This document shows, one piece after another, positions 1 through 64,000 of a DNA stretch of 64,000 bases (the stretch's first letter is position 1; each line of letters starts with the position of its first letter). The position numbers and the translations under genes are program-made. Under the pieces are notes generated by a model. The model was given only the letters and a program-made list of their open reading frames with translations, was not told the origin of the DNA and made no database searches. The DNA is from Eubacteriales bacterium. GTDB taxonomy: Bacteria > Bacillota > Clostridia > Oscillospirales > CAG-272. The stretch covers positions 6,747 through 70,746 of the forward strand of contig JAZONX010000039.1 of assembly GCA_045654725.1 (NCBI GenBank), given 5' to 3'.

Positions 1-999
1 GACAACTATATTTCCGACTTTGAAAATGTGCTTCCGCCGGAGTATTCGGAAATAACCTTGGATATCGGAGATCTTATCGAAATAGCAAGTCCGAAAGGGC
101 TTTTGAGCGAGATTATAGCGATTATGAGCGACGGGAAGGGAGAGATTGTTTCCTTCTTTCTCGTGCTTATAGGCTCTCTTGCCCTGATTTGCCTATCCTC
201 GCTCTGCCCCTCTGATATGTCGCGGTCGGTCGAGACGGTCGTATCGTCGGTGGTTTCTCTGTTGATTTTCGGGGTTTTAAAGCCTCTTTTCGATTCTGTA
301 CAAAACTCCTGTGAGCGCATTTGCGATTTTTTTGGCGCTCTCATACCAATAACTGCTGCAATAAACGCGGCGGGCGGTGGAATTTCTACCGCTTCGGTGC
401 AGGCCGGAGGAATGTATGCGGCACTTTCACTGATTGGCGGTATTGGCGGCAGCGTTATTACTGCAATCTCCTCCTTCGGTCTTGCGATGAGCCTTGTTTC
501 TCCCTTTGGCGGAGAAGGTGTTTTGTCGGTCAGCAAGGGTATTAAGAGCACTTTTAATTGGTTTATCGGTATTCTGACCGCTATACTAACGGGCGCTTTA
601 TCCTTGCAGACTATTATTTCCTCGGCGACTGACAGCGCTTCTATCCGCACAGCGCGTTATATGGCTTCCGGTTTAATTCCCGTTGTGGGCTCTACGGTCG
701 CGTCTGCGCTCTCGACCCTCGCTTCGGGATTATCCTATGCCAAGGGAATTATCGGCGGTGGCGCGATTGCTGTCATAATTTTTTTAGCTTTATCGCCTTT
801 GGTAATGCTTCTGCTTTATAGATTGGCGCTATCGCTTTGTCTGATTATTTCGGATTTTATTGGCTCATCCGCTGCCTCCAGAATTTTCACCTCCTTTAGG
901 TTTGCCCTCGATACCTTGGTCGCATATTATGCCATAACCACGATGGTTTTCATTTTTCAGATCGTTTTATTTATTAAGGTTGGAGTTGCTGTTTTATGA
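1..999 (+). CDS. spoIIIAE: Stage III sporulation protein AE, 5'-truncated by window edge
   Basis: The frame is open from base 1, with no stop before the GTG at 28. It is a polytopic membrane protein with Gly-rich helices (GGGISTASVQAGGMYAALSLIGGIGG). It is followed by AF/AG/AH-like genes in canonical order. Confidence 0.8.
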   Translation, partial: DNYISDFENVLPPEYSEITLDIGDLIEIASPKGLLSEIIAIMSDGKGEIVSFFLVLIGSLALICLSSLCPSDMSRSVETVVSSVVSLLIFGVLKPLFDSVQNSCERICDFFGALIPITAAINAAGGGISTASVQAGGMYAALSLIGGIGGSVITAISSFGLAMSLVSPFGGEGVLSVSKGIKSTFNWFIGILTAILTGALSLQTIISSATDSASIRTARYMASGLIPVVGSTVASALSTLASGLSYAKGIIGGGAIAVIIFLALSPLVMLLLYRLALSLCLIISDFIGSSAASRIFTSFRFALDTLVAYYAITTMVFIFQIVLFIKVGVAVL

Positions 1000-1454
1000 G
1001 AGAATACGCCATTGCGATTTTTGCCGTCTGTCTTATCAGCGGAGTGCTCGGACTTTTGTCGCACAAGACCTTTTCATCTGCCCAGCGATTTGTGTTTGGT
1101 GTGATTATTCTTTACGTTATTCTTACTCCGCTATCGGACTTAGCGAAAAATTTTGACCCGGACAGCCTTTCCGGCATTTTTGATTCAAGCGTTCAAACGC
1201 CTGACTACTCATACGAGAGTGTGGCTGAGGATGCCTTTGCGGAGGGAATTGTCAAGGCGGTGGCGGAGGAATTTTCGCTGGATAGAGAGAATATTCGAAT
1301 TGATATCGACGGCTTTGATTTTGAAAATATGTGCGCTAAAAAAATACGTATTATTCTCTCGGGCGGGGCTGCGCTCTCGGATTATCGCGAGATAGAGAGC
1401 TATATAAATAAAATAAATATTGGGGAGTGTAAGGTTGAAATTGAAATCGGATAG
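996..1454 (+). CDS. spoIIIAF: Stage III sporulation protein AF
   Basis: ATGA stop/start overlap with the upstream gene. 152 aa with two N-terminal hydrophobic helices and then a soluble domain. Position within the spoIIIA order supports the call. Confidence 0.7.
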   Translation: MREYAIAIFAVCLISGVLGLLSHKTFSSAQRFVFGVIILYVILTPLSDLAKNFDPDSLSGIFDSSVQTPDYSYESVAEDAFAEGIVKAVAEEFSLDRENIRIDIDGFDFENMCAKKIRIILSGGAALSDYREIESYINKINIGECKVEIEIG

Positions 1455-1800
1455 AGGCTTTCGCGATTTTTTGAAGGGCTCAAAAAACAGCTTGATGATA
1501 GGTTTGCTCCTGCTTGCGGGTCTGCTATTTATACTGATAGGAAGCTCGGGTGAAACAAAGACCGACACAAGCGAGGAGGAGCGTCTTTCGGAGATGTGCT
1601 CCATGATTGACGGAGTTGGCGAGTGTCGTGTGATGATAAATTACGGCGATAATGAGGTTACGGCGGTGCTCATTCTTTGCGAGGGCGCGGAGTCGGTTAA
1701 AGTGAGGCGCGATCTGACAGAGGCAGTATGTTCCTTCTACGGAATTGGGGCAAACAGAGTTGAAATCTTTTCGCTTAATGAGGAATATGCCGAGAAGTAG
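1420..1800 (+). CDS. spoIIIAG: Stage III sporulation protein AG (short clostridial form)
   Basis: One N-terminal TM helix (LMIGLLLLAGLLFILIG) and a C-terminal ring-building-like segment (GECRVMINY...VTAVLILCEGAESVKVRRDLTEAV). The start is uncertain: TTG 1420, or in-frame TTG 1435 after GGGGAG. Confidence 0.7.
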   Translation: MGSVRLKLKSDRGFRDFLKGSKNSLMIGLLLLAGLLFILIGSSGETKTDTSEEERLSEMCSMIDGVGECRVMINYGDNEVTAVLILCEGAESVKVRRDLTEAVCSFYGIGANRVEIFSLNEEYAEK

Positions 1801-1846
1801 CGGCATAGGATTTATCAAGTAACTAATTTTTAAGGAGAATCATACA

Positions 1847-2398
1847 ATGAAAATCGAAAAACTTAAGAACTTTTTTAAAACCAGAACTGCTAAAAGCATA
1901 GTTATCGCCTCTGCGGCGCTGCTTATCGGTCTTGCGGTTTATCTTAACTACCGTTGGTTCTACGATCCCACCGCATCGCTTGGCTTTGGTGATAATAATA
2001 TGGATGATAACTATTCCGACACCTCTACCACCGTCGGTGACGCAGATGAAAACGACTACTTCACATCCACCGCACTTGATCGCAAGGAGGCGCGCGACGA
2101 GGCGATTGACGTTCTCAAAATGGTGACCGAGAGCCCCGAGTCAAGCGAGGAAGCAAAGGCGGAGGCGCAGGCGAAGATCTCGAAGATCGCCGTTGATATT
2201 CAGAATGAGGCGAATATCGAAACTCTTGTCAAGGCAAAGGGATTTGAGGATTGTGTTGCTATAATCTCGGAGGATGCGGTTAGTGTAATTGTTAGCGCGG
2301 AGGCTCTTCAGGCGGCAGAGGCGGCACAGATACTTACCATCGTTTACGAAACTACCGGCATCAATCCCGAGAACGTGAGCATTATTAACAAGCCTTAA
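1847..2398 (+). CDS. spoIIIAH: Stage III sporulation protein AH-like
   Basis: AAGGAGA SD upstream. N-terminal TM anchor (IVIASAALLIGLAVYLNY), an acidic linker and a C-terminal alpha/beta domain. It is the last gene of the spoIIIA block. Confidence 0.65.
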   Translation: MKIEKLKNFFKTRTAKSIVIASAALLIGLAVYLNYRWFYDPTASLGFGDNNMDDNYSDTSTTVGDADENDYFTSTALDRKEARDEAIDVLKMVTESPESSEEAKAEAQAKISKIAVDIQNEANIETLVKAKGFEDCVAIISEDAVSVIVSAEALQAAEAAQILTIVYETTGINPENVSIINKP

Positions 2399-2435
2399 AG
2401 TTTACTTCAAATCTAGTCGCTTAAAGAAATAAAAA

Positions 2436-2462
2436 ATCGGCAGATCTCTCTGCCGATTTTTT
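2436..2462. terminator. Bidirectional intrinsic terminator between convergent genes
   Basis: Perfect 9-bp stem ATCGGCAGA/TCTGCCGAT with loop TCTC, flanked by an A-run on the left and a T-run on the right. Confidence 0.75.
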
Positions 2463-2474
2463 GGTATAAAATTA

Positions 2475-3446
2475 TTAGTCAACGTCCTCAACAACCGTCT
2501 CGGGGGTTATGTCAAGAACCTCGGGGTGATTGAGATAACGCATAAGCTGCTTGAATGCGGAGGCATAATAGAATCCGTCACAAATACGCTCATCGGTAAC
2601 AACCTTAAAGGAAACGAAGTGGTGGTTTTCCTTCTCGCCATCAATGGTGGTAACCTCTTTTGTAAACATCTTACCATAAGAAACGAAGATGGGAAGATGA
2701 CCGAAGTCATAAAGGTGGTGATAGATTGCGGGAATACCAAGCGAGCCCATAGATGTGATGATCATAGAGCCGTGGAAGGGGCTTATTTGGTGCAATGCCT
2801 TGGGAAGCATGCCGAAATAATCGAGAAAACGAAGAATTCCGATTGCCGAGCGAAGCATAAGGCCCGGAAGCTTAACGAGCTTTCCTACGATTGATTCAAA
2901 ATCGCCGTCCTCATTCTTTGCCTCAATAACGGTTTTTTGGAATTTCTTATACACGTTGTAGATGTTATCACGGGGATCGAACTCAACCTTGATACAGGTG
3001 TCGGGAGATTCGAGAGTCATGTCCTTTTTGATAGTCATAAGGCACTCGATCTTGTTTCTGTGATAGATCTTCTGTCCCGCGATAAAGCGGTGAATACCGG
3101 GACGCTCGCAAACTACTCTTACGTATGCTGCGAGAATAATGTGGAGAAGGCTCATATCTGTATAGCCCTCTTTCTTCTTTTCCGCAAGATACTTTTCGGC
3201 GTTGGAAATATCTATTTCTGCATCAAACTGGTTCTGCGAATCCGCTCTTACCTTCATAAGATAAGGCTCAAGGTAGTGCATAGGAGGCAGGGTTCTGAGA
3301 CGTCTGCCGTCGTATCTGTCACCAAGTTTTTTCTTGCGAGGCTTGTAGGCGGGGGTGTCATATTCGATAATACCCTCGTATTTTTCTTCCTTGCTGACCT
3401 TTTTTACGACCTTGTCTTCTTTTTTTTCAATAAGCGTTGTACTCAT
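2475..3446 (-). CDS. 2-oxoacid dehydrogenase E2 / CAT-fold acyltransferase catalytic-domain family protein (no lipoyl domain)
   Basis: 323 aa. The C-terminal segment VSFKVVTDERICDGFYYASAF aligns by eye with the E2 catalytic motif S-x-DHR-x-x-DG, with Glu in place of the catalytic His. Confidence 0.5.
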   Translation of the reverse strand: MSTTLIEKKEDKVVKKVSKEEKYEGIIEYDTPAYKPRKKKLGDRYDGRRLRTLPPMHYLEPYLMKVRADSQNQFDAEIDISNAEKYLAEKKKEGYTDMSLLHIILAAYVRVVCERPGIHRFIAGQKIYHRNKIECLMTIKKDMTLESPDTCIKVEFDPRDNIYNVYKKFQKTVIEAKNEDGDFESIVGKLVKLPGLMLRSAIGILRFLDYFGMLPKALHQISPFHGSMIITSMGSLGIPAIYHHLYDFGHLPIFVSYGKMFTKEVTTIDGEKENHHFVSFKVVTDERICDGFYYASAFKQLMRYLNHPEVLDITPETVVEDVD

Positions 3447-3702
3447 AAAAAGTCTCCGTCTTTTATTTTACGTAAGCCTCGACATTTTAACACATTGTGA
3501 ACAAAAAGTCAATAGATGTTCATTATTTTGCTGTTTTTCGACTCATAAAACGCCTCTTTTTTGCAATTTTCGACAGTTTTATTTTGGTAAAATATACCTA
3601 AAAACGCTTATTTTTTTGGCTATTTTGAACAATGAGGTCTGAAAAAGGTGTGGTAAGCGGCCTGTTTTTTGGTTGCTTTTTATAAAATTGATGAAAATGC
3701 CA

Positions 3703-3731
3703 TTGACTAACTCAAATTTCTGTGATAAAAT
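3703..3731 (+). promoter_or_regulatory. Sigma-A-type promoter for asd
   Basis: TTGACT, 17 nt, then TAAAAT with TGn extended -10 (TGATAAAAT), about 45 nt before the asd ATG. Confidence 0.5.
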
Positions 3732-3774
3732 AGTACAGTTTAATAGATATTTTAGATATAGGTAGGATCAAATT

Positions 3775-4851
3775 ATGCAAAAACTTAAGGTCGGTATTAT
3801 CGGCGCGACCGGTATGGTTGGCCAGAGATTTATAATGCTCTTAAACGAGCATCCTTATTTTGAGATCACAGCTCTTGTGGCGAGCCCTCGCTCTGCAGGA
3901 CAGAAGTACGGCAAGGCCGTTCTTGGCAGATGGAAGATGACCGAGGCATGTCCCGAGAGAATTCTCAATATGGAGATCATTTCCTCCGACGAGGTTCAGC
4001 GCGTTGGCGAACTCGTTGACTTTGTGTTCTGTGCGGTTGCTATGTCCAAGGAAGAGACCAAGGCTCTTGAGGAGAGATATGCAAAGGCGGAGATTCCTGT
4101 TGTTTCGAACAACTCTGCGAACAGATGGACTCCCGACGTTCCTATGGTTATTCCCGAGATTAATGATTCTCACCTTGAGGTCATCGAGGCACAGAGAAAG
4201 CGCCTTGGCACAAAGCGTGGATTTATAGCGGTAAAGCCTAACTGCTCTATTCAGTCCTATGTTCCTCTTCTTACACCTCTTATGAAGTACGGCATCAAGG
4301 AGGTTGTTGCTACAACCTATCAGGCTATTAGTGGCGCGGGCAAGACCTTTAACGAGTGGCCCGAGATGGTTGATAACCTCATTCCATTTATCGGTGGCGA
4401 GGAAGAGAAGAGTGAGAAGGAGCCTCTCCGCGTTTGGGGAAGCGTAGAGGATGGCAAGATCGTTCCTGCTACAAGCCCTGTTATCACTACGCAGTGTCTT
4501 CGCGTTCCGGTGACCGACGGTCATACCGCGGCTGTGTTTGTTAAGTTTGAAAACAAGCCCACAAAGGAAGAAATCCTTGATGCGTGGAAAGATTATCAGG
4601 GCAAGCCCCAGACACTCGGTCTGCCATCTGCTCCCGAGCAGTTTATCACTTACTTTGAGGAGGATAACCGTCCTCAGGCAAGACTCGATCGCGACATCTA
4701 CGGCGGTATGGGTATCACCGCGGGCAGACTCCGTGAGGACACACTTTACGACTATAAGTTCGTAGGCCTTTCCCACAACACCCTTCGCGGCGCGGCAGGC
4801 GGCGCGGTTCTTATCGCAGAGCTTCTTTACAGAGAGGGATACTTCAATTAA
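3775..4851 (+). CDS. asd: Aspartate-semialdehyde dehydrogenase
   Basis: Rossmann motif IIGATGMVGQRF, active-site Cys context KPNCSIQSY, and C-terminal SHNTLRGAAGGA. Confidence 0.9.
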   Translation: MQKLKVGIIGATGMVGQRFIMLLNEHPYFEITALVASPRSAGQKYGKAVLGRWKMTEACPERILNMEIISSDEVQRVGELVDFVFCAVAMSKEETKALEERYAKAEIPVVSNNSANRWTPDVPMVIPEINDSHLEVIEAQRKRLGTKRGFIAVKPNCSIQSYVPLLTPLMKYGIKEVVATTYQAISGAGKTFNEWPEMVDNLIPFIGGEEEKSEKEPLRVWGSVEDGKIVPATSPVITTQCLRVPVTDGHTAAVFVKFENKPTKEEILDAWKDYQGKPQTLGLPSAPEQFITYFEEDNRPQARLDRDIYGGMGITAGRLREDTLYDYKFVGLSHNTLRGAAGGAVLIAELLYREGYFN

Positions 4852-4927
4852 AATACAGAGCGATAGGCCGTTTTAGGTCTGTCGCTTTTTGTCATCCGTT
4901 TATGTGACCAAGTCACAAAAAAATGTG

Positions 4928-4957
4928 TTGACTTTTTTCTTTCCACCGTGGTATAAT
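4928..4957 (+). promoter_or_regulatory. Sigma-A-type promoter for rubrerythrin
   Basis: TTGACT, 18 nt, then TATAAT preceded by TGG (extended -10). Confidence 0.5.
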
Positions 4958-5020
4958 AATCACGTAGAGCAAAGCTCCGCAAATGAAAATAAAAAAATTT
5001 ATATAAAGGAGATTTCAGGA

Positions 5021-5554
5021 ATGAATCTTAAGGGATCCAAAACAGAACAGAATCTTATGACCGCTTTCGCAGGCGAATCTCAGGCAAGAAACAAGTACAC
5101 CTACTTTGCATCCGTAGCAAAGAAGGAAGGATATGAGCAGATCGCTGCTATTTTCGAGGAGACTGCTAACAACGAAAAGGAACACGCAAAGCTTTGGTTC
5201 AAGGCTCTTGGCGGACTTGGTGATACCGCGGCTAACCTTCTTGCAGCAGCAGAGGGCGAAAACTACGAGTGGACCGATATGTATGACACCTTCGCAAAGG
5301 AAGCAGAGGAGGAGGGCTTCAAGGCTCTTGCTGCTCAGTTCAGAATGGTTGCAGCTATCGAGAAGGCTCACGAGGAGAGATACAGAAAGCTCCTTTCCAA
5401 CATCGAGCTTCAGCAGGTATTTGAGAAGTCCGAGATGACCATGTGGGAGTGCCGTAACTGCGGTCACCTCGTAATGGGCAAGAAGGCTCCCGGTGCATGC
5501 CCTGTTTGTGCTCATCCCCAGAGCTTCTTCGAGGTTAGAAAAGAGAATTATTAA
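5021..5554 (+). CDS. rbr: Rubrerythrin
   Basis: Diiron ferritin-like domain ([38 protein letters not shown]) plus a C-terminal rubredoxin with CRNCGH...CPVCAHP. The start is set at ATG 5021 after AAGGAG; the longer ORF from 4889 adds non-homologous residues. Confidence 0.9.
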
Positions 5555-5586
5555 TCAAAAATAAATACAGCGGATCATTCCGCTTC

Positions 5587-5621
5587 AACTGTCGCAGATA
5601 AACGTCTGCGACAGTTTTTTT
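5587..5621 (+). terminator. Intrinsic terminator after rbr
   Basis: Stem AACTGTCGCAGA/TCTGCGACAGTT with loop TAAACG, followed by a T7 run. Confidence 0.8.
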
Positions 5622-5754
5622 ATAGATTTAAAAAATATCCATTTTATGTTATTGAAATATTTTTTTATCTATGATATAATTATAATGGATAAATATAATT
5701 GGAGAGTATACACTCAACCCAAATGGTGAAAGAAATGCAAAGGAGAAGCTTTCT

Positions 5755-6444
5755 ATGAAAATACTTATTGCAGATGATGAAATAGAAATCAGAAAGGTCT
5801 TAAAACTTCTGCTTGAGAACGCGGGATACAGCATAATCGAGGCGCAGGATGGCCAGAAGGCTGTCGAGGCGGTTCGCGAGGATAGGGAAATCGACCTGTG
5901 CATTATGGATATTATGATGCCATCAATGAACGGAATTGAGGCGACACAGAAAATTCGCGAATTTTCCACACTTCCAGTGCTTTTTCTTACTGCGAAGTCC
6001 TTGGACAGCGATAAGGAGGCGGCATATTCGGGCGGCGGCGACGATTATCTCGTGAAGCCTTTCTCCTCTCGCGAGCTGCTTATGAAGGTAGAGGCGCTCA
6101 CACGCCGATATAATACTTATAGCGCAAAGACTGCGGTTGGCGAGGCTATTCGCCTTTGGGGCGGAGTTGTTCTTATGCCCGAGAGCCGCGAGGTCACTAA
6201 AAACGGAACGTCCATTGACGTTCGCGATAAGGAAATGGATATGCTTATTTTCCTTGCAAAAAACAGAGGAAAGGTAGTAGATTCCAGGACTCTTTACGAA
6301 AACGTATGGGAGGAGATGCCTCTTCCCTCATCGAACAACACCGTCACCGTGCACATATTAAATCTTCGCAGAAAGTTGGAGGACGACCCTTCAAACCCGA
6401 AGATAATTCGTACGGTGTGGGGAAAGGGATACCAAATTGACTGA
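5755..6444 (+). CDS. OmpR/PhoB-family response regulator
   Basis: Receiver domain (ADDE, phospho-acceptor context CIMDIMMP, LVKP) plus a winged-helix output domain (TVHILNLRRKLE...IRTVWGKGY). Confidence 0.9.
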   Translation: MKILIADDEIEIRKVLKLLLENAGYSIIEAQDGQKAVEAVREDREIDLCIMDIMMPSMNGIEATQKIREFSTLPVLFLTAKSLDSDKEAAYSGGGDDYLVKPFSSRELLMKVEALTRRYNTYSAKTAVGEAIRLWGGVVLMPESREVTKNGTSIDVRDKEMDMLIFLAKNRGKVVDSRTLYENVWEEMPLPSSNNTVTVHILNLRRKLEDDPSNPKIIRTVWGKGYQID

Positions 6445-7855
6445 TCACAAGGAATTTTACAGCATTCCGAAATATAAATCTCTATACATCGGTCTTTTGA
6501 GAAACCTTGTTCTCGGTATCCTTCTTGCTTTATTGGTCTGGGGTGTGATAACCATTCCCTCAACCTATTTTATCAACAGATATTTCGTTAGTGATGAGAT
6601 GCAGGCGAAGCGACGAGCAGAATATTTTGAGGATCTTCAGAATTATGCTCTCTCTAATCATCTGACGCTCGACACCTCCAACGAGCTTGCCGAGTGGGTG
6701 AGAAAAAATCAATACGTTTATCTGCTTGTATATCAGGGTAGCGAGGATCAGACACCATCTGCCGACAACGAGGCGGTTGCCCCCGGAGCGAAGGATAAGC
6801 TGACCGAGTATTCGGGTGCGCGCATTGACGAATCGATTGATAGAAATCGACTTGTTGCCGAGGCGAGATCTCACGGATATATGAGACTTCATTTGTCCGA
6901 TGGAAGCGTTATCGTTGCATTGACCGAATATACCGAGAACCTATATTTTATGGCGCTTGACTTCATAGGAATTATGGCGGCAGCCCTTACTTTTCTGCTG
7001 ATGCTCGTGCGCTATATTCGAATAGTTATCGAGCGTATCAAGAGGTTTGAGAGCGATATTACCATCGTTTCGGAAATCGATATGAATTACGAGATTATCA
7101 GCGAGGGCGCTGACGAGATCGCCAACCTGTCGAAAAAGGTTGAAACTATGCGACAGACCATGCTTGACCACATCAAGAGCGAGCAGGAGGCAAGAGAGGC
7201 GAATACCGAGCTTATCACCTCGATTTCCCACGACATCAGAACACCTCTGACCATCATTATGGGATATATTGAGATGATGAAGGAGCATAACGAGGGCGAT
7301 GAAACTATGGATAGCTATATTTCGGCTACCGAGAGCACCGCTTTAAGACTTAAGCAGCTGTCGGACGAGATGTTCAAATACTCTCTGCTATTTGGAGATA
7401 CCGACAAGATGCTGAAGCTTGAGGAATATGATGCAATCACTCTGTTCGACCAGATCTTGTCCGAGCATATTCTTCTTATGCGCGAGCGCGGATACGACAT
7501 CAGACTCTTTGAGTTTGGTAAAAGCATTGAGGAGGGAAGCGTGGTTAACACCGATCCTCAAAATCTGATGCGAATTGTCGATAACGTTTTCTCGAATATG
7601 TCGAAATATGCCGACAAGGACCACACCATTATGATCAATAAGGGTATGGTAGGCTCAACCATGGTTATAGAGTTTAAAAATAAAATCAGCCACGATGTTG
7701 AGGGCGCGGAGAGCAACGGAATAGGTCTTAAGACCTGCGTGCGTCTTGGCACTCTCGTTGCCCGTAAATTTGAATGTGAGAGTGATGGCGAGTATTTCAC
7801 CTGCCGTCTGATTATGGACATCAAAAAGCCTGGGAAAGGAGGAGAGATGGCGTGA
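6437..7855 (+). CDS. Sensor histidine kinase
   Basis: Overlaps the regulator gene by 8 nt. Two TM helices flank an extracytoplasmic segment. H-box SHDIRTPL, N-box DNVFSNMSKYA, G-box NGIGLK. Confidence 0.9.
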   Translation: MTDHKEFYSIPKYKSLYIGLLRNLVLGILLALLVWGVITIPSTYFINRYFVSDEMQAKRRAEYFEDLQNYALSNHLTLDTSNELAEWVRKNQYVYLLVYQGSEDQTPSADNEAVAPGAKDKLTEYSGARIDESIDRNRLVAEARSHGYMRLHLSDGSVIVALTEYTENLYFMALDFIGIMAAALTFLLMLVRYIRIVIERIKRFESDITIVSEIDMNYEIISEGADEIANLSKKVETMRQTMLDHIKSEQEAREANTELITSISHDIRTPLTIIMGYIEMMKEHNEGDETMDSYISATESTALRLKQLSDEMFKYSLLFGDTDKMLKLEEYDAITLFDQILSEHILLMRERGYDIRLFEFGKSIEEGSVVNTDPQNLMRIVDNVFSNMSKYADKDHTIMINKGMVGSTMVIEFKNKISHDVEGAESNGIGLKTCVRLGTLVARKFECESDGEYFTCRLIMDIKKPGKGGEMA

Positions 7856-8757
7856 TCTTTTTTAAGGTGCTGACCGAAAAAAGCAAGAACGACGTTATTG
7901 GTTTGCTCACCGAGGCAATTAATGATATTGATATTGATTACGCTGGCGAAATTCTCGATTCGCTTCTCATGGATAATGAGTGCGAGTATGCTATCTCCAA
8001 TGCCTTCGACTGTATGTTGATAAGGATATTTGACGGAGCATACTCCTTCGCCTATCCGGTCGCCCTGACCGATAAGGCAAATCCCACGCACGCGGCATGG
8101 GAGATACGTGAGTATTCCGTCAAGGAGGAGATTCCTCTTGTGTACGTTGACGTACCTCGCGAGGAGCTCGGCGCTCTTATCGTGCTATACCGTCATGCCA
8201 ACATAGATGCATCAGACGAGAGTGGAGATAGCTTCAGAGTTAGTATTATGAGTGAGGCTGCTCTGCTTGACGATCTTCCCACTATGCAGATCGATGACTT
8301 GACTCTCGATGCTCTCACATGTGCAGACGACCAAGTGTATTCCTGTCTATGCCGTGACGAGATGGTGAATAAATATTGGGGATACGATTATCGTGAGGAC
8401 GAGGATGACCCCGATGACTCATATTTCAGAGAGGTTGCAGAGGGTGAATTTTCCCGTGGTATTTCTATGACCTTCGCGGTAAGAAATAACGGTGAGTTTG
8501 CAGGCGAAGCGCTGCTTTACGCATTCGACCATCTTGGCGGCTGCGAGTGCGCGGTAAGACTCCTGCCAAAATTCACAAGAAAGAATATAGCCACAAAGGC
8601 GATCCTTGCACTTAAGGCGATTGCCGGGAATATGGGACTCTTGGAGATCTATGCCACAATTGATTCAGAAAATTACGCTTCTCACAGGCTCTGTGAAAAG
8701 TGCTTTACAAGTGTTGAAAAAATCGGATTAAGATCGAGATATTCTGCGTCTTTGTAA
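7852..8757 (+). CDS. Hypothetical protein with C-terminal GNAT-like acetyltransferase domain
   Basis: GTG start overlaps the kinase TGA. The C-terminal ~130 aa (FAVRNNGEFAGEALLY...RKNIATKAILALKAIAGNMGLLEIYATIDSENYASHRL) resembles the RimJ/RimL-type GNAT fold. The N-terminal ~170 aa are unassigned. Confidence 0.5.
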   Translation: MIFFKVLTEKSKNDVIGLLTEAINDIDIDYAGEILDSLLMDNECEYAISNAFDCMLIRIFDGAYSFAYPVALTDKANPTHAAWEIREYSVKEEIPLVYVDVPREELGALIVLYRHANIDASDESGDSFRVSIMSEAALLDDLPTMQIDDLTLDALTCADDQVYSCLCRDEMVNKYWGYDYREDEDDPDDSYFREVAEGEFSRGISMTFAVRNNGEFAGEALLYAFDHLGGCECAVRLLPKFTRKNIATKAILALKAIAGNMGLLEIYATIDSENYASHRLCEKCFTSVEKIGLRSRYSASL

Positions 8758-8802
8758 ACTAACATTGACATTATGACAAAAAACAGGGAAGGAGAATGGA
8801 AA

Positions 8803-11382
8803 ATGAAGAGAATTGCACTTGGAATTCTCGCACACGTTGATGCGGGAAAGACGACTCTTTCAGAAGGCCTTCTGTTCAGCTCGGGATCTCTTTTGAAGCT
8901 CGGACGAGTGGATAAGCGCGATGCATTTCTCGATACCCATTCCATCGAACGCGAGAGGGGTATTACCATCTTCTCAAAACAAGCGATATTAAACCTTCCC
9001 GATACACAGATTACACTTATAGACACCCCCGGTCACGTTGATTTCTCCTGCGAGGCAGAGCGTGCTCTTTCGGTGCAGGACTACGCTATTTTGGTGGTCA
9101 GCGCGACAGACGGTGTCACCGCACATACGAAAACCCTTTGGAATTTACTCTCTTCTAGAGGTATCCCTACTTTTATTTTCGTAAATAAGCTGGATATTTC
9201 GGACAGACGCAAGCCACAGCTTCTTGAGGAGATAAAATGTTTGCTCTCGCCATATTGCGTTGATTTCAGCTTTGACTCAACTCCCGAGTTTTTTGAAAGT
9301 TGTGCTTCATGCGACGAGGGACTTATGGAGGAATTTTTCTCTACCGATACTATCGAAATCGATGGTATTAGGAGGGCTATTGCAAAGCGAAGAATTTTTC
9401 CTTGTCTTTTTGGCTCTGCGCTGAAAATGAAGGGGGTAGAGGAGCTTCTCGCGGTTATTGATAAATACACGCTTGAAAGAAATTACACCGATAGACTTTT
9501 CGGTGCGAAGGTATATAAAATATCGAGAGATCCGCAGGGAAAGAGGCTTTCTTACATAAAAATCACCGGCGGATCGCTGAAAACCAAGGAAATTCTTGAG
9601 ATACCTACCGAGGGAGGAGAAATTCTTCGCGAAAAGGTTGAGGAAATCCGACTTTACTCGGGAGATAAATTCAAGACTTTGCAGTCTGCTCCCGCAGGAA
9701 CTGTATGTGCAATTCTCGGCCCGACCTCTACCAAGGCAGGTATGGGACTCGGCTTTGAAAGCTCGGATACGCAGACTCTCTCGCCGGTCCTCGATTACAG
9801 AATTATTCTGCCGAAAGAAGCAAACCCATACGAGACATATATGCGTCTTATGGCGCTTTCAGAGGAGGATCCCAGCCTTGCGCTGACCTACGAGCCCTCT
9901 ACTCACGAGCTTCGCGTGAGGCTTATGGGCGAGATACAGATTGAGGTTTTGCGCAGAGTTATCCTCGATCGATTCGGCATAGCGGTTGATTTTGACGAGG
10001 GCGAGATTCTTTATAAAGAAACGGTTGCTGATACCGTTTACGGCGCGGGACATTTTGAGCCATTGCGTCACTATGCCGAGGTACATCTGCGAATAGACCC
10101 TCTGCCCGAGGGAAGCGGAATTATCACCGCGACAGAGTGTCAGACTGACACGTTAAGCCTTAATTGGCAAAGACTTGTTTTAACGCATCTTGAGGAGAGA
10201 GTGCATCGCGGAGTGTTGACGCGCTCACCCCTGACCGATGTGAAAATAACCCTGACCGCAGGTAAAGCCCACCTTAAGCACACCGAGGGCGGAGATTTTC
10301 GCCAGGCCACCTACCGTGCGGTGAGGCAGGGACTTATGAAGTCGGATTCAGTACTTCTTGAACCCACCTTTGATTTTTATATTGAATTGCCCACAGTCTA
10401 TCTTGGAAGACTGATGAACGACGTTACCTCCATGTACGGAAGGGCAAATGCACCTGAAATTAACGAGGATCTGGCTATTCTTACGGGCAATTGTCCTGTT
10501 GCAACAATGCGTTCATACGCCTCCGATCTTCGCGCATATACACGCGGAGAGGGAAGGATTTCATTGAGCGTTGGTCCGTATATGCCCTGTCACAACACCG
10601 CCGAGGTAGTGGAAAGACGAGGATATTTTCCCGAACTTGACGAGCGTAATCCCGCGGGAAGCGTGTTCTGTAAGGGCGGATCAGGTTATGCCGTGCCCTG
10701 GAATGAGGCAGACGAGCTTATGCATATTACCGAAACCGGCGCGCCGAAGGAAACCGAGCAACAGATTGAAACCGTAAGGGTTGCGAAAAAGCTCGACTAC
10801 CGCGGAACGGTCGAGGAGGACAAGGAGCTTATGCGCATCTTTGAGAGCACCTACGGAAAGGTGAAAAAGCGCACCTTCTCCGAAAAAAAGGAGAATGCGG
10901 CTCCTGTCGCAAAGCCCGAGCGACCGAAAAAGCTCAAGCCTAAGGGTGATGATTACGTAATAATCGACGGCTACAACTTTATTTATGCCGTTGATGAAAT
11001 GCGAAAAATTGCCGAGAGCGATCTCGCTCTCGCTCGCGATGTGCTTACCAGGATGATGTGCGATTACTCCGCCTTTCGTAAATGCAAGGTCATAATTGCC
11101 TTTGATGCCTATAAGCGTCAGGGCGGGGAGGGAAGCATGGAGGAAGTCGGTCGCGTGACGGTCATCTACACGAAGGAGTCACAGACAGCCGATTCCTACA
11201 TTGAGCGAACCACCTATGAAATTGCCCCCAATCACAACGTTCGCGTGGTGACCTCGGATTTTCAGGAGCAGCTTGTAATCCTGGGTAGCGGAGGTCTCAG
11301 AGTCAGCGCGCGCGAGTTTTACTCGGAAATTATGGAAACCGTAAAACTTATTCGAGAGACGATTGAGAGCTATATGAAGTAA
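8803..11382 (+). CDS. EF-G/TetM-like translational GTPase fused to a C-terminal YacP/Rae1-type NYN (PIN-like) RNase domain
   Basis: G1 AHVDAGKTT, G2 RERGITI, G3 DTPGH, G4 NKLD, and an EFG_C-like segment VLLEPTFDFYIELP. A K/E-rich linker follows. The NYN-like motifs are VIIDGYNFIY, VIIAFDAYK and VVTSDFQEQ. The start is set at ATG 8803 after GGAAGGAG; the alternative is ATG 8773. Confidence 0.75.
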   Translation: MKRIALGILAHVDAGKTTLSEGLLFSSGSLLKLGRVDKRDAFLDTHSIERERGITIFSKQAILNLPDTQITLIDTPGHVDFSCEAERALSVQDYAILVVSATDGVTAHTKTLWNLLSSRGIPTFIFVNKLDISDRRKPQLLEEIKCLLSPYCVDFSFDSTPEFFESCASCDEGLMEEFFSTDTIEIDGIRRAIAKRRIFPCLFGSALKMKGVEELLAVIDKYTLERNYTDRLFGAKVYKISRDPQGKRLSYIKITGGSLKTKEILEIPTEGGEILREKVEEIRLYSGDKFKTLQSAPAGTVCAILGPTSTKAGMGLGFESSDTQTLSPVLDYRIILPKEANPYETYMRLMALSEEDPSLALTYEPSTHELRVRLMGEIQIEVLRRVILDRFGIAVDFDEGEILYKETVADTVYGAGHFEPLRHYAEVHLRIDPLPEGSGIITATECQTDTLSLNWQRLVLTHLEERVHRGVLTRSPLTDVKITLTAGKAHLKHTEGGDFRQATYRAVRQGLMKSDSVLLEPTFDFYIELPTVYLGRLMNDVTSMYGRANAPEINEDLAILTGNCPVATMRSYASDLRAYTRGEGRISLSVGPYMPCHNTAEVVERRGYFPELDERNPAGSVFCKGGSGYAVPWNEADELMHITETGAPKETEQQIETVRVAKKLDYRGTVEEDKELMRIFESTYGKVKKRTFSEKKENAAPVAKPERPKKLKPKGDDYVIIDGYNFIYAVDEMRKIAESDLALARDVLTRMMCDYSAFRKCKVIIAFDAYKRQGGEGSMEEVGRVTVIYTKESQTADSYIERTTYEIAPNHNVRVVTSDFQEQLVILGSGGLRVSAREFYSEIMETVKLIRETIESYMK

Positions 11383-11435
11383 ATCATCTCGTCAAGCAAG
11401 ACGAGATTTCAGAAATAACACGAAGGAGAAGAAAG

Positions 11436-13034
11436 TTGAATCTTATTAAAAACAAACTTGCCGAATCGATCAAATCGGTATTACCTATCGCACTGATTGT
11501 TTTGGCTTTGAGTATTTCCATACTTCCTCTGTCAACAGGGGATATGTTCCTATTCTTGGTTGGAGTAGTCTGCCTAGTGTTCGGTATGAGCCTTTTCACC
11601 GCAGGCGCGGAGATGTCGATGCAGCCACTCGGCTCAAAGATAGGTGCTACTATCGGATCGAATAAAAAGGTATGGTTTGTTGCATTTATTAGCTTTGTAA
11701 TCGGTATTTTGGTTACTATTGCCGAGCCCGATCTTTGGCTTCTTGCCGATCAGGTTAATCGCAAAGATCCCTTTACACTTATACTTACCGTTTCGGTCGG
11801 CGTGGGAATATTCCTCGCAATTGCGGTAATGCGTATCATTTTTAACTGGAGCTTAACCGCGATAATGATAGGCTTCTATGCTACAGCCTTCGTTCTTGCC
11901 TTCTTCGTGGATGATACTTTTATGTCGCTTGCCTTTGATTCGGGCGGAGTAACAACCGGACCTATGACCGTCCCCTTCATAATGTCTATCGGCGCCGGTG
12001 TTTCTATGTCAAAAATCAAGGGTGATGACAGAGGCGACTCCTTCGGTATTACAGGTCTTTGCAGTATCGGTCCTATTATCGCTGTGCTTGTACTTGGTAT
12101 CGTTATGAAGGCCAAGGGTAGCTATGAGTCATATACCACCACTTACGTTGAAAATACAAGGGATGGTGTTGGTCAGTTTGTTCACGGTCTTGGCGAGCAT
12201 ATAATCGACGTACTTATCGCTCTTGCTCCCATCATCGTTTTTGCGGTACTATTCCAGCTCTTGACTAAGGCGTTTAACAAGGGTCAGCTCATAAAAATGG
12301 CTGTTGGTATTGTCTACGTTCTGATTGGTCTTGCGGTGTTCCTTACGGGAGCAAACGTAGGCTTCCTTCCCACCGGTTCGGCGATTGGAACAAGCCTTGT
12401 TACCGAACATAATAAATGGCTTCTTGTTCCCATCAGTATGCTCCTCGGCTACTTTATAGTTAAGGCGGAGCCTTCTGTATACGTTCTTAACAAGCTTGTT
12501 GAGAATATGTCTGCAGGTGCTATTTCGGGAAAGACCACAGGTCTTGGACTTTCCATCGGTGTGTCTGCCGCCCTTGGCCTTGCGGCACTCCGTATTATTA
12601 CGGGAATCAGTATTCTTTGGTTCCTTATTCCCGGTTATATTATCGCTCTCACCCTCAGCTTCTTCGTTCCCAAGATATTCGTTGGTATTTCCTTTGATTC
12701 GGGTGGAGTTGCCAGCGGTACGATGATGAGTGCATTCGTTCTTCCTCTCTGTGTGGGAGCCTGCGAGGCGCTTGGCGGTAACGTAATGACCGATGCCTTT
12801 GGCTGCGTTGCATTTGTGGCAATGGCGCCTATTATTACGATTCAGCTCACAGGACTTGCGTATAACGTAAAGAAGAAGGACAGAGTTCGTAAGTTTGTTT
12901 CCGCGAGCGAAAGCTTTATTGATTACGAGTATGACAGAGATGTAAGACGTAGTAACGTCTATGCAAAATTCGTTGAGAAGGAAGGAGGAGCTAAGAGTGG
13001 CAAGCAGAATATCAATAAAAAAGTCGACGGCTGA
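11436..13034 (+). CDS. Fused double DUF1538-type permease
   Basis: TTG start after GAAGGAG. 532-aa polytopic protein made of two homologous halves, each with AEP(D/S) and FDSGGV(T/A)(T/S)G motifs. Confidence 0.65.
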   Translation: MNLIKNKLAESIKSVLPIALIVLALSISILPLSTGDMFLFLVGVVCLVFGMSLFTAGAEMSMQPLGSKIGATIGSNKKVWFVAFISFVIGILVTIAEPDLWLLADQVNRKDPFTLILTVSVGVGIFLAIAVMRIIFNWSLTAIMIGFYATAFVLAFFVDDTFMSLAFDSGGVTTGPMTVPFIMSIGAGVSMSKIKGDDRGDSFGITGLCSIGPIIAVLVLGIVMKAKGSYESYTTTYVENTRDGVGQFVHGLGEHIIDVLIALAPIIVFAVLFQLLTKAFNKGQLIKMAVGIVYVLIGLAVFLTGANVGFLPTGSAIGTSLVTEHNKWLLVPISMLLGYFIVKAEPSVYVLNKLVENMSAGAISGKTTGLGLSIGVSAALGLAALRIITGISILWFLIPGYIIALTLSFFVPKIFVGISFDSGGVASGTMMSAFVLPLCVGACEALGGNVMTDAFGCVAFVAMAPIITIQLTGLAYNVKKKDRVRKFVSASESFIDYEYDRDVRRSNVYAKFVEKEGGAKSGKQNINKKVDG

Positions 13035-13761
13035 AAATAACCGTGTTAAGCTCCTTGTCGGAATTATCAACAAAGAGGACGAGGGACGCCTCACCGAGAT
13101 AGTAAACGAATGCTCTACGGCGGTTCATTTTTCCGGCGTTGGACATGGAACAGCAAGAAAAAGCTATATGAATTATTTTGGTCTTGGTGAGATAGAGAAG
13201 CGTATTACGATGTCTCTCATTCCCGCATCTGCCGAGCATAACATAATGAATGCTATAGGCCATGGACTGAAGCTCTATCTTGTGGGACGTGGAATTGCAT
13301 TTACTCTCCCGCTTTCGGGAATATCTAACATTATTAACGATGCAATTCTTTCGGGTGTTGATAAGCCCGATAAACCCACGGGTCGCAGAGCCCCCATTTC
13401 AAAGAAAAAGGAGTCAAAGATAATGCACGAGCTTGTTATAGCAGTGGTTAATTCTAAATTTACAGATGCAGCTATTGATGCTGCCCGTGCCGCAGGTGCA
13501 ACCGGCGCAACCGTATTCCATACAAAGAGCATTAACAATGAGCGTGCCGAGCAGAGCATCGGTACCTCTATAAACCGCGAGACAGACAGCGTATTCTTCC
13601 TCACAACTCTTGAGTATAAGACAAAAATTATGGAAGCTGTGCGCGATGTAGCCGGCCTTAAGACTGAAGGTGGCGCGGTTATCTTCTCGCTTCCCGTAGA
13701 CGACCTTGTAGGCGTTGGACGTTTCGAGGACTATGTTGACGGTGAGGAGAGCGAGGAATAA
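12997..13761 (+). CDS. Tandem PII-like (GlnB-fold) signalling protein
   Basis: Two ~110-aa halves (KLLVGIINKED...GRGIAFTLP and HELVIAVVNSKF...GGAVIFSLPV). It overlaps the permease gene. The start is ambiguous: GTG 12997 after GGAGGAG, or ATG 12961. Confidence 0.55.
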   Translation: MASRISIKKSTAENNRVKLLVGIINKEDEGRLTEIVNECSTAVHFSGVGHGTARKSYMNYFGLGEIEKRITMSLIPASAEHNIMNAIGHGLKLYLVGRGIAFTLPLSGISNIINDAILSGVDKPDKPTGRRAPISKKKESKIMHELVIAVVNSKFTDAAIDAARAAGATGATVFHTKSINNERAEQSIGTSINRETDSVFFLTTLEYKTKIMEAVRDVAGLKTEGGAVIFSLPVDDLVGVGRFEDYVDGEESEE

Positions 13762-13809
13762 TTAAGCAAAGGATATTATAAAATAAAGGATTTTTAAGGA
13801 GGTGGAGAT

Positions 13810-15351
13810 TTGTATAGAAGTATTTGGCGACTTTTGTTTTCAAGGTATGCAATAAGTGCGTTTACTATTCTGGGTGAAATCGTCATTTTCTCTATCATTG
13901 TTGCAACCGCAAGCCGTTTTTACACCTACCTTTTTCTCTTCCTTACGGTGATCATCGATCTTATCGGAGTGATCGCTATTATTAACAGAGATGCAAATCC
14001 CGAGTATAAGGTTACCTGGGTTGGATTGGTGCTGTTGATACCTATCGTCGGAGGATTCCTTTATTTGATTTTTTACCGCCGCCGTGTTACCAAGAAGGAA
14101 CAGCGTCTGCTTGAAGGTATTTTCAGTAAGCTGACGGCTGGCGGAAGGGATCGCCGTGTATTCGATGTTATGCGTCGCACGAGTCCTCTTGCCGCAGGTA
14201 AGACACGTGCTATAATGAATGACGATCCTCTCGCAGAGGTTTATTCTAACAGCTCATCGAAGTTTTTTTCATCCGGAGAGGAGCTCTTTGAGTCTATGAT
14301 CTCCGAGATGGAGCGCGCCAAGAAATTCATCTTCATTGAATACTTCATAATTGCCAAGGGAATCCTTTGGAATAGAATTCACGATATTCTTTTGCGGAAG
14401 GCAAAGGAAGGCGTTGAGGTCAGAGTTATTTTTGATGATTTTGGATGTATGCGCACACTTCCTTCGGATTATGAGTTCACTCTGCGGAGAGAGGGCATAA
14501 AAGCCTATCGATTTAACCGTATCAGTCCCAAAATGTCATCTATACACAACAATCGCGATCATCGAAAGATATGTATTATTGACGGTGAGGTAGGATATAC
14601 CGGCGGAGTAAACATTGCAGATGAGTACATAAATGAAAAGCAACGCTTCGGGCATTGGAAGGACGGAGGAATTCTTATTCGTGGAGAAGCGGTAAAGGGA
14701 CTGATAAAGCACTTTTTCTCTATTTGGGACTTTACCACCGAAAGCATCAGCGATTACGAAAAGTATTTCTCTGCCATAAAGCCTGCCCCATACGTTGACG
14801 GAGGATATTATCTTCCCTTTGCCTCGGGACCTGCGCCTATATACCAGCGACCCACCGGCAAGAATGCATTTATGAACCTTATCAATCAGTCGAGAAGATA
14901 CGTTTACATAACCACACCGTATCTGATAATAGACTATGATCTCACCCAGGCGCTTTGTAATGCCGCCCTAAGAGGTGTTGACGTACGAATTATCACGCCC
15001 GGAATTGCCGACAAGAAGAAGGTTAAGATAATGACGAAGAGCTCATATCCTTACCTTATGAAGGCGGGAGTGAAAATCTACGAATACCTTCCCGGTTTCA
15101 TCCATGAAAAGACCTTCGTTTGCGATGACAAATACGCGGTTGTCGGTACGATAAACTTCGATTATCGCAGTTTTGTGCATCACTTTGAGAACGCGGTTTG
15201 GATGTATTCATCTCCCAGCGTTTGCGTGGCGAGAGACGAGTTCTTAAAGACCATAACCGAATCCGAAAGAGTCGGCGAGGAGAGATCAAAACTTACCTTT
15301 AGAGAGTGGGTCTTCCGAAATGGAGTGCGACTTTTTGCTCCTCTTTTATAA
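13810..15351 (+). CDS. cls: Cardiolipin synthase
   Basis: Two N-terminal TM helices and two HKD motifs (HRKICIIDGEVGYTGGVN; HEKTFVCDDKYAVVGTINFD). TTG start after GGAGGTGGAG. Confidence 0.9.
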   Translation: MYRSIWRLLFSRYAISAFTILGEIVIFSIIVATASRFYTYLFLFLTVIIDLIGVIAIINRDANPEYKVTWVGLVLLIPIVGGFLYLIFYRRRVTKKEQRLLEGIFSKLTAGGRDRRVFDVMRRTSPLAAGKTRAIMNDDPLAEVYSNSSSKFFSSGEELFESMISEMERAKKFIFIEYFIIAKGILWNRIHDILLRKAKEGVEVRVIFDDFGCMRTLPSDYEFTLRREGIKAYRFNRISPKMSSIHNNRDHRKICIIDGEVGYTGGVNIADEYINEKQRFGHWKDGGILIRGEAVKGLIKHFFSIWDFTTESISDYEKYFSAIKPAPYVDGGYYLPFASGPAPIYQRPTGKNAFMNLINQSRRYVYITTPYLIIDYDLTQALCNAALRGVDVRIITPGIADKKKVKIMTKSSYPYLMKAGVKIYEYLPGFIHEKTFVCDDKYAVVGTINFDYRSFVHHFENAVWMYSSPSVCVARDEFLKTITESERVGEERSKLTFREWVFRNGVRLFAPLL

Positions 15352-15384
15352 AGGGCGGTGGCATTTAGTAATAAACAAACAAAA

Positions 15385-15420
15385 AAGGTAGAGGCTTCTG
15401 TAAATTTGTGCCTCTACCTT
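15385..15420. terminator. Bidirectional intrinsic terminator
   Basis: 11-bp stem AAGGTAGAGGC/GCCTCTACCTT with A-rich and T-rich flanks, between convergent genes. Confidence 0.7.
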
Positions 15421-15436
15421 TAAGTTTATGTGGAAA

Positions 15437-15979
15437 TTATACGTCATCCTCGGTTATGTAACAGGTTTCAACGTTTGAAGAATTGTCTACGACGTAGTCG
15501 AGCTTGCGCTCCTTGGTTGATTTAAATTTCGATTTTATACGTTTCTTTATCCTTTTTGCTTTTCTATCGAAGAGCGAGAGAATACCCTCGAAGATAAGTC
15601 TTATGATAAGGAGGACCGCGTTTACTCCCGCGAAGAAAATTGCGATGGGAGATATTGATCCGACCGCTGTAATAATTGTGTAAATAGCCGTCGCGGTGGA
15701 GAAAATTCTGGTCACCAGCTTAAAGCGTTTGTAGAATTTTTTTGTGGTTTTTATTCCGCCTCTTGAATTCTTCGCAGCAAGCCTTATGATAAGGTATACA
15801 AGAAGAAATACAGCCGTTCCTATTGCGAGGGCAATATTCACCCATCTAATTCCGATTTCCTTATAAATAGCGAAGATTAGATATGCAATATATAGAAGAT
15901 GCACCGTCACGGTGAAAGTGATGGAAATGCGTCTTATTTTTTTTACAAAAGAGTCTTTAATGTCAGTCAGTTTACCCAT
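15437..15979 (-). CDS. Hypothetical four-helix membrane protein with basic C-terminal tail
   Basis: Start set at the internal ATG (MGKLTDIK) preceded by AAGGA. Four hydrophobic helices. No recognisable motif. Confidence 0.5.
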   Translation of the reverse strand: MGKLTDIKDSFVKKIRRISITFTVTVHLLYIAYLIFAIYKEIGIRWVNIALAIGTAVFLLVYLIIRLAAKNSRGGIKTTKKFYKRFKLVTRIFSTATAIYTIITAVGSISPIAIFFAGVNAVLLIIRLIFEGILSLFDRKAKRIKKRIKSKFKSTKERKLDYVVDNSSNVETCYITEDDV

Positions 15980-16085
15980 TTTTTCATCCTTTCTAAAGAT
16001 AATTTTAACATAAAAAGATAAAAAAGGCAATAGAGGGAATAAAAATTATTTTTCTAGGTAGAATAAGAAAAAAGGAGGGCAAAAT

Positions 16086-17051
16086 ATGTGTACTGCAATA
16101 AGTCTTGACGGAGTCGTGGGACGAAGCTTTGATTACGAATGTTCATTTGGGGAGCAAATAATCATTACACCAAGAGAAAGGGTCGTATACGGTCAGGCGA
16201 AAAACCGCTATGCAATGCTTGGTGTTGGCGTGGTAAGAGAAGGGGTATCGCTGTATTTTGACGGAGTGAACGAGTGGGGGCTATGGGGTGCTGCGCTCAA
16301 TTTTCCGGGATACGCGGTATACCATGATCCAAGCGAAAATAAAGCGGCTATTTCATCGGGTGATCTTGTAGGATTTCTCCTGGGATTTTGTAAGGATATT
16401 CATGAAATCAGCGGTGCGCTCAAAAACATCGTCATCAGCTGGCAGGGAGAACAAACGCCTCTTCATTGGATGTTTGCCGATAAACGCGGCTCGATAACCG
16501 TTGAGTCGGTGAAGGAAGGACTGAAAATTTACGAGAATCCTTTTGGCGTTCTCACCAATTCTCCGCCATTTCCAAATCAGCTGACGAGCCTTGCACCATA
16601 TCTGCATCTGAACCCAAAAAATCCCAATGACAACCTGACGGATGGTCTGATTTTACCGCATTCGCGAGGAATGGGCGGAGTGGGTTTGCCGGGTGATTTT
16701 TCCTCACAGTCGAGATTTATCAGGGCGGTTTTCCTAAAGAAAAATACTCTAGCGGAAAGGCGTGAGATGGATGATATGACTAAGCTCAGCGACAGCGAGG
16801 GTCAGATAAGTAGATTTTTCCATATTGCATCCTCTCTTTCTATTCCTCTGGGAAGTGTTGTTACGGATGAAAATCTTCCCGTATCTACGCGCTATATTTC
16901 TTGCGCCGATACCGAGGAGTTGACCTATTATTTCAGCACCTACGGATCGAGGCAGATTCGCTCGGTGAGTCTTTCTGACAAGCTTCGTGACGGAAAGGAG
17001 ATAAAGGTGTATCCTCTTTATCACCCTGAAAAGGTTGAGAGATTAAACTAA
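16086..17051 (+). CDS. Choloylglycine hydrolase family (bile-salt hydrolase / linear amide C-N hydrolase, Ntn)
   Basis: Begins MCTAISL, so Cys2 is the expected Ntn nucleophile. Length is ~320 aa. GGAGGG SD upstream. Confidence 0.75.
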   Translation: MCTAISLDGVVGRSFDYECSFGEQIIITPRERVVYGQAKNRYAMLGVGVVREGVSLYFDGVNEWGLWGAALNFPGYAVYHDPSENKAAISSGDLVGFLLGFCKDIHEISGALKNIVISWQGEQTPLHWMFADKRGSITVESVKEGLKIYENPFGVLTNSPPFPNQLTSLAPYLHLNPKNPNDNLTDGLILPHSRGMGGVGLPGDFSSQSRFIRAVFLKKNTLAERREMDDMTKLSDSEGQISRFFHIASSLSIPLGSVVTDENLPVSTRYISCADTEELTYYFSTYGSRQIRSVSLSDKLRDGKEIKVYPLYHPEKVERLN

Positions 17052-17130
17052 AAAATAACCGAAAACAATAAAACAAAAAGCTATCCTGTCACCAAAATGG
17101 GCATACGGGGTAGCTTTTTGCGTTTTTGCT

Positions 17131-17673
17131 CTATTTTTTGAAAATTTCTCTTGCTTTGAGAATCGCAATTTGGGTTTTTCCGTCTTCAATCTCTCCTCTG
17201 AAAACCATATCGTACAGTCTGTCAATGTGGATAAGCTCAACATCGAGAAATTCATCGGCATCCAGCTCTCGCTCACTGAAGGAAATATCCTCCGCCATAT
17301 AGAGGTAAATGACTTCATTAAGCAGGGCAGGGGCGGAAATTATTCTGCCAAGAGGAGTGATTTTGCCTGCAACGGCTCCGGTTTCCTCGCGAAGTTCGCG
17401 CTTTGCAGCCTCTAGTGGATCTTCGTCGGGAGTATCGAGCTTTCCTGCAGGAATTTCAAGCATAACTCTGCCGTGGGCATATCTAAATTGCCTCTCCATA
17501 ATCACTCGACCATCCGAGAGAATGGGAATTATTGCAGACGCTCCGTTGTGAAGGCTTATTTCTCGGACACTACGCTCGCCGTTTGGCAGAAGAATCTCAT
17601 CCTTTACCACGTGGAGTGCGACGCCTGAAAAAATCTCCTGTCTGCTGATTTGTTTTTCTTCAAGATTACTCAT
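17131..17673 (-). CDS. NUDIX hydrolase (ADP-ribose pyrophosphatase-like)
   Basis: Nudix box GKLDTPDEDPLEAAKRELREETG. Confidence 0.85.
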   Translation of the reverse strand: MSNLEEKQISRQEIFSGVALHVVKDEILLPNGERSVREISLHNGASAIIPILSDGRVIMERQFRYAHGRVMLEIPAGKLDTPDEDPLEAAKRELREETGAVAGKITPLGRIISAPALLNEVIYLYMAEDISFSERELDADEFLDVELIHIDRLYDMVFRGEIEDGKTQIAILKAREIFKK

Positions 17674-17720
17674 TATCTAACCTCAATATACGTAAAATGT
17701 TAAGTATTGTTGGCAATATT

Positions 17721-18635
17721 CTACTTTTTAAACAGTTTTTTGATGGATTTTGGGTCTAACTGTGCTATTAAAACCGAGATAAAAACTATGCAGCATCCAA
17801 TATATTCTCTGGGTAGCATCCTCTCTCCCAACACAATTGCCGCACCGATGACGGCAAACACCGACTCCAGTGCCAGAATAATCGAAGCCACCGATGCCTC
17901 GGCGTCCTTTTGACCTATTATTTGAAGAGTATATGCAATTCCGCTGGATCCTATGCCGAGGAACAACAAAGAAGGTAACGCCTCCATAAGCGGAGCTCCC
18001 TCGGGAATTCCTTCGAAAATCAGGGCGATTACAGCATTGATAACGAACGCCACCGCAAACTGAACCAGCGACATTCTTACACCGTCGCATTTAGGCGCAA
18101 GCTTGCTGACGGAAATAATGTGGAACGAGAACACGATAGCACATCCGAGCACCAATAGATCGGAAATCTCAATTCCAACACCCGGCGTAATACAAAGGAA
18201 ATAGAAGCCAATAATAGACACCGGAACTGCAATCCATACGTTGATACCCTGTTTTTCGCCGAGAGCCATTGAAATCAGAGGAACAAAAACAACGTAGAGG
18301 GTTGTTATGAATGCTGCCTTGCCGGCATCGGTGTCCTCAAGGCCTATCTGCTGAAAGGCACTTGCTACGGATATTATTACACCGAGCAGCGCGCCGCCGA
18401 GAAGCTCGGTTTTGTTGAAGTCGGGAAGGCGCTTTTCGTTAAAAATCTTGCGTCCGCTTTTCGTTATCTTGTCGGTAAGCGGAAGAACAAATATGAGAAA
18501 AAGCATAGCGATTCCGCATCTCAACGCACCGACGGTAAATGCGGGAAGAACCGTTGCCGCTTTCTGCGCCACGAAGGCAAAGCCCCAAATGACGGTTGCA
18601 ATCAGAAAAAGAGCGTATGACAGACGTTTTTTCAT
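17721..18635 (-). CDS. DMT-superfamily (EamA) transporter
   Basis: Ten predicted helices in two EamA-like halves. Start set at MKKRLSYALF after AGGAGG; the longer ORF to 18689 is less likely. Confidence 0.75.
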   Translation of the reverse strand: MKKRLSYALFLIATVIWGFAFVAQKAATVLPAFTVGALRCGIAMLFLIFVLPLTDKITKSGRKIFNEKRLPDFNKTELLGGALLGVIISVASAFQQIGLEDTDAGKAAFITTLYVVFVPLISMALGEKQGINVWIAVPVSIIGFYFLCITPGVGIEISDLLVLGCAIVFSFHIISVSKLAPKCDGVRMSLVQFAVAFVINAVIALIFEGIPEGAPLMEALPSLLFLGIGSSGIAYTLQIIGQKDAEASVASIILALESVFAVIGAAIVLGERMLPREYIGCCIVFISVLIAQLDPKSIKKLFKK

Positions 18636-18884
18636 ATCAGAACCCTCCTGATGCATTCTTTTTTTCGGACAATGTGCGACGAGGCACAAATCCTATATTT
18701 GTTTCGGTTAGAAAATTCATTTCCTTACCTCACTATGATTTTTTTAAATAAGGTTGAAAAAATTAAAAAATATGGTATAATAAAATAAAAGATTTACTCC
18801 GCTTTAATTAGCGGTGTGATATAATTTTTGTATAGGCTATTTATTTTCACGTGAGATCACGGTGATAAAACGGAGATTCAGAGT

Positions 18885-20240
18885 ATGAAAATTGTAATTA
18901 TAGGTCTTGGAACGATTGGAAAGACCATACTTAAAAATCTATCTGCGGAGGATCACAGAATTACTATCATTGACGAGGATAAGGAAAAGATAGAAACTCT
19001 CATTGAAAAGTATGACGTGTCCGGCGTCGTTGGCAACGGTGCGTGCATCGACATTCAAAAGGAAGCCGGCGTCAAGGGAGCAGATTTGGCAATCGTACTT
19101 ACCGATAGCGACGAGCTTAACATTTTTGCCTGCCTTGTTGCCAAGAAAATGGGCGTTAAAAACACTATCACTCGTGTTAGAAACCCTGATTACAGAAAGC
19201 AGATCATGGCAATGAAGGACGAGCTCGGAATTTCTATGATAGTAAATCCCGAGAGAGATACTGCCACAGAAATTTTCAATCTCATCAACCTTCCTTCGCT
19301 GGCTCAGATAGATCACTTCGCAAACGGCAGAGTTCTGCTTGTTGAAATAGTTGCAGAGAAGGGATGCTCCTTGATTGGAGAAACCCTTACCTCAATTGGT
19401 AGAAAGCTTGCAACCAGAGTTCTTATTTGCGCAGTACAAAGAGGACAAGATGTTATTATCCCTACCGGTAACTTTAAAATTGAGGAGGGTGACAGAATAC
19501 ACCTGACCTCGGACGCCAAGTCTTTGCGCGATTTCCTCTCGGAGGTTAATCTTGTAACCTCTCCGCTGAAGAATATTATGATTGTCGGTGGAAGCAAGAT
19601 TGCCTATTATCTCTCCGACGAACTTTCCAGAAAGAAGTATAAAATCAAGCTGATTGAGGCTGACAAAGAAAATGCCGAGGTGCTTGCAGACAGCCTTCCT
19701 CGCGTTACCGTAATTCACGGAAACGGAACTCATCACGATCTCCTCCTTGAGGAGGGAATCGAGGCGGTTGACGCCTTTGTTGCGCTGACCAATACCGATG
19801 AGGAAAATATGGTTCTATCGATGTTCGCGCATAAGATGAAGGTTAAAAAGCCCATCACACAGATTAAGGGCGATGATTTGTACGGTATGCTGGACGAGCT
19901 TGGAATTAACAACATTGTTTCTCCGAAGAGCATCGTGTCTGACAGAATTACCAGCTATATTCGCGCGCTTGCCAATAAGCGTGGAAGTAACGTGCTCACC
20001 CTTTACCGCTTGGTAAATAATCAGGTTGAGGCTTTGGAGTTTCTTGCCAAAAAGCAGGGTAGGATATACGAAAAGCCTCTCAGAGAGCTTAAAATCAAGC
20101 ACAACTGCCTGATTGCCTGCATTATTCGTCAGAATGAGGTTATTATCCCCGACGGTAATTCCTGCATCAGTCTTGGTGATAACGTTATCGTAGTAACCAC
20201 CCATAAGAACTTTGATGACCTGACGGACATCTTCGATTAA
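18885..20240 (+). CDS. trkA: Trk potassium uptake protein, NAD-binding subunit TrkA
   Basis: Two tandem RCK units, each starting with a Rossmann motif (IIGLGTIGK; IVGGSKIAYY). Confidence 0.9.
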   Translation: MKIVIIGLGTIGKTILKNLSAEDHRITIIDEDKEKIETLIEKYDVSGVVGNGACIDIQKEAGVKGADLAIVLTDSDELNIFACLVAKKMGVKNTITRVRNPDYRKQIMAMKDELGISMIVNPERDTATEIFNLINLPSLAQIDHFANGRVLLVEIVAEKGCSLIGETLTSIGRKLATRVLICAVQRGQDVIIPTGNFKIEEGDRIHLTSDAKSLRDFLSEVNLVTSPLKNIMIVGGSKIAYYLSDELSRKKYKIKLIEADKENAEVLADSLPRVTVIHGNGTHHDLLLEEGIEAVDAFVALTNTDEENMVLSMFAHKMKVKKPITQIKGDDLYGMLDELGINNIVSPKSIVSDRITSYIRALANKRGSNVLTLYRLVNNQVEALEFLAKKQGRIYEKPLRELKIKHNCLIACIIRQNEVIIPDGNSCISLGDNVIVVTTHKNFDDLTDIFD

Positions 20241-20253
20241 GGTACGGCTTTAT

Positions 20254-21837
20254 ATGAACTATAAGAAATTAGGTAAAATACTCGGCAAGATAATGATACT
20301 TGAAGCCATTCTCATGTTGGCTCCTCTTGCTGTAGCTATAATTTATAACGAAGGCCTAAGGAACATTCTTGCCTTCGCTATTCCGATTGTCCTCATTACT
20401 ACTTTGGGATTGCTTTTGCAAATTCCAAAGCCCAAGAGGAACACGATGTATCAGAAGGAGGGCTTTGCCTTAACCGCCCTGGTGTGGATTTTGATGACGT
20501 TCCTCGGCGCAATTCCCTTCGTGATTAACAAGGATATTCCTAACTATGTTGATGCCTGCTTCGAGATGATGTCGGGCTTTACCACAACGGGATCAAGTGT
20601 TATCACCGACATTACGGCGGTATCTCACTCCACTCTGTTCTGGAGAAGCTTTTCTCACTGGATAGGCGGTATGGGTATTCTGGTATTTGTGCTGATATTC
20701 ATTCCCGAAAGCGACGACGGTTCGTCGATGCATCTTCTTCGTGCAGAGAGCCCCGGCCCCCAGGTTGGTAAGCTTGTTTCAAAAATGAAGGTGACTACGA
20801 GAATACTGTATCTCATCTATCTCGGTATGACCGCGCTTGAGATCGTTATTCTTTGCCTCGGTCCGCTGACCGATTATAACGCAATGTGCGAGGCGCTCGG
20901 CGAAACGGCTGCCACCGCATATCATAATGACAAGGTATTCCACGCGTTTCTTACATCCTTTGGCTGTGCAGGTACCGGTGGATTCGGATTTATTCCCGGA
21001 AGCATAGAGTATTTCACCCCTGTTGCACAGTACGTAATGTCTATATTCCTCATTCTCTTTGGCATTAACTTTAGTCTGTATTATCTCCTTCTTATCGGAA
21101 GGGCAAAGCAGGTCTTCAAGAGCGAAGAGTTTTTGAGCTATTTCCTGATCATTATTGGAGCGGTAGCCTTCGTGTTTATCAGCCTTGTTGGCAAATTTGA
21201 AGCCTTCCCACAGACCTATACAACAGAGGAGGCGTTTAGACACTCGCTGTTCCAGGTAGTGTCGCTAATAACTACCGCAGGCTTTTCAACCACTGATTTC
21301 AATCTTTGGCCTATGTTGGGCAGAATGTCGTTGATAGTGGTAATGTTCATCGGTGCTATGGCGGGCTCGACCGCGGGTGGCATTAAGCTATCGCGAATTA
21401 TTATCGCCATCAAGGGCGCATATATCAACGTCAGAAAGCTTATAAATCCTCGTTATGTTCCCAAGGCGAAATTCGAGGGAAAATCACTGGAGGAAAAAAC
21501 GATAAGCGATGTGTTTGCATTTATTACGCTCTATTTCTTCCTGTTTATTGCGGCTCTGTTCCTTCTGTCATTCGACCCTGTCAACGGCAGTGTTGCGGTG
21601 GTATCATCCGATGCGGGAACGTATGCAGTAGAACATGGTTTCTTCAGCAATTTCTCTGCTGTGCTGACCTGTATTTCCAACGTTGGACCTGCCTTTGAGG
21701 CGGTTGGTCCTTATGCGAGCTTTGCGGAATACAGCTATTTCTCCAAGATCATTTTAACTTTGACAATGATGCTTGGCAGACTTGAGATTTTGCCGGTTTT
21801 AATTCTCTTTAACCCAAAAACCTGGAAGAAAATCTAA
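20254..21837 (+). CDS. trkH: Trk potassium uptake protein, membrane subunit TrkH
   Basis: Polytopic protein with selectivity-filter-like MSGFTTTGSS, CAGTGGFG and TTAGFST repeats. It lies immediately downstream of trkA. Confidence 0.9.
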   Translation: MNYKKLGKILGKIMILEAILMLAPLAVAIIYNEGLRNILAFAIPIVLITTLGLLLQIPKPKRNTMYQKEGFALTALVWILMTFLGAIPFVINKDIPNYVDACFEMMSGFTTTGSSVITDITAVSHSTLFWRSFSHWIGGMGILVFVLIFIPESDDGSSMHLLRAESPGPQVGKLVSKMKVTTRILYLIYLGMTALEIVILCLGPLTDYNAMCEALGETAATAYHNDKVFHAFLTSFGCAGTGGFGFIPGSIEYFTPVAQYVMSIFLILFGINFSLYYLLLIGRAKQVFKSEEFLSYFLIIIGAVAFVFISLVGKFEAFPQTYTTEEAFRHSLFQVVSLITTAGFSTTDFNLWPMLGRMSLIVVMFIGAMAGSTAGGIKLSRIIIAIKGAYINVRKLINPRYVPKAKFEGKSLEEKTISDVFAFITLYFFLFIAALFLLSFDPVNGSVAVVSSDAGTYAVEHGFFSNFSAVLTCISNVGPAFEAVGPYASFAEYSYFSKIILTLTMMLGRLEILPVLILFNPKTWKKI

Positions 21838-21971
21838 CGCTTGATATTATAAACCTTTTCGCGTTTTTTGTCAAGACAGCTATATTCATAATGAAAAAGA
21901 ACGGCATCAGCGTTTTGCTCCGTTAATGGGGCGCGCATCTGCCGTTCTTTTGTTTTGCCGATAAGCAAATA

Positions 21972-23165
21972 TTATTCGGTGGTATAATTATCGAAATATC
22001 CCTGGATATAGACTATGGGCGTACCCTTGTCACCCGAGCCCGAGGTAAGGTCACAGAGCGAGCCGATAAGATCGGTGAGCTGACGGGGAGTGGTGCCCTC
22101 GGATGCCATATTTCCAACAAGATTTTTGTCCTTTTTCTCAATTTCGGATTTGATAGCCTCCTTGAGCGCATCTCCTGAGAGGGATGCGAAGGCGTTATCT
22201 GCGAGGTATTTGAGCTTCAGCTCGTTGGGGGTACCCTCAAGTCCTGAGGTGTAAGCGGGAGAAACAACCGGGTCTGCCAGTTCCCAAATCTTACCCACGG
22301 GATCCTTGAATGCGCCGTCGCCGTAAACCATAACTTCTACGTGCTTGCCGGTTTTCTCAAGCATACGTGCCTGAATATCTTCGACAAGGCTCTGGCAATC
22401 GCGGGGGAAGAGCTTAACCTGTTCCTCGGTTGCTTTGTTAGAGCCGAGAAGTCCGTAATGCTCGTTGTATCCCGAGCCGTTTACCGAGCTTGCAAGGATT
22501 TCGTCCATACCGTATACGGTTTTTGCGCCCGCATTTCTTAAGATACGGCGTGTGCGATGTCTGGTGTGAATGTCGCAGTTAAGCACCGAGCTTGTGTAAT
22601 CCAAAATTGCCCTGGGGTTGTTTGCAAAGATAATTTCGCACTCCGCACCTTCGCCACGGATAAGGCTTTCATAGTACTCAACGTAGTCAACACCGGTGAA
22701 ACGATGCTTTTCATAGCCGAAAAGCTGACGATATTTTTTAAGATCAAGAACGTCCTTGTAGGGATCAACACCCTTCTCATCGAGAACGTCAAGACTTACA
22801 AGATGATTTCCAACTTCGTCGGAAGGATAGGAGAGCATGAGAACAACCTTTTTTGCGCCTCTTGCGATACCCTTAAGACAGATTGCAAAACGGTTTCTGC
22901 TGAGAATGGGGAAGATAACACCTATTTCACCCTCGGGGAACTTGGATTTCACGTCTGCGGCAATATCGTCAATCGTAGCATAGTTGCCCTGCGCACGAGC
23001 AACGATAGCCTCGGTCATCGCGATTATATCTCTGTCGCGGATTTCAAAGCCCGCATCGGCAGATGCATCAAGAATAGAGGAGGTAACGATGTCAACAAGA
23101 TTATCTCCGTTTCTGATAATCGGTGCGCGCACCCCTCTTGATACTGTTCCTATCATACGACTCAT
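21972..23165 (-). CDS. CofE-like (F420-0:gamma-glutamyl ligase family) protein, function unknown here
   Basis: The N-terminal part (GVRAPIIRNGDNLVDIV...IIAMTEAIVARAQGN) resembles the CofE fold. At 397 aa it is longer than canonical CofE. Confidence 0.45.
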   Translation of the reverse strand: MSRMIGTVSRGVRAPIIRNGDNLVDIVTSSILDASADAGFEIRDRDIIAMTEAIVARAQGNYATIDDIAADVKSKFPEGEIGVIFPILSRNRFAICLKGIARGAKKVVLMLSYPSDEVGNHLVSLDVLDEKGVDPYKDVLDLKKYRQLFGYEKHRFTGVDYVEYYESLIRGEGAECEIIFANNPRAILDYTSSVLNCDIHTRHRTRRILRNAGAKTVYGMDEILASSVNGSGYNEHYGLLGSNKATEEQVKLFPRDCQSLVEDIQARMLEKTGKHVEVMVYGDGAFKDPVGKIWELADPVVSPAYTSGLEGTPNELKLKYLADNAFASLSGDALKEAIKSEIEKKDKNLVGNMASEGTTPRQLTDLIGSLCDLTSGSGDKGTPIVYIQGYFDNYTTE

Positions 23166-23413
23166 GGCAAGTCTCCCTTCGTAGAAAGCGATAAATTTAA
23201 TACCTTATTATTATACCAAAAAGCAGAGTGTTTGTAAAGTCATTTTCAATAAAAAATACACAAATTTCTGTTAATTTACACCTCACACAAAAGGTTGATT
23301 CTTTCTAAAATTCCAACGAGTATGATAACATCTAGAACTCCAAATAAACGCAAAAAACGACCATAATGCAAATAATACGTTGCATTATAGCCGGTTTTGG
23401 CGGGATTTATATG

Positions 23414-23776
23414 TTATTTCTGAATTGTTTTCTTGATAGCTTCGAGAGATTCGTCGCTGATGTGATGCTCGATTTTGCAGGCGTCAGCTGAAGCAACTTC
23501 GGGATCAACTCCGATGGAGGTAAGAAATTCGGTGAGAATTTTGTGTCTTTGATATATCTTTTGTGCCGTTTCTCTACCGCTATCTGTAAGCGAGAGATAA
23601 CCGTCATCATCAACATTTACGTATCCGCCCTTTTTAAGTAGACCGATAGCGCGGCTAACGCTGGGCTTTGAAAATCCCATCTCCTCGCATACATCTATCG
23701 AGCGAACGTGTGAGCGCTTCTGAGTGAGTATTAAGATGGTTTCAAGGTACATCTGACCTGACTCTTGTAAATTCAT
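23414..23776 (-). CDS. DtxR/MntR-family metal-dependent transcriptional regulator (short form)
   Basis: MYLETILIL...VRSIDVCEEMGFSKPSVSRAI wHTH, followed by a HKILTEFL dimerisation helix. Confidence 0.75.
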   Translation of the reverse strand: MNLQESGQMYLETILILTQKRSHVRSIDVCEEMGFSKPSVSRAIGLLKKGGYVNVDDDGYLSLTDSGRETAQKIYQRHKILTEFLTSIGVDPEVASADACKIEHHISDESLEAIKKTIQK

Positions 23777-24028
23777 GGTATATCTCCGTTTTGAAGTTAG
23801 TTTAAATTGAATAATTAATTGAGTATCGTTCTGTAGTAATTAAATAGATTATAGCAATTTAATAGAATTATACCATAAAGATTAAAGATTGTAAAGGGGA
23901 TAGTAAAGAAAAAAGGCCATCATTGGATGGTCTTTTTGTAAAGATGCTACAATAAAATATTATTGAGGGTTGTCGCCAGGATTTGAACTCAAACAGGGGT
24001 TAATGTTTGATGATTGGTCTAGATGGTG

Positions 24029-24319
24029 TCAAAGTGCGCCTAAAAAACCAATCATAAATCCAAAGCAAAATGAAACCGCCCACGAAATGATCGCTGTAAT
24101 ACCGCAGGCTTGAGCTTTTTTGGGAGCTTCCTTGTGTTTTAAAGGCCAATATATAATTCCAAATAAAGGAATTAAAGCCGCTAAAACGCAAAGGCCAACA
24201 CTGACATTGTCATTAGTAATTTCTTGAGGCACTCCTGGATTAACTACTGCACAGCCACAATTGGGGCAAACTATTGCTTCCTCAAAAATCTCTTTTCCAC
24301 ATTTCGAACAGAATTTCAT
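24029..24319 (-). CDS. Zinc-ribbon membrane protein
   Basis: N-terminal CSKCG...CPNCG zinc ribbon followed by two hydrophobic helices. Lies in AT-rich sequence. Confidence 0.6.
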   Translation of the reverse strand: MKFCSKCGKEIFEEAIVCPNCGCAVVNPGVPQEITNDNVSVGLCVLAALIPLFGIIYWPLKHKEAPKKAQACGITAIISWAVSFCFGFMIGFLGAL

Positions 24320-24340
24320 AAAAGTTCTCCTTCAAATAAA

Positions 24341-24381
24341 TATACCAAAATGGGATATATTAATTATACCAGAATGGTATA
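24341..24381. promoter_or_regulatory. Two operator-like palindromes in the divergent promoter region
   Basis: TATACCA-AAA-TGGGATA (24341-24357, 6/7 symmetric) and the perfect TATACCA-GAA-TGGTATA (24365-24381). The second overlaps a TATAAT (24378-24383) that faces the XRE gene. Confidence 0.55.
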
Positions 24382-24417
24382 ATGATGTCAATAGGTTTTA
24401 CAAAAAAAGGAGAAAAA

Positions 24418-24621
24418 ATGGAATTTAGGCTCAAATCCTTGCGAAAAGCGCGAAAAATTTCGCAATTAAAGCTCGCCCTTGACTTAAATATGAATCAAAA
24501 CACGATATCAAGATATGAAAATTTGGAAAGAGAAGCAGATTATGAAACGCTAATAAAATTTGCTAATTATTTTGATGTTACGCTTGATTATTTGCTTGGA
24601 AGAACAGATAAAGAAAAATAA
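24418..24621 (+). CDS. XRE-family HTH transcriptional regulator
   Basis: ISQLKLALDLNMNQNTISRYE HTH motif. Start set at ATG 24418 after AAGGAGA. Confidence 0.8.
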   Translation: MEFRLKSLRKARKISQLKLALDLNMNQNTISRYENLEREADYETLIKFANYFDVTLDYLLGRTDKEK

Positions 24622-24658
24622 AGGTTTTAGTTGCAATGATGCTTCTAAAACCTTTTTT
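24622..24658 (+). terminator. Intrinsic terminator after the XRE gene
   Basis: Stem AGGTTTTAG/CTAAAACCT followed by a T6 run. Confidence 0.7.
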
Positions 24659-24664
24659 ATTGCA

Positions 24665-24815
24665 AGAACGGAACTAGGGTATTCGCCTTTGGCGAAGATA
24701 CCCACGACCCGTGCCTGACAAGCGCGCTTGTCGATCTTCGGTCTGCGAATGCGAAGCCTTGTTGCGTCAAGGACGCAACAACCGGGCTCAAAGCCGTGGT
24801 TAGGATGCCAAAAGA
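24665..24815. ncRNA. Candidate structured RNA (unclassified), strand undetermined
   Basis: A GC-rich block in AT-rich surroundings, bracketed by two terminators. It contains at least three strong local hairpins: GGGTAT..ATACCC at 24677-24703, the palindrome GACAAGCGCGCTTGTC at ~24716-24732, and GTTGCGTC-AAG-GACGCAAC at 24761-24779. No credible ORF. Confidence 0.3.
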
Positions 24816-24820
24816 AAGAA

Positions 24821-24846
24821 AACAGACCATCAAACGATGGTCTGTT
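24821..24846. terminator. Bidirectional terminator abutting the tRNA-Gln 3' end
   Basis: 11-bp stem AACAGACCATC/GATGGTCTGTT with loop AAAC, and T-runs on both strands. Confidence 0.7.
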
Positions 24847-24851
24847 TTCTT

Positions 24852-24925
24852 TGGCAGCGGAACTAGGATTCGAACCCAGACATACAGAGTCAGAGTCTGC
24901 TGTGCTACCTTTACACAATTCCGCT
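24852..24925 (-). tRNA. tRNA-Gln (anticodon CUG)
   Basis: Hand-folded cloverleaf on the minus strand. Acceptor AGCGGAA/TTCCGCT, anticodon stem GCAGA/TCTGT with loop CTCTGAC (anticodon CTG), T-arm CTGGG-TTCGAAT-CCTAG, discriminator G, and encoded CCA. Confidence 0.85.
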
Positions 24926-24944
24926 GTGTTTTTAGACGTTGACT

Positions 24945-24973
24945 ATTTTATCACAAAAAAAATGATTTGTCAA
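24945..24973 (-). promoter_or_regulatory. Promoter of tRNA-Gln
   Basis: On the minus strand: TTGACA, 17 nt, then TAAAAT with TGA (extended -10), about 20 nt upstream of the tRNA 5' end. Confidence 0.55.
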
Positions 24974-25372
24974 GTACTTTTTGTTGTTTTTTACAAAAAA
25001 ATATTTTTGCAACAGATATCCGTTTTTTGAGGGCGAATATCTGTTACAAAAAAAGATAGAAAAAGACTTAAAAAACCCTTTTAACTTTCAACGTAAATAA
25101 TTGTTTGCAAACAAAACTTTACAAAAACGAATTAGAGCCTTCGAAAAGTTTGTTTTCTTCGCGCGCATTATTATGCGCGAGAGCGTGTACGTATATATTA
25201 TTATTGTAGACTTTTGATTTTATAAAAAATCCCGAGAACTGAAATCCAGGCAAAAATATAGGTAAAAAAATGGATTAAAAAGTCGTTTTTATATTGAAAA
25301 ATAACGATTTTTTCATAAAAATTCATTTTTTTACGTAAATAATTGTTTACGTTCGAAATCCTGAGATTTTTG

Positions 25373-25993
25373 CTATCTTTGAATGAAATTTGTTCGGAAC
25401 TGATTTTCTCTTTTTGGCAATCCCAATGATTCCTTTCCTATTGCAATGCTCTTTGCAAGAAATGCGGCATTTCTGGCGAGGTTTCTCATGCACTGCATTC
25501 CCTCTTCATCAAGGGTTGCATCGTCGGCATTTGCTCCATGTACCTGATTCCAATAACTCGATGTTGCTATGGGCATACCCGAAATGCTAAAATACTTGTT
25601 TAGCACGTCAAACGTAGCCGTGCACCCTCCTCGTCTGGCACATACTACAGAAGCGCCGATTTTTCCTCGCTTTTCAAATTTTGTGCTGTAGAAGAGTCTG
25701 TCGAGGAAAGATATTAGTGTTCCCGCAGGTGCTGCGTAATAAACCGGTGAGCCGACGATCAATCCGTCAGCCTCCTCAAATTTTTTTGCGACCTCGTTTA
25801 CTTTGTCATCAAATACACATTTTCCCAGCTCGGAGCAGGTGTAACAACCTATACATCCTCTTATTGGCAGATGTCCTATGTGTATAATTTCGCTTTCGAT
25901 TCCTTCCTCGCGGAGGGTCCTTGCAACCTCGGTAAGTGCCGCATTGGTTGTTCCTGCCCCGTGAGGGCTTCCGTTGATCAACAAAAATTTCAT
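25373..25993 (-). CDS. Flavodoxin-like fold NAD(P)H-dependent FMN reductase / iron-sulfur flavoprotein family
   Basis: MKFLLINGSPHGAGTTN N-terminus and a Cys cluster CIGCYTCSELGKC. Start set at ATG 25993 after GGAGG. Confidence 0.7.
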   Translation of the reverse strand: MKFLLINGSPHGAGTTNAALTEVARTLREEGIESEIIHIGHLPIRGCIGCYTCSELGKCVFDDKVNEVAKKFEEADGLIVGSPVYYAAPAGTLISFLDRLFYSTKFEKRGKIGASVVCARRGGCTATFDVLNKYFSISGMPIATSSYWNQVHGANADDATLDEEGMQCMRNLARNAAFLAKSIAIGKESLGLPKRENQFRTNFIQR

Positions 25994-26180
25994 ATATTTT
26001 CCTCCGATTTGTTTCATAATATGCTTTTCGCATTGTCTTTGATACGCCTAACGACCTCATTATAGCACATTAGACGCTTGATTTCAATTGCATTTTGCTC
26101 TGTTTGCACTATTTTGGGAGTCCGGTTTTGGTGTTTTTCACAAAATTTACAAAAAATTAATAAAAAAAATTAACTTCTAC

Positions 26181-26209
26181 TTGAAAAACAAAATATCGTG
26201 TGTTATAAT
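26181..26209 (+). promoter_or_regulatory. Strong sigma-A-type promoter of the coaW-CBS-giant gene operon
   Basis: TTGAAA, 17 nt, then TATAAT with TGT (extended -10). A ~170-nt leader follows before ATG 26384. Confidence 0.55.
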
Positions 26210-26383
26210 AGTCACGTGAATCGTATATATACGCGCATTATTTGTATATAACATTGAGCGCGATTTATTGCAAGATTTCCAAGACGTGCAGTGCTAGGCC
26301 GCATGTAAGCAGCGGCAACTTGCTTCCCAAACATGGTCTTTTAGCCTTGAAAAGGGTTGATGGCGGAAAGGCGGTAGTTGACT

Positions 26384-27241
26384 ATGAGTGTTGTAATCGG
26401 AATTGACATAGGTGGTAGTACCACAAAAATTGTAGGTTTTTCGTGCACTGATAAGGGGTGGGAGCTTATCGAGCCGCAGATAATCAAAGCAAACGATCCG
26501 GTTACTGCAACATACGGAGCTTTTGGTAAGTTCACCGACGAAAATGGCCTGTTGATCAATGACATATCGAAGGTTATGATGACCGGTGTGGGAGCATCTC
26601 ACGTTAAAAAGAGTCTTTATGGGCTTGATTGTCATAGGGTTGCCGAGTTTGACAGTATCGGACGCGGTGGTACCTATCTTTCGAGTCTATCTGATGCCTT
26701 GGTAGTTAGTATGGGCACAGGAACCGCGATTGTCCACGCCAGAGCCGACGGAACAATGAAATATCTCGGCGGCACAGGTGTCGGCGGCGGAACGTTGATG
26801 GGACTTTCTAAGCTTCTGCTAAATGCAGAGTCAGTTGGATATATCGAGAAATATGCCGAATCCGGAAGCCTTGACAACGTCGATCTTCGTATTAAGGACA
26901 TGATTGCGTCTGACACAATCAGCCGACTCGAAGCCAATCTTACCGCATCCAATTTCGGTAAGCTCGATGATGCGGCGAGCAAGGCGGACGTTGCTCTTGG
27001 CATAATGAATCTCGTCTTTGAGACGGTGGGAATGATCTCTGTTTTTGCCGCAAAATCTGTTGGCGCAAAGAACGTAATACTCACAGGTAACGTCACAAGG
27101 CTTGAGCACTGCAAGCGTAAATTCGAGGAATTTAATAACCTTGAGGTGGCGCGCGGACTTAACTTCGTAATTCCCGAGCGTGCACGATTTGCTACTGCGA
27201 TCGGCGCCGCAATTATTGGAATCCAGCGAGGTGACGAATGA
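26384..27241 (+). CDS. coaW: Type II pantothenate kinase-like ASKHA ATPase
   Basis: GIDIGGSTTKIVGF phosphate-1 motif and GGTGVGGGTLMGLSKLLL, as in type II PanK. An assignment to another ASKHA family cannot be excluded. Confidence 0.6.
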   Translation: MSVVIGIDIGGSTTKIVGFSCTDKGWELIEPQIIKANDPVTATYGAFGKFTDENGLLINDISKVMMTGVGASHVKKSLYGLDCHRVAEFDSIGRGGTYLSSLSDALVVSMGTGTAIVHARADGTMKYLGGTGVGGGTLMGLSKLLLNAESVGYIEKYAESGSLDNVDLRIKDMIASDTISRLEANLTASNFGKLDDAASKADVALGIMNLVFETVGMISVFAAKSVGAKNVILTGNVTRLEHCKRKFEEFNNLEVARGLNFVIPERARFATAIGAAIIGIQRGDE

Positions 27242-27660
27242 ATATAATGCGCTTTGTCGTGCCCAAAAGCTTGGTTGAATACGTAACCGTGGATAGCACG
27301 ATACGTCAGGCTTTTGAGAAAATGCGTTTCCATAGATACGTTGCAATTCCCGTTATTGACGGAGAAGGTCGCTACGTTGGAACGCTTCGTAATGATGACA
27401 TTTTCGAATACTTCCTGCAGGTGGGCAGCTTCGACACCCACAACGCAGAGAGGGATAACGTTGTTGATATAATTGATAAAAAACGCTCTACACCTTTGTA
27501 TCACGATGCATCGATGGATGAGCTTATCGAGCGTGTCTGCGAGCATAATTTTGTTCCCGTTGTGGACGACAGAGGATGCTTTGTTGGAATAATTTTGCGA
27601 AAAGACATACTCAATTTTCTATTCAAAAAATATAAAAATGACATAAAGGGGGGGAATTGA
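27238..27660 (+). CDS. CBS-domain pair protein
   Basis: ATGA overlap with the coaW stop. Two CBS-like units (HRYVAIPVIDGEGRYVGTL; HNFVPVVDDRGCFVGIIL). Confidence 0.8.
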   Translation: MNIMRFVVPKSLVEYVTVDSTIRQAFEKMRFHRYVAIPVIDGEGRYVGTLRNDDIFEYFLQVGSFDTHNAERDNVVDIIDKKRSTPLYHDASMDELIERVCEHNFVPVVDDRGCFVGIILRKDILNFLFKKYKNDIKGGN

Positions 27661-30600
27661 TGGCAGACAAAGAAAAAAACATGCCGATACATGATCCCGA
27701 CAATCATGAAAATGAAATACTGAACCATCAGCCGTCTTCAACGGAAGAACTTCCCGAAGCGGATGCAGGTGCGTCGGTTGTAAACAACCCCGAAGAATCG
27801 GAGGTTACATCCAACGAACCTAAGTTGCCCGTTCAGGAAGCAGAGGTTGTAAACGAGCCTGCTGAGGAGCAGATCGAGCCCACCGAAGAAGTAGTTGGTT
27901 CCGAGGAGGTTGAGTCACCCGCGGAGGAAACTCCCGAGGTTGAATCTTCCGAAGAGGCAGCTGCTACGGAGGAGGTATCCGAGCCCGAGGCGATTGAGGA
28001 GGCGGAGCCTGTTTCGGAGGAAGAAGTTCCGGAAGCAGAGCCTGCTTCAGAGGAAGAAATCCCCGAAGAAGAGACTACCGAAGAGCCGCTTGTCGAGAGC
28101 GACGATGAGGTTGCTGAAGAACCGCTTGCCGAGAGCAATGAGGAAGCTCCTATCGATGGGGATGAACAACCCGAGGGCGAGTTCACCGAGAGCGATTGGA
28201 ACGAGGAAGACGAGCTCGAAGATGACACCGATTCAGAGGATGAAGACGACTCGTTTGACGAGAATCTTACCATTGAAATTGACGCTGACGGAATCGTAAC
28301 CACCAATGGTGTTGCCGAGGATGATGACTCCGAGAACTTCGTTAATGACGAAGAAGAGAAGGAGATCGATCCCGAGGATCTCGTGATTTACGATGAGGTT
28401 ATAAAGGCTATCAAATCAGAGGGTGAGCGCCTGGTTGCAAAGGAAGAAAGTCTTAAACTCTATGCGAAGCATAGCAAGGACGCAATTAAGAACTTTGAGG
28501 CGGCTCTTAAGGTTGGTCAGCATCTGCTTGAAAGCAACCGTGACGAGAAGGAAACTCCTTCTATTTTGGCCGGTATCATCAAGATCTGCGCGCAGATCCT
28601 TGAAATCAAGTGCAACAACCTCGAGAACTACGTAAGAGTTAAGGCTTATGAGTACATCAAGCCTGCCCGCAAGGAGCTCAGCTATGAGATCGAGAGATAC
28701 AACGATTACCTGATTACATATTCTTCTTTAACCGGTGAGCAGCTGACGAGATTGTCCGCGCTCCTTCCCGAGAAGATTGCTTCAGGAAAATCTATTGCTG
28801 TGATCCCCGTTCTCTCTTACAGAGAGAGTTACGTTCAGGTCTCCGAGGATGACGAGCTTACAAGAGAGGCTGCAGCAACCCTCACCTTCATAGACCCCGT
28901 GCTCAATGCCGATGCGCTTATGGGAGAGGTTGATCCTCCTCGTACAGTGGGTGGAACTCGCCGTTACATGAGAAAGGCGAAAAAGGCCACCAAGGCACTC
29001 GGTAATGAATGTTCAAGAATAAGCAAGCTTCTCTCCCAGTCCAAGTCAGCCCGTAAGAGATTCGAAGACGAGCTCAGGGCACTTGAGGCGAGAACACCTC
29101 TTGCACAGCGTGCAACAGACGAGTACAAGAACAAGGTGTTCAAGATCGGAGTTAAGTATGGAAAGCAGCTCTCCGGCATTAAGACGCTGAAGACCAGAAA
29201 CGCCTTTGTGAGAAACAGAGTGCGCCTGATGATCAACCGTCTTGTTATCGAGAGAGAAAAGCTTGTCATCGCATACGATTGTTTGCGTGAGGCTTGTCGT
29301 GCAGGAAACAATGGTCAGAAGAGAATAGCGAGAGATTACCTGACAAAGGCGATCTTCTCCTACAATAAGTGCGCCGAGCTTTGCAGTAAGGCGGCGGGAG
29401 CGAACTTTGAGGTAATATCTCCCTTTGTTGTAGATCAGATCTACGCAGGAAAGGAAGCTTCCTTCCCAAGAATTGCTTATAAGCGCGAGCTTGTTGAGAC
29501 GGTTGGTAACACCTCCCGTTCGATTAGCATGGTGCTTCGCAATGATGTTCTTCCCGACGAACAGGCTTACGCTGAAACCTCGCAGAGAATTGTCGATAAG
29601 CATGGTAACACGGTTAACACCGCCGCACTTTCGGATGAATCGGCGATGGAGGACAGAGCATCTGCGATTGCGAAGGTAATGATTGATGCCCTTAAGGACT
29701 CGGCGGATACAGTTCTAAATGTTGATGATCTCGAGCGCTTCTCAGTTAAGGTTAACAGAGCACTCAAGTACTTCAAGAGAGCTCGCCGCAGAACCGAGAA
29801 GGCGATGGCGCGTGCCTTTGATGAAAACGGCGTTATCACCGCCTTGGTTGAAAACCTTCGCGTGATTGCCAACATAATCGAGGTAAGGCGAATCAGCATT
29901 GCTGCCGCGACCAGAATTAAGCGCAACGACATTGCGAGAAGCTACAGCAGAGCACTTTACAAAAACATTGAGCTTTATAACGGAAGAGCTATTGACTATA
30001 TGTCGATAGTTGGCGAGCAGTTCTCCCGTATCAGCATTACTCCCGTAAGAGATCTTGCTAACGGAGCAGATAAGCTTAAAGTTCCTGTTATAACATATAA
30101 AGATAATTACATAGAAGTATTTCCTAAAGATCCTCTTAAGGATTCTGTTTACGAAAAGCCCAGACTGTGGCGCTCGGGAGTTTACACGCCTCTCCTTATG
30201 AAGCACTACAGACTTACGGAAAACCGCGCTATCGAAACAACGGTTGTTAACTCGCCCTTCGTATTTGACGTTATGACCGATGATATGCCGGCTGTTTCCT
30301 GGTGGCACCCCATAGGAATTTGGCAGCACCTGATGGTATGGGCGCAGCCGATAGTTGCTTGGTGGCACAGAGTACTGACTAACGTCGAAATCTGGTTCGT
30401 AGATGAGTCGCTTGTATTCTCGAAGAGCGGACTTAAGGGCAGGGAAAGACGAAATCAAAGAAGAAAACGCAGATACGAAAGCAAGATTCGACGTTTCAAC
30501 GCCGAGCATACTGCAGCGATACTTAGACTTGAAACGGTTGTTCACGAGACCGACCGTCACACCCTTGAGTATCAGAAGAAGATCTGCAAGATTAACGAAA

Positions 30601-33266
30601 AATACAGCCGTAAGATCTATCGTTTGAAGCTTCGCTGGATGCGTGAGTGCCCCGGTAGAAACGAGGCAAGATTGATGCTTGAGCGTCTCGTTCTTGAAAG
30701 AGAGAGACTTGCCGGTATCAACAAGGTTATCCTCAAGTACAGAAACTACGGCAGAATCACCTTTACTCGCAATATTCTTGTTAAATATAAGAAGAAATTC
30801 ATTGAAGCAATAACCGCGCACAACAACACCGCCGAGAAGCTTTCTGAACTTATTGGCGTTAAGTTGTCGCAGGTATCGACCTCGGTTGCAGAAGAGATCA
30901 TAAGATATGGTAATATGATCAAGTTCCCCGAGATCGTATGCTGCAGAGAGGTTATTGAAACCATCGATGGCAAGAATAGAACCGTTGGCGACAGATGGCA
31001 CGGATACGGTCTTTACACCGGAACCTCCGACTCCGCTTCGTCTAATGCGAATGCACCTGTTATGTCTGTTGGCGCTATGGGTTACGCGACTGATATGGGC
31101 GTTCCTTTCCTTAAGAGCGACACTAACGGCATGACAATGATCGGTATGACTCCCGGCGGAGTTCCTCTCATTGGATTTAACTCCACAGGCGAGACTTCCA
31201 TACCCTTCACCGGTACACCTATGATGCTCTCCGGCTCGGATATCTCCGTGGTACTTGACGCCGGCAGAGAAGGTCAGGATACGATGATCCTTGGCGCAGC
31301 CGATGCGACCGATCCTTACTCCGGCCTCAATCAGCGTGGTGTTGATGCAAGATATACAGACGACCTTGAAGAAGATGCAAAGGATCTCCACTCGGGTTGC
31401 GAGGTCGAGACTCCCCTTGATCTTCAGTCGAAGATGATAGAAGAAAGATTTACCAGAGCACTCCGCGCAAGAGCAATGACGTCGATTGACAACGTCAGAA
31501 ACTGGTGGAAGCTCGTTGGTAGCGAAATCAACGTTTGGATTATGAGAAAACTTCTCATAAGACCTCGCGGATTCCTCCAGATCCTTCTTCCTCCGAGAGA
31601 TTTCTATATTGAAAACGTAAACACAAAGGTTAGCGTTCAGGATGTAATCTCTCTTGAGAGAATTTCGACGGTTGGCGGTATCATCGACATAGAGTGCAAG
31701 AGACTCTATTCGGCTACTAAGACCGGAGTTAGACGTTCGCAGAGAAAGTTCAGCGCATGGCTCCATGAGGACATTGATCTTTACAACCAGCTTGTAAAGA
31801 CCTACAACAAGAATCATCCTCGCCACATGCACATCGAGCTTCTTTCCTTCAACATCCCGGATACGATCAGATTCAGACGAGAGGATCTTCCTCCCGCGCC
31901 TCCCGTTTTCAGCATGCGCAACAGAGTTAAGCTTCAAGAGGACGCTACGCCAATCTTGACTAAGGATCTGTTGGAAAGCCTTGTTGAATATGCCAAGAAG
32001 GCAACGTTTAGACACAAAGGTCTGATAGGAATAATTTGGGCTAAGCTTGTTACAGTTCCTCTTCTTAATCTCGAGATGCGTCTCGGATTACGCGGCAAAG
32101 CTCTTAAGAGAGTTAAGCGTATGATTGGTAAGAGATCTAACAGAGCTTATGCTTACCGTCAGGAAAACGAAGCAAGACATTACCGAATCAGATACGAAAA
32201 GGCTCGTTCAATGAAGCGCTATAACAGACGTACTCTGCGCGCTATCGGACTTGCGAACGATCCTATCAAGTATCAGGAAAAGGTACACAAGGTTCTTCGC
32301 AGACACCTGACTCAGATCTTCCGAATCGACTACAATATGCGTATACGCCAGCTCATCTACAGAGCGATGAGAGTTCAAAAAGAACTCTACTGGATTGTTA
32401 CCGCGGCACTTGCGGCGGTTACGGTTATCGTATCGTTAACACCCGTAGATATGAGAGCGTTGCAGACGCTTGTATTTGTCGGTGTCGTTTGGGCAGCATT
32501 GCCTATCATCCTCGCATTGCTCAGACTTGTTTACTCGATTGTTCTGTTGGTAGTAAGTATCGTGCTTCTGCTTACACGAAACATCTGGCTTATCAAGTAT
32601 GGTGCAAGAGACGTTGAGCGAAACCGCTATGGCGCGATTCTCGACTGCTTCGTAACAGAGCAGTATAGATTGCTCGTGGCTTGTGAAAGAGTTCATCAGA
32701 AGCCCAGAAGCCATAAGGCAAGAAAGATTCTTATTGCAGCGGTTAATGATTTCAACAAGCGTTCGACCGTTTATTCCGAAATTCTCAGAATTCCGATTAA
32801 GCAGATTGAAATTACAGGGCTCCTCGAGAAGCTTACAACCGAAGGCTCTCACCGTCTTGTTGAACTTCAGAACTTCGTATACGTAAGAGAGCTTGTCGAG
32901 CGCGTTGACAGACGTCAGAGAGGTAAGACCCTCACAGACAGAGAGTACGCCACACTTTCAGGTGAGATTAACCAGGTTATCAATCTCATCAACCTCAGAA
33001 GCAGCGAGAGTGATCCCGCCGTTCAGTTCCTTAGAACAAAGATGGAGGATCTTGCTAACCGCATCCGCAACAGAGATATTAAGCTCACTCAGAATGAGAG
33101 ATTTGAGCTTAAGAGAGATCTCATTGAAGGCGCGATGAATCTTCAGCTTGAGGCAGGCGAATTCGAAATATTTGCAAAGAACGTCATAACGATCGTAGAT
33201 CACATCGGCGGTAAGGATAGCCGCAGAATTATTGGTGTTCTTGCATCGGATGATATGATCATCTAA
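27660..33266 (+). CDS. Giant (1,868 aa) uncharacterised repeat-containing membrane protein
   Basis: The ATG overlaps the CBS-gene TGA (TGATG) and is preceded by a G-rich SD. The ORF is uninterrupted. It has an acidic E/P-rich N-terminal ~220 aa, six copies of a ~95-aa module, a Trp-rich segment and three hydrophobic helices near residue ~1580-1650. No catalytic motif recognised. Confidence 0.8.
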   Translation: MADKEKNMPIHDPDNHENEILNHQPSSTEELPEADAGASVVNNPEESEVTSNEPKLPVQEAEVVNEPAEEQIEPTEEVVGSEEVESPAEETPEVESSEEAAATEEVSEPEAIEEAEPVSEEEVPEAEPASEEEIPEEETTEEPLVESDDEVAEEPLAESNEEAPIDGDEQPEGEFTESDWNEEDELEDDTDSEDEDDSFDENLTIEIDADGIVTTNGVAEDDDSENFVNDEEEKEIDPEDLVIYDEVIKAIKSEGERLVAKEESLKLYAKHSKDAIKNFEAALKVGQHLLESNRDEKETPSILAGIIKICAQILEIKCNNLENYVRVKAYEYIKPARKELSYEIERYNDYLITYSSLTGEQLTRLSALLPEKIASGKSIAVIPVLSYRESYVQVSEDDELTREAAATLTFIDPVLNADALMGEVDPPRTVGGTRRYMRKAKKATKALGNECSRISKLLSQSKSARKRFEDELRALEARTPLAQRATDEYKNKVFKIGVKYGKQLSGIKTLKTRNAFVRNRVRLMINRLVIEREKLVIAYDCLREACRAGNNGQKRIARDYLTKAIFSYNKCAELCSKAAGANFEVISPFVVDQIYAGKEASFPRIAYKRELVETVGNTSRSISMVLRNDVLPDEQAYAETSQRIVDKHGNTVNTAALSDESAMEDRASAIAKVMIDALKDSADTVLNVDDLERFSVKVNRALKYFKRARRRTEKAMARAFDENGVITALVENLRVIANIIEVRRISIAAATRIKRNDIARSYSRALYKNIELYNGRAIDYMSIVGEQFSRISITPVRDLANGADKLKVPVITYKDNYIEVFPKDPLKDSVYEKPRLWRSGVYTPLLMKHYRLTENRAIETTVVNSPFVFDVMTDDMPAVSWWHPIGIWQHLMVWAQPIVAWWHRVLTNVEIWFVDESLVFSKSGLKGRERRNQRRKRRYESKIRRFNAEHTAAILRLETVVHETDRHTLEYQKKICKINEKYSRKIYRLKLRWMRECPGRNEARLMLERLVLERERLAGINKVILKYRNYGRITFTRNILVKYKKKFIEAITAHNNTAEKLSELIGVKLSQVSTSVAEEIIRYGNMIKFPEIVCCREVIETIDGKNRTVGDRWHGYGLYTGTSDSASSNANAPVMSVGAMGYATDMGVPFLKSDTNGMTMIGMTPGGVPLIGFNSTGETSIPFTGTPMMLSGSDISVVLDAGREGQDTMILGAADATDPYSGLNQRGVDARYTDDLEEDAKDLHSGCEVETPLDLQSKMIEERFTRALRARAMTSIDNVRNWWKLVGSEINVWIMRKLLIRPRGFLQILLPPRDFYIENVNTKVSVQDVISLERISTVGGIIDIECKRLYSATKTGVRRSQRKFSAWLHEDIDLYNQLVKTYNKNHPRHMHIELLSFNIPDTIRFRREDLPPAPPVFSMRNRVKLQEDATPILTKDLLESLVEYAKKATFRHKGLIGIIWAKLVTVPLLNLEMRLGLRGKALKRVKRMIGKRSNRAYAYRQENEARHYRIRYEKARSMKRYNRRTLRAIGLANDPIKYQEKVHKVLRRHLTQIFRIDYNMRIRQLIYRAMRVQKELYWIVTAALAAVTVIVSLTPVDMRALQTLVFVGVVWAALPIILALLRLVYSIVLLVVSIVLLLTRNIWLIKYGARDVERNRYGAILDCFVTEQYRLLVACERVHQKPRSHKARKILIAAVNDFNKRSTVYSEILRIPIKQIEITGLLEKLTTEGSHRLVELQNFVYVRELVERVDRRQRGKTLTDREYATLSGEINQVINLINLRSSESDPAVQFLRTKMEDLANRIRNRDIKLTQNERFELKRDLIEGAMNLQLEAGEFEIFAKNVITIVDHIGGKDSRRIIGVLASDDMII

Positions 33267-33316
33267 ACTAATTGGTTTTAAGTAAATTAAATAAAAAACA
33301 AAAAAATAAATTTGAA

Positions 33317-33333
33317 GGGGGCAGGAGGCCCCC
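33317..33333 (+). promoter_or_regulatory. GC hairpin immediately 5' of the SD of the 522-aa gene
   Basis: GGGGGC-AGGAG-GCCCCC, directly followed by SD GGAAGGAG and then ATG 33349. Confidence 0.4.
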
Positions 33334-33348
33334 GGAAGGAGAATTACA

Positions 33349-34917
33349 ATGAGTAAAGTACAGCAGACCAGAGTAGAACTTCTTGTTGAAAGCATCGCTG
33401 TGGAGAAGCAGATTCTTATCGAAATCTGTGACGATCTTGCAGCTCACCGCGACACCGGTAACAAGAAGGCAGCTAAGGAGGCAAAGAAGAACCTCAACGC
33501 ACAGATCAAGAGATACAACAGCCTTGTATCCGATTACAACAAGGTATCTGGCGAGAAGGTTGCAGGCGTTTCCTATGATCTTCCCGAGGAGATCCTTGCA
33601 GGAAGCAACAACTACGGCATCGCTACAGTTGGCACTCCCGTAGCATCCACCGCAAACGCATACAATGCGAACATCAGAATTCTTGACCAGAAAGAGCTCA
33701 AGAAGTACCTCAACAAGAGCGACAAGGCACTTGACAACGTTAAGACCAGACTTGAAGCTACTTGCAAGCAGAAGGACGAGGCAACCGGTTACAACAAGGT
33801 TCTCCTCATCATCAACTGCCTCACATATCAGAGATATGTAATCGAGAGACTCGCTGAGAATCTCCACGTTTGCAACAAGCTCTCTGACAAGAGAGTTAAG
33901 TCCATCAAGAAGGCTCTTGCAGAGGCTATCAAGGGCTACAACAAGTTCGTTGACGAGTACGAGGCTCTTACCAGAAGCCGTCTTACCCGTGCATCCGAGT
34001 CTATTCCCGAGGATATTCTCGCAGGTAAGCCCTATTCTCCCATTCCCGCAATCTCTTACACCGCTAACGATGGCACCGCTAGAAACAGCGACGCTGACGT
34101 AGCAGCAGTTGCAGCAGTTGCAGTAGCAGACCTTGAGGGCGCAAGAGCTAAGAAGAAGCACGCTAAGAAGAACAAGGAAGTTGTTAGAAAGTCCGCACTT
34201 GAGGAGAAGGTTGTAGAGCAGGCTAACAAGGATATCGCAGTTATCGCAAAGCACTACGACTTCAGAATTAGCATGATCGAGAGCGAGAAGGATATGACCG
34301 CTTACAGATTCGGTTATAACACCTTCGACACCAAGAAGCTCAAGAAGGCTACTAACGAGAAGATCAAGAAGGTTCAGAAGGCTAACAAGGAAGCTCTCAA
34401 GTATGAGGAGAAGGATAACGCACGTTACTACGCAGTTATCACCAACGATCCTGCAACTATGAAGGCTAAGCGTCGTGCTAATAGAGTTAAGATCGCATCC
34501 CTTCGTACCCAGATGATGACCCTTCTTAACAAGAGAGATGAGCTTAACAGCAAGCTTCTCTCCATCTACAACGGCTCTGAGGTTACTCTTGACGGCGTAA
34601 GCATCAACCAGAAGTGGCGTCAGGTTAAGTCCGATGCAGCTGAGAAGTATGTAAACGGCAACAAGAAGCTCGCTAAGAAGATCGCTCGTCTTCCTGCATC
34701 CAGCGGTGAAAAGCAGAGACTCTTCGGCATTATGAACAACAGCGTAGATGCATCCTCTACTCTTGCACTTACCAAGTATCGCCTTAAGACCAAGGAATAC
34801 AGAAATGGTGAAGAGAAGAAGGCTCTTCGTAAGGACGTTAAGCACTTTGAGAAGGTTCTTAAGCAGAACAGCAAGGACATCAAGTGGGTTATCAAGAAGA
34901 TTAAGAAGCGCGCTTGA
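33349..34917 (+). CDS. Lys/Ala/Glu-rich 522-aa paralogue of the giant protein's repeat module
   Basis: Strong SD upstream. Contains two clear copies of the same module (…IKRYNSLVSDYNKVSGEKVAGVSYDLPEEILAG…; …IKGYNKFVDEYEALTRSRLTRASESIPEDILAG…). Ends at TGA 34915-34917. Confidence 0.8.
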   Translation: MSKVQQTRVELLVESIAVEKQILIEICDDLAAHRDTGNKKAAKEAKKNLNAQIKRYNSLVSDYNKVSGEKVAGVSYDLPEEILAGSNNYGIATVGTPVASTANAYNANIRILDQKELKKYLNKSDKALDNVKTRLEATCKQKDEATGYNKVLLIINCLTYQRYVIERLAENLHVCNKLSDKRVKSIKKALAEAIKGYNKFVDEYEALTRSRLTRASESIPEDILAGKPYSPIPAISYTANDGTARNSDADVAAVAAVAVADLEGARAKKKHAKKNKEVVRKSALEEKVVEQANKDIAVIAKHYDFRISMIESEKDMTAYRFGYNTFDTKKLKKATNEKIKKVQKANKEALKYEEKDNARYYAVITNDPATMKAKRRANRVKIASLRTQMMTLLNKRDELNSKLLSIYNGSEVTLDGVSINQKWRQVKSDAAEKYVNGNKKLAKKIARLPASSGEKQRLFGIMNNSVDASSTLALTKYRLKTKEYRNGEEKKALRKDVKHFEKVLKQNSKDIKWVIKKIKKRA

Positions 34918-35067
34918 AGGTTACGTAACACGTTCTGGTGGGTGGCACTTTATCTGCTACTGCTCCTAGGCGGAGCCGGACTCGCTTTGCTGTATTTTGC
35001 AGCAAGTAGCGCAGAGCTTACAGCTCTAATCAATGAATTTATTAATAATTACGGAGGATTAATATAA
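34918..35067 (+). other. 49-codon open extension in frame with the 522-aa ORF beyond its TGA; encodes a TM helix
   Basis: Translation: RLRNTFWWVALYLLLLLGGAGLALLYFAASSAELTALINEFINNYGGLI-stop. Its TAA (35065-35067) overlaps the ATG of the next gene (TAATG). No convincing independent SD/start. Confidence 0.5.
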
Positions 35068-35276
35068 TGGCTAAGAAGAGAAAGTCCGCAGGCATTGCAC
35101 AGACTGAGGCAATCAAGACTCGTGCAGGCATGGCTGAAAAGCTTGAAAAGGAAAGACTTGAACTCAAGAAAGAAATGGAAGCAATCATGAAGAAGTATGC
35201 TAAGGCAACCGGTCAGAGAAAGCTCGGTCAGCGTAAGCATAAGGTTGGTAAGGCTCCCAACGACTACAGAGCATAA
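35067..35276 (+). CDS. Small (69 aa) highly basic helical protein
   Basis: GGAGG SD 8 nt upstream. Sequence: MAKKRKSAGIAQTEAIKTR...KLGQRKHKVGKAPNDYRA. No recognisable family. Confidence 0.6.
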   Translation: MAKKRKSAGIAQTEAIKTRAGMAEKLEKERLELKKEMEAIMKKYAKATGQRKLGQRKHKVGKAPNDYRA

Positions 35277-35309
35277 TTACTCTGAGTCAAAAAATATTTG
35301 AGAAAGCTA

Positions 35310-35338
35310 TTGCATTTTCTCAAATGTTGTGATATAAT
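35310..35338 (+). promoter_or_regulatory. Promoter of the rimP-nusA-infB operon
   Basis: TTGCAT, 17 nt, then TATAAT with TGA (extended -10). Confidence 0.55.
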
Positions 35339-35361
35339 ACATATAGTTTAATAGTATTTAT

Positions 35362-35411
35362 GGGGCTGTCGCGAAAGTGACAGCCCCTTCACAATAGTTT
35401 TTTTATTGTGA
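35362..35411 (+). promoter_or_regulatory. Two tandem leader hairpins (candidate attenuator) upstream of rimP
   Basis: GGGGCTGTC-GCGAAAGT-GACAGCCCC (35362-35387), then TCACAATA-GTTTTTT-TATTGTGA (35389-35411), between the promoter and the rimP SD. Confidence 0.45.
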
Positions 35412-35438
35412 AAATGAAAAAAGGAGGAGCAAAAAGGT

Positions 35439-35900
35439 ATGAAAAAAACCGTAAGAGAAACGGTCAGAGAGGCTATTGAGCCGACCGTGACAGAACTTGG
35501 CTATGATATCTGGGACGTAACCTATTCAAAGGTCGGCGCGGATTATCACCTTGAGATCACCATTGATTCGGAGGCGGGTATCAACATTGAGGATTGCGAG
35601 AAGGTTCACAGAGCAATCGATCCTATTCTTGACGAGCTTGATCCCATTGAGGGATTCTATTACCTGGACGTATCCTCGCCTGGAATCGAAAGAGAGCTTC
35701 GCACAGCCGAGCATATTAGCCGCTCTGTTGGGCAGAAGGTGGAAGCAAGATTGTTTGCTGCAAAGGACGGCAGACGCTCGATAGTGGGCATTCTTTCGGC
35801 ATTCATGGACGGAAATGTGGTGATCACCGATGCTACCGGAGAGGTTTCGCTGAAGCAGAGTGAAATATCCAAGCTCACTACCGTTTATTTCGAGGATTAA
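35439..35900 (+). CDS. rimP: Ribosome maturation factor RimP
   Basis: AAGGAGGAG SD upstream. LEITIDSEAGINIEDCEKVHRAIDPILDELDPIEGFYYLDVSSPGIEREL is typical of RimP. Position upstream of nusA supports the call. Confidence 0.9.
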   Translation: MKKTVRETVREAIEPTVTELGYDIWDVTYSKVGADYHLEITIDSEAGINIEDCEKVHRAIDPILDELDPIEGFYYLDVSSPGIERELRTAEHISRSVGQKVEARLFAAKDGRRSIVGILSAFMDGNVVITDATGEVSLKQSEISKLTTVYFED

Positions 35901-35987
35901 CCCTCGCACCAAATGAGAAATCAATTAAAAACTAACATACACAACCAAAAGGAAAGGAACGTATAAAATACGTGGTACAACGGAAAA

Positions 35988-37019
35988 ATGAACGCAGATT
36001 TCTTCACCGCCCTTGACCTTCTTGAGAAGGAAAACGGCATTTCAAAAGAGTATATGATTTCGCAGATCGAGCTTGCGCTTGCAAACGCTTGCAGACGTGA
36101 GGTTGGTCCCACCACAGTAATTCGTGTACAGCTTGATCCCAACAAGAAGGATATGAGAGTTTTCCAGCAGAGAACTGTTGTTCCTGACGGAGAGGTAACC
36201 GACGACAAGTGCGAGATCGGTTATACCGCAGCAAAGGCTCTCTCCCGTCGTCATAAGCTTGGCGGCGTAGTTGAAACCGAGCTCAAGACCAAGGACTTCC
36301 GTCGTCTTTCCGCGCAGGCAGGTAAGCAGATGATAGTTCAGGCTATCCGTACCGCAGAGCGCGAGAGACAGACCAGAGAGTACGAGGAAAAGCGCGAAGA
36401 GATTATCACAGCAATCGTTGATAAGGTTGATACCACCAACGGCAACCTTATCCTTGACACCGGAACAGGTTATGCAACCCTTCTCCGCGAGGAGCAGATC
36501 CCCGGTGAAACCTACGACGTTGGCGATAGAATCAAGGTGTTCGTATCCGAGGTTAAGTCGGGCGAAACTCGTGGACCTATCGTAACCCTTTCAAGAGTAC
36601 ATCCCAACTTTGTTAAGCGTTTGTTCGAGCTTGAGGTTCCCGAAATTCAGGACGGCACCATCGTAATCAAGGGTGTTGCCCGTGAGGCGGGTAGCAGAAG
36701 CAAGATCGCAGTTTACTCCCGTGACGAAAACGTTGAGGCGGTAGGCTCCTGTATCGGTAAGAACAGCATGAGAATCAACGCAATCCTTGCAGAGCTTTCC
36801 GGTGAGAAAATTGATATCATTAGATACAGCGATGACATCTGTGAGTACGTTGCAGAGGCCCTTTCTCCCGCGAGAGTGCTTGACGTTTATCTTGAGGATG
36901 AGCGCACCTGCCGTGTAACCGTTGCTCCCGAGCAGCTCTCCCTTGCTATCGGTAAGGAAGGCCAGAACGCAAAGCTCGTTGCTCGTCTTACCGGCTGTAA
37001 GATTGACATAAAGGCGTAA
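35988..37019 (+). CDS. nusA: Transcription termination/antitermination factor NusA
   Basis: N-terminal domain, S1 and two KH domains (…LAIGKEGQNAKLVARLTGCKIDIK). 343 aa with no AR repeats, as in Firmicutes. Confidence 0.95.
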   Translation: MNADFFTALDLLEKENGISKEYMISQIELALANACRREVGPTTVIRVQLDPNKKDMRVFQQRTVVPDGEVTDDKCEIGYTAAKALSRRHKLGGVVETELKTKDFRRLSAQAGKQMIVQAIRTAERERQTREYEEKREEIITAIVDKVDTTNGNLILDTGTGYATLLREEQIPGETYDVGDRIKVFVSEVKSGETRGPIVTLSRVHPNFVKRLFELEVPEIQDGTIVIKGVAREAGSRSKIAVYSRDENVEAVGSCIGKNSMRINAILAELSGEKIDIIRYSDDICEYVAEALSPARVLDVYLEDERTCRVTVAPEQLSLAIGKEGQNAKLVARLTGCKIDIKA

Positions 37020-37022
37020 AAT

Positions 37023-37298
37023 ATGACAACCACAACCATACGTAAAGTACCTACCAGAAGATGTACGGGGTGCGGTGAGCACTTCCCCAAAAGCACTCTT
37101 ATTAGGGTCCTCAGAACTCCCGATGGAGAGGTTATCCTCGACATAACGGGTAAGAAATCCGGCAGAGGAGCATATATTTGCAAAAATGCCGCTTGTCTTA
37201 AGAAAGCAAGAAAGTCGAAGAGAATTGAGAGCTCGCTTGAGTGCGCTATATCCGACGAACTCTACAATAAGATGGAAGAGGAGCTGGCAGGTGAATAA
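37023..37298 (+). CDS. rnpM: YlxR/RnpM (DUF448) RNA-binding protein
   Basis: RRCTGCGEHFPKSTLIRV and GRGAYIC motifs. Conserved position after nusA. Confidence 0.85.
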   Translation: MTTTTIRKVPTRRCTGCGEHFPKSTLIRVLRTPDGEVILDITGKKSGRGAYICKNAACLKKARKSKRIESSLECAISDELYNKMEEELAGE

Positions 37299-37650
37299 TA
37301 AAACTGAAATTCGCCTTAAAGGTATGCTTGGCTTTGCGATGCGCGCCGGCAAGGTGATAATAGGCACCGAGCTCGTGTGCTCGGCGATGGCGAGTCGCAC
37401 AAAGGATGGCGCAAGGCTTTTGCTGATAGCGAATAATGCCTCCGAGGGAACTAAGAAAAAGCTCCTTCGCAAGGCAGAGTTTTACGGTGTGGAAGCATTG
37501 ATTATTAACATAGATTCAGATGAGCTTGGCCGACTTCTCGGTAAGCTTTACGCTCCTGCCTCTGTGGCAATTATCGACGACCGCTTTGCAGAGGAGATAG
37601 CTAATGCCGCGAAGGATTGCGGCAATCCCGACAGCAATTCGGAGTCATAA
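37291..37650 (+). CDS. ylxQ: L7Ae-family ribosomal-protein-like YlxQ
   Basis: [17 protein letters not shown] motif. GTG 37291 after GGAAGAGGAG overlaps the ylxR end. The alternative start is ATG 37324. Confidence 0.75.
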
Positions 37651-37667
37651 CACTAAAAAGAAAGGGA

Positions 37668-37684
37668 GTTTCCCTATGGGAAAC
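37668..37684 (+). promoter_or_regulatory. Hairpin between the SD and start codon of infB
   Basis: GTTTCCC-TAT-GGGAAAC lies between AAAGGGAG (37661-37668) and ATG 37695. Confidence 0.35.
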
Positions 37685-37694
37685 GGTGATTTAT

Positions 37695-40517
37695 ATGCCC
37701 AATTTACCCATCAAAATAACCCAGATTTCTAAAGATTTTAACATAAAGTCCAAGGACGTTCTCGATATTTTCAAAGAGGCGGGTCTTGACAAAAAGAGCG
37801 GAAGTAGTGCGGATAAGGACGAGTTTGAGCTTTTCCTCTCCTATCTGACCTCTAAAAATCAAATAAAGGATCTTGACGCTTACAGAGATGGACGTTCCAA
37901 GATTAAGAGCGCTGTTGAGAAGCCCAAGAAGGTGGCAAAGCCAAAGCAGGAGGAGCACACCGAGAAAACTGCGGCTCCCGTTGTTGAGAAGAAGCCCGAG
38001 CAGAAGAAGCCCGTTCCTCAACAGAACACAGAGCGCAAGCCTCAGCCTCAGCAGCAGTCCCAGCAGCGTCAGGGCGACAGAAGGGATAATAGAGAGCAGA
38101 GACCTAACCGTGACTTCGACAACAGAAGAAACAATAACTTCAACAAATACAGTGCAGCTCCTCAGGAAAATCCCTTCGCAAAGAAGCTTGATAATATGAA
38201 CAGAGCAGCGCAGGGACTTAGAAATCCCAATTCCACCTGGCAGAAGCCCGAGCAGAAGAAGCCCGCGCAGCAGCCTGCACAGAAGCCTGTTGCTGCTCCC
38301 GTAGCGGCGCCCAAGGTAGAGGCACTGAAGAATACCGTTCTTCCCGCGCAGAAGGCTCTTCTTGAGAAGCAGCAGAAGACCGAGGCCCAGAAGGTTGCGG
38401 CTCCGGCTCCTCAGCCTAAGCCAAAGAAGGAAGAGAAGAAGGCGCAGAAGCAGCAGTTCAAGACTATTACTCCCACCTTTGACAGATCTGCTGTTAAGGG
38501 CGGTGTAAACGTTGGCGTTGAGTATGTCAATGAGACGGCTCCCAAGACCCGTGTTGTTGATACCAGAACAAGCGACGTTAACCTTGACAAGTACAACGAC
38601 AGATACAACGATCACTATTATTCTATCCTTAACGGTGGCGACTCCAAGGCGCAGAAGCAGAAGCTTAAGAAGCAGGATAACCGCGGTCAGAATCAGAAGA
38701 GCGCAAAGGATAAGGAAAGAGCTGCTCAGGAAAAGATCAAGAAGCTTGAGGCGGAGCGCGCAAGAAATAAGCAGCTTGAGATTACCGTTCCTGATGAGAT
38801 CACCGTTTCTGAGCTCGCTATTAGAATGAAGAAGACCGCAGCCGAGGTTATCAAGAAGCTCATGTTTATGGGTGAGATGAAGGGCCTTAACGATGTAATC
38901 GACTATGGAACAGCCGAGCTTATCGCGGATGAATTTGGCGTTAAGGTTACCAAAGAGGTTGTTGTTACTATCGAAGAAAAGCTCTTTACCGAGGCGGAGG
39001 ATGCAGATGAGGATCTCATTGAGCGCGCACCCGTAGTATGCGTTATGGGTCACGTTGACCACGGTAAGACATCTATCCTCGATGCAATCAGACATACAAA
39101 CGTAACTCGCGGCGAGGCGGGTGGTATCACCCAGGCAATCGGTGCTTACAGAGTAAAGGCGAATGGCAAGGATATTACCTTCCTTGACACCCCCGGTCAC
39201 GAAGCGTTTACTGCTATGCGTATGAGAGGTGCAAAATCTACCGATATTGCAATTCTCGTTGTTGCGGCTGACGACGGTGTAATGCCCCAGACTATTGAGG
39301 CTATCAACCACGCAAAGGCTGCAGGTATTGATATTATCGTAGCGATTAATAAGATGGATAAGCCCACCGCTAATCCCGATAACGTTCTTAATCAGCTTAC
39401 CCAGCACGAGCTTGTTCCCGAGGCTTGGGGCGGCGATGTAATTACTGTTCCTGTTTCTGCTCACACAGGTATGGGTATTGAAGATCTTCTTGAAAACGTG
39501 CTTCTCGTAGCCGAGGTTAAGGAGCTTCGCGCAAATCCCAAGCGTCGTGCTGCAGGTCTTGTTATCGAGTCTAAGCTTGATAAGGGCCGGGGTCCCGTTG
39601 CCACCGTGCTTGTTCAGAACGGTACTCTTCACCAGGGCGACTACGTAATTGTAGGTAATGCCGTTGGTCGCGTTCGTGCAATGGTTGACGATAAGGGTAA
39701 GACCGTAAAGGTTGCAGGACCTTCGGTTCCCGTTGAGATTATCGGTCTTGATGACGTTCCTCAGGCAGGCGATGAGCTTAACGCAGTTGAGGACGAAAGA
39801 ATGGCGAAGAACCTTGCAGAGCAGAGAAGAGAAAGACTTCGTCAGGAGATCCTTGCAGCTAATGCAAGAGTTAACCTTGATGAGCTCTTCGGACAGATCG
39901 CGGCAGGTGTTAAGACTCTTAATATTGTTGTTAAGGCTGATGTTGCCGGCTCTGTTGAGGCGGTTAAGGCATCTCTTCTTAAGCTCTCCAACGAGGAGGT
40001 TAAGGTTGCAGTAATCCACTCTGCTGTTGGTGGTATCACCGAGAGTGACGTTATGCTTGCGGCGGCATCAAACGCGATCATCTGCGGATTTAATGTTCGT
40101 CCCGACAGAAACGCTCTTGACTCTGCTGAGAGAAACAAGGTTGACATTCGTACACACCGTATCATCTACGAGATTATCGACGAGGTTGAGGCGGCTATGA
40201 AGGGTCTTCTCGCTCCCACATACAAGGAGGTTCTTCTCGGTCACGCCGAGGTTCGTCAGACGATCAAGGTTCCTAATGTTGGTATTATCGCAGGTTGCTA
40301 CATCCTTGACGGTAAGATCACTAGAAATGCACAAATCCGTATCGTTCGTGACGGTATCGTAATCTTCGAGGATAAAATTGCATCTCTTCGTCGTTTCAAG
40401 GATGACGTTCGTGAGGTCAACTCGGGTTACGAGTGCGGTGTCGGCATTGAAAAGTTTAACGACATCCGTGAGGGCGATACTCTCGAGGCCTTCATTATGG
40501 AAGAGGTTAAGAGATAA
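37695..40517 (+). CDS. infB: Translation initiation factor IF-2
   Basis: IF2_N-like start ([31 protein letters not shown]), a Q/P/K-rich linker, and GTPase motifs [14 protein letters not shown] and NKMD. C-terminal domains are intact. The upstream ATG 37617 lies inside ylxQ and was rejected as the start. Confidence 0.95.
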
Positions 40518-40545
40518 ATCTCAAAAATACAAACAATACTTTGCA

Positions 40546-40588
40546 AAATCCTCGATTTTCGCCCAAAAAGCGATTATCGGGGATTTTT
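40546..40588 (+). terminator. Intrinsic terminator after infB
   Basis: Long imperfect stem AAATCCTCGATTTTCGC/GCGATTATCGGGGATTT followed by a T-run. Confidence 0.6.
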
Positions 40589-40616
40589 ATTAACATTGTT
40601 TTTTGGTTTTCATAAA

Positions 40617-41408
40617 ATGAATAACGGGGATGATTTTACCCCGAAGACTACAAAGGGAAAAGACTATATAGTGAAAATTGTTATACTTATCGCCCTGTTT
40701 GTCGGGGGCGCGACAATACTTGGTGGAGCGTTTGGGTTGGTTTTCAGCAAATCATCCCGTCAATTTTGTGACGCGGCGCTGTCTTTTGCTGCTGGCGTTA
40801 TGCTTGCTGCAGCAATGCTCGGGCTAATCCTTCCTTCTCTTGAGTATGGAGGAAAATTAGGCTTCGTCACTACAGTTTTTGGCATTTTTCTTGGTGCGTT
40901 TTGCGTACATCTAATGGATATGCTTGTTCCATACGTGCCTTTTTTCGTCGAGGGAAATAGAGAAGAGTCATTTAGGCGTGTCTGTCTTTTTGTTATGGCG
41001 ATTGCTTTGCATAATTTACCTGAGGGAATAGCCTCCGGTGTCGGTCTAGGTACGGATGATGTTCATAGCGGAATTCTTATTGCAACGGCAATCGCTCTGC
41101 AAAATCTTCCGGAGGGATTTATCGTGTCCGTTTCGCTTCGCGGTGTGGGAGTAGGACGATTTAAGTCTTTTTTAATCGCCGCCACGACAGGAATAATAGA
41201 AATACTTGGCTGCCTTTTGGGATACTTTGCTGTAAACATTTCCATTGTTCTGCTGCCACTTATACTTGCACTTGCCGGCGGAACGATGCTTTACGTCATC
41301 AGCGAGGAGATGATTCCCGAAACACACTCGGGCGACAGCGGAAGGCTTTCGACCTATTTTCTCCTGGGCGGATTTTCGCTCATTTTGATTTTCGATGCCC
41401 TCCTTTAA
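40617..41408 (+). CDS. ZIP-family divalent metal (zinc) transporter
   Basis: ALHNLPEGIASGVG and ALQNLPEGF signature helices, with 7-8 TM helices. The start is uncertain, between 40596 and 40617. Confidence 0.85.
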   Translation: MNNGDDFTPKTTKGKDYIVKIVILIALFVGGATILGGAFGLVFSKSSRQFCDAALSFAAGVMLAAAMLGLILPSLEYGGKLGFVTTVFGIFLGAFCVHLMDMLVPYVPFFVEGNREESFRRVCLFVMAIALHNLPEGIASGVGLGTDDVHSGILIATAIALQNLPEGFIVSVSLRGVGVGRFKSFLIAATTGIIEILGCLLGYFAVNISIVLLPLILALAGGTMLYVISEEMIPETHSGDSGRLSTYFLLGGFSLILIFDALL

Positions 41409-41468
41409 CAGCAATCTCCTCGTATTTGCGGGGAGATTATAATTTTGCAACAATTTAGATATATACTA

Positions 41469-41497
41469 TTGACAAATACCCCTAGGGGGTATATAAT
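41469..41497 (+). promoter_or_regulatory. csoR-copA promoter with embedded CsoR operator
   Basis: TTGACA (41469-41474), 17 nt, then TATAAT (41492-41497). The spacer is the GC-centred inverted repeat ATACCCCTAGGGGGTAT, matching the known CsoR-box type (TACCC-N-GGGGTA). Confidence 0.75.
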
Positions 41498-41528
41498 TAT
41501 ACTAGTAAAATAATTATGGAGAGTCAAT

Positions 41529-41849
41529 ATGAAAAGCGAAAACATTAAGCAAAGTCATTGTGACTGTTGTAACAGAACGCGAGTGAGAGATGGTGTAGAG
41601 TTTAAGGCGCTGAAAAACCGCCTTAGCCGAATTGAAGGACAAATACGCGGGATATCGGGGATGGTTGATTCCGATGCATACTGTATTGATATACTCACAC
41701 AGGTTTCGGCTGTTCAGGCGGCAATCAGCTCGTTTGCAACAGAGCTTTTGTCACAGCACGTAAAGGGCTGTGTTGTTAATGACGTAAAGAATGAGAAAAC
41801 CGAGTCTGTGGACGAGCTTATAAAAATCGTTGAAAAGCTTATGAGATAG
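41529..41849 (+). CDS. csoR: Copper-sensing repressor CsoR family
   Basis: LKNRLSRIEGQIRGISGMV and YCIDILTQVSAVQAA…H…C are the characteristic W-X-Y-Z residues of CsoR/RcnR. Confidence 0.85.
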   Translation: MKSENIKQSHCDCCNRTRVRDGVEFKALKNRLSRIEGQIRGISGMVDSDAYCIDILTQVSAVQAAISSFATELLSQHVKGCVVNDVKNEKTESVDELIKIVEKLMR

Positions 41850-41858
41850 GAGATTGAT

Positions 41859-44315
41859 ATGAGAAGCTTTGATATCAGCGGAATGAGCTGTGCTGCTTGC
41901 TCTGCAAGAGTGGAAAAAGCGGTTTCTTCAGTAGAGGGTGTAACTATCTGCTCGGTAAATCTTTTGACCAACTCTATGACCGTTGACGGCTCTGCAAATA
42001 ATGAGGAAATTATTGCCGCCGTTGTTAAGGCAGGATACGGTGCGAAGCCCAAAGGAAGCAAAAATGTAAATAATAATAGTCAAAAAATGGACGAGAAGAA
42101 GATTTTAGCAAGACTTTTGACTTCTATAATTCTTCTTTTGCCGCTTATGTATATATCGATGGGTCACGTTATGTGGGGCGCTCCGCTCCCTTCGGCTCTT
42201 GCGGCAAATCCATTGGCAATCGCACTTTTGGAGCTGATTATTTCCGGCGCAATACTCGTTGTCAATCAGAAGTTCTTTGTAAGCGGAATTAGGGCTCTGC
42301 TGGGCGGCTCACCAAATATGGACACCCTTGTCGCTATGGGCTCGGGAGTGTCTTATATTTACAGCGTGGCTATTGTTTTTATAATGACTGCTGCCGATAA
42401 TTCCCACCACTATCTGCACCAGCTTTATTTTGAGTCAGCGGCGATGATTTTGACGCTCATCACGGTTGGTAAAATGCTTGAGGCTCGTGCAAAGGGAAAG
42501 ACAACAGATGCTATAAATTCGCTAATCAGCCTCTCGCCAAAGACTGCAACGGTCATCAGAGATGGCAAAGAACAGATTATTCCTGCTGCAGACGTGCGCG
42601 TTGGTGATATTTTCATTCTTCGTCCCGGTGAAACAATTCCGGTGGATGGCATCGTTATTGAGGGAAACAGCAGCGTAAATGAGGCTGCCCTCACGGGAGA
42701 ATCGGTTCCTGTGGACAAGCAGGGGGGTGACAGTCTTCTTGCGGCAACCATAAATCAGTCGGGATTTTTAAGATGCGAGGCAACAAAGGTTGGCGAGGAA
42801 ACTACCATAGCCTCGGTTATTAGAATGGTTGAGGACGCATCCTCGACGAAAGCACCTATAGCAAAGGTCGCAGACAAGGTTTCGGGTGTTTTCGTTCCCT
42901 TCGTAATGTCGGTGGCAATCATAACATTTGTCGTTTGGATGATAATTAACGCCGATGTTGGCCACGCTCTTGCGAGAGCGATTTCGGTTCTTGTAATAAG
43001 CTGTCCGTGCGCCCTCGGACTTGCGACACCGGTTGCTATTATGGTCGGCAGCGGCGTTGGTGCAAAGCATGGTGTTCTCTTTAAAAACGCCGAGGCTCTC
43101 GAGCTTACAGGCAGAGGAAGGATAGTCGCGCTTGATAAAACCGGCACTATCACAAACGGAAAACCACACGTTGTAGACATAAAAACGGCTGAACGTGTCA
43201 GCGAAAATGAGCTTTTGACCCTCGCATACTCGGTTGAAAGACAGAGCGAGCATCCTCTTGCTCATGCGGTATGCGACTATGCCGAAAACAGAGTTACACC
43301 TCGTGACGCTACAAACTTTAAGGCTCTCTCGGGCAGCGGTGTTTCGGCTGAAGTAGACGGGAAAGAGCTTTTTGGCGGCTCGTATAGCTTTATTTCAAGC
43401 ATCGTCGATCTTTCGGAATTTTCTGATGATTACCAAAAACTTGCCGAGGAAGGAAAAACACCGATTTTCTTCGCCTATGGCGGCAGGGCGCTTGGACTTG
43501 TTGCTCTGGCGGACACTATCCGTCAGGACAGCGCCGAGGCTATTGACGATATGAGAGCTTTGGGACTGTCGGTGGTTATGCTTACAGGTGATAATTCACG
43601 CACCGCGGCGGCTATTGGAAAGGCGGCGGGCGTTGACAGAATTATCAGCGACCTTCTTCCTGACGGCAAGGAGGCTGCTATTCGCGACCTTCGTGCCGAA
43701 AATCGAGTGATAATGGTTGGCGACGGCATTAACGATGCTCCCGCGCTCACTCGCGCTGATGTTGGTATGGCGATCGGTGGCGGAACAGATATCGCGATCG
43801 AATCTGCGAGCGTTGTACTTATGAGAGATTCGCTTTCGGATGCTTTGAACGCAATCCGCCTCGGCAGATCGGTGCTTCGTAACATTTATCAAAATCTCTT
43901 CTGGGCGTTCCTTTATAACGTGATTGGAATTCCGCTTGCGGCGGGAGTCTTTGGTATGGAGCTTGACCCTATGTTCGGTGCCGCGGCTATGAGCCTTTCA
44001 TCCTTCTGCGTTGTGATGAACGCTTTAAGACTAAATACCTTTAAACCAAAATATAACAAAACAAAGAATATTGATGAAAAAACTACTGAAATAGAGGAAA
44101 AAACTATGACGATTACAATGAAAATTCAGGGAATGATGTGTCCACATTGCGAGGCGAGAGTTCGTGATGTGCTTTCGGTACTGCCCGAGGTGGAATCGGC
44201 TGACGTCAGCCATAGTGAGGACAGAGCAACTCTAGTTGTTAAGGATAATTGCTCGAAAGATACCCTTGTAAGCGCAGTTGAAAATGCCGGATACAAGGTT
44301 GTGTCAATAGAATAA
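41859..44315 (+). CDS. copA: Copper-translocating P1B-type ATPase with N- and C-terminal HMA domains
   Basis: N-terminal GMSCAACSARVE, TGES, the CPC in SCPCALGLATP, DKTGT, GDGINDAP, and an extra C-terminal HMA (GMMCPHCEARV, ~44105-44312). Confidence 0.95.
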   Translation: MRSFDISGMSCAACSARVEKAVSSVEGVTICSVNLLTNSMTVDGSANNEEIIAAVVKAGYGAKPKGSKNVNNNSQKMDEKKILARLLTSIILLLPLMYISMGHVMWGAPLPSALAANPLAIALLELIISGAILVVNQKFFVSGIRALLGGSPNMDTLVAMGSGVSYIYSVAIVFIMTAADNSHHYLHQLYFESAAMILTLITVGKMLEARAKGKTTDAINSLISLSPKTATVIRDGKEQIIPAADVRVGDIFILRPGETIPVDGIVIEGNSSVNEAALTGESVPVDKQGGDSLLAATINQSGFLRCEATKVGEETTIASVIRMVEDASSTKAPIAKVADKVSGVFVPFVMSVAIITFVVWMIINADVGHALARAISVLVISCPCALGLATPVAIMVGSGVGAKHGVLFKNAEALELTGRGRIVALDKTGTITNGKPHVVDIKTAERVSENELLTLAYSVERQSEHPLAHAVCDYAENRVTPRDATNFKALSGSGVSAEVDGKELFGGSYSFISSIVDLSEFSDDYQKLAEEGKTPIFFAYGGRALGLVALADTIRQDSAEAIDDMRALGLSVVMLTGDNSRTAAAIGKAAGVDRIISDLLPDGKEAAIRDLRAENRVIMVGDGINDAPALTRADVGMAIGGGTDIAIESASVVLMRDSLSDALNAIRLGRSVLRNIYQNLFWAFLYNVIGIPLAAGVFGMELDPMFGAAAMSLSSFCVVMNALRLNTFKPKYNKTKNIDEKTTEIEEKTMTITMKIQGMMCPHCEARVRDVLSVLPEVESADVSHSEDRATLVVKDNCSKDTLVSAVENAGYKVVSIE

Positions 44316-44320
44316 AGCTG

Positions 44321-44360
44321 AAATAGGATGGGTTCTTACGGTGGGCTCATCCTATTTTTT
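44321..44360 (+). terminator. Intrinsic terminator after copA
   Basis: Stem AAATAGGATG/CATCCTATTT followed by a T-run. Confidence 0.7.
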
Positions 44361-44441
44361 AAAAAAAACTTGAAAATTCTCTTGAAATTCGACCTCAATT
44401 TATGGTAAAATAATAGTGTAATTAAGCTTTGGAGAGGTTTT

Positions 44442-44945
44442 ATGCATAAGATCGGTGACAACATTATGTATGGCGCGAATGGCGTTATGACCATAGTTGA
44501 TATAAGGGAGGAGTCCATCGGTGACATCTCTCGTAGTTACTATGTCCTTCGCCCTGCATCCAGTCGCTCTGATTCGCTTACCTTCGTTCCTACTGAAAAC
44601 GAGAAGCTTGTTGAGGCGATGCGCCCTCTTTTGACGAGAGATGAGGTTATTTCGCTCATCAAGGAAATGAAAAATCCAAAGCCTATTGAGTGGATTAACG
44701 AAAACCGCCCGCGTTCGGAGGCGTTCAAGAGGATTATGGAGTCGGGTGACCGCGAAATGATGGTTGCAATGATCCATGCTATTGATGAAAATGCGAAGCG
44801 CCGCGAGGCAGAGGGCAAAAAGAACTTCCTCTCTGATGAAAACGCGAAGCAAAAGGCGCAAAAGCTTCTTTACTCGGAGTTTTCGATCGTTCTCGAAATT
44901 GCCGAGGATGCGATCCCTGAGTTTGTAGAAAACATTATAGGATAA
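44442..44945 (+). CDS. CarD/CdnL-family RNA-polymerase-binding regulator
   Basis: N-terminal Tudor-like domain (IGDNIMYGANGVMTIVDIREESIG…YYVLRP…LTFVPTEN) and a helical C-terminal domain. Confidence 0.75.
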   Translation: MHKIGDNIMYGANGVMTIVDIREESIGDISRSYYVLRPASSRSDSLTFVPTENEKLVEAMRPLLTRDEVISLIKEMKNPKPIEWINENRPRSEAFKRIMESGDREMMVAMIHAIDENAKRREAEGKKNFLSDENAKQKAQKLLYSEFSIVLEIAEDAIPEFVENIIG

Positions 44946-44950
44946 AATAA

Positions 44951-44975
44951 AAGGCTGTCGAGGACAGCCTTTTTT
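44951..44975 (+). terminator. Intrinsic terminator after the carD-like gene
   Basis: AAGGCTGTC-GAG-GACAGCCTT followed by T5. Confidence 0.8.
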
Positions 44976-44978
44976 GAT

Positions 44979-45006
44979 AGAAAACCCACCTCCAAAGAGG
45001 TGGGTT
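44979..45006 (-). terminator. Intrinsic terminator (minus strand) downstream of the eda relic
   Basis: AACCCACCTC-CAAA-GAGGTGGGTT, followed on the minus strand by TTTTC. Confidence 0.65.
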
Positions 45007-45015
45007 GACTAATTC

Positions 45016-45048
45016 TTATTTCTGTACGAGATGAATAGCGAAGCCGCA
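45016..45048 (-). repeat. Relic duplicate of the last 10 codons plus stop of eda
   Basis: The minus strand reads TGC GGC TTC GCT ATT CAT CTC GTA CAG AAA TAA, which is CGFAIHLVQK-stop. That is identical in peptide to the real gene end at 45104-45136 and differs at four synonymous third positions. It is preceded by an in-frame TAA. Confidence 0.7.
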
Positions 45049-45103
45049 TTAGCCTTCCCCTCGAGGGGAAGGTGTCAGCCTGAGGCTGACGGATGAGGTG
45101 GAA

Positions 45104-46069
45104 TTATTTCTGAACAAGGTGAATTGCGAAGCCGCAGATCTCGTCCTTGAAGTAAACGAACTTGGGTTTTCCGCTCTTTTCGTCGTAGGTGATGCTGGAC
45201 TCGTCGAATTCGAAGCCCATTCTGGTGAAGTAAGCCATTGCGCGATCAACAAAGTTGGTTCTGATGCCGATGTGACCGTGTGCGCCGGGACCTTTCTTGT
45301 ACATGAGCTCGAGACACTCGCCTGCAAATGTGGACTTGCTTGTCTCTCTGAGAGGCATACCAAACATAAGTGAGAAGAGCTTTGCGCCCTTTTCAGCCTC
45401 TTCCTTCGACTCGTTGTTGATGCCCATGTGAACGAACTCAAGACCAAGCATGGTCTTAACAGCATTCTTGGTGAGTGCTGTGATCTCATCCCACTTCTTC
45501 TCTCTTACAAGATCGTCAGCAACCATGAAGGAGCCGCCGCAAGCTACGATCTTGTTGAACTTGAGGTAGTCGAGAAGGTTGTTTGCATTGATACCGCCGG
45601 TAGGCATAAAGGTAAGCTGACCGTAGGGAGCAGCCATGGCCTTAAGCATCTTAAGACCGCCTGCAGCCTCTGCAGGGAAGAACTTAACGGTAGTAAGTCC
45701 GAGCTCGAGAGCAGCCTCAATATCGGAGGGATTGGCACAACCGGGAAGCATGGGAACACCCTTGGAGAGAGCGTAGCCGGTAACCTTGGGGTTGAGGCCG
45801 GGGGAAACGAGGAACTTGGAGCCTGCTGCGATAGCCGCATCAACCTGCTCGGTTGTAAGAACGGTACCTGCACCTACAAGCATCTCGGGGTAAGCATCGG
45901 TAATCCTCTTGATTGCATCAGCAGCACAAGCTGTTCTGAAGGTAATCTCTGCCGCGGGAAGACCGCCGTCGATAAGAGCCTTCGCTAGGGGAACTGCATC
46001 CTCTGCGTTCTCAATCTTAATTACGGGAATAAGGCCGATGGAATAGAGTTCTTTAATCATATCATTCAT
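45104..46069 (-). CDS. eda: KDPG/KHG aldolase (Eda) fused to a C-terminal VOC/glyoxalase-like domain
   Basis: The N-terminal ~210 aa carry GLIPVIKIENAEDAVPLAKALIDGGLPAAEITFRT and VGAGTVL…KFFPA, typical of Eda. The C-terminal ~110 aa have a beta-alpha-beta-beta-beta pattern with HMGI…HIGI. Confidence 0.85.
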   Translation of the reverse strand: MNDMIKELYSIGLIPVIKIENAEDAVPLAKALIDGGLPAAEITFRTACAADAIKRITDAYPEMLVGAGTVLTTEQVDAAIAAGSKFLVSPGLNPKVTGYALSKGVPMLPGCANPSDIEAALELGLTTVKFFPAEAAGGLKMLKAMAAPYGQLTFMPTGGINANNLLDYLKFNKIVACGGSFMVADDLVREKKWDEITALTKNAVKTMLGLEFVHMGINNESKEEAEKGAKLFSLMFGMPLRETSKSTFAGECLELMYKKGPGAHGHIGIRTNFVDRAMAYFTRMGFEFDESSITYDEKSGKPKFVYFKDEICGFAIHLVQK

Positions 46070-46279
46070 TTTGGTATGCTCCTTTTTGCATATTATATCA
46101 TTTTAATTATACAATAATTATTAACCGTGGTAAATTGCAAAAGTTGCTATTTCGTATTGCAAAAGTTGACATTGAAATGTTTTTTCTGTTTTGTTTTTAT
46201 TTAAGAAATCTTCTCACTTGACAATAAAAGCGAATTATACTATAATTATTTTAATAAATCTAGCAAAGGAGGGCGAGGA

Positions 46280-49200
46280 ATGTTAAAAATAGTCAAAAGC
46301 GGATTTTCATCCTCGGCAAGAGAGGCGTTCTATGATAGAATTGCGACTCTTGTGAAAGAAGAAAAACGCGCTTTTCTTATAGTTCCCGAGCAGCAGACCG
46401 TAATGGCAGAAAGCCTGATGTCGAGAATTTTGCCTCCTTCCTCTGCTCTTTGCTTCGAGGTGACTAACTTCACAAGACTTGCGAACACAACCTTCCGTTC
46501 TCTCGGCGGTCTGTCTGGCGAGTATTGTGATTCGGCAAAAAAATCCCTTATAATGTGGCGCACACTCACCGAGCTCTCCCCCACGCTTTCAATGACCTCG
46601 GGAAGGGGAGAAATAAATGCCGGCCTTGTTGAGTCGGCTCTTGCCGCGGTATCCGAGATGCAGAATAAGGGGATTTCTCCCGCCGGGCTTCTCGAGGTCT
46701 GCGAAATGGATGAAATCAAGACTGATCGCCGACTTTTATCGCGAATTTCCGACCTGGCGAGCATCTACTCACTTTACAAGAGTCTTCTTTCCGAGCGCTA
46801 TCAGGATACGGGCGATGATGCTGACGCTATGATAAAGAGACTCGAGCAGAATCCAGGTTTCCTTGCAGATAGCGAGATATTTATAGAGGGCTTCACGTCA
46901 TTCACCGAGCCCCAGTATAGGCTTATCGCTCTCCTTGGCGAAAGATGTCCCGTTAGCGTTGCGCTTACGCTGCCTAAGGGGAGGGAAGAGGCATTTGAGT
47001 TTTCTGAAATAGCCGATACCGAACGTAGACTCATCAGCCACACAAGGCGCAGAGGCGTTGGCATTAAGCTTTCGAGAGAAGAAGGACGCTTACACAAAAT
47101 TAAAGAGGAGCTCGACCTGATTTCTGCTCGTTTGTGGTCAACAATAAGAACAAATGACAAGATAAGTTTACAAAACAACGATAGTTTGCGCATTTTTGAG
47201 GCTAAAACCCCGTATGAAGAATGCTCGTTTATTTGCGATGACATTAAGCGTAGAGTGATGAGTGGCGCATCCTACTCCGACTTTGCCATTATAGCTCGAT
47301 GCTGCGAGAGATATGACGGAATTCTCGATTCCGCCTTGAATGCTGCAAAAATTCCTGCATTTACTTCATATCGCAAGGATATACAGGAATTTGAGGCCAT
47401 AAAGCTTATCTATACCGCTTACGCTGTGTGCCGCGGATTTAGACGTGAGGACGTTATTAGCTACGCGAAGTGTGCTCTTGCCGGTGTGAGCAGGGAAGAA
47501 TGCGACGAATTTGAGATGTACGTCAACAAATGGCAGATTAGTGGTAGACGTTTTATGGACGACGCTGTCTGGAATATGAATCCTGCCGGTTACACTTCAA
47601 AAAAGAGTGAAAATAACGCAGAAAAGCTGATGCGTATACACGATATTCGCACAAGAATTACCGAACCACTGCTGGAATTATACCGCGATGTGCGAGCGGC
47701 GGCAACTGTTAGGGCGCAGGCGGAATGCCTTTTGAACTTCCTTTTGAGAATTGATCTTGAGAGATCTCTTGAGGCTAGGGCGGATCATCTTGCAAGCCTT
47801 GGCGAATCGGCTCTCGCCGAAGAAAATCGCACTCTCTGGAGGCTGATTTGCAACGCGCTTGACATTATTGTTACCGTGCTTGACGATATGCCTGCAGATT
47901 TTGAGGTCTTCCTTTCCCAGCTTAAGGTTGTTCTTTCGGCTACCGATATTGGCAGAATTCCTGCCTTTGTAGATCAGGTGACCGTGGGCGGCGCAGAGAT
48001 GCTTCGTCTTTACAACAAGCCTCACATCTATCTAATTGGAGTTAACGCAGGGGTATTTCCTGCGACTGTTAGTGATCGCTCATATTTCTCCGAGAGAGAT
48101 CGACGATTGCTCTCATCGGCGGGACTTGCCCTCTCGCCCGAGCTTGAAATTAAGGGTGCGCGAGAGCTATATATCTTCAGCAGAGCTTTTTCCTATGCCA
48201 CCGAGAGCGTTACGCTCTCCTATTCCTCTGCCGATACGAGATTTAAGGCGATAGATCCTGCTGAGGTTGTGCAAAAGATACTTGATCTCACAGGCGGAGC
48301 GGTTAAGGTGAGAAAAATTTCCGATCTCGACGCAAAAGACAGACTTTTTACGGCTAAAAATGCCCTTAACGAGCTTGGACAGACCGAGAAAAATTACGCC
48401 GACATCAAGGATGCTCTTGTTAGGGCGGGTTACGATGAAAGGGTGAAAATCTGCGAGGGAGATATATCGAATAGCAAAATCTCGCTGGGTCTTGAGGTTG
48501 TTGACGGACTGAAAAACAAAACGCTCACGCTATCACAGAGTAAAATCGACTCCTACGTTAGCTGTCCATTCGGTTATTTCTGCCGATACGCAATAAATCT
48601 CTCGGCTGATGAGCGCGCGGAGTTTGACGCCGGAAGCATCGGTTCTTTCATTCATGGAATACTTGAAAACTTCTTCCGCGCTCTCTCCCGGGAGGGCAGA
48701 AGCTCCGGCGAGCTTTCGAAGGATGAGAGAATTGCTCTTACAAAGGCTGCTGCGGAGAAATATATATCCGACCTTGGCGAGGACATGCTCTCGCAGTCGG
48801 TTAGAACAAAAATCAAAATAGACAGACTCTGTCGCGCGGCAATTCCCGTTGTTGACGGACTTTGCGACGAGTTTAGCAAATCGGCATTTGAGCCGAGATA
48901 TTTCGAGCTTTTCATCGGTCGTGATGCAGAGGCTCCCGATCCCATCGAGATGAAGACCGACAATGGCATCATAAAAATCTACGGAGTCATAGACCGAGTT
49001 GATGCATATAAGCGCGGCGAGGACGTTTACCTGCGAGTTATAGACTACAAGACGGGTCAGAAGGCGTTTTCTCCCGACGATCTCGCGGAAGGCTCTAATT
49101 TGCAGATGTTCCTCTATTTGAAGGCTCTCGTTGAAAGCCAAAAGGATGAGTACAAAAAGAGTCTTGGCATTGGTGAGAGCGGAAAAATCATTCCTGCAGG

Positions 49201-49573
49201 AGTTATCTATGTAAAGACTGCGGTGAGCGACGTTAGAATTGACACTCCCGATGATACACTTGCGGAAATGGCGGTGAAGGAGGCGCAGGAGCGTGAGGGT
49301 ATGATGCTTGACGACCCTGATGTGATCTCTGCGATGACGCTTCGCTATTCGCCGGTGTATTCGCCCTCATATCCCGATGAAATCCGTCAAAACAAGCGAC
49401 ATCTTCTCTATACGGAGGAGTCCTGGGGCGACCTTATGAAGACGGTTGAGGACGCGGTGCTGAACGTCTCGGACGGAATTCGCGAGGGAATAATGGACGC
49501 ATCTCCCAATGAGCGCAAAGGAAAATCTCCCTGCGAATATTGCGAATTTAAACCAATCTGCCGAAAGGCGTAA
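46280..49573 (+). CDS. addB: ATP-dependent helicase/deoxyribonuclease subunit B (AddB/RexB)
   Basis: FLIVPEQQT N-terminus, PD-(D/E)XK nuclease GVIDRVD…VIDYKTGQK, and Fe-S cysteines CPFGYFC plus CEYCEFKPIC. Confidence 0.9.
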   Translation: MLKIVKSGFSSSAREAFYDRIATLVKEEKRAFLIVPEQQTVMAESLMSRILPPSSALCFEVTNFTRLANTTFRSLGGLSGEYCDSAKKSLIMWRTLTELSPTLSMTSGRGEINAGLVESALAAVSEMQNKGISPAGLLEVCEMDEIKTDRRLLSRISDLASIYSLYKSLLSERYQDTGDDADAMIKRLEQNPGFLADSEIFIEGFTSFTEPQYRLIALLGERCPVSVALTLPKGREEAFEFSEIADTERRLISHTRRRGVGIKLSREEGRLHKIKEELDLISARLWSTIRTNDKISLQNNDSLRIFEAKTPYEECSFICDDIKRRVMSGASYSDFAIIARCCERYDGILDSALNAAKIPAFTSYRKDIQEFEAIKLIYTAYAVCRGFRREDVISYAKCALAGVSREECDEFEMYVNKWQISGRRFMDDAVWNMNPAGYTSKKSENNAEKLMRIHDIRTRITEPLLELYRDVRAAATVRAQAECLLNFLLRIDLERSLEARADHLASLGESALAEENRTLWRLICNALDIIVTVLDDMPADFEVFLSQLKVVLSATDIGRIPAFVDQVTVGGAEMLRLYNKPHIYLIGVNAGVFPATVSDRSYFSERDRRLLSSAGLALSPELEIKGARELYIFSRAFSYATESVTLSYSSADTRFKAIDPAEVVQKILDLTGGAVKVRKISDLDAKDRLFTAKNALNELGQTEKNYADIKDALVRAGYDERVKICEGDISNSKISLGLEVVDGLKNKTLTLSQSKIDSYVSCPFGYFCRYAINLSADERAEFDAGSIGSFIHGILENFFRALSREGRSSGELSKDERIALTKAAAEKYISDLGEDMLSQSVRTKIKIDRLCRAAIPVVDGLCDEFSKSAFEPRYFELFIGRDAEAPDPIEMKTDNGIIKIYGVIDRVDAYKRGEDVYLRVIDYKTGQKAFSPDDLAEGSNLQMFLYLKALVESQKDEYKKSLGIGESGKIIPAGVIYVKTAVSDVRIDTPDDTLAEMAVKEAQEREGMMLDDPDVISAMTLRYSPVYSPSYPDEIRQNKRHLLYTEESWGDLMKTVEDAVLNVSDGIREGIMDASPNERKGKSPCEYCEFKPICRKA

Positions 49574-49582
49574 TAATAAAAA

Positions 49583-49607
49583 GAGCGACCGGTTTTGTCG
49601 GTCGCTC
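49583..49607. terminator. Bidirectional terminator between addB and the methyltransferase gene
   Basis: GAGCGACCG-GTTTTGT-CGGTCGCTC with A-rich and T-rich flanks. Confidence 0.75.
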
Positions 49608-49639
49608 AAATCTTTTGTTTTTTGCCAGAAAATCCTTAA

Positions 49640-51157
49640 TTATCTCTTCTCGATAATGTGTAAGGTGGGATTTACGATCTGGTCACATACCATAACAGAG
49701 GTCTGTCTCGCGGACATGAGTCGCATACCGATGTTCTCGATGATGTGGCGGGGAGGAAGGGGAAGATCCTTCATCTCCTTGGAGTTGATCTGCTTGGACT
49801 TGGACATAATAGAAATGTATCTGTCGTAGATTGTTGAATTGAGAAGCGCGAACAAACCGAATACAAGTCTGGGGCTGATCTCTGCGTTTTTATCAATAGT
49901 ATCGATGAAATTGATCTTGTTGTGAGTGCTTATGTACTTGAAGTTGGGGAGCTGCGCCGCCATATAAATTGCGGAATTTACGAATCTCTCATCGCTCTTT
50001 GCGGGAACGCGCTTGATGATGATCATATTCTTGTTCTTCTGAACAAGTCTGGGATTAACGAGCGCGATATACTGATGCTTGATGGGCTGGGGGAAGTTAA
50101 TCTGCCCGCCCTTCATAGCCGCGGGACGGAGAAGCGGAACCGCGTTCTTGATGGGATCTGTAAAGAGAAGACCCTCGCACTTGGAATCGATTACAAGACC
50201 GGTGGACATCTTGAGCCCCAGACTGGTAAGAGTTTCGGGAAGATCTGAGATGTGCTTAACGATCTTTGTATCCTCAAGGCTCTTGGGAAGAGTGAGGGTG
50301 CCGTCTTCATTGTCAACAACGAAATTATAGGGAATTGAGGAGAGGGGTGTGACCTCTGTGCCATCATCAACCGACGTGGTGATGTCGATGGTAGCCTTCT
50401 TTTCTGTGTTTGCATAAGAGAGAATAAAGGATTTTTTAAGAGGAACTGCGCGCTTCTGATTCTTCTGCTTGCCTACAAAGAGGTGAACCTTCTCGAGAGC
50501 GAGAGCGTCTGCAATCTCCTTACGGAAGGAGCTCAAACCCGCGGAGGTAGCGCAGAGGGTGGGAAGCATAATAACAAGTCTACCGCCATCTTCAAGATGC
50601 TTTGCGGCAACGCGAGCGAAAAGATATGCCGCGCTTGTCTTAAGCTGTGTCACACCGCCAACCGAGAGAGCCTCGGGGGACTGCTTGTCCAAAAGATCGA
50701 GAGGCGGATTGCAGATGATAATATCAAACTTATCCTCGTGGATTTCGTCGAAGAGGGCAACGGTGTAGTGGCTCTTATAATCAACGAGATAGTTTTCCTC
50801 ATAAACGGTAACGTAAAGCTTTACGCCGTAGTCGTGGCGGCATTTTTTTCTGATTCTCTCAAGGTTATCGTGAAGCATTGGGAGATAAAGAGCATTATTC
50901 TCGTAGCAGGTGATGAAAATCTGCTTTGCGGAAGGACACTTTTTGCAAATCTCCTCGATTGCCGCTGCGGCGAGAATGCCTGTACCTGCACCGGGATCAA
51001 GAATTGTGTATACAGTTTTATTGTCGTCAAGAGTAAGCATACCTGCCATAAGGCGTGCGGTATCCTTTTTTGTGAAAAGTCTGCCAAGACGAACGTTATC
51101 GCTCTTGGATTTTTCTCTTATAAGTTTATTGGTGTTTCTTACAGCTAAGTTAAGCAT
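49640..51157 (-). CDS. Orphan gamma-class N6-adenine DNA methyltransferase (Eco57I/TaqI-like) with C-terminal target-recognition domain
   Basis: Motif I ILDPGAGTGILAAAA. Motif IV reads IICNPPLD (NPPL at 50699-50710). Start set at ATG 51157 after GGGAGG. No nuclease gene is adjacent. Confidence 0.75.
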   Translation of the reverse strand: MLNLAVRNTNKLIREKSKSDNVRLGRLFTKKDTARLMAGMLTLDDNKTVYTILDPGAGTGILAAAAIEEICKKCPSAKQIFITCYENNALYLPMLHDNLERIRKKCRHDYGVKLYVTVYEENYLVDYKSHYTVALFDEIHEDKFDIIICNPPLDLLDKQSPEALSVGGVTQLKTSAAYLFARVAAKHLEDGGRLVIMLPTLCATSAGLSSFRKEIADALALEKVHLFVGKQKNQKRAVPLKKSFILSYANTEKKATIDITTSVDDGTEVTPLSSIPYNFVVDNEDGTLTLPKSLEDTKIVKHISDLPETLTSLGLKMSTGLVIDSKCEGLLFTDPIKNAVPLLRPAAMKGGQINFPQPIKHQYIALVNPRLVQKNKNMIIIKRVPAKSDERFVNSAIYMAAQLPNFKYISTHNKINFIDTIDKNAEISPRLVFGLFALLNSTIYDRYISIMSKSKQINSKEMKDLPLPPRHIIENIGMRLMSARQTSVMVCDQIVNPTLHIIEKR

Positions 51158-51357
51158 ATTAACCTCCCAAAAAATTCTGCCTTGATTTATCAACTAATAT
51201 TTTATCATAGTTTTTTCCTCTTTGCAAGATATTTTTAAGTTTTTTAGCAAAAAATGTTGCAAAAGGTTCAGAAAGATGATATACTATTGATGATATAAAA
51301 CATTTATCCTTTGGCGGAAGCATATTTCTGCTGAAAAAGAAGGGAAGGTACATATAA

Positions 51358-52509
51358 ATGAGCGAAAAGAGTCAAGGCTTGGTTATCAAGTTCCTCCACT
51401 GCGGAGATATACATCTTGACACACCTTTTACAGGCTTGTCCCCCGAGAAGAGTGATGAGAGAAGAGTCGGACTTCGCCAAAATTTCATGAAGATGATGGA
51501 GTACGTTCGCGGTGCAGGAATTAACTACGTTCTTATCAGTGGCGACCTCTTTGAAACCGAGTGCGCAACCAATAACACCGCAGAGCTTCTTGTTCGTGAG
51601 TTTCGCAACTCTCCCAATACAAAATTTATCATTGCTCCCGGCAGATACGATTGCTACGGTGATAACCCCATTTATACATCGGGCAGACTTCCTTCCAACT
51701 GCTATGTTTTTACAAGCGATAAGATCGACAGATTTGATTTCGAGGAAGACAAAGTTGTTATCTACGGTTGGGCGTTCGTCGAAGATAGTATCGTAGAGAA
51801 CCCACTCTACAACAGAACCGTTGGCGACAGCTCGAAGATCAATTTCGTTTGTGGCTATGCGGATATTGACGGTTCGATCGACTCCACCTGCTGTCCTATT
51901 GCGACAACCGACCTTAAGAAATTCGGTGCTGATTACTATGCATTCGGCTCAAGACACGAGGGCGGTGACTTTGTCAATCTCGGCTCTGCGATGTACGGAT
52001 ATTCGGGTGCGCTCGAGTCTACCGGCTTTGATGAGCCCGGCATAGGCGGTGCAAAGCTTATTACTGTTAAGTATGATAACGGCGAAATGTCCATGGATGC
52101 AAAAAATCTCAGCTTCGGACAGATCGTTTTCAGAAAGGAAACGATAGACGTTACTGGTGTTGATAGCGGAGCGGAGATCGTAAAGCGTGTCAGCGCGCTT
52201 GTCAGCGAGAAAAAGTACGGTGCAGAAACCGCACTTTGCCTTGAATTCACCGGCAATATCGATCCCACATTTATTCTCCCCAAGAATCTTGGCAGCGATG
52301 CCTTCGGACTCTACTCCTTCGAGATGAAGGATAAGACTTTGCCTCTTTACGGAGTTGAGCCCTTCAAGCGCGATATGTCGGTTAAAGGCGAGCTCTTCCG
52401 CCAGCTTCTTCCCATGCTTGAGAGCAAGAGTGAGGAGGAGCGTCTTCTCGGTGCCCGCGCATTCCGTGAAGGTCTTGCTGCGCTTGAAAATAGAGAAATT
52501 GAAACCTAA
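51358..52509 (+). CDS. SbcD/YhaO-like calcineurin-fold metallophosphoesterase homologue (motifs partly degenerate)
   Basis: Motif I CGDIHLD and motif II SGDLFE are present. The GNHD position reads PGRYD, and the later His motifs read CGYAD and GSRHEGG. Confidence 0.6.
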   Translation: MSEKSQGLVIKFLHCGDIHLDTPFTGLSPEKSDERRVGLRQNFMKMMEYVRGAGINYVLISGDLFETECATNNTAELLVREFRNSPNTKFIIAPGRYDCYGDNPIYTSGRLPSNCYVFTSDKIDRFDFEEDKVVIYGWAFVEDSIVENPLYNRTVGDSSKINFVCGYADIDGSIDSTCCPIATTDLKKFGADYYAFGSRHEGGDFVNLGSAMYGYSGALESTGFDEPGIGGAKLITVKYDNGEMSMDAKNLSFGQIVFRKETIDVTGVDSGAEIVKRVSALVSEKKYGAETALCLEFTGNIDPTFILPKNLGSDAFGLYSFEMKDKTLPLYGVEPFKRDMSVKGELFRQLLPMLESKSEEERLLGARAFREGLAALENREIET

Positions 52510-52610
52510 TAACGTAATATAAAAAATACAAAAGAGACGGCATTGCTGCCGTCTCTTTTTTTGAAAAAACATCATACTCTGTAAAGTATAGTTGTCAAAT
52601 AGACTCTTTT

Positions 52611-54380
52611 TTAGATTTTTGTGTCCCACATACCGCAGAATGAATCGATGGGATCCTTGCCTCTAAATTCGCCAGTTACCAGCGACTCAACGAGCGCGTC
52701 CATGGTGTGATCCGCGGAGTCGTACGCGTTGATGTAGGTGCGGAGCATAGGACAGTCTGCGAGCATTGTGGGCTTGTTTACGCTGATGCCCACTACGGGA
52801 AGCTCGTGAACGTACCACGGAATTTCTCCGCCGCCCTTGGAAAGACCGAAGGAGGGGTGACCGTTCATAACGTCAAATAGCGAGATTACGAGATCCTGCT
52901 CGCTAACGAAGTCTGCGATGGAGTGCTTACCAGCGAAATAAATGTTAAGGCTGGGCTTTTCGCCTCTCGCCATCATTGCCTTGATCTTATCGATGTGGCT
53001 TTCGTAGATGAATACCTCAAATCCCTTTGCTTCGAGACGCTCTTTGAGCTTTTCTGCGGGTGTCTTTCTCTGCATACCACCACCCATTGCCATAGCCGCC
53101 AGCGCCATAAGAGGATTGTCAACGCCCTTGATGGGAACGATCATGATTCTCTTGGTCTTATCGGGGGAGAGAGGAAGAACGTCGCGGTCAAGATTCTTTA
53201 CAAGGGTGATCGCATCTCTACTAATCGCGGGCGCGTATGCGTTGAATTCAGGATTGTGAAGAATGGACTGAAGCTCCTCGCCGGAGGGACAAAGTTCTTC
53301 TTTTGCTTTCTTGTTAAGACCTATCTTAGCCTTGAGGCCGAGAATTCTCGTGAGAGCCTCGGTCATGCGCTCCTCGGAGATAATACCACTCTTGTAAGCA
53401 TCGAGCATGGTATTGTAGTCCTCATCGGGATCGTTAAAGAAGAGGAACATATCGCAGCCTGCGTTGATGGAGAGAGGAAGCATCTCCTTACGCTTCATTC
53501 TGTTGGTCATGCCAACCATGTGGCTGGCGTCTGTAACAACCATTCCGTTGAAGCTGAGCTCTCCGCGAAGAAGGTCGGTCATGATCTCCTTGCAAAGGGT
53601 TGCGGGAAGGATTTCTTCCGGACGTATATCTGCTTTTATGTCCTTCATAAGGTTGGGCATAAGAATATGACCGCCCATAATTGCGTCGAGGCCGCCGTCG
53701 ATGAGGGTCTTGTATACGTGGCCGTAGGTAGCCATCCACTTGTCGTGGTCGAAGTTGTTAATGTTGTTGGAAATGTGAGCGTCACGGTAATCCTGACCAT
53801 TGCCGGGGAAGTGCTTTGCGGTCGATGCAACGCCGGGAGTCTGGTGGATACCGTTCATATAAGCCTTGCCCATAGCGGCAACTCTCTCGGGATCGTTACC
53901 GAATGCACGGGAGAGAACCTCTTCGCACTCGTGGTTGTAAAGTATGTCAACTACGGGAGCAAACGCCATGTTACAGCCGGTAGCGGCAATCTGCGCGCCA
54001 GAAACCTTTCCCATAGCCTCTGCATATTCGTTCTTGCCGGTAGCACCGACCTTAATACCCGCGCCAACGGTTGTACCGTCGGGACATACACCGTCGCCAC
54101 CCTTTTCTGGGTTGCAGGCGATGAACACGGGAATTTTCGCGTACTTCTGAAGGATTTTGTTCTGCTCCAAAACCTTCTCACCGGGCATACCGTTATAGCG
54201 ACAGCCACCGAGGTGATATTTTTCCATCAACTCCTTGAGATATTCCTCGTCCTGGCTCGCTGTAAGCTGGAAGAAGAGCTGACCTACCTTTTCCTCGTCG
54301 CTCATGCCTAAAATGGTTTGATTTACCCATTCGATGTCGGCATCCGACAGGTTGTAGGGTTTTGCTTTAAGATCTACCAT
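52611..54380 (-). CDS. Glycoside hydrolase family 3 (NagZ/beta-hexosaminidase or beta-glucosidase-like)
   Basis: KHFPGNGQDYRDAH and GMVVTDASHM nucleophile context, plus a C-terminal alpha/beta sandwich domain. Confidence 0.8.
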   Translation of the reverse strand: MVDLKAKPYNLSDADIEWVNQTILGMSDEEKVGQLFFQLTASQDEEYLKELMEKYHLGGCRYNGMPGEKVLEQNKILQKYAKIPVFIACNPEKGGDGVCPDGTTVGAGIKVGATGKNEYAEAMGKVSGAQIAATGCNMAFAPVVDILYNHECEEVLSRAFGNDPERVAAMGKAYMNGIHQTPGVASTAKHFPGNGQDYRDAHISNNINNFDHDKWMATYGHVYKTLIDGGLDAIMGGHILMPNLMKDIKADIRPEEILPATLCKEIMTDLLRGELSFNGMVVTDASHMVGMTNRMKRKEMLPLSINAGCDMFLFFNDPDEDYNTMLDAYKSGIISEERMTEALTRILGLKAKIGLNKKAKEELCPSGEELQSILHNPEFNAYAPAISRDAITLVKNLDRDVLPLSPDKTKRIMIVPIKGVDNPLMALAAMAMGGGMQRKTPAEKLKERLEAKGFEVFIYESHIDKIKAMMARGEKPSLNIYFAGKHSIADFVSEQDLVISLFDVMNGHPSFGLSKGGGEIPWYVHELPVVGISVNKPTMLADCPMLRTYINAYDSADHTMDALVESLVTGEFRGKDPIDSFCGMWDTKI

Positions 54381-54392
54381 TACTTTACTCCT

Positions 54393-55238
54393 TTATTTAC
54401 CTAAATTTTTATAAAATTCTTCTATTTTCTTCTCTTGATAGTCACCGCCGTAGCATCCGTCTGCGAGCCTGCCAAGTCCTTCGGAGATAAATTCTTCCCA
54501 GCTCGCCTTTTCCTTGCCCACGAGAATGGGGAAGAAATAGATGCCATTGCGCCCCGCTGCGTCGAGATCGCCGGGTGCATCGCCACACATTACTACATTT
54601 ATATTATTATAGCCTTTTTTGATAAGCTCGCTGATGCAGTAAGATTTGCTTCCGTCATTCTGCGAGGTTACGACGTCAACGTGCTCCATCAAGCCGTACA
54701 TTTCCCATTCCTCAAGCACCGCATCGAGGTTCGCGCTCGAAACGATTGCAACGTCGGCGATTCTGTGTGCCGCTTTAAGACCTTCTTTTGCCATAGGGAA
54801 GGGGAGCTTGTTTTCGTTTGGAAGGGAATTGATCGCATCGTTGACCTTTTTGCTCCAGTTGAGAGCCTTCTCAAAGATTTTATCCTGCGGTCTTTTCTCA
54901 ATTACCTTTGCGAGCGCGCCCCCCGAAAGCTCGGGAGCAGAGTTGGTCCACTCTTTGAGCAGTTCAACGCCCTCGATGGGGCAATATTTTTCGTTTATCT
55001 CGCTGAGCGCCAGCGAAAGACCTTTAAATCTATTTATCCCGCGCGTTACAGTATAAAGGTTGATTTCGTTCCAGCGCGCAAGTATTTCCTCCTGCCAACG
55101 CTCCAAGCACCACTCCTCAACCATACACGGACCGAAGCATCTGAAATGCTTTATATCCATGGTGTCCATTGCACAGCCGTCGCTGTCGACACATACTAGC
55201 ATGTTGGTTCTTCTTTTGAATTCGGACAAGGTTTTCAT
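54393..55238 (-). CDS. HAD-superfamily hydrolase
   Basis: Motif I VCVDSDGCAMDT, and motif IV MCGDAPGDLDAA. Start set at ATG 55238 after AAAGGAA. Confidence 0.7.
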   Translation of the reverse strand: MKTLSEFKRRTNMLVCVDSDGCAMDTMDIKHFRCFGPCMVEEWCLERWQEEILARWNEINLYTVTRGINRFKGLSLALSEINEKYCPIEGVELLKEWTNSAPELSGGALAKVIEKRPQDKIFEKALNWSKKVNDAINSLPNENKLPFPMAKEGLKAAHRIADVAIVSSANLDAVLEEWEMYGLMEHVDVVTSQNDGSKSYCISELIKKGYNNINVVMCGDAPGDLDAAGRNGIYFFPILVGKEKASWEEFISEGLGRLADGCYGGDYQEKKIEEFYKNLGK

Positions 55239-55735
55239 GAACGTTTCCTTTTCTTTTTGCATAATATCTAAAATAATTATACTATATTTCTTCAAAAAAT
55301 ACAAGAAAATATTACTTTTTTAAAAAATATCTTAAATATCTGAGGGGTTGGAAGAAAAAAGCGTAATTTTAGCGTGTGAATTAAAAACTTTCAAAAATTA
55401 CATTATTATTTCCTTGTTTGAAGGGTAAAAAAATAACAGATAAAAGGTCCCAAACGAACACTAAACGACTGTTATTTGTTTAATATGCCCAAATGATAGC
55501 ATTTGTTTGGGCGAAACGAGGGTCTGAAAATGCTTCTTTGTGTCAAAAATGCACAAAATCATTCTGTCTTTTTATATGCATATTTACTGCATAATCTATG
55601 CATAATTATTCGTCAAAAAATGTCAAAAATGAAGGAAGTTGTCAAATTCGTTCAAAAAATGCCCTGTTTTTGCCCCAAAATGAAGGCGGATGCAAAAAAA
55701 TCTTCAAAAAAGTGAAAAAAATATTCAAAAAGGGG

Positions 55736-55764
55736 TTGACAAATGAAAATTCTTGATGTATAAT
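55736..55764 (+). promoter_or_regulatory. Promoter of the ABC importer operon
   Basis: TTGACA, 17 nt, then TATAAT. It is preceded by ~200 bp of phased A-tracts and followed by a ~200-nt leader. Confidence 0.6.
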
Positions 55765-55969
55765 AGGCACATCCATTTTATTTTTGACGGAAACGATTTA
55801 GTTACTGACTGCACCAGGCGATGCGGTTACCGCTTCTGCTCGGTGCAAAACGATTTTATAAAATATTTTTATTTTTAAGATGGATTTCGTTGTATATTTA
55901 CTATAGGTTTTATTTAGAATATTTACCATAGGTTAAATATAAAAATATCTTTAGAAAGGACTTTTTATC

Positions 55970-58606
55970 ATGAAAAGTACAAAGATTTTAGCTCTCTTGC
56001 TTGTAGTTGTTATGTGCTTCTCTCTCTTCGCTGCTTGTGGCAAGAAGAACAATGACAATAACGACAACAGCAATAACAACAATCAGCCTCAGGGCCCTTC
56101 ATTCTCTCCTGTTGGTTCCTACAAGGATCCTTCTGTGTATGACACCATATTCGCAGGCGGTTCTGTAACCACCAACAAGATTACTGCTGGTGCCGGCGGT
56201 ACTGTTACCACCGACGTTTATGCAGGCCTTGCTGGCAAGGACTACACCGATTCCAAGGTTTACACCTACAAGGATTACCTTGCTGGTATGTCCGGCCTTA
56301 ACTGGAACCCCCTTTCTTGGGAGACCAACGACGACTCTTACGTTCTTGGTTTCATCACCATGGGCTTCTATGATTTCGCAATCAACTCCACCAAGGACGG
56401 TTATTCCGTAGTTCCTGAAATGGCAGCTGAGCTTCCTGTTGACGTAACTGCTGACTACGTTGGTAAGTACGGTATCGCAGAAGGCGACTCCGCTAAGGCT
56501 TGGAAGATCGCTCTTAATCCCGACGCAAAGTGGCAGGATGGTACTCCCATCACTTCTGCTGACTATATTTACTCTATGACTCAGCAGCTCGATCCCAAGG
56601 CTCTTTACAGACGTGCTGACTCCTACTACGCAGGTGATTTCCAGCTTTACAACGCTAAGGAATATCTCTACCAGGGTCAGGCAGGCCTCTTCGCAGCTAC
56701 TACTTCTTACACCGAATACTCCACAGATCTTGATTCCGAGCTTATCTTCACACTCGCTCCCGCAGGTGGCGATTATCTTGAAGAGTGCGCTATGAGAACC
56801 ATCATGGGCTTCCCCGCATCCTATGATGCAGCTGCATGTGCAGCATACCTTATCGGTTCTTACGGCGGTGATATGCCCGCATTTACCGCTGAGGCAGCAG
56901 CAGCTATGGAAGGCAAGACTCTTGCTGAGATCAAGGCTGACGCCACTCTCGCAGCTGCTTGGACTGACCTTCTTGGTTGGTGGCAGACCGAGCCCAACGA
57001 GGAGCTTCACTTCTTCGTAGCAGAGGGCGCATATCCCGAAATGTCCTTCGACGAAGTAGGTCTTATCGCAGTTGACGATTACACTCTCGTTTACATCACC
57101 GTTGCTCCTACTGAGGAAGCATCCTTCTACGTTCCTTACAACCTTTCTTCTTGCTGGCTTGTTCACGAGCCTACCTTCGAAGCATCCAAGACTTACTACG
57201 ATGCAGACGGTAACTCTGAGGGCGTAACAGCTGAGAATGCTGTAAGAGTAACTTCTAACTACTTCACTAAGCTTGAAAATACCATTTCCTACGGTCCTTA
57301 CAAGATGACTGCTTTCCAGGAAGGTAAGGCGATCGTATTCGAAAGAAACGAGAACTGGTATGGTTATCACGACAATAAGCACCTTGGTCAGTTCCAGACC
57401 GACGTTATCGACGTAACTGTTATCGATAATGACAAGACCGCTCTTCAGGTATTCCTTCAGGGCGACCTTGCAGGTAAGGGTCTCTCCTCCGAGTACTTCG
57501 ATGACTACGCTTCTTCCGATCGTCTTCAGTACTCTCCCGAGTCCTACACCACAAAGCTTACATTCAACACTAATTATGAGAGCCTTCTCGCTCTTGGCGG
57601 CAACCAGCAGCTTCTCTCTCTTCTTGACTTCAGAACTGCTTTCGGTCTTGCTGTAAATAAGGAAGCATTCGTTTCCCAGTACACCTCCGCAGGTGAGGCT
57701 GGCTTCGGTCTTCTTAACTATCAGTACTGCTACGATCCCTTCTCCGGTGCTATCTACCGTGATTCCGATTACGCTAAGAAGGCACTTGTTGAGTACTATG
57801 GTATCGAGTACGGCGAGGGCAAGGACTTCGAAGACCTTGACGAGGCTTACAACGCTATGACAGGTTACGACCTTGACGCAGCAAAGGCATTCATGCAGTC
57901 CGCATACGATAAGGCTGTTGCAGCTGGTATGTACGACGGTCAGTCTGACGTTGTTCTTGAGATCCTTGTTTACAACACCGAGGATATCTACGTTAAGATG
58001 GTTAACTTCTTCAACGATGCTCTTGAGGCAGCTACCGAGGGTACTTCCTTCGATGGTCTTGTATCCGTTGAGCTTAAGGTTGACGCTGACTACTACGAGT
58101 CCATGTACGCTGGTAACGCAGCAATGATCTTCTCCACTTGGGGCGGTGCTGCTAACTCTCCCTTCACTATGCTTAGCCAGGTATACGTTGACGATTCTAC
58201 CGGTCACGGTAACCAGATGGAGTTCGGCTTCGAGACAGAGAACATCATGATGTCTATCACCGTTGACGGCGAGGAAATTACCGATTCTCTTAAGAACTGG
58301 TCCGACTGGTGCGGTAGCGCAAGCGTTCCTTCTCTTGAGGGCAAGCTTGGCCTCTTCACAGACTATGACTATGACACCAGATGTGCATTCTTCGCAGCAT
58401 GTGAGAAGGTTTACCTTCAGGGCTATGCAACCTTCGGTCTCTACTACAGAAACTCCGCTTCTCTTCTTTCTTACAAGATCGAGAACGGCTGTGAGGCTTA
58501 CCTCCAGCTCGTAGGTCGTGGTGGTATCAGATTTATCACCTACAACTACGACGATGCAGAGTGGGAGAACGTTAAGGGCACATTCAGCTACACATCTTCC
58601 AAGTAA
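55970..58606 (+). CDS. ABC transporter substrate-binding lipoprotein, family 5 (Opp/Dpp-type), enlarged (878 aa)
   Basis: Lipobox LFAAC after a signal peptide, then an N/D-rich linker. The family-5 SBP core is recognisable (…WQDGTPITSADYIYS…, …ERNENWYG…). Confidence 0.8.
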   Translation: MKSTKILALLLVVVMCFSLFAACGKKNNDNNDNSNNNNQPQGPSFSPVGSYKDPSVYDTIFAGGSVTTNKITAGAGGTVTTDVYAGLAGKDYTDSKVYTYKDYLAGMSGLNWNPLSWETNDDSYVLGFITMGFYDFAINSTKDGYSVVPEMAAELPVDVTADYVGKYGIAEGDSAKAWKIALNPDAKWQDGTPITSADYIYSMTQQLDPKALYRRADSYYAGDFQLYNAKEYLYQGQAGLFAATTSYTEYSTDLDSELIFTLAPAGGDYLEECAMRTIMGFPASYDAAACAAYLIGSYGGDMPAFTAEAAAAMEGKTLAEIKADATLAAAWTDLLGWWQTEPNEELHFFVAEGAYPEMSFDEVGLIAVDDYTLVYITVAPTEEASFYVPYNLSSCWLVHEPTFEASKTYYDADGNSEGVTAENAVRVTSNYFTKLENTISYGPYKMTAFQEGKAIVFERNENWYGYHDNKHLGQFQTDVIDVTVIDNDKTALQVFLQGDLAGKGLSSEYFDDYASSDRLQYSPESYTTKLTFNTNYESLLALGGNQQLLSLLDFRTAFGLAVNKEAFVSQYTSAGEAGFGLLNYQYCYDPFSGAIYRDSDYAKKALVEYYGIEYGEGKDFEDLDEAYNAMTGYDLDAAKAFMQSAYDKAVAAGMYDGQSDVVLEILVYNTEDIYVKMVNFFNDALEAATEGTSFDGLVSVELKVDADYYESMYAGNAAMIFSTWGGAANSPFTMLSQVYVDDSTGHGNQMEFGFETENIMMSITVDGEEITDSLKNWSDWCGSASVPSLEGKLGLFTDYDYDTRCAFFAACEKVYLQGYATFGLYYRNSASLLSYKIENGCEAYLQLVGRGGIRFITYNYDDAEWENVKGTFSYTSSK

Positions 58607-58662
58607 TATAAACGGAAACTTATTCCGTGAATAACGGCTAGGCTTTTAATTAGGCTTTAGAC

Positions 58663-58712
58663 ACCCAAACCGTGACCGTCCTTCGGGGCGGCCACGGTTT
58701 GTGTGGTCTTTT
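58663..58712 (+). terminator. Intra-operon hairpin / partial terminator after the SBP gene
   Basis: A ~19-bp imperfect GC-rich stem around a TTCG loop (…AAACCGTGACCGTCC TTCG GGGCGGCCACGGTTT…), followed by GGTCTTTT. Confidence 0.6.
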
Positions 58713-58844
58713 GAAGAATGTTTTTTTGACAAAAAACATTTGATAATCAGTTGCTTTCGCATTAGGTAAGATAAAATAACCTAAGAAAGCTTGTATTTTT
58801 TAGGTAATTTTCTCTTGCCTACTGTGCAAGAAAGGAGAAATAAA

Positions 58845-59804
58845 ATGGCAAAATACGTATTGAAAAGAATACTGTTAATGCTGTTCACGCTTTTCGTAAT
58901 ACTTACGATGTGCTTCGTTTTGATCAAGCTTTTGCCCCTTCCTGCAATTAAGACGATTGACGCAGACGTTAACCTTATTTATATGAGACGTGAACAGATG
59001 GGATACGGTAAGCCCATCATGGTTCAGTATTTCATCTTCTTGAAAAATGTTCTTACCAGATGGGATTGGGGTCTTGGTGAGCAGATGTATGCTACTCAGG
59101 AGGTTTGGGATATACTTATCAACAGACTTCCCTATACAATGGTAGTTAACCTTTATTCTATTCTTATTGCTATACCTATCGGACTTGCTTTCGGTATTTT
59201 GGCGGCTCTTAAGAAAAATAAGTGGCAGGACCACGTGATTTCACTGATGACAATGGTGCTAATCTCGGTGCCCAGCTACGTTTACTGTTACTTGATACAA
59301 TATCTATTCTGCTTTAAGTTGGGATGGTTCCCGATCCAGATTTATAAGGAATGGGAGGCGTCGCTACTCAGCGGCAAAATGTTCTACTCGATGCTACCCG
59401 CGGTGCTTGCACTCGGTCTCGGTGTTATTGCCGGTCTTACCAGATACACCCGTGCGGAGCTTTCCGAGGTGCTTACCGGCGAGTATATGTTGCTTGCGAG
59501 AACCAAGGGTCTTACCAAGGCGCAGGCTATCACAAGACATGCTATGCGTAACGCGATGGTAGTTATTCTCCCTATGATTATCGGTGAGTTTATCGGTATT
59601 ATCGGTGGATCGCTTATCATTGAGCAGATGTTCGGTATCCCCGGTGTAGGAAGCCTGTATATTACGTCGATCAATATGAAGGACTACAACTTCTTCATGG
59701 CGCTCACTACGTTCTATACGTTTATCGGTCTTCTTTCGGGTATTGTGATTGATATAAGCTACGGATTTATCGATCCGAGAATTAGGATGGGCTCGAAAAA
59801 ATGA
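58845..59804 (+). CDS. ABC transporter permease (OppB/DppB-type)
   Basis: MAKYVLKRILLML start after AAAGGAGA, and the EAA loop region RTKGLTKAQAITRHAMRNA. Confidence 0.9.
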   Translation: MAKYVLKRILLMLFTLFVILTMCFVLIKLLPLPAIKTIDADVNLIYMRREQMGYGKPIMVQYFIFLKNVLTRWDWGLGEQMYATQEVWDILINRLPYTMVVNLYSILIAIPIGLAFGILAALKKNKWQDHVISLMTMVLISVPSYVYCYLIQYLFCFKLGWFPIQIYKEWEASLLSGKMFYSMLPAVLALGLGVIAGLTRYTRAELSEVLTGEYMLLARTKGLTKAQAITRHAMRNAMVVILPMIIGEFIGIIGGSLIIEQMFGIPGVGSLYITSINMKDYNFFMALTTFYTFIGLLSGIVIDISYGFIDPRIRMGSKK

Positions 59805-61348
59805 TGAATAATACAAGTTATCTTAATATTCCAAAAGAAAAGTTCGAGTTCGTAACCCGTACCGAAAAGATTCACGACCAGAAGCTCGACACTAAGCCTA
59901 TCGGCTACTTCAAGGACGCTTGGCTTAGATTTAAGAAGAACAAGAGCTCGGTTGCGGCATTCGCAATCATAATGATTCTCGTTCTTTTTGCTATCGTTGG
60001 TCCTTTCCTGACACCCTACGAGCTTTCGGATCATGACGGCTTTTATGCTAATGCGCTTCCCAAGAGCGAGTTCTTCTCGAAGTTTGGCTTCTGGGACGGC
60101 ACACGTATGCGTACCGATAGCAAGGCTGGTTTTGACTACTACAACTCCATCGGTGCTGAAAGTGGTATGGATGCGGTTGTCGGTGATGTCGAAATAATCC
60201 AAAACGGTGACGGCGGAACCTCTTACAAATTCAAATTGGATTCCTACTATAAGGTAGGCTACTTCATTGAAACCCTTTCAAAGGATCAGTATGAGGCTCT
60301 TAAGGAGTATCAGAACAGCACGGGCATTCAGGTTATTTATCCTATGCCCCTCAACTACAAAATAAATTATTCTATTGGTAACACCGGCGCAAACCTTTGG
60401 TACAAGCTTGAGGATGAAAGCGCTTCTACCACCGGCGCGGCTGTTTACGATGAGAATGGTAATTATATCCCCAACTATCTTACCACCGAGAATGCCAAGG
60501 GCATAAAGGCGGTTGTTGACAAGTCCTACGACAGCTTGCGCATCAAGGGCGACGACGGAACCTATGCTTATGCGGTAAAGGTGCAGGGCGGTGTTAAGGT
60601 AAGAGTTAATTATTATGAGTACTACAAGATGAAGAACGGACACGAGCCCTCCTTCCTCTTCGGAGCAAACGGCTACGGTCAGGACATCTTCTGCTGTCTT
60701 GCTAACGGCGCTCGTCTTTCCTTCCTTCTTGCAATTGCGGTTTCTGTTATCAACCTCACTCTCGGTGCTATCTACGGCGCTATTGAAGGTTACTACGGCG
60801 GAGCTGTAGATATGATAATGGAGCGTATTTCGGATATTTTGGCGTCCGTTCCCTTCATCGTTGTTGCGACCCTCTTCCAGCTTCACCTTGCAGATAGGGT
60901 GGGCGTCTTGGGATCGCTGCTATTCGCCTTCGTTCTAACGGGATGGATCGGAATGGCGGGACGAGTTCGAATGCAGTTCTACCGCTTCAAGGGTCAGGAA
61001 TATGTTCTTGCAGCGAGAACTCTCGGCGCAAAGGACGCAAGAATAATGTTTAAGCATATCTTCCCGAACTCGCTTGGTACAATCATTACCGGCTCGGTTC
61101 TTGCTATTCCCGGTGTTATCTTCTCGGAGTCGATGCTGTCATTCCTTGGTATCGTTAACCTTGAGACCTCGCCGAAGCTTATGAGTATCGGTACTATGCT
61201 TTCTCAGGGTAATGACTCCCTGACGTCCAACCCTCATATTCTTCTGTTCCCTGCAGTATTCATTTCGCTTCTCGAGATTTCGTTCAACCTCTTCGGTAAC
61301 GGTCTTCGTGACGCTTTCAACCCATCGCTTCGTGGAGTGGAGGAATAA
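59801..61348 (+). CDS. ABC transporter permease (OppC/DppC-type) with ~200-aa extracytoplasmic insertion
   Basis: ATGA overlap with the upstream gene. TM1 is followed by a long soluble segment (~60026-60656), then the canonical core with ARTLGAKDARIMFKHIFPN. Confidence 0.85.
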   Translation: MMNNTSYLNIPKEKFEFVTRTEKIHDQKLDTKPIGYFKDAWLRFKKNKSSVAAFAIIMILVLFAIVGPFLTPYELSDHDGFYANALPKSEFFSKFGFWDGTRMRTDSKAGFDYYNSIGAESGMDAVVGDVEIIQNGDGGTSYKFKLDSYYKVGYFIETLSKDQYEALKEYQNSTGIQVIYPMPLNYKINYSIGNTGANLWYKLEDESASTTGAAVYDENGNYIPNYLTTENAKGIKAVVDKSYDSLRIKGDDGTYAYAVKVQGGVKVRVNYYEYYKMKNGHEPSFLFGANGYGQDIFCCLANGARLSFLLAIAVSVINLTLGAIYGAIEGYYGGAVDMIMERISDILASVPFIVVATLFQLHLADRVGVLGSLLFAFVLTGWIGMAGRVRMQFYRFKGQEYVLAARTLGAKDARIMFKHIFPNSLGTIITGSVLAIPGVIFSESMLSFLGIVNLETSPKLMSIGTMLSQGNDSLTSNPHILLFPAVFISLLEISFNLFGNGLRDAFNPSLRGVEE

Positions 61349-61351
61349 GAT

Positions 61352-63541
61352 ATGGCAAAGAAATTACAAGTTAAAAATTTAAGAATTTCCTTCAGAACCG
61401 TATCGGGTAAGGTACAGGCTGTTAGAGGAATCAACTTCGACCTTGAGCAGGGCGAAACTCTCGCTATTGTTGGTGAGTCCGGCTCGGGTAAGTCTGTAAC
61501 CTCGAAGGCTATACTTGGTATTCTCGCAGGCAACTCTATCGTTGAGGGCGGCGAGATTATGTACGACGGCAAGGATCTACTCAAGATCCCCGAGGAGGAC
61601 TTCCACAAGATTCGTGGCGACAAGATTGCGATGATCTTCCAGGATCCTCTCTCCAGCCTTAACCCTATCGTTAAAATCGGTAAGCAGCTTACCGAGGCGA
61701 TGATTCTTAAGAATAAGCTCAGCCGTAAAACCGGTAGAATAGAGTTCAATGCTATGCTTGAGCATCTTAAGAACAACATCAATGAGGCGGTTGCTGATCG
61801 AGGTATTGACAGTCGCGAAATCGACAATATGATTAAGACCTTCGATAAATTTAATATCGAAGCAATTAAGTTTGAGAATAGCTACAACACCGCATACGCT
61901 CATGCAGAAGAGCTGATTTCCTATATTGAAGATAAGCTCTTCTTAATCAGCAAGAGACAGAAGCTTGAAATTAAGGGCGTGTACGGTAGCATTGCTAAGA
62001 AGCTTAACGACGTTAAGGATCATTTCCTTACCGCTGACTTTGATGATGAGATCTCTGCTATGAAGGCGGAGCTTCTCGCTGCAAAGGCAAGCTACGTTGC
62101 TCCTGAGCTCAATGCGGACGGCACAAGACCCGAGCTTCCTGCTCACGTGAGCGAGCTTCTTAACAGGGTAAAGGATCTTATGGCGAAGGTTACCGCTTCC
62201 AAGCGTCCCGATTTCCTTCGTATTGGTTATTACAAGTATAGAATTCAGCAGGCTGTTATTGCTAACAAGAACCTTGCCGAGCTCGATGAAAAGGCTCTTA
62301 GAAAGTCTATGGATGAGTATATGAAGCACTTCGCAGAGCTTGAGAGGGCGGGCGTTGTCAATAGCTTTAACAAATCTCTTGAGAACAAGAAGGCTCTTCT
62401 TCCCTTGATGGCAGAGGGCAAGGAGTTCTTCCTCCACGCCGACTTCACAAAGGCGGAGGCGTATAAGAAGGTTGCTGAGCTTTCAAAGGCTGTAAAGGAT
62501 TCGATAGATCCCCTTCAGTTCAACAAGGATTCCTTCGCATACACCTTTGAGAGCAGTATGACTGCTATGGTAGGCAAGTACTTTGACTCTCTCGCAAGTA
62601 ACGAGAAGGAAGAGAAGAGATATGCAAAGCAGAAGGCAAAGCACGATGCGATTATTGCAAAGGGCAAGGCTGCCGATTGGAAGGTTGTTCCCAAAGTTCT
62701 CTATGACCAGGACGAGCTTAGAGCAAAGATAGTTCTCGTTATGGATAGACTTGCAGAAAAGTATGAAAACGACATCGCTTTGGCATCCTCTGTTGACTTT
62801 GACAAGATGGCTGCCGACCTCCTTGCTTTCTTCCAGGAGAAGGCTTCGCAGGTGGTATACCGTGTAACTCCCAAGATGGCTAAGGAAAAGGCTATCAAGC
62901 TTATGGAGGAGGTTGGTATTGCCGAGCCTCGTTCTCGTTACTATCAGTATCCCTTCGAATTTTCCGGCGGTATGAGACAGAGAATAGTTATTGCTATTGC
63001 TCTCGCCGCTAACCCCGACATTCTTATCTGTGACGAGCCTACTACAGCTCTTGACGTTACTATTCAGGCACAGATTCTTGAGCTTATCAACAAGCTTAAG
63101 GCAGAGAGAAATCTCTCTGTTATCTTCATCACTCACGACCTGGGTGTTGTTGCTAACATGGCTGACAAGATTGCGGTTATGTACGCAGGTAAGATCGTTG
63201 AGCAGGGAACTGCCGAGGATATATTCTACGATCCCAAGCATCCCTACACATGGGCGCTTCTTTCCTCGATGCCTGACCTCGATACAAACGAGAAGCTCGA
63301 GGCTATTCCCGGAACGCCTCCCAACATGATTTATCCTCCCGAGGGCGATGCCTTTGCGGAGAGAAATAAGTATGCTCTTAAGATTGACTTTGAGCTTGAG
63401 CCCCCCATGTTCCAGGTATCCGAGACTCACTCTGCTGCAACCTGGTTGCTTCATCCCGATGCTCCCAAGGTTGAGATGCCTAAGATCATCAGAGAGCGTA
63501 TCGCAAAGATGAATGAGAAAGGAGAAAACCAGAATGGCTGA
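61352..63541 (+). CDS. ABC transporter ATP-binding protein (OppD-type) with ~380-aa insertion in the helical subdomain
   Basis: Walker [10 protein letters not shown]-loop MIFQDP and SSLNP are followed by a K/E/A-rich insertion (~61715-62870). Then come the signature FSGGMRQR, Walker [13 protein letters not shown] and the H-loop ITHDL. Confidence 0.9.
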
Positions 63542-64000
63542 TAACAAAAAGGTTTATCCTGAAATTCAGACGGGCGAGGTTCTCCTTAAGGTTGAAAACC
63601 TTTCCCAGCACTTCGGTCCGCTGAAGGCTGTTGACAACGTATCCTTCGAGGTTTTGAAGGGCGAGGTCTTCGGTCTGGTTGGTGAGTCGGGCTGTGGAAA
63701 AACAACCACCGGACGTACCATCATTAAGCTTTACAACCCTACAGGCGGTAACGTATATTTCAAGGGCGAGAGAATTGGTGCGGGAACTCTGAATTACAGA
63801 CTCGCTATCAAGGACGCCAAGGACAAGGCAAAGGCAGAGATTGCTGCACTTAAGAAGGATAGCGCTGAAAATCCTCAGAACAAGGCTGAAAATGATCAGA
63901 AGATTCGTCAGATCAACGCCGATCTCAAGGCAACTCTTGCTCACAATAAGGCAGAGATTGCTTCTGCGAAGCGCGACAACAACCATGCTGACAGGAATCT
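63534..64000 (+). CDS. ABC transporter ATP-binding protein (OppF-type), 3'-truncated by window edge, also carrying an insertion
   Basis: ATG 63534 overlaps the oppD-like end. Walker [10 protein letters not shown]. From ~63775 a K/A/E-rich segment ([20 protein letters not shown]…) replaces the expected short stretch before the Q-loop. The frame is open to base 64000. Confidence 0.8.

Follow-up and report, generated by a model that had tools for sequence, protein, structure and literature searches.

A conserved in-frame UGA lies between a soluble subunit and its predicted membrane anchor in a split giant protein of gut Clostridia

We analysed three adjacent genes in a 64,000-nucleotide stretch of DNA from a Eubacteriales bacterium (the window), which encode a protein of 1,868 residues (the giant), a protein of 522 residues (p522) and a basic protein of 69 residues (p69). 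The giant and p522 arose by fission of what was one tail-anchored modular protein. The p522 gene ends in a conserved TGA, behind which a fourth predicted coding element, an extension of 49 codons with a transmembrane (TM) helix, continues in frame. Relatives of the locus display three states of the anchor: fused, interrupted by UGA, and lost. We are evenly divided on the proposal that a conserved, programmed UGA readthrough sets the ratio of soluble to tail-anchored forms of a chromosomally encoded subunit, in a superfamily of modular giant proteins that had gone unrecognized.

To our knowledge, conserved and functional readthrough in bacterial chromosomes has been argued for statistically, with few concrete and mechanistically interpretable examples, and dual localization by recoding has so far been documented for eukaryotic peroxisomal enzymes, with phage Qβ using recoding for a minor capsid subunit. 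In our case the stop codon marks the exact boundary between a soluble domain and a putative membrane anchor. If the proposal is right, programmed UGA readthrough would give dual localization in a major clade of gut Clostridia, and the anchored isoform would have been systematically missed by gene callers and annotation pipelines. Since fused, UGA-interrupted and lost states all occur in relatives, the readthrough hypothesis is directly testable. The family is large, lacks a Pfam model, a structural relative and a name, and is fixed beside rimP-nusA-infB. Its hosts are abundant uncultured Oscillospiraceae-like bacteria of the ruminant and animal gut, of whose cell biology it is probably an important unexplored part. 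The locus also offers a clear natural series in which a gene split, modules were duplicated and the anchor moved.

RESULTS

Organization of the locus

The genes of the module and those directly upstream are arranged as follows.
26378..27241, plus strand: coaW, type II pantothenate kinase; context gene, variably present among relatives
27238..27660, plus strand: gene for a CBS-pair protein of 140 aa, whose stop overlaps the start of the giant (TGATG)
27660..33266, plus strand: giant, 1,868 aa, the N-terminal part of the ancestral tail-anchored protein
33349..34917, plus strand: p522, 522 aa, the C-terminal part of the ancestral protein
35067..35276, plus strand: p69, basic, 69 aa, which follows the big protein in all loci examined

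The giant, p522 and p69 genes are intact open reading frames (ORFs) with the coordinates and lengths described in an earlier note on this DNA. Their order is kept at all related loci, every one of which comes from an uncultured MAG or a metagenome contig. An ATG start gives the giant its 1,868 residues; a TTG lies one codon upstream, and homologues begin with MAD(K/N)EK. An assembly chimera was ruled out, because 70 full-length collinear homologues of the long ORF come from independent assemblies. Family matches agreed with the neighbours that had been named: the coaW product is a type II pantothenate kinase (NF009842, 227 bits; Pfam Fumble), the CBS-pair protein matched PF00571 and is CbpB/DarB-like with a score below the cut-off, and rimP and nusA were identified downstream by profile search.

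The locus had been described as nearly 8 kb of uninterrupted coding sequence, which proved incorrect at two points. Between the giant and p522 lie 82 nt of spacer that contain a conserved hairpin, and the TGA separates p522 from the extension. The reported stop/start overlaps are all present (ATGA at 27238-27241, TGATG at 27658-27662 and TAATG at 35065-35069), but the co-translation read from them is suggested for coaW, CBS and giant only. The p522 gene has its own ribosome-binding site after the conserved hairpin, and the TAATG overlap is relevant only to ribosomes that have passed the TGA. Of the reported linkages, that to rimP is conserved while that to coaW-CBS is variable: coaW is absent at loci L008, L011 and L016 and the CBS gene at L025. 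Across very divergent lineages the only invariant neighbours are p69 and rimP-nusA-ylxR-L7Ae-infB. Counterparts of p69 (p68-75), with an invariant C-terminal motif R..K.G.APND(Y/W), sit before rimP and nusA, also where they follow single-chain orthologues.

Searches for known families and folds

Profile HMM searches of Pfam, NCBIfam, PHROGs and PADLOC gave no match for the giant, p522 or p69, in agreement with the earlier failure to recognize any family. Profile searches of PDB sequences gave 0 matches, tblastn against phage and plasmid collections gave none, and no credible curated-family match was obtained for nine distant family members of 900-3,761 aa. Foldseek found nothing at E <1e-3 in the PDB or BFVD, the best E values being 0.98 for p522, 0.61 for the giant against the PDB and 1.1 for the giant against BFVD; the top matches (E ~1) were chemoreceptor, catenin and spectrin bundles. 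The claim of novelty stands after profile HMM and Foldseek searches of the kind that had been proposed as its check. There is no counterpart to the module as modelled, which ends in a β strand and carries a YN/TGE motif.

Segments of the giant and p522

The following segments were delineated in the giant.
27660..28379, plus strand: acidic head of low complexity, residues 1-240, with 73 Glu, 25 Asp, no Arg and a net charge of -94
28494..28853, plus strand: module 1, residues 279-398 (module HMM)
29154..29519, plus strand: module 2, residues 499-620 (module HMM)
29769..30128, plus strand: module 3, residues 704-823 (module HMM)
30288..30404, plus strand: Trp-rich segment, residues 877-915, with 7 Trp, predicted to lie inside a long helix
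30600..30983, plus strand: module 4, residues 981-1108 (module HMM)
30990..31370, plus strand: Gly/Met/Pro-rich acidic segment, residues 1111-1237, with strong sequence conservation and a pLDDT <50
31575..31949, plus strand: module 5, residues 1306-1430 (module HMM)
32382..32597, plus strand: hydrophobic cluster, residues 1575-1646, a ~20-aa helix and a ~45-aa helix; putative membrane hairpin
32565..32921, plus strand: module 6, residues 1636-1754, whose HMM envelope takes in the end of the hydrophobic cluster

Six copies of the module had been noted in the giant from the sequence alone, and the module HMM found the same number there and two in p522 (residues 3-97 and 123-247). In module 1 three helices lead to the motif YN...TGEQLTRLS...P..I..G and then to a β strand (P.LSY.E.YV). 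AlphaFold2 modelled residues 669-1868 of the giant as a helical-repeat protein (pLDDT 75.7, pTM 0.70) in which each module terminates in a strand of 10-12 residues. It also modelled p522 as a helical-repeat protein (pLDDT 75.7), where the modules are accompanied by a disordered linker (residues 235-282) and a helical C-terminal domain of ~240 aa with a DN.RYY motif. BLASTP (E = 6e-9 and 1.5e-7) confirmed the suspected paralogy of p522 to the giant.

Charge is strongly segregated. The acidic head was found as described, and its length and sequence differ between species; the remainder of the giant, p522 (net +41) and p69 (net +13) are basic, which bears out the description of the partner proteins as basic. 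A very basic stretch (residues 1441-1565, net +26) lies directly before the hydrophobic cluster. This cluster had been described as three TM helices; the cluster itself is there, and the helix count is two or three. Giants carry it only where the p522 anchor is interrupted or lost, and in the window's clade the giant gained this putative hairpin of its own. The Trp-rich segment, also present as claimed, occurs only in the clade whose giants have the TM cluster as well. Since the Gly/Met/Pro-rich segment is conserved and yet has a pLDDT <50, it is a candidate region for partner binding or for folding upon assembly.

Gene fission in a large family

A profile search for the family returned 315 clusters at 50% identity. 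Most members have 0.8-3.8 k residues, the longest being 3,761 aa, and carry the p522-like part at the C-terminus; in 122 of 132 representatives the last 75 residues include a TM helix. The number of ~120-aa modules ranges from 0 to 8. Single chains that hold both parts in order were found in P0182, P0191, P0196 and P0198, and in P0196 and P0191 seven modules precede the C-terminal domain, the same order as in the giant followed by p522. Single-chain orthologues of 867-3,761 aa occupy the identical slot before p68-75, rimP and nusA (L022, L025, L026, L027 and L028). Because most members are thus one protein with a C-terminal TM helix, encoded before the small protein and rimP-nusA-infB, we conclude that the giant and p522 arose by fission. 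What had been taken for three independent genes is one ancestral protein in two halves, together with a small partner. At L018, L023 and L024 the gene is split into a soluble giant and a p590/615 with a fused TM helix. The helix is fused, with no stop before it, in P0174, P0176-P0182, P0184, L018 and L022-L026.

A conserved TGA and a coding-like extension

Three features mark the end of p522.
34915..34917, plus strand: in-frame TGA followed by A (AGG); conserved, candidate readthrough site
34918..35067, plus strand: extension of 49 codons and a TAA stop (35065-35067) that overlaps the p69 ATG
34930..34998, plus strand: TM helix of the extension, TFWWVALYLLLLLGGAGLALLYF, at a position homologous to the fused tail anchor of distant members

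All 16 extension-bearing loci, among which p522 identity falls as low as 53%, carry the TGA at an identical position with A as the next base (AGG or AAG) and, after it, 34-60 in-frame codons with a TM helix. Frame 0 of the extension is open at all loci, compared with 1-5 stops in frame +1 and 0-4 in frame +2. Conservation of the amino acids, R-x-D-x-T-F-W-W, begins at the first codon past the TGA, and no start codon within the extension is conserved in position or identity across loci. Variability at codon positions 1, 2 and 3 was 0.41, 0.24 and 0.52, respectively, a coding-like pattern of substitution, and synonymous differences are near saturation (pS 0.58; 16 loci). The pN/pS was 0.56 for the extension versus 0.48 for the last 26 codons of p522; the former value indicates moderate constraint only, as a TM helix tolerates substitutions and related sequences inflate such statistics. 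The final codons of the extension double as the Shine-Dalgarno sequence of p69. With a tail anchor defined as one TM helix in the last ~75 residues of a protein that lacks an N-terminal signal sequence, the family at large has such an anchor, and the p522 of the window has one only if the TGA is read through. Since the anchor sits behind a conserved in-frame UGA, it can probably be produced only by stop-codon readthrough.

All five loci examined in which the stop is TAA lack the extension. Four of them could be placed in a neighbour-joining (NJ) tree, where they form one nested clade with a decayed extension; L012 retains a relic. By this tree, with four of five TAA loci placed, the TGA state is ancestral to the clade and originated at its base. 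One clade has lost the extension, and therefore the anchored isoform is dispensable at least there.

We also considered a genetic code in which UGA is a sense codon (tables 4/25). This was rejected, since TGA terminates 9 of the 42 genes of the window as an ordinary stop, including coaW and the CBS gene, both of family-typical length. RNAalifold on 11 loci gave no SECIS-like or otherwise conserved RNA structure 3′ of the TGA (consensus -0.14 kcal/mol, four base pairs, no covariation), and no RNA element that could stimulate readthrough was found at the TGA.

Regulatory and RNA elements

Signals for transcription and candidate RNA structures were located at these positions.
26181..26209, plus strand: sigma-70-like promoter upstream of coaW, TTGAAA-17-TATAAT, TG-extended; consensus match 11/12
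26087-26059, minus strand: divergent twin of the coaW promoter; consensus match
33317..33333, plus strand: GC hairpin, GGGGGC-AGGAG-GCCCCC, directly 5′ of the p522 Shine-Dalgarno sequence (33334-33341)
35297..35324, plus strand: A/U-rich inverted repeat, TTTGAGAAA / TTTCTCAAA, that spans the rimP -35 element
35310..35338, plus strand: rimP promoter, TTGCAT-17-TATAAT with a TGn extended -10; kept throughout the clade, bounding the module downstream
35362..35387, plus strand: rimP leader hairpin, GGGGCTGTCGC-GAAA-GTGACAGCCCC, then a U-rich stretch; context, outside the module

A promoter scan gave 12 sites in the region versus 11.8 in shuffled sequence, so that the coaW promoter match alone is weak evidence. 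The rimP promoter falls below the threshold of the scan; its conservation in at least 15 loci argues for the separate rimP promoter that the earlier note had proposed. The arms of the inverted repeat co-vary in other loci. A single operon with rimP-nusA-infB lacking an intervening promoter was rejected, given the conserved promoter and leader hairpin present between p69 and rimP at all loci. Transcription from the module may run on into rimP. Upstream of p522, the GC hairpin is preceded by an A/U-rich tract and is kept in 15 loci with compensatory changes in the stem.

DISCUSSION

The explanation that we favour, with slightly better than even confidence, is a split tail-anchored scaffold in which a leaky UGA gives a minor, anchored form of p522. 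The ancestor would have been a tail-anchored, all-cytoplasmic scaffold built from variable ~120-aa modules and a helical C-terminal domain of ~240 aa, with the 69-aa basic partner always encoded beside it. In the window's clade the gene would have split, the giant would have acquired the membrane hairpin (residues 1575-1646) and the Trp-rich helix, and the original C-terminal anchor of p522 would have ended up behind the stop. UGA is the leaky stop of bacteria. As a result of this placement the bulk of p522 would terminate at the UGA and be soluble, while a minority of ribosomes would read UGA-A, most likely with tRNA-Trp, adding a 49-residue tail with one TM helix and providing a fixed small fraction of membrane-anchored p522. 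Readthrough of UGA in wild-type B. subtilis is reported to be ~6% (Karow et al. 1998, as quoted in PMC7918605). Gene fission and synteny suggest that the giant, p522 and p69 interact; in the resulting complex the membrane-anchored giant would carry soluble and anchored p522 together with p69 on the cytoplasmic face. The guess of a membrane-anchored scaffold made in the earlier note stays the best general description, as an architecture; as a function it is putative.

Other readings concern the way the extension is expressed. The extension might be a separate membrane protein of ~35-45 aa, made by re-initiation after the UGA or from a non-canonical start, and candidate starts do exist (codon 9 is GTG in the window, codon 6 is ATG in L004, codon 2 is ATG in L015, and codons 6-7 are GTG-ATG in L029); the purine-rich GAAGG after the stop could act as a weak Shine-Dalgarno sequence, and the product would still be a TM peptide under selection. 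We consider this unlikely. None of these starts is conserved, many loci having only ATA or ATT there, whereas amino-acid conservation starts directly behind the TGA; without exception the extension shares the frame of p522 and lies behind a TGA, not a TAA or TAG, and an independent start requires neither; and distant relatives have the helix within the polypeptide itself. It is quite improbable that the TGA is a plain stop, with p522 purely soluble and the downstream frame an untranslated relic of the anchor, even though all gene callers end p522 at the TGA and one clade dropped the extension yet kept the module. Frame 0 has stayed open with its TM helix in 16 loci despite a pS of 0.58, the other two frames carry up to five stops, and in the NJ tree the TGA arose at the base of the clade. 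At the TAA loci the region has shrunk and the ORF is gone, which illustrates the course of neutral decay within this lineage. We give very little credence to efficient decoding of the UGA, as selenocysteine or by a suppressor or variant tRNA, which would leave p522 essentially always tail-anchored. UGA does serve as a codon for selenocysteine and, after reassignment, for Trp or Gly, and bacterial tRNA-Trp(CCA) variants that read UGA exist (PMC13092985). However, the sequence past the UGA has a consensus folding energy of ~0 and no conserved hairpin, selenocysteine in a linker ahead of a TM helix would have no rationale, TGA ends other genes of normal length in the window, and at the TGA position no Trp, Cys or Gly is conserved among fused homologues.

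Two further readings concern the role of the module. It could be a membrane tether for nucleic acid or ribosomes that is functionally linked to the rimP-nusA-infB operon, its basic helical modules binding RNA, DNA or ribosomes and its acidic head acting as an autoinhibitory or competitor tail. The invariant neighbours and the contrast between the acidic head and the basic remainder, p522 and p69 would fit such a role, which we nevertheless regard as doubtful: rimP has its own conserved promoter and leader, so co-transcription with the module is not required; profile searches gave no nucleic-acid-binding domain; acidic phospholipids are equally good ligands for basic surfaces; and conserved adjacency can be historical. 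Rapid evolution (the giant is 25-28% identical where NusA is 91% identical) and great differences in size between lineages might instead point to accessory cargo, such as a phage, plasmid, defence or toxin element. We believe this to be extremely improbable, as PHROG, PADLOC and phage/plasmid tblastn searches gave no match, the chromosomal position is fixed in all genomes examined, the GC content of the module is close to that of its flanks and no mobility genes were found at its borders.

The split scaffold with a leaky UGA has parallels in known systems. In the RNA phage Qβ, a leaky UGA ends the abundant coat gene and gives a minor extended protein, A1, in the same assembly; the coat/A1 ratio depends on how efficiently termination occurs, and infection requires the extension, a soluble domain. 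Common to both are the UGA at the end of a structural subunit and a minor C-terminally extended isoform, here predicted; our case differs in being a chromosomal gene of Clostridia whose extension is a membrane anchor, known from sequence alone. In fungi and animals, UGA readthrough gives peroxisomal isoforms of glycolytic, LDH and MDH enzymes (PMC4207609). There, too, a short conserved UGA context yields a minor isoform with a targeting signal, and one gene serves two compartments; those systems, however, are eukaryotic and use UGA-CU and a PTS1 tripeptide, in contrast to UGA-A(G/A)G and a whole TM helix. Conserved in-frame stops with flanks under purifying selection have been described in bacteria, in a statistical study over short time scales, and were read as expression-lowering readthrough (Belinky et al. 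2021, PMC7918605). The retained in-frame TGA and constrained flanks are similar here, but our observation concerns one locus, where the stop falls at a domain/anchor boundary, is kept down to 53% identity and has fused and lost counterparts in relatives.

For the overall architecture, golgins and the ribosome receptor p180 are eukaryotic tail-anchored proteins with long cytoplasmic helical or coiled-coil regions, and EzrA is a bacterial membrane-tethered helical scaffold anchored at its N-terminus. They resemble the family in having one terminal TM helix, a large cytoplasmic helical region and charged low-complexity segments, but have no sequence or fold relation to it (best Foldseek E ~1). 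Operons of Firmicutes contain intergenic stem-loops for processing or stabilization, as in cggR-gapA, which is cleaved by RNase Y. The A/U-rich tract and stable hairpin 5′ of the p522 ribosome-binding site are similar and would permit unequal amounts of products; here the evidence is conservation and compensatory change in sequence alone, and cleavage is putative. The hairpin probably lets the amount of p522 differ from that of the giant.

Organization of the locus

ORF calling bore out the map drawn in the earlier note, which described a 1,868-aa protein (the giant), its 522-aa paralogue (p522) and a 69-aa basic protein (p69). These genes and others in the window are:

16086-17051, choloylglycine (bile-salt) hydrolase
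18885-21837, TrkA/TrkH potassium uptake
24852-24925, tRNA-Gln(CUG)
27660-33266, giant ORF, 1,868 aa counted from the ATG; homologues begin MAD(K/N)EK
33349-34917, p522 ORF, 522 aa
35067-35276, p69 ORF, 69 aa
46280-49573, AddB

The flanking genes coaW, CBS and rimP-nusA-infB were also as claimed, judged by profile matches and downstream order. Profile matches of the coaW product (NF009842, 227 bits; Pfam Fumble) identify it as a type II pantothenate kinase, and p69 is followed by rimP, nusA and, farther along, infB. The 140-aa CBS-pair protein (27238-27660) is CbpB/DarB-like at 74 bits against a cut-off of 125 and is thus sub-threshold. The proposed stop/start overlaps were found as ATGA at 27238-27241, TGATG at 27658-27662 and TAATG at 35065-35069. 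Two statements needed correction: the coding sequence is not uninterrupted over ~8 kb, since an 82-nt spacer splits the giant from p522, and the 'extension' said to precede p69 is instead a continuation of the p522 frame past its TGA at 34915-34917. Base composition of the three-gene region is continuous with the flanks, and the bile-salt hydrolase, TrkA/TrkH, tRNA-Gln and AddB genes fit a gut-dwelling Clostridia chromosome.

In the window coaW and a minus-strand FMN reductase gene (25373-26017) are divergent, with 26018-26377 between them. The CBS-pair protein is probably coupled translationally to the giant through the TGATG, and may feed a regulatory signal into the three-gene module.

Protein anatomy and predicted fold

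The giant opens with a poly-acidic head of low complexity (residues 1-240) that contains 73 Glu, 25 Asp and 0 Arg. Its net charge of -94 agrees with the acidic head described earlier; the remainder of the protein is basic. A profile HMM of the ~120-aa repeat unit counted six copies in the giant, the number originally proposed, and two in p522, and BLASTP confirmed the paralogy of the two proteins (E = 6e-9). Positions invariant among 12 divergent giant orthologues map to the unit's signature, ...YN...TGE.LTR.S..P..I..G.....P.L.Y.E.Y. When residues 669-1868 were modelled with AlphaFold2 from a 71-sequence alignment (pLDDT 75.7, pTM 0.70), each unit consisted of four helices, three long and one short, and a beta strand of 10-12 residues. 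The Trp-rich stretch at residues 877-915 lies within a long helix in this model and is found only in the clade whose giant bears a transmembrane (TM) cluster. That hydrophobic cluster, at residues 1575-1646, comprises one helix of ~20 and one of ~45 residues and is preceded by a very basic segment (net +26). Two segments, residues 819-856 (30114-30227) and the Gly/Met/Pro-rich residues 1111-1237 (30990-31370), are strongly conserved but have pLDDT <50. Both rank among the best-conserved parts of the protein and hold numerous invariant Gly, Pro and Met residues; they are likely partner-binding or fold-on-assembly regions. The AlphaFold2 model of p522 (pLDDT 75.7) is all-helical, with two repeat units, a disordered linker (235-282) and a C-terminal helical domain of ~240 aa.

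The claim of novelty has stood up to every family, fold and sequence search run, including the profile and Foldseek comparisons that the earlier note had suggested. None of the three proteins matched Pfam-A, NCBIfam, PHROGs or PADLOC; Foldseek against PDB and BFVD returned nothing under E ~0.6, the best matches being generic helical bundles; and profile searches against PDB sequences gave 0 matches. In the literature we found general papers on readthrough and none describing this family or locus. The giant, p522 and their kin are a new protein superfamily.

Relatives and conserved gene order

Homologues of the giant fell into 72 clusters, none with a protein name, from Oscillospiraceae or 'Eubacteriales' animal-gut MAGs, and those of p522 into 109. 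An assembly chimera or pseudogene was ruled out for the giant by 70 collinear full-length homologues. A p522-family profile searched against 1.84 billion representatives recovered 315 clusters at E <=1e-3 and 113 at E <=1e-30; most of the 315 are proteins of 0.8-3.8 k residues in which the p522-like part is the C-terminal end. Nine distant members had no credible Pfam domain and no name. A metagenome scan with the p522 profile gave 3 loci, and another homology search, started from a profile built on single-chain members, gave 9 proteins, again without names. In tblastn searches of plasmid and phage collections p522 found no match.

The order CBS - giant - p522 - p69 - rimP - nusA is kept in 19 genome loci, even where identity of the giant has fallen to ~28% with NusA at 91%. 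More distant loci share the slot (mutS2-like)-coaW-CBS-X-small 68-75-aa protein-rimP-nusA-ylxR-L7Ae-infB, in which X is either one chain (867, 911, 977 or 3,761 aa) or a giant accompanied by a 590/615-aa protein. Across all these loci p69 can be aligned, and its C-terminal R..K.G.APND(Y/W) is invariant. Of the neighbourhood asked about earlier, p69 with the rimP operon is invariant and the two upstream genes are not always present: coaW is missing in L008, L011 and L016, and CBS in L025.

The mutS2-like gene is missing from the window. A MutS_V-domain (MutS2-like) gene lies 5' of coaW in many relatives (L001, L018, L023, L024, L027, L028) and, where coaW is lacking, directly 5' of CBS (L008, L011, L016). 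In L027, phage-like genes (127-6621; terminase large subunit, capsid) occur just upstream of mutS2-coaW-CBS-X; these are an adjacent prophage, outside the module.

Gene fission and relocation of the membrane anchor

Of the 132 family representatives no shorter than 450 aa, 122 bear a TM helix inside the last 75 residues, and the family is therefore ancestrally tail-anchored. The number of repeat units per protein ranges from 0 to 8. Single-chain members, P0191 and P0196 among them, carry seven units and the C-terminal domain, with the giant part followed by the p522 part. The giant and p522 both stem from a single tail-anchored ancestor, and both are modular, helical and for the most part basic. 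As the two halves of what was once one chain, they very probably go on working together.

Three states were found among the split loci. In L018 and L024 the giant is soluble, with no hydrophobic segment, and the 590/615-aa partner has a fused TM helix. In the clade of the window the giant has an internal TM cluster and the p522 anchor lies behind a TGA. In the third state the giant has the same TM cluster and the p522 anchor is gone. The simplest history is that a single tail-anchored protein underwent fission, the giant gained a membrane hairpin and the anchor of its partner was then demoted.

The giant orthologue at L005:9113-14893 is broken, with a longest open frame of 1,081 aa and a tblastn match that runs on, which could be due to a frameshift, misassembly or decay to a pseudogene. 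L005 falls in the clade without a p522 anchor.

A conserved UGA before the p522 anchor

In the window the p522 frame continues for 49 codons past the TGA and encodes a TM helix, TFWWVALYLLLLLGGAGLALLYF. The p522 C-terminus reads ...KKR(A/V/G/K) TGA A(G/A)G in 16 loci, that of the window and 15 more, which have p522 identities to the window as low as 53% and include two near-duplicate pairs. In all 16 the frame stays open for 34-60 codons past the TGA and encodes a TM helix. A coding signature follows this conserved TGA, which parts the soluble portion of p522 from its anchor. Amino-acid conservation begins with the first codon past it, and synonymous third-position changes occur all through the nucleotide alignment of the extension (TTC/TTT, TAT/TAC, all Leu codons). 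Mean pairwise variability at codon positions 1, 2 and 3 is 0.41, 0.24 and 0.52, and pN/pS is 0.56, compared with 0.48 over the final 26 codons of p522. Frame 0 contains no stop in any locus and frames +1 and +2 up to five. No start codon within the extension is conserved across the extension loci.

Five loci have TAA instead of TGA; in these the extension is absent, the spacer has shrunk and contains no ORF. One of them, L012, holds a recognisable relic of the extension (TAA TAG ACA GAT AAT AAA...). In a neighbour-joining tree of p522 the four TAA loci that could be placed form one clade nested in the TGA clade, which implies a single origin of the TGA and a single loss.

On the most economical reading, a small fixed share of p522 gains its tail anchor through UGA readthrough. 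Reassignment of UGA was rejected on stop usage in the window, where TGA terminates 9 of the 42 genes, coaW and CBS among them; it serves as an ordinary stop codon in this genome. No conserved RNA structure, either SECIS or readthrough-stimulating, was found 3' of the UGA, which argues against SECIS, and a search of the 64-kb window for a suppressor tRNA yielded tRNA-Gln(CUG) as its only tRNA. Among genes on bacterial chromosomes, we consider p522 a strong candidate for programmed UGA readthrough. The Q-beta A1 protein offers an analogue. Another is provided by the peroxisomal isoforms that eukaryotes make by UGA readthrough (PMC4207609). UGA is the leaky stop codon of bacteria. For wild-type B. 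subtilis, PMC7918605 reports ~6% readthrough, with Karow et al. 1998 as its source, and the same paper describes in-frame stops that are conserved and subject to purifying selection. UGA readthrough can rise with tRNA-Trp variants (PMC13092985).

Proposed working of the complex

We propose that the hydrophobic hairpin holds the giant in the membrane and that its two large parts both lie in the cytoplasm, because the giant lacks a signal peptide, homologous units flank the hairpin on both sides and the flanks are basic. Most p522 would bind the giant in soluble form, with a few molecules anchored via readthrough, and p69, a conserved small partner, would join through its C-terminal motif. The earlier guess of a membrane-anchored scaffold is refined: a better description of the module is a tail-anchored scaffold that has been split and whose anchor is conditional. 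A complex that tethers ribosomes or nucleic acid to the membrane is an attractive, though weakly supported and rather unlikely, possibility, suggested by the invariant place beside rimP-nusA-infB and by the extreme charge segregation of the proteins.

Expression signals and RNA elements

The following sites were recorded in and around the module:

26181-26209, promoter-like site upstream of coaW, 11/12 consensus match with TG
33317-33333, GC hairpin directly 5' of the p522 Shine-Dalgarno, with an A/U-rich tract before it
35297-35324, A/U-rich inverted repeat, TTTGAGAAA / TTTCTCAAA, spanning the -35 of the rimP promoter
35310-35338, rimP extended -10 promoter, TTGCAT-17-TGnTATAAT
35362-35387, rimP leader hairpin, GGGGCTGTCGC-GAAA-GTGACAGCCCC, then a U-rich stretch

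Overall, the promoter scan showed no enrichment over shuffled sequence. An Rfam scan of the whole window matched tRNA-Gln only; none of the hairpins listed above falls in a known RNA family. The p522-leader hairpin was present in 15/15 loci compared, with compensatory stems (GGGGGC/GCCCCC, GGGAGCG/CGCTCCC, GGGGAC/GTCCCC, GGGGAT/ATCCCC, GGGGGT/ACCCCC), and is a candidate element for RNA processing or stabilisation within the operon. On the model of processed Firmicute operons, it may stabilise a transcript of p522 and p69 and make the level of this transcript independent of that of the giant.

The arms of the inverted repeat co-vary in other loci (TTAGGAAAA/TTTTCCTAA; TTTGAAAAA/TTTTTCAAA), and the repeat might act as an operator, form a DNA cruciform or serve as a weak end for p69 transcripts. 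The separate rimP promoter claimed in the earlier note is a conserved extended -10 promoter, kept between p69 and rimP in L002-L028 too. The leader hairpin, ~23 nt downstream of it, is retained in distant loci with other stems (for example GAGAGTGGC...GTCACTCTC) and tetraloops, and may be a leader attenuator, perhaps for NusA autoregulation, or a 5' stabiliser. Since rimP has its own promoter and leader hairpin, co-transcription of the module with rimP is not required.

Follow-up and report, generated by a model that had tools for sequence, protein, structure and literature searches.

In a window of 64,000 nucleotides (the whole stretch of DNA analysed) from a Eubacteriales genome, a giant protein, G, and the 522-aa protein encoded after it, P, carry eight copies of a three-helix domain that appears to be undescribed. 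Taken as a whole, we consider it probable that this domain occurs in one to eight copies in tail-anchored cytoplasmic proteins, that the gene for such a protein is split in the window, and that the product is a putative rod or scaffold. The features of the locus are listed in Table 1.

Table 1. Coordinates of genes, modules and other features in the window
Feature	Position	Strand	Evidence or remark
Type II pantothenate kinase-like (Fumble/ASKHA) gene	26378..27241	+	Pfam Fumble 1.1e-21; stop overlaps CBS start
CBS-pair protein, CbpB-like	27238..27660	+	Pfam CBS 5.7e-17; stop overlaps G start
G, giant protein, 1869 aa from TTG 27657	27657..33266	+	ORF; N-terminal half of split gene
Acidic low-complexity N-terminal region of G, aa 1-256, net charge -95	27657..28424	+	No signal peptide
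Module G1, aa 257-404, subtype A, full three-helix	28425..28868	+	Leave-one-out HMM
Module G2, aa 477-624, subtype B	29085..29528	+	Leave-one-out HMM
Module G3, aa 682-830, subtype A	29700..30146	+	Leave-one-out HMM
Module G4, aa 959-1110, subtype B	30531..30986	+	Leave-one-out HMM
Module G5, aa 1321-1436, subtype A, helix 1 not detected	31617..31964	+	Leave-one-out HMM
Hydrophobic block in G, aa 1576-1648, 2-3 predicted transmembrane segments	32382..32600	+	Kyte-Doolittle scan
Module G6, aa 1645-1758, subtype B, helices 2-3 and tail	32589..32930	+	Leave-one-out HMM
P, 522 aa, two modules and conserved C-terminal region	33349..34917	+	ORF; C-terminal half of split gene
Module P1, aa 1-105, begins at helix 2, without helix 1	33349..33663	+	Leave-one-out HMM
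Module P2, aa 107-248, full form	33667..34092	+	Leave-one-out HMM, AF2 model
C-terminal region (CTR), basic, all-helical, P aa 263-521, net charge +36	34135..34911	+	AF2 model helical
In-frame TGA ending P	34915..34917	+	Conserved in P clade
In-frame continuation encoding transmembrane tail (RLRNTFWWVALYLLLLLGGAGLALLYFAASS...)	34918..35067	+	Equivalent of contiguous tail anchor in more distant relatives
69-aa basic protein (...YAKATG..K.GKAPNDY), conserved	35067..35276	+	Follows family gene in several loci

The original prediction of a repeat shared by the two proteins, with six copies in G and two in P, was borne out: all eight segments lie in frame within 1-2 nt of where they had been placed, with the peptides quoted for them, and both Smith-Waterman z-scores and leave-one-out HMMs support all eight. 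When each copy was scored with a profile of the other seven, six copies reached 56-72 bits (G1 68.5, G2 72.1, G3 69.1, G4 55.8, P1 62.5 and P2 62.1), while G5 scored 25.2 and G6 24.0 bits, against a maximum of 17.9 bits in shuffled controls (1000 shuffles per copy). In Smith-Waterman comparisons against 200 shuffles, G1, G3, P1 and P2 were mutually related (z 6-23) and G2 paired with G4 (z 17.5); G5 was joined to the set via G3 (z 8) and P1 (z 9), and G6 via G4 (z 5.9) and P2 (z 4.2). The hallmark of the module is a near-invariant Tyr-Asn pair in helix 3; in the family consensus of 369 instances (...KKALSEEIKEYNALVDEYEKLTGEKLTRASASLPDDILAGKGYAPIPKISY), with which the motif first proposed agrees, the Tyr and the Asn are conserved at 85% each.

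Highly charged, helical sequences, such as those of G and P, are prone to spurious alignment, and several pairwise comparisons involving G5 or G6 are weak (z<2 for G5-G6, G4-G5 and G1-G6), as would be seen if the resemblance reflected convergent amphipathic-helix or coiled-coil composition in K/E-rich sequences rather than homology. We give this reading almost no credence, and compositional convergence was ruled out on the leave-one-out scores (24-72 bits, compared with at most 18 in composition-matched shuffles), on the narrow result of the profile search, which matched 153 of 1.84 billion proteins and not coiled coils generally, and on position-specific orthology across relatives only 29% identical. 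Moreover, the best-conserved positions include the Tyr-Asn pair and the non-helical LPxxI..G...PxIxY tail. Judged from these comparisons, the eight segments are real homologous copies of one undescribed domain.

The unit proved to be longer than the ~95 residues at first proposed, which had caught helices 2 and 3 and the tail: the full repeat spans ~135-140 residues and comprises three helices and a tail. The extra N-terminal helix (helix 1) is found in G1-G4 and P2 and is absent or diverged in G5, G6 and P1. Modelling with AF2 from the eight-copy alignment, a shallow one of 8 sequences, gave a fold with pLDDT 84 and pTM 0.79, with helices at 10-40, 43-73, 79-104 and 115-120 and strands at 132-134 and 140-142. 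The module is thus predicted to be a bundle of three helices whose C-terminal tail (LPxxIxxG...PxIxY) folds into a short helix and a small beta hairpin. In the model of full-length P (AF2, pLDDT 82), P2 has the same elements as the module model, and P1 has two long helices and a short helix.

None of the searches for a described family named this domain. The original prediction had allowed that it might map to an already described Pfam domain, and no Pfam or NCBIfam model rose above noise: G and P gave only noise against Pfam at E<=1 (0.09-0.12) and no family match in NCBIfam, PHROGs or PADLOC, while the eight modules scanned singly reached a best E of 0.0097, far under the cut-offs. Twenty whole family proteins had no Pfam or NCBIfam match above noise, and domain scans of 18 distant members found no recurrent match. 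An exact-sequence look-up of P returned no record, ten family members looked up by cluster were without a name, homologue searches with P 1-241 and P 262-522 returned only close relatives (61-84% identical), unnamed and mostly fragmentary, and a search of the literature brought up no described family of this architecture. Against PDB sequences, P had 0 phmmer matches at E<=1, and the best match of the module profile (E 0.039, tropomyosin) reflects coiled-coil composition. Foldseek gave generic helical matches with the module model against the PDB (bundles, best E 0.34), with the full P model (best E 0.57) and against BFVD (best E 0.22). The GH115 C-terminal helical domain and generic or de novo three-helix bundles (6nps, 8gji, 8xyv) share the same up-down-up arrangement (TM 0.49-0.61 over 90-115 columns), but at E 0.3-1.1 and 13-20% identity the likeness is one of a very common fold only and common descent is unsupported. 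We regard the module as a genuinely undescribed domain, absent from the four libraries searched (Pfam, NCBIfam, PHROGs and PADLOC). An origin in a phage, plasmid or defence system was ruled out, with no phage or plasmid matches and with PHROGs and PADLOC empty.

Comparison with relatives showed how the eight copies came to lie in two genes. G is colinear with residues 357-1622 of P0012 (29% identity, E 8.5e-144), the product of a single gene at the same locus, and residues 59-506 of P align to residues 1728-2188 of the same protein (40% identity, E 9e-95). Since the two are colinear with single relatives of 2247-2865 aa, G and P are shown by these alignments to be the halves of one split ancestral gene. 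P had been regarded as a paralogue of G; the sharing of the repeat holds, but P is the C-terminal part of a split gene and not a free-standing paralogue, and because that gene is single in P0012-like relatives, the eight copies formed one ancestral array that was then split. G holds modules 1-6, and P holds an extra partial module, the last module (P2 is the orthologue of the last module in single-gene relatives) and the CTR. Each of G1-G5 is closer to the same-numbered module of 29%-identical relatives than to its neighbours in G, and the array must therefore be older than those lineages; this agrees with the earlier view of an old domain family rather than a recent duplication, as does the nucleotide sequence, in which no repeat of module length is present, just 18-33-nt matches at conserved motif codons. 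As the sequence comparisons show, the modules alternate in two ancient subtypes, A-B-A-B-A-B. For the start of G, ATG 27660 is likelier than TTG 27657, and orthologues of G (60-62% identity) are found in loci L001 and L002. Both G and P are covered by contigs from gut metatranscriptome runs and are thus transcribed.

A conserved in-frame TGA divides P from its membrane anchor. The same arrangement of TGA and downstream transmembrane tail is found in L002, L008 and L009, while in more distant relatives the tail anchor is contiguous with the family protein. Genome-wide recoding of TGA was rejected because TGA ends the two upstream genes, and no selenocysteine-type or other conserved hairpin was found after the in-frame TGA (consensus -5.7 kcal/mol).

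A search of protein sets with an HMM, as had been proposed, retrieved 153 representatives at E<=1e-3 from 1.84 billion proteins, each with 1-8 module copies; as the family was gathered with the module profile, the presence of the module in every member is true by construction. The hosts are gut Clostridia (Oscillospiraceae-type MAGs), and the proteins are ~470 to 3761 aa long. Most members are built alike: they lack a signal peptide and begin with an acidic, probably disordered region, which is followed by the module array, a basic helical CTR of ~260 residues and a C-terminal tail anchor with a single transmembrane segment. An N-terminal hydrophobic or signal-peptide-like segment was seen in 0 of 131 full-length members, whereas in 103 of the 131 a transmembrane segment lies within the final 60 residues, with ~18 residues beyond it and a net charge of +3.4 in the 25 aa before it compared with +0.3 after. 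Of the 111 members with more than 150 aa ahead of the first module, 98% are net acidic in that region, and the CTR directly precedes the C-terminal transmembrane segment in 112 of 161 family sequences. That the CTR might be two further degenerate modules was rejected (hhalign probability 0.8%).

This combination of a missing signal peptide, a C-terminal transmembrane segment and a charge bias is that of C-tail-anchored proteins and would place the array in the cytoplasm, held at the membrane, a topology predicted from the positive-inside rule and signal-peptide absence, that is, from charge and hydropathy only. Two exceptions are in the window itself: the anchor of P lies behind the in-frame TGA, and the hydrophobic block of G is internal. 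The block is kept in L001, L002, P0011, P0013, P0014 and P0016; G6 directly follows it, and a weak helix-1-like match (aa 1538-1561, iE 0.34) precedes it. If the block makes three spans, G6 may be extracellular.

Giant repeat proteins in gut Firmicutes are mostly cell-surface or secreted and adhesin-like, and the size of G, its tandem domain array with variable copy number, its fast divergence and a possible three-span block that could put G6 and the tail outside would suit modules serving as extracellular stalk domains. Such a role for G is very improbable in our view, given the 0 of 131 members with a signal peptide, the basic residues on the N-terminal side of the anchor, the acidic and disordered N-terminus, a predicted fold that is all-helical and not Ig-like or beta-rich, and Pfam scans in which no sortase or cell-wall-anchor motif and no S-layer domain appeared.

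Our best guess is instead that the family forms a cytoplasmic, membrane-tethered rod or scaffold. The modules would be rigid structural units that set its length and valency, a role modelled on the spectrin-like repeats of EzrA, and the basic CTR and the acidic N-terminus could, more loosely, be the ends that bind partners. EzrA of Bacillus and Staphylococcus consists of five spectrin-like triple-helical-bundle repeats (PMC4243239). In common with EzrA, the family has tandem repeats of three ~30-residue helices, a predicted cytoplasmic location and a single membrane anchor, making a role as scaffold or ruler plausible, and in the predictions a linear array of units with three long helices, as in the spectrin/EzrA type, is indeed seen, with P1 having only two. 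The family differs in that its anchor is C-terminal rather than N-terminal, its module has an additional short helix, a beta-hairpin tail and the Tyr-Asn signature, its copy number varies from 1 to 8 and its taxonomic range is that of Oscillospiraceae-type Clostridia; no similarity to EzrA was found in sequence or by Foldseek. As Foldseek yields generic helical bundles only, the spectrin/EzrA analogy stands without structural-match support.

A stronger version would make the family a functional analogue of EzrA, with spectrin-like proteins on a membrane anchor that regulate or scaffold the cytoskeleton of division or elongation in Clostridia. The linear triple-helix repeats on one anchor, reminiscent of the five in EzrA, and an upstream gene of the ASKHA (actin-fold) superfamily speak for it, but that gene scores as a pantothenate kinase rather than as a former of actin-like filaments, EzrA carries its anchor at the other end and has no Pfam match here, and neither EzrA nor spectrin is among the best 50 Foldseek matches. 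We consider this version quite unlikely.

The genomic context of the family is conserved. The order runs from a type II pantothenate kinase-like gene through CBS, the family gene and a gene for a ~70-aa protein to rimP-nusA-infB, and a flanking gene from this series is present in each of the eight related loci examined. The kinase-like gene (227 bits against the NCBIfam type II pantothenate kinase model, cut-off 234) is at the same position in L003, L004, L005, L007 and L012, and a 277-aa gene in L010 is probably the same neighbour, judged by its position. By synteny, the CBS gene (74 bits against NCBIfam CbpB, below the cut-off of 125) is also a conserved upstream neighbour, and overlapping stop and start codons couple the kinase-like gene to the CBS gene and the latter to G. 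The family gene is the largest in its neighbourhood. A small ORF follows it in every related locus that extends past it, the sequence having been compared for L002-L005 and L007 only, and in loci that extend far enough the family gene is immediately upstream of rimP-nusA-ylxR-L7Ae-infB.

The proximity to translation and transcription genes is of interest in light of the DUF883 proteins YqjD, ElaB and YgaM of E. coli. YqjD is a protein of about 100 aa. Like these three, the family proteins lack a signal peptide, have a helical region that would lie in the cytoplasm and carry one transmembrane segment at the very C-terminus, and their gene, here, also adjoins translation and transcription genes; the repeat array, the acidic N-terminal region and the 260-aa CTR have no counterpart in YqjD. 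The E. coli proteins are C-tail-anchored and hold 50S subunits at the membrane (bioRxiv 10.1101/2024.08.16.608256). By analogy, the array could be a multivalent tether that keeps ribosomes, RNA or nascent transcripts at the membrane, with the module serving to bind a specific partner and the number of modules determining how many partners are held. Apart from the precedent of the tail-anchored ribosome tethers, such a function would fit the C-terminal anchor with a cytoplasmic bulk, the strongly basic modules and CTR (+36 for the latter), the position directly upstream of rimP and the genes after it where loci extend that far, and the smallest members, which retain exactly one module adjoining the CTR. 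This last feature hints that the module could have a specific role in binding or as a catalytic partner, and not in mere spacing, which counts against the rod or scaffold. We nevertheless hold the tether to be unlikely: neither DUF883 nor any other Pfam family was matched in any Pfam scan, the family proteins are 5-35 times larger than YqjD, adjacency to rimP may reflect conserved gene order rather than co-function, and it is to the upstream kinase-like and CBS genes, rather than to rimP, that the gene is tightly coupled through overlapping stops and starts.

Combining these elements, one may speculate about a new organiser of the bacterial cytoplasm, a membrane-tethered rod whose length varies with its 1-8 'YN' modules and which would keep ribosomes, RNA or some other large machine at the membrane. 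The CBS (c-di-AMP-binder-like) and ASKHA-kinase-like proteins, co-transcribed with it, would control it, and programmed read-through of the conserved UGA would set whether P is soluble or anchored in the clade of the window. We think it quite unlikely that all of this holds, and the membrane-tethered rod or scaffold is the reading we prefer.

Defining the module provides an annotation handle for about 150 protein clusters and exposes a rare bacterial architecture, in which large C-tail-anchored proteins carry a helical array that varies. The hosts are abundant, mostly uncultured gut Clostridia, in which the gene is found at a constant position on the chromosome, next to core genes of transcription and translation. 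What is tuned by copy number (1 to 8), how the split halves still cooperate and whether the in-frame UGA gives rise to a soluble as well as an anchored isoform are questions that are tractable at this locus. If the scaffold or tether idea is true, the family would add a new element to the organisation of the clostridial cell.

The giant protein G and the adjacent 522-aa protein P contain six and two copies, respectively, of a common module (G1-G6, P1 and P2), as had been read from the translations: the eight proposed segments are in frame within 1-2 nt, and the quoted peptides are all present. Smith-Waterman scores compared with 200 shuffles connected all eight copies, G1, G3, P1 and P2 being related to one another (z 6-23), G2 pairing with G4 (z 17.5), G5 being tied in via G3 and P1 (z 8-9), and G6 via G4 (z 5.9) and P2 (z 4.2). 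When a profile of seven copies was used to score the eighth, six copies obtained 56-72 bits, G5 25.2 bits and G6 24.0 bits, against at most 17.9 bits for the top one of 1000 composition-matched shuffles, and together these two tests confirm the recurrence. A compositional artefact is contradicted by the leave-one-out scores as well as by the family-specific profile search and the position-matched module scores described below. No module-length repeat was found in the DNA, where matches were limited to 18-33 nt at the codons of conserved motifs, in agreement with the original reading that the copies share no nucleotide-level repeat.

The repeat unit is longer than the ~95 residues originally assigned to it. 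Extending the segments upstream revealed a further conserved helix in G1-G4 and P2, the profile spanning ~148 residues in these copies and ~100-115 in G5, G6 and P1, and iterating on members of the family gave a model of 139 positions. AlphaFold2, given the eight-copy alignment, predicted long helices at 10-40, 43-73 and 79-104, a short helix at 115-120 and two short strands (pLDDT 84, pTM 0.79). From the extended profile and this predicted fold it follows that the ~95-aa segment covers only helix 2, helix 3 and the tail. A full-length model of P (pLDDT 82) contains the same elements in P2, and two long helices and a short helix in P1. The strongest family-wide signals are the Tyr-Asn pair of helix 3, with each residue at 85%, and the conserved hydrophobic positions of the LPxxIxxG...PxIxY tail.

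Searching 1.84 billion representative proteins with the eight-copy profile yielded 153 proteins at E<=1e-3, 49 of them at E<=1e-30, with one to eight modules per member and a single copy in about 80. Named sources are MAGs of Oscillospiraceae, Eubacteriales and Clostridia; gut metagenomes contain the window sequence itself, and phage and plasmid collections gave no match. Pfam returned no meaningful match for G, P, the eight modules taken singly or 18 distant members, NCBIfam, PHROGs and PADLOC yielded none, and the PDB nothing significant by sequence. Foldseek retrieved generic helical bundles only, for the module model against the PDB (best E 0.34) and BFVD (best E 0.22) and for the full P model against the PDB (best E 0.57). 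The module is thus a real repeat of a domain family undescribed in Pfam, NCBIfam, PHROGs, PADLOC and the PDB.

A hydrophobic segment occurs within the first 60 residues in none of 131 full-length representatives and within the last 60 in 103 of them, with only ~18 residues beyond it; the 25 residues before this C-terminal segment carry a net charge of +3.4, compared with +0.3 after it. The absence of an N-terminal segment, the presence of a C-terminal one and the charge bias across it identify these as C-tail-anchored proteins, the bulk of which should be cytoplasmic. These patterns contradict a surface adhesin. Of the 111 members with more than 150 residues ahead of their first module, 98% have a net acidic stretch there (in G, -95 over 256 residues), and the modules are mildly basic. 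In 112 of 161 sequences, an all-helical C-terminal region (CTR) of ~260 residues (P 263-521, net +36) lies directly before the anchor; comparison with the module profile ruled out that it is a degenerate module.

The family gene occupies a conserved chromosomal position. Eight related loci (L003, L004, L005/L006, L007, L010, L011 and L012), several on short contigs that give a partial order, show the arrangement MutS_V protein (where present), kinase-like protein, CBS protein, family protein, ~60-80-aa protein, rimP, nusA, ylxR, L7Ae and infB, with family proteins ranging from 901 aa and one module up to 3761 aa; in L002, judged from ORF sizes alone, sizes and order match. In the window no MutS_V gene precedes the kinase-like gene; 3' of P it has a 69-aa ORF followed by rimP, nusA, ylxR, an L7Ae-family gene and infB. 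The 69-aa protein has sequence homologues in L002, L003, L004, L005 and L007, a small ORF being called at its place in the remaining loci, and no match in Pfam, NCBIfam, PHROG or PADLOC. We conclude that this is a single, vertically inherited chromosomal gene that has greatly changed in length and module number. Since the stops and starts of the kinase-like, CBS-pair and G genes overlap one another (window 26378-27660) and the trio is kept across family loci, the data suggest one operon, possibly under nucleotide or second-messenger control. For G, the ATG at 27660, one codon past the TTG, is the likelier start.

Features of the window and related loci (window coordinates unless a locus is named)
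Feature	Position	Strand	Remarks
tRNA-Gln (CTG) gene	24852-24925	-	
FMN reductase-type flavoprotein gene	25373-26017	-	
Type II pantothenate kinase-like gene			Fumble; upstream of CBS gene; NCBIfam 227 bits vs cut-off 234
CBS-pair gene			CbpB-like, below cut-off; between kinase-like gene and G
G ORF	27657..33266	+	1869 aa; TTG start overlaps upstream gene's stop
33-nt tandem repeat	27998-28073		2.3 copies; acidic N-terminal region of G
Trp-rich linker	30290-30420		G aa ~880-920
G4-G5 insert	30990-31500		G aa ~1110-1280
Trp-rich linker	31500-31600		G aa ~1280-1310
P ORF	33349..34917	+	522 aa; same strand as adjacent G
TGA and in-frame anchor, window	34915-35067		
TGA and in-frame anchor, L002	16597-16728		
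TGA and in-frame anchor, L008	1281-1412		
TGA and in-frame anchor, L009	3538-3715		approximate
69-aa basic protein	35067-35276		3' of family gene; C-terminal ...YAKATG..K.GKAPNDY

P had been taken for a paralogue of G; colinearity with P0012 identifies it instead as the C-terminal piece of a split gene. P0012, a family protein of 2247 aa encoded by one gene at its locus, has seven modules, CTR and anchor, and aligns over 357-1622 to G 240-1558 (29% identity, E 8.5e-144) and over 1728-2188 to P 59-506 (40% identity, E 9e-95). G-type giants lack the CTR, and G precedes P wherever the two co-occur (window, L002 and L012); the L001 contig ends just 3' of G. As P0012 is a single gene colinear with G and then P, the simplest reading is that G and P arose by fission of one ancestral gene. 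Each of G1-G5 scores highest against the same-numbered module in both P0012 and P0017; in P0015 this holds for four of them, the exception being G2, which scores 188 with module 4 vs 164 with module 2. For P2 the best match is the last module in P0012, but in P0015 and P0017 it is module 1. The modules fall into two subtypes, odd-numbered and even-numbered, with G1, G3 and G5 matching modules 1, 3 and 5 and G2, G4 and G6 matching 2, 4 and 6; from this we infer that the array is an old (A-B)n super-repeat. These same-number matches and the alternation bear out the view of an old domain family over recent duplication.

Directly before G6 lies a hydrophobic block of 73 residues (G aa 1576-1648), preceded by a weak helix-1-like match (iE 0.34); from this placement, the block, of two or three spans, might be inserted in the helix 1-helix 2 loop of G6. 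The inter-module linkers include Trp-rich amphipathic/hydrophobic stretches (e.g. MPAVSWWHPIGIWQHLMVWAQPIVAWWHRV), kept in L001 and L002, which may be interfacial membrane-binding helices. The Gly/Thr/Met/Pro-rich, non-helical-looking G4-G5 insert (…GAMGYATDMGVPFLKSDTNGMTMIGMTPGGVPLIGF…) is kept in the same two loci. In two gut RNA runs, contigs lack exactly 33 nt (27997->28031), a copy-number polymorphism of the 11-residue acidic repeat in G.

P ends at a TGA (34915-34917), beyond which the frame stays open for 49 codons, through the transmembrane segment; the same TGA and in-frame anchor occur, with synonymous differences, in three loci of relatives, L002, L008 and L009. More distant P-type proteins, e.g. 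P0055 from the split locus L012, are contiguous into the anchor, and the ...KR-x end point is shared by 20 of 22 P-clade homologues. One candidate explanation is programmed read-through of the UGA, by which P would exist as both a soluble and a tail-anchored isoform; TGA is an ordinary stop codon in this genome, and a conserved hairpin 3' of it was not found. Alternatively, the anchor is a candidate split-off mini-anchor, translated separately. The stop codon of the anchor ORF and the ATG of the 69-aa protein overlap. No start codon past the TGA is shared by the window, L002, L008 and L009, the GTG of the window being GTA in L002 and an ATG directly following the stop in L008 only.

Three gut metatranscriptome runs yielded contigs covering G as well as P. 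As these are assembled from mixed strains at >=90% identity, they show that the genes occur in RNA libraries but do not measure relative expression. Across 33054-34895 in runs X2 and X4, depth reaches ~170 over P vs ~5-10 over G, which may indicate higher expression of P or may stem from related strains cross-mapping onto the better-conserved C-terminal region.

What these analyses establish is an ancient, family-specific domain arrayed in proteins without signal peptide and with a C-terminal anchor; its fold and the cytoplasmic location of the array are predicted. Such proteins may be multivalent tethers for ribosomes or RNA, in analogy to the tail-anchored YqjD proteins (bioRxiv 10.1101/2024.08.16.608256), which fits the charge pattern and the gene neighbourhood; however, there is no homology to the YqjD family, and the family gene is most tightly coupled to its upstream neighbours. 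We propose instead that the modules would serve as rigid units from which a cytoplasmic rod tethered to the membrane is built, much as in EzrA with its triple-helical repeats (PMC4243239), and that the acidic N-terminal region and the basic CTR would form its interaction ends. What is new here is not the kind of fold but the domain family, together with the unusual architecture of its members.

Follow-up and report, generated by a model that had tools for sequence, protein, structure and literature searches.

We found that the gene of a helical protein in a Clostridia genome ends in a conserved UGA, behind which the same frame runs on into a predicted membrane helix, and functional readthrough of this UGA by tRNA-Trp is probably the best reading of the locus. 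Programmed readthrough had been one of four unranked options in an earlier note on this DNA, and it is the option that the comparative evidence favours. The window, by which we mean the whole stretch of 64,000 nucleotides that was analysed, comes from a MAG (here G000; 82% complete, 46 contigs), and the host clade is an uncultured gut or rumen Clostridia genus.

Gene Organization Around the UGA

The features of the locus, in positions of the window, are the following.

27657-33266, + strand: gene of a giant protein of 1869 aa, paralogous, with internal TM segments, upstream of the main ORF and ending in TAA
33349-34914, + strand: main ORF of 522 codons with ATG at 33349, encoding an all-helical, Lys-rich protein whose family is uncharacterised (ORF list and translation)
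34915-34920, + strand: leaky-stop context TGA-AGG (UGA with A at +4); each of the 18 TGA-bearing orthologues has this A
34918-35064, + strand: putative in-frame readthrough extension of 49 codons; a flank of basic or polar residues (RLRNT) leads into a TM helix, after which a short extracytoplasmic end follows
34933-35004, + strand: hydrophobic core FWWVALYLLLLLGGAGLALLYFAA, predicted single transmembrane helix (Kyte-Doolittle hydropathy)
34942-34944, + strand: GTG, first of the canonical start codons in the tail frame; the codon is unconserved among relatives
35053-35057, + strand: GGAGG Shine-Dalgarno (SD) of the 69-aa gene, inside the extension; the GGAGGA block is invariant in a 17-species alignment
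35065-35067, + strand: TAA closing the extension, its last A being the A of ATG 35067-35069 (TAATG)
35067-35276, + strand: conserved gene of a 69-aa basic protein, the product ending KVGKAPNDY

After the TGA at 34915-34917 the frame stays open for 49 sense codons (34918-35064), which read RLRNTFWWVALYLLLLLGGAGLALLYFAASSAELTALINEFINNYGGLI. The coordinates of the 522-aa ORF, its TGA and the open extension with basic flank and hydrophobic helix were confirmed as the earlier note had given them, and in G000 the closing TAA indeed shares its last A with the ATG of the 69-aa gene, with the GGAGG lying inside the extension. The argument for translational coupling that had been built on this TAATG fails, because the overlap is not conserved. 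It occurs in G000 only, and in the 11 other TGA-bearing genomes of the genus, 9-29 nt separate the end of the tail from the small-gene ATG downstream; a conserved stop/start overlap, used here as the criterion for translational coupling, was not found among the TGA-bearing genomes of the genus. The siting of the Shine-Dalgarno within the extension is likewise peculiar to G000. The gene of the 69-aa protein itself (dN/dS ~0.2) always lies between the helical-protein gene and rimP.

Searches of Pfam, NCBIfam and PDB sequences, and Foldseek against PDB, gave no family match for the 522-aa, 69-aa and 1869-aa proteins, and there is weak paralogy between the 1869-aa and the 522-aa protein (E 3.3e-7). 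The AF2 model of the 522-aa protein consists of helices only (pLDDT 73.7, pTM 0.37) and had no Foldseek match in PDB at E<0.4; the N-terminus is hydrophilic and helical. The codon-usage score of the main ORF falls at the 97.8th percentile of the genome, and the 522-aa product would be the soluble isoform of an abundant helical protein.

Conservation of the UGA and Its Context

Seventeen genomes of the genus have an orthologue of 66-100% identity, and in 12 of them the in-frame TGA is present with the match running through it. The same arrangement of TGA and tail was found in six orthologues from metagenome contigs (53-67% identity). The resulting set of 18 TGA-ended orthologues (12 from genomes of the genus, 6 from metagenome contigs; 53-100% protein identity) was used throughout, and in each of them A stands at +4 and a TM tail of 34-60 codons follows in frame. 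Among TGA stops genome-wide in G000, the +4 base is A in 25% and T in 56%. A leaky stop type is thus conserved in a context that favours readthrough (TGA with A at +4): UGA followed by A is especially liable to misreading by tRNA-Trp (PMC5289835), and TGA is the leakiest stop, with Trp the residue most frequently read (PMC11126739). Comparison across the set shows the UGA, the +4 A and the in-frame tail kept together throughout a deep clade. The orthologue alignment that the earlier note had proposed as a check accordingly gave a conserved TGA in 18 sequences, and a sense codon only in distant homologues with a continuous frame. Stop loss, which would anchor every copy, has not been fixed in the clade above 53% identity, because none of its members has a sense codon at the UGA position, where ~100 protein clusters end.

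An open extension of this length alone is not rare, since 49 or more open codons follow the stop in 6 of the 85 high-confidence TGA-ended genes of G000 (in at least two of these six, the open codons clearly belong to the following gene, which lies in the same frame); the signal therefore comes from the comparison with relatives. No stimulatory RNA structure was detected 3' of the UGA, where alifold gave -0.14 kcal/mol with 0 compensatory pairs and the single-sequence fold had a z-score of 0.15; such a structure accompanies some cases of programmed readthrough but is not required for it. Because no 3' RNA structure is conserved, any stimulation of readthrough would rest on the local context only. 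A crude scan of G000 by ORFs and codon model, which leaves other cases possible, gave no convincing second gene with a TGA and an extension; the candidates on contigs C18, C10 and C26 were rejected as antisense junk ORFs.

Coding Signature and Predicted Membrane Helix of the Tail

The downstream in-frame ORF carries a conserved protein-coding signature. Over ~520 codons, no stop falls in frame in the 12 genus tails, against 43 in one of the other frames and 34 in the remaining one, and all 18 tails, from genus and metagenome orthologues alike, differ in length by whole codons only. Differences among the genus tails are distributed over the three codon positions as 0.44/0.27/0.55, position 2 being the most conserved. 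By NG86, the 12 genus tails have pN 0.36, pS 0.61 and a median dN/dS of 0.38, and the main ORF has a lower dN/dS of 0.24. By this comparison, the tail evolves as translated sequence. The codons of the tail are non-preferred ones (codon score -0.18, vs 0.61 in the main ORF), a poor usage which fits rare translation and fits weak or no translation equally.

The best 19-residue Kyte-Doolittle window scores 2.25 in the G000 tail and 2.25-3.24 across 18 of 18 tails. If a tail anchor is defined by one TM helix lying no more than ~50 residues from the C-terminus, the extended protein would be tail-anchored, with one predicted C-terminal TM helix, no N-terminal signal and a cytoplasmic body.

Continuous, UGA-Ended and TAA-Ended Forms of the Gene

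In homologues of 33-41% identity (P0103, P0105-P0108, G068, G170, G003 and G007), the ORF is continuous into the TM tail, and the residue at the position equivalent to the UGA is A, K, I or S. Distant relatives carry the homologous domain as the C-terminal part of a single frame of 1500-3800 aa, again with a continuous TM tail. Judging from these homologues, the continuous ORF is the ancestral state. The suggestion in the earlier note that the gene is normally 571 codons long holds for the distant homologues with a continuous tail and not otherwise.

Where the stop became TAA, comparison shows decay of the tail. All five TAA-ended orthologues have lost or degraded it: in G083 a decayed remnant follows TAA-TAG, with a best hydropathy window of 0.45, and in the other four the tail is deleted. 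In the tree, the TAA orthologues are nested inside the TGA clade, and the association of TAA with tail loss represents only one or two independent events.

Alternative Explanations

The purifying selection seen in the tail would suit a separate product just as well, and the tail might be a single-pass membrane micro-protein of ~40 aa, translated by reinitiation or from a non-canonical start after the UGA, with its in-frame position only a relic of gene fission by nonsense mutation. Such a reading agrees with the splitting of the gene from a continuous ancestor and with the ATG at tail codon 2 in G128, G077 and L082, a 54-aa ORF being called by the gene caller within such an ATG-bearing tail. 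However, no start codon is conserved among the tails by position or kind, no SD was found ahead of the tail, and in three species (G226, G108 and G043) there is no ATG, GTG or TTG anywhere in it. GTG 34942 of G000, which the earlier note had judged not to be a credible start, was rejected as a separate start here as well: it has only a directly abutting GGTGG and so no properly spaced SD, and the codon is unconserved, the aligned codon in relatives being ATA, ATT or GTA. The next in-frame canonical start is a TTG at tail codon 24. An independent translation start thus appears to be absent from the extension. A separate gene would also tolerate TAA or TAG and frame changes at the junction, yet TGA-A and the frame are kept in 18 of 18 orthologues, and the tail has been lost in every TAA orthologue. 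We consider a separate micro-protein unlikely. That the UGA is an efficient stop and the untranslated tail either a slowly decaying remnant or held by a nucleic-acid constraint (spacing or regulation of the 69-aa gene) is quite improbable. The poor codon usage of the tail, a dN/dS (0.38) above that of the main ORF (0.24) and the possibility of complete tail loss in some orthologues would agree with it, but the frame is free of stops in all 12 genus tails where the other frames have 34-43, and whole-codon indels, three-base periodicity and a TM-grade helix in 18 of 18 tails are likewise against it. The remnant of G083 after TAA-TAG, already helix-less at comparable divergence, offers a picture of what neutral decay looks like.

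Conservation of an in-frame UGA would also be expected if it were specifically recoded, be it to selenocysteine or, by a change of code across the lineage, to Trp or Gly. However, no tRNA-Sec and no tRNA with anticodon UCA were found by ARAGORN, RF01852 stayed below the cut-off in every TGA-bearing genome, and neither a SECIS-like fold nor an Rfam match was found 3' of the UGA, so that the search for selC and a SECIS-like fold recommended in the earlier note came back negative. Selenocysteine was rejected for want of tRNA-Sec, SECIS and a Cys at this position in the continuous homologues, which have A, K, I or S there. Codes 4 and 25 were rejected with RF2 (prfB) intact (full length, with the SPF and GGQ motifs), the UCA tRNA absent and TGA a common stop, terminating 14-19% of genes. 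The recoding option of the earlier note is refuted by these findings, and we see very little chance of it. The MAG origin of the sequence (82% complete, 46 contigs) might suggest that the TGA arose by an error of assembly or sequencing, or through a nonsense mutation that is recent and confined to this strain. Nevertheless, 17 further independent assemblies, the most divergent at 53% protein identity, have TGA at the same codon, and the ends of ~100 protein clusters fall at its position. Both of these options, also raised earlier, are ruled out because 18 orthologues, with identities as low as 53%, share the TGA and the tail; the probability left to them is negligible.

tRNA-Trp and a Proposed Model of Readthrough

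The sole tRNA-Trp found has the anticodon CCA and a C27·U43 mismatch, which leaves an anticodon stem of 4 bp, with a 7-nt anticodon loop and with A9 and G24 unchanged (ARAGORN structure and alignment). It therefore has the structure of a Blastocrithidia-like 4-bp-stem tRNA-Trp(CCA), in which 27:43 is unpaired, without A9C or G24A. The tRNA-Trp with C27·U43 is identical in 14 genomes of the genus, and the canonical C27:G43 was found in two distant species; the within-genus comparators G185 and G080 have C27:G43. Because the 4-bp tRNA-Trp is also present in TAA species and in species with the continuous gene, it is at most a permissive background and not a specific determinant. In E. coli, such a 4-bp tRNA gave ~2.5-fold more UGA readthrough on over-expression (PMC13092985, 2026).

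Under functional readthrough, most ribosomes would finish translation at UGA 34915-34917 by means of RF2, and the soluble 522-aa helical protein would be set free. In a minority, the near-cognate tRNA-Trp(CCA) would decode the UGA and 49 further codons would be translated, adding a basic flank and one TM helix and giving a C-terminally anchored isoform of 572 aa. We infer from the sequences both the readthrough itself and Trp as the inserted residue. The 4-bp-stem tRNA-Trp (C27·U43) may make UGA-A leaky enough, and the ratio of soluble to anchored protein may be a selected trait. Only tentatively do we put forward the fuller account, in which the 4-bp-stem tRNA-Trp(CCA) competes with RF2 at UGA-A and the leak is exploited, the conserved UGA setting the ratio of soluble to tail-anchored forms of an abundant cytoskeleton-like helical protein. 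The points that speak against readthrough are the intact RF2, the lack of a 3' RNA structure, the poor codons of the tail, the small number of TAA events, the presence of the 4-bp tRNA-Trp also in TAA and continuous-gene species, and the lack of a second such gene in the crude scan of G000.

Comparison With Known Systems and Significance

Viruses and eukaryotes offer well-established examples of programmed stop-codon readthrough, and to our knowledge very few cases of conserved, apparently selected readthrough have been described in bacterial cellular genes. In RNA phage Q-beta, the UGA of the coat gene is read by the host tRNA-Trp to give A1, with an added domain of roughly 200 aa. The present locus resembles the coat/A1 pair in that a leaky UGA ends the gene of an abundant protein and a minor extended isoform would be made, presumably by tRNA-Trp, with no dedicated machinery; unlike the phage gene, it lies on the chromosome of a Gram-positive-type anaerobe, and its extension would be a membrane anchor of ~45 aa. 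As in dnaX (tau/gamma), recoding near the 3' end would set a fixed ratio of short to long product, whereas the -1 frameshift, slippery site and hairpin of dnaX have no counterpart at this locus. A conserved in-frame UGA is shared with bacterial selenoprotein genes, but SECIS, tRNA-Sec and Cys homologues are missing here. The C27·U43 pair atop the anticodon stem of the sole detected tRNA-Trp is a likeness to Blastocrithidia; in contrast to Blastocrithidia and Ca. Zinderia, in which UGA is fully reassigned, G000 retains RF2 and uses UGA as an ordinary stop.

Reports from E. coli and B. subtilis describe near-cognate decoding of UGA by tRNA-Trp, favoured by A at +4 (Engelberg-Kulka 1981, as cited in PMC5289835). 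The same UGA-A context occurs in 18 of 18 orthologues here, but readthrough in those reports, as cited there, was incidental or in reporters, whereas here the product is apparently under selection. In eukaryotes, readthrough of MDH1 and LDHB adds a peroxisomal (PTS1) extension (PMC5133446). The likeness lies in a conserved leaky UGA that would add a short C-terminal localisation element, so that one gene serves two locations; the differences are that MDH1 and LDHB depend on the eukaryotic termination machinery and PTS1, while the present case is a bacterial gene in which readthrough would add a TM helix.

For annotation, the finding means that gene callers truncate the helical protein or call its tail as a separate ORF, across ~100 protein clusters. 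The locus forms a natural series, from a continuous ORF, through UGA-A with a tail across a deep clade, to TAA with the tail lost. The role of the 4-bp tRNA-Trp in standard-code bacteria was left open in PMC13092985 and the host lineage carries this tRNA; therefore, the locus offers a native target sequence for testing it. If the reading is true, this would be the first physiological role of the 4-bp tRNA-Trp variant outside reassigned codes, and the helical-protein gene would add a rare cellular example from bacteria to the cases of programmed readthrough, with an isoform ratio that might shift with growth state.

Locus and reading frame

The window derives from contig C39 of the MAG (1.57 Mb, 82% complete), and the genes around the stop codon are ordered as type-II-like pantothenate kinase, CBS protein, 1869-aa protein (a giant protein with helical and TM regions), 522-aa protein, 69-aa basic protein and rimP-nusA-ylxR-L7Ae-infB. 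The features under study are as follows.

33349-34917, + strand: 522-codon ORF, ending in TGA at 34915-34917
34918-35064, + strand: tail of 49 sense codons in the same frame as the 522-codon ORF, reading RLRNTFWWVALYLLLLLGGAGLALLYFAASSAELTALINEFINNYGGLI
35053-35057, + strand: GGAGG, the SD of the 69-aa gene, inside the tail
35065-35067, + strand: TAA closing the tail, sharing a base with the ATG (35067) of the 69-aa gene

The TGA stop, the open frame of 49 codons, the TAA/ATG overlap and the GGAGG within the extension were thus all found as described in the earlier note, while its reading of TAATG as coupling with the 69-aa gene does not hold, because the overlap is not conserved among relatives. 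Among 85 high-confidence genes of the genome that end in TGA, six stay open for at least 49 codons past the stop; in two or more of the six, the extension is clearly the following gene, lying in the same frame. An open extension of such length is therefore unremarkable alone, and the case depends on comparison with relatives.

Several other features were observed in the neighborhood. Directly upstream of the SD of the 522-aa gene (GGAAGGAG, 33334-33341) lies a hairpin, GGGGGC-AGGAG-GCCCCC (33317-33333), whose stem is kept across species in the alignment by compensatory changes (GGGAGC/GCTCCC, GGGGAC/GTCCCC, GGGGGT/ACCCCC). With no T-run after it, the hairpin could act in 5' stabilisation or processing, or could be left over from a terminator. 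In the interval from the 69-aa gene to rimP, a nearly invariant block (35310-35410) conserved in about 15 species contains TTGCAT, a 17-nt spacer with an extended -10 TG, TATAAT (35333-35338), the perfect hairpin GGGGCTGTCGC-GAAA-GTGACAGCCCC (35362-35387) and a second, small hairpin accompanied by a T-run. This block matched no Rfam family; it probably provides the rimP-nusA-infB operon with its promoter and an attenuator-like leader. On the minus strand, ORFs at 33268-34845 (525 aa) and 29742-32015 (757 aa) lie opposite helical-protein genes; their translations resemble composition artefacts of strongly codon-biased genes rather than real genes, and ORFs of this antisense kind at other places in the genome contaminated a naive ORF census.

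The 522-aa protein and its homologues

No match to the 522-aa, 69-aa or 1869-aa protein was found in Pfam, NCBIfam or PDB sequences. The AF2 model of the 522-aa protein plus tail (38 homologues) is all-helical (pLDDT 73.7, pTM 0.37), with a single helix at 487-553 passing position 523 into the TM segment, and a Foldseek search of the PDB with this model gave no significant match. By codon usage, the main ORF ranks in the 97.8th percentile genome-wide, suggesting that the protein is abundant. Homologues are confined to the genus among the genomes compared (matches at E≤1e-40 in 35 of 213 genus genomes; none in 16 genomes taken from the order's other families). Members of the wider helical-protein family (window 27657-35276 and loci L002, L003 and L037-L047) vary in length from roughly 520 aa up to open frames exceeding 3700 aa and consist of repeats whose end carries a motif like YN.LV.EY..LTG..LT.AS..IP.DI..G..Y..IP.ISY; where flanks were read, a gene for a basic protein of about 70 aa comes next, followed by rimP.

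In distant homologues (33-41% identity), no stop interrupts the frame at the equivalent position, and the ORF continues into a TM tail at the C-terminus, which indicates that tail and main ORF ancestrally formed one protein. Continuous homologues measure 623 aa in G068, 650 aa in G170 and 590-662 aa in five others (P0103, P0105-P0108), and those of G003 and G007 form the C-termini of longer open frames (at least 903 and 1679 aa, respectively). All four of these genomes, in which flanking DNA was read, have a small basic protein gene 3' of the homologue, and in G003 and G170 rimP comes after that gene. At the stop-equivalent position these homologues have A, K, I or S, which places it in a linker without a conserved residue. 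The suggestion that the gene is normally one longer ORF therefore holds for these distant homologues but not for closer ones, where about 100 protein clusters (53-86% identity, 514-540 aa) terminate at the same position and none has a sense codon there.

Conservation of the TGA and the tail

Seventeen genus genomes carry an orthologue of 66-100% identity, and 12 of them have a tail of 41-50 codons open in frame after the TGA (stop context TGAAGG in 11 and TGAAAG in one; tail consensus R-x-D-x-T-F-W-W-[IV]-[SA]-L-Y-L-[IL]-L-L...G-x-G...[VI]-D-[LI]-S). Six metagenome orthologues (L080, L082-L086; 53-67% identity) likewise pair TGA-A with a TM tail, in frame and 34-60 codons long. Alignment thus identified a conserved TGA with the tail open in frame, and TGA, +4 A and TM tail occur together in 18/18 TGA-ended orthologues. 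Among high-confidence TGA-ended genes of the genome, 56% have T after the stop and only 25% have A, so the invariant +4 A is not the default.

The 12 genus tails contain no in-frame stop, compared with 43 and 34 stops in the other two frames, and their lengths differ by whole codons throughout. The tails of G226, G108 and G043 lack any ATG, GTG or TTG, and the GTG at 34942, already doubted as a start in the earlier note, is not credible, as it aligns with ATA, ATT or GTA in relatives. Nei-Gojobori estimates were pN 0.36, pS 0.61 and median dN/dS 0.38 for the tail (main ORF: 0.14, 0.42 and 0.24), differences in the tail at codon positions 1, 2 and 3 were 0.44, 0.27 and 0.55, and the best 19-residue hydropathy window is at least 2.25 in every tail. 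At the sequence level, these features together are evidence that the tail is translated.

The remaining five genus orthologues end in TAA. In G062, G098, G113 and G125 the spacer after the stop is shortened and non-homologous to the tail; in G083, TAA-TAG is followed by a decayed but recognisable remnant (12-nt deletion, WW motif gone, hydropathy 0.45). On a quick ML tree all basal branches have TGA, with TAA nested among them in four species that form a clade (SH-aLRT 98) and in G083, which sits in a polytomy. With no more than one or two independent changes to count, the association of TAA with loss of the tail is suggestive rather than a statistical result.

Recoding and tRNA-Trp

Selenocysteine was ruled out: ARAGORN found neither tRNA-Sec nor a UCA anticodon in the genome, RF01852 stayed below cut-off in every TGA genome (sub-threshold matches are ordinary tRNAs, because they also occur in control genomes without Sec), the region 3' of the UGA has no Rfam match and no conserved fold, SECIS-like or otherwise, and no continuous homologue has Cys at the equivalent position. 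A changed genetic code was excluded by an intact prfB (RF2; SPF and GGQ motifs present) and by TGA terminating 14-19% of ORFs. The recoded UGA proposed in the earlier note is therefore very improbable. Its sequencing error or recent nonsense mutation fails because 17 other independent assemblies share the TGA, and an artefact has almost negligible probability.

The prfB gene (contig C5:942-2066, outside the window) is one continuous ORF without the CTTTGAC frameshift site, apparently as in five relatives, so RF2 synthesis is not autoregulated via UGA termination efficiency in the genus. ARAGORN also predicted a tRNA-Phe with the unusual anticodon AAA beside two tRNA-Phe(GAA), which may be a mis-call or pseudogene.

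In the sole tRNA-Trp detected (C43:16190-16265, outside the window; anticodon CCA), the mismatch C27·U43 takes the place of the top pair of the anticodon stem, which leaves 4 bp; the loop is 7 nt, and A9 and G24 are unchanged. Such a variant, named 'Blastocrithidia-like', gave about 2.5-fold more UGA readthrough in an E. coli reporter; genomes with it alone tend toward fewer UGA stops, and the authors state that what it means for standard-code bacteria at native levels is unknown (Fakih et al., 2026, PMC13092985). In E. coli, TGA is the leakiest stop, with Trp inserted most often (PMC11126739), and tRNA-Trp misreads UGA especially with +4 A, misreading also being known in B. subtilis (PMC5289835). 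Fourteen genus genomes have this tRNA at 100% identity, among them TAA species and G155, which has a continuous homologue; the mismatch is shared by G170 and G068, also continuous, and the more distant G185 and G080 have canonical C27:G43 and a 5-bp stem. As the variant is older than the TGA stop and occurs beyond TGA species, it is a permissive background at most.

Interpretation

Functional UGA readthrough is the best-supported reading of these sequence comparisons and, in our judgement, a fairly probable one. That the tail is a separately initiated micro-protein is unlikely, because it has no conserved start or SD, and TGA-A and the frame are strictly kept. An untranslated remnant, or constraint at the nucleic-acid level, is quite improbable, as stops are absent only in the tail frame, codon periodicity and the helix are retained, and G083 serves as a control for how decay looks.

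With functional readthrough, the main product would be a soluble 522-aa protein terminated at the UGA, and a minor product of 572 aa, presumably with Trp at 523, would be tail-anchored in the membrane. The poor codon-usage score of the tail (-0.18) fits infrequent translation. The minor product would restore the ancestral topology for a fraction of molecules. Because the stop never reverted to sense in about 100 clusters and the tail is gone where the stop is TAA, we argue that partial anchoring itself may be what selection maintains.
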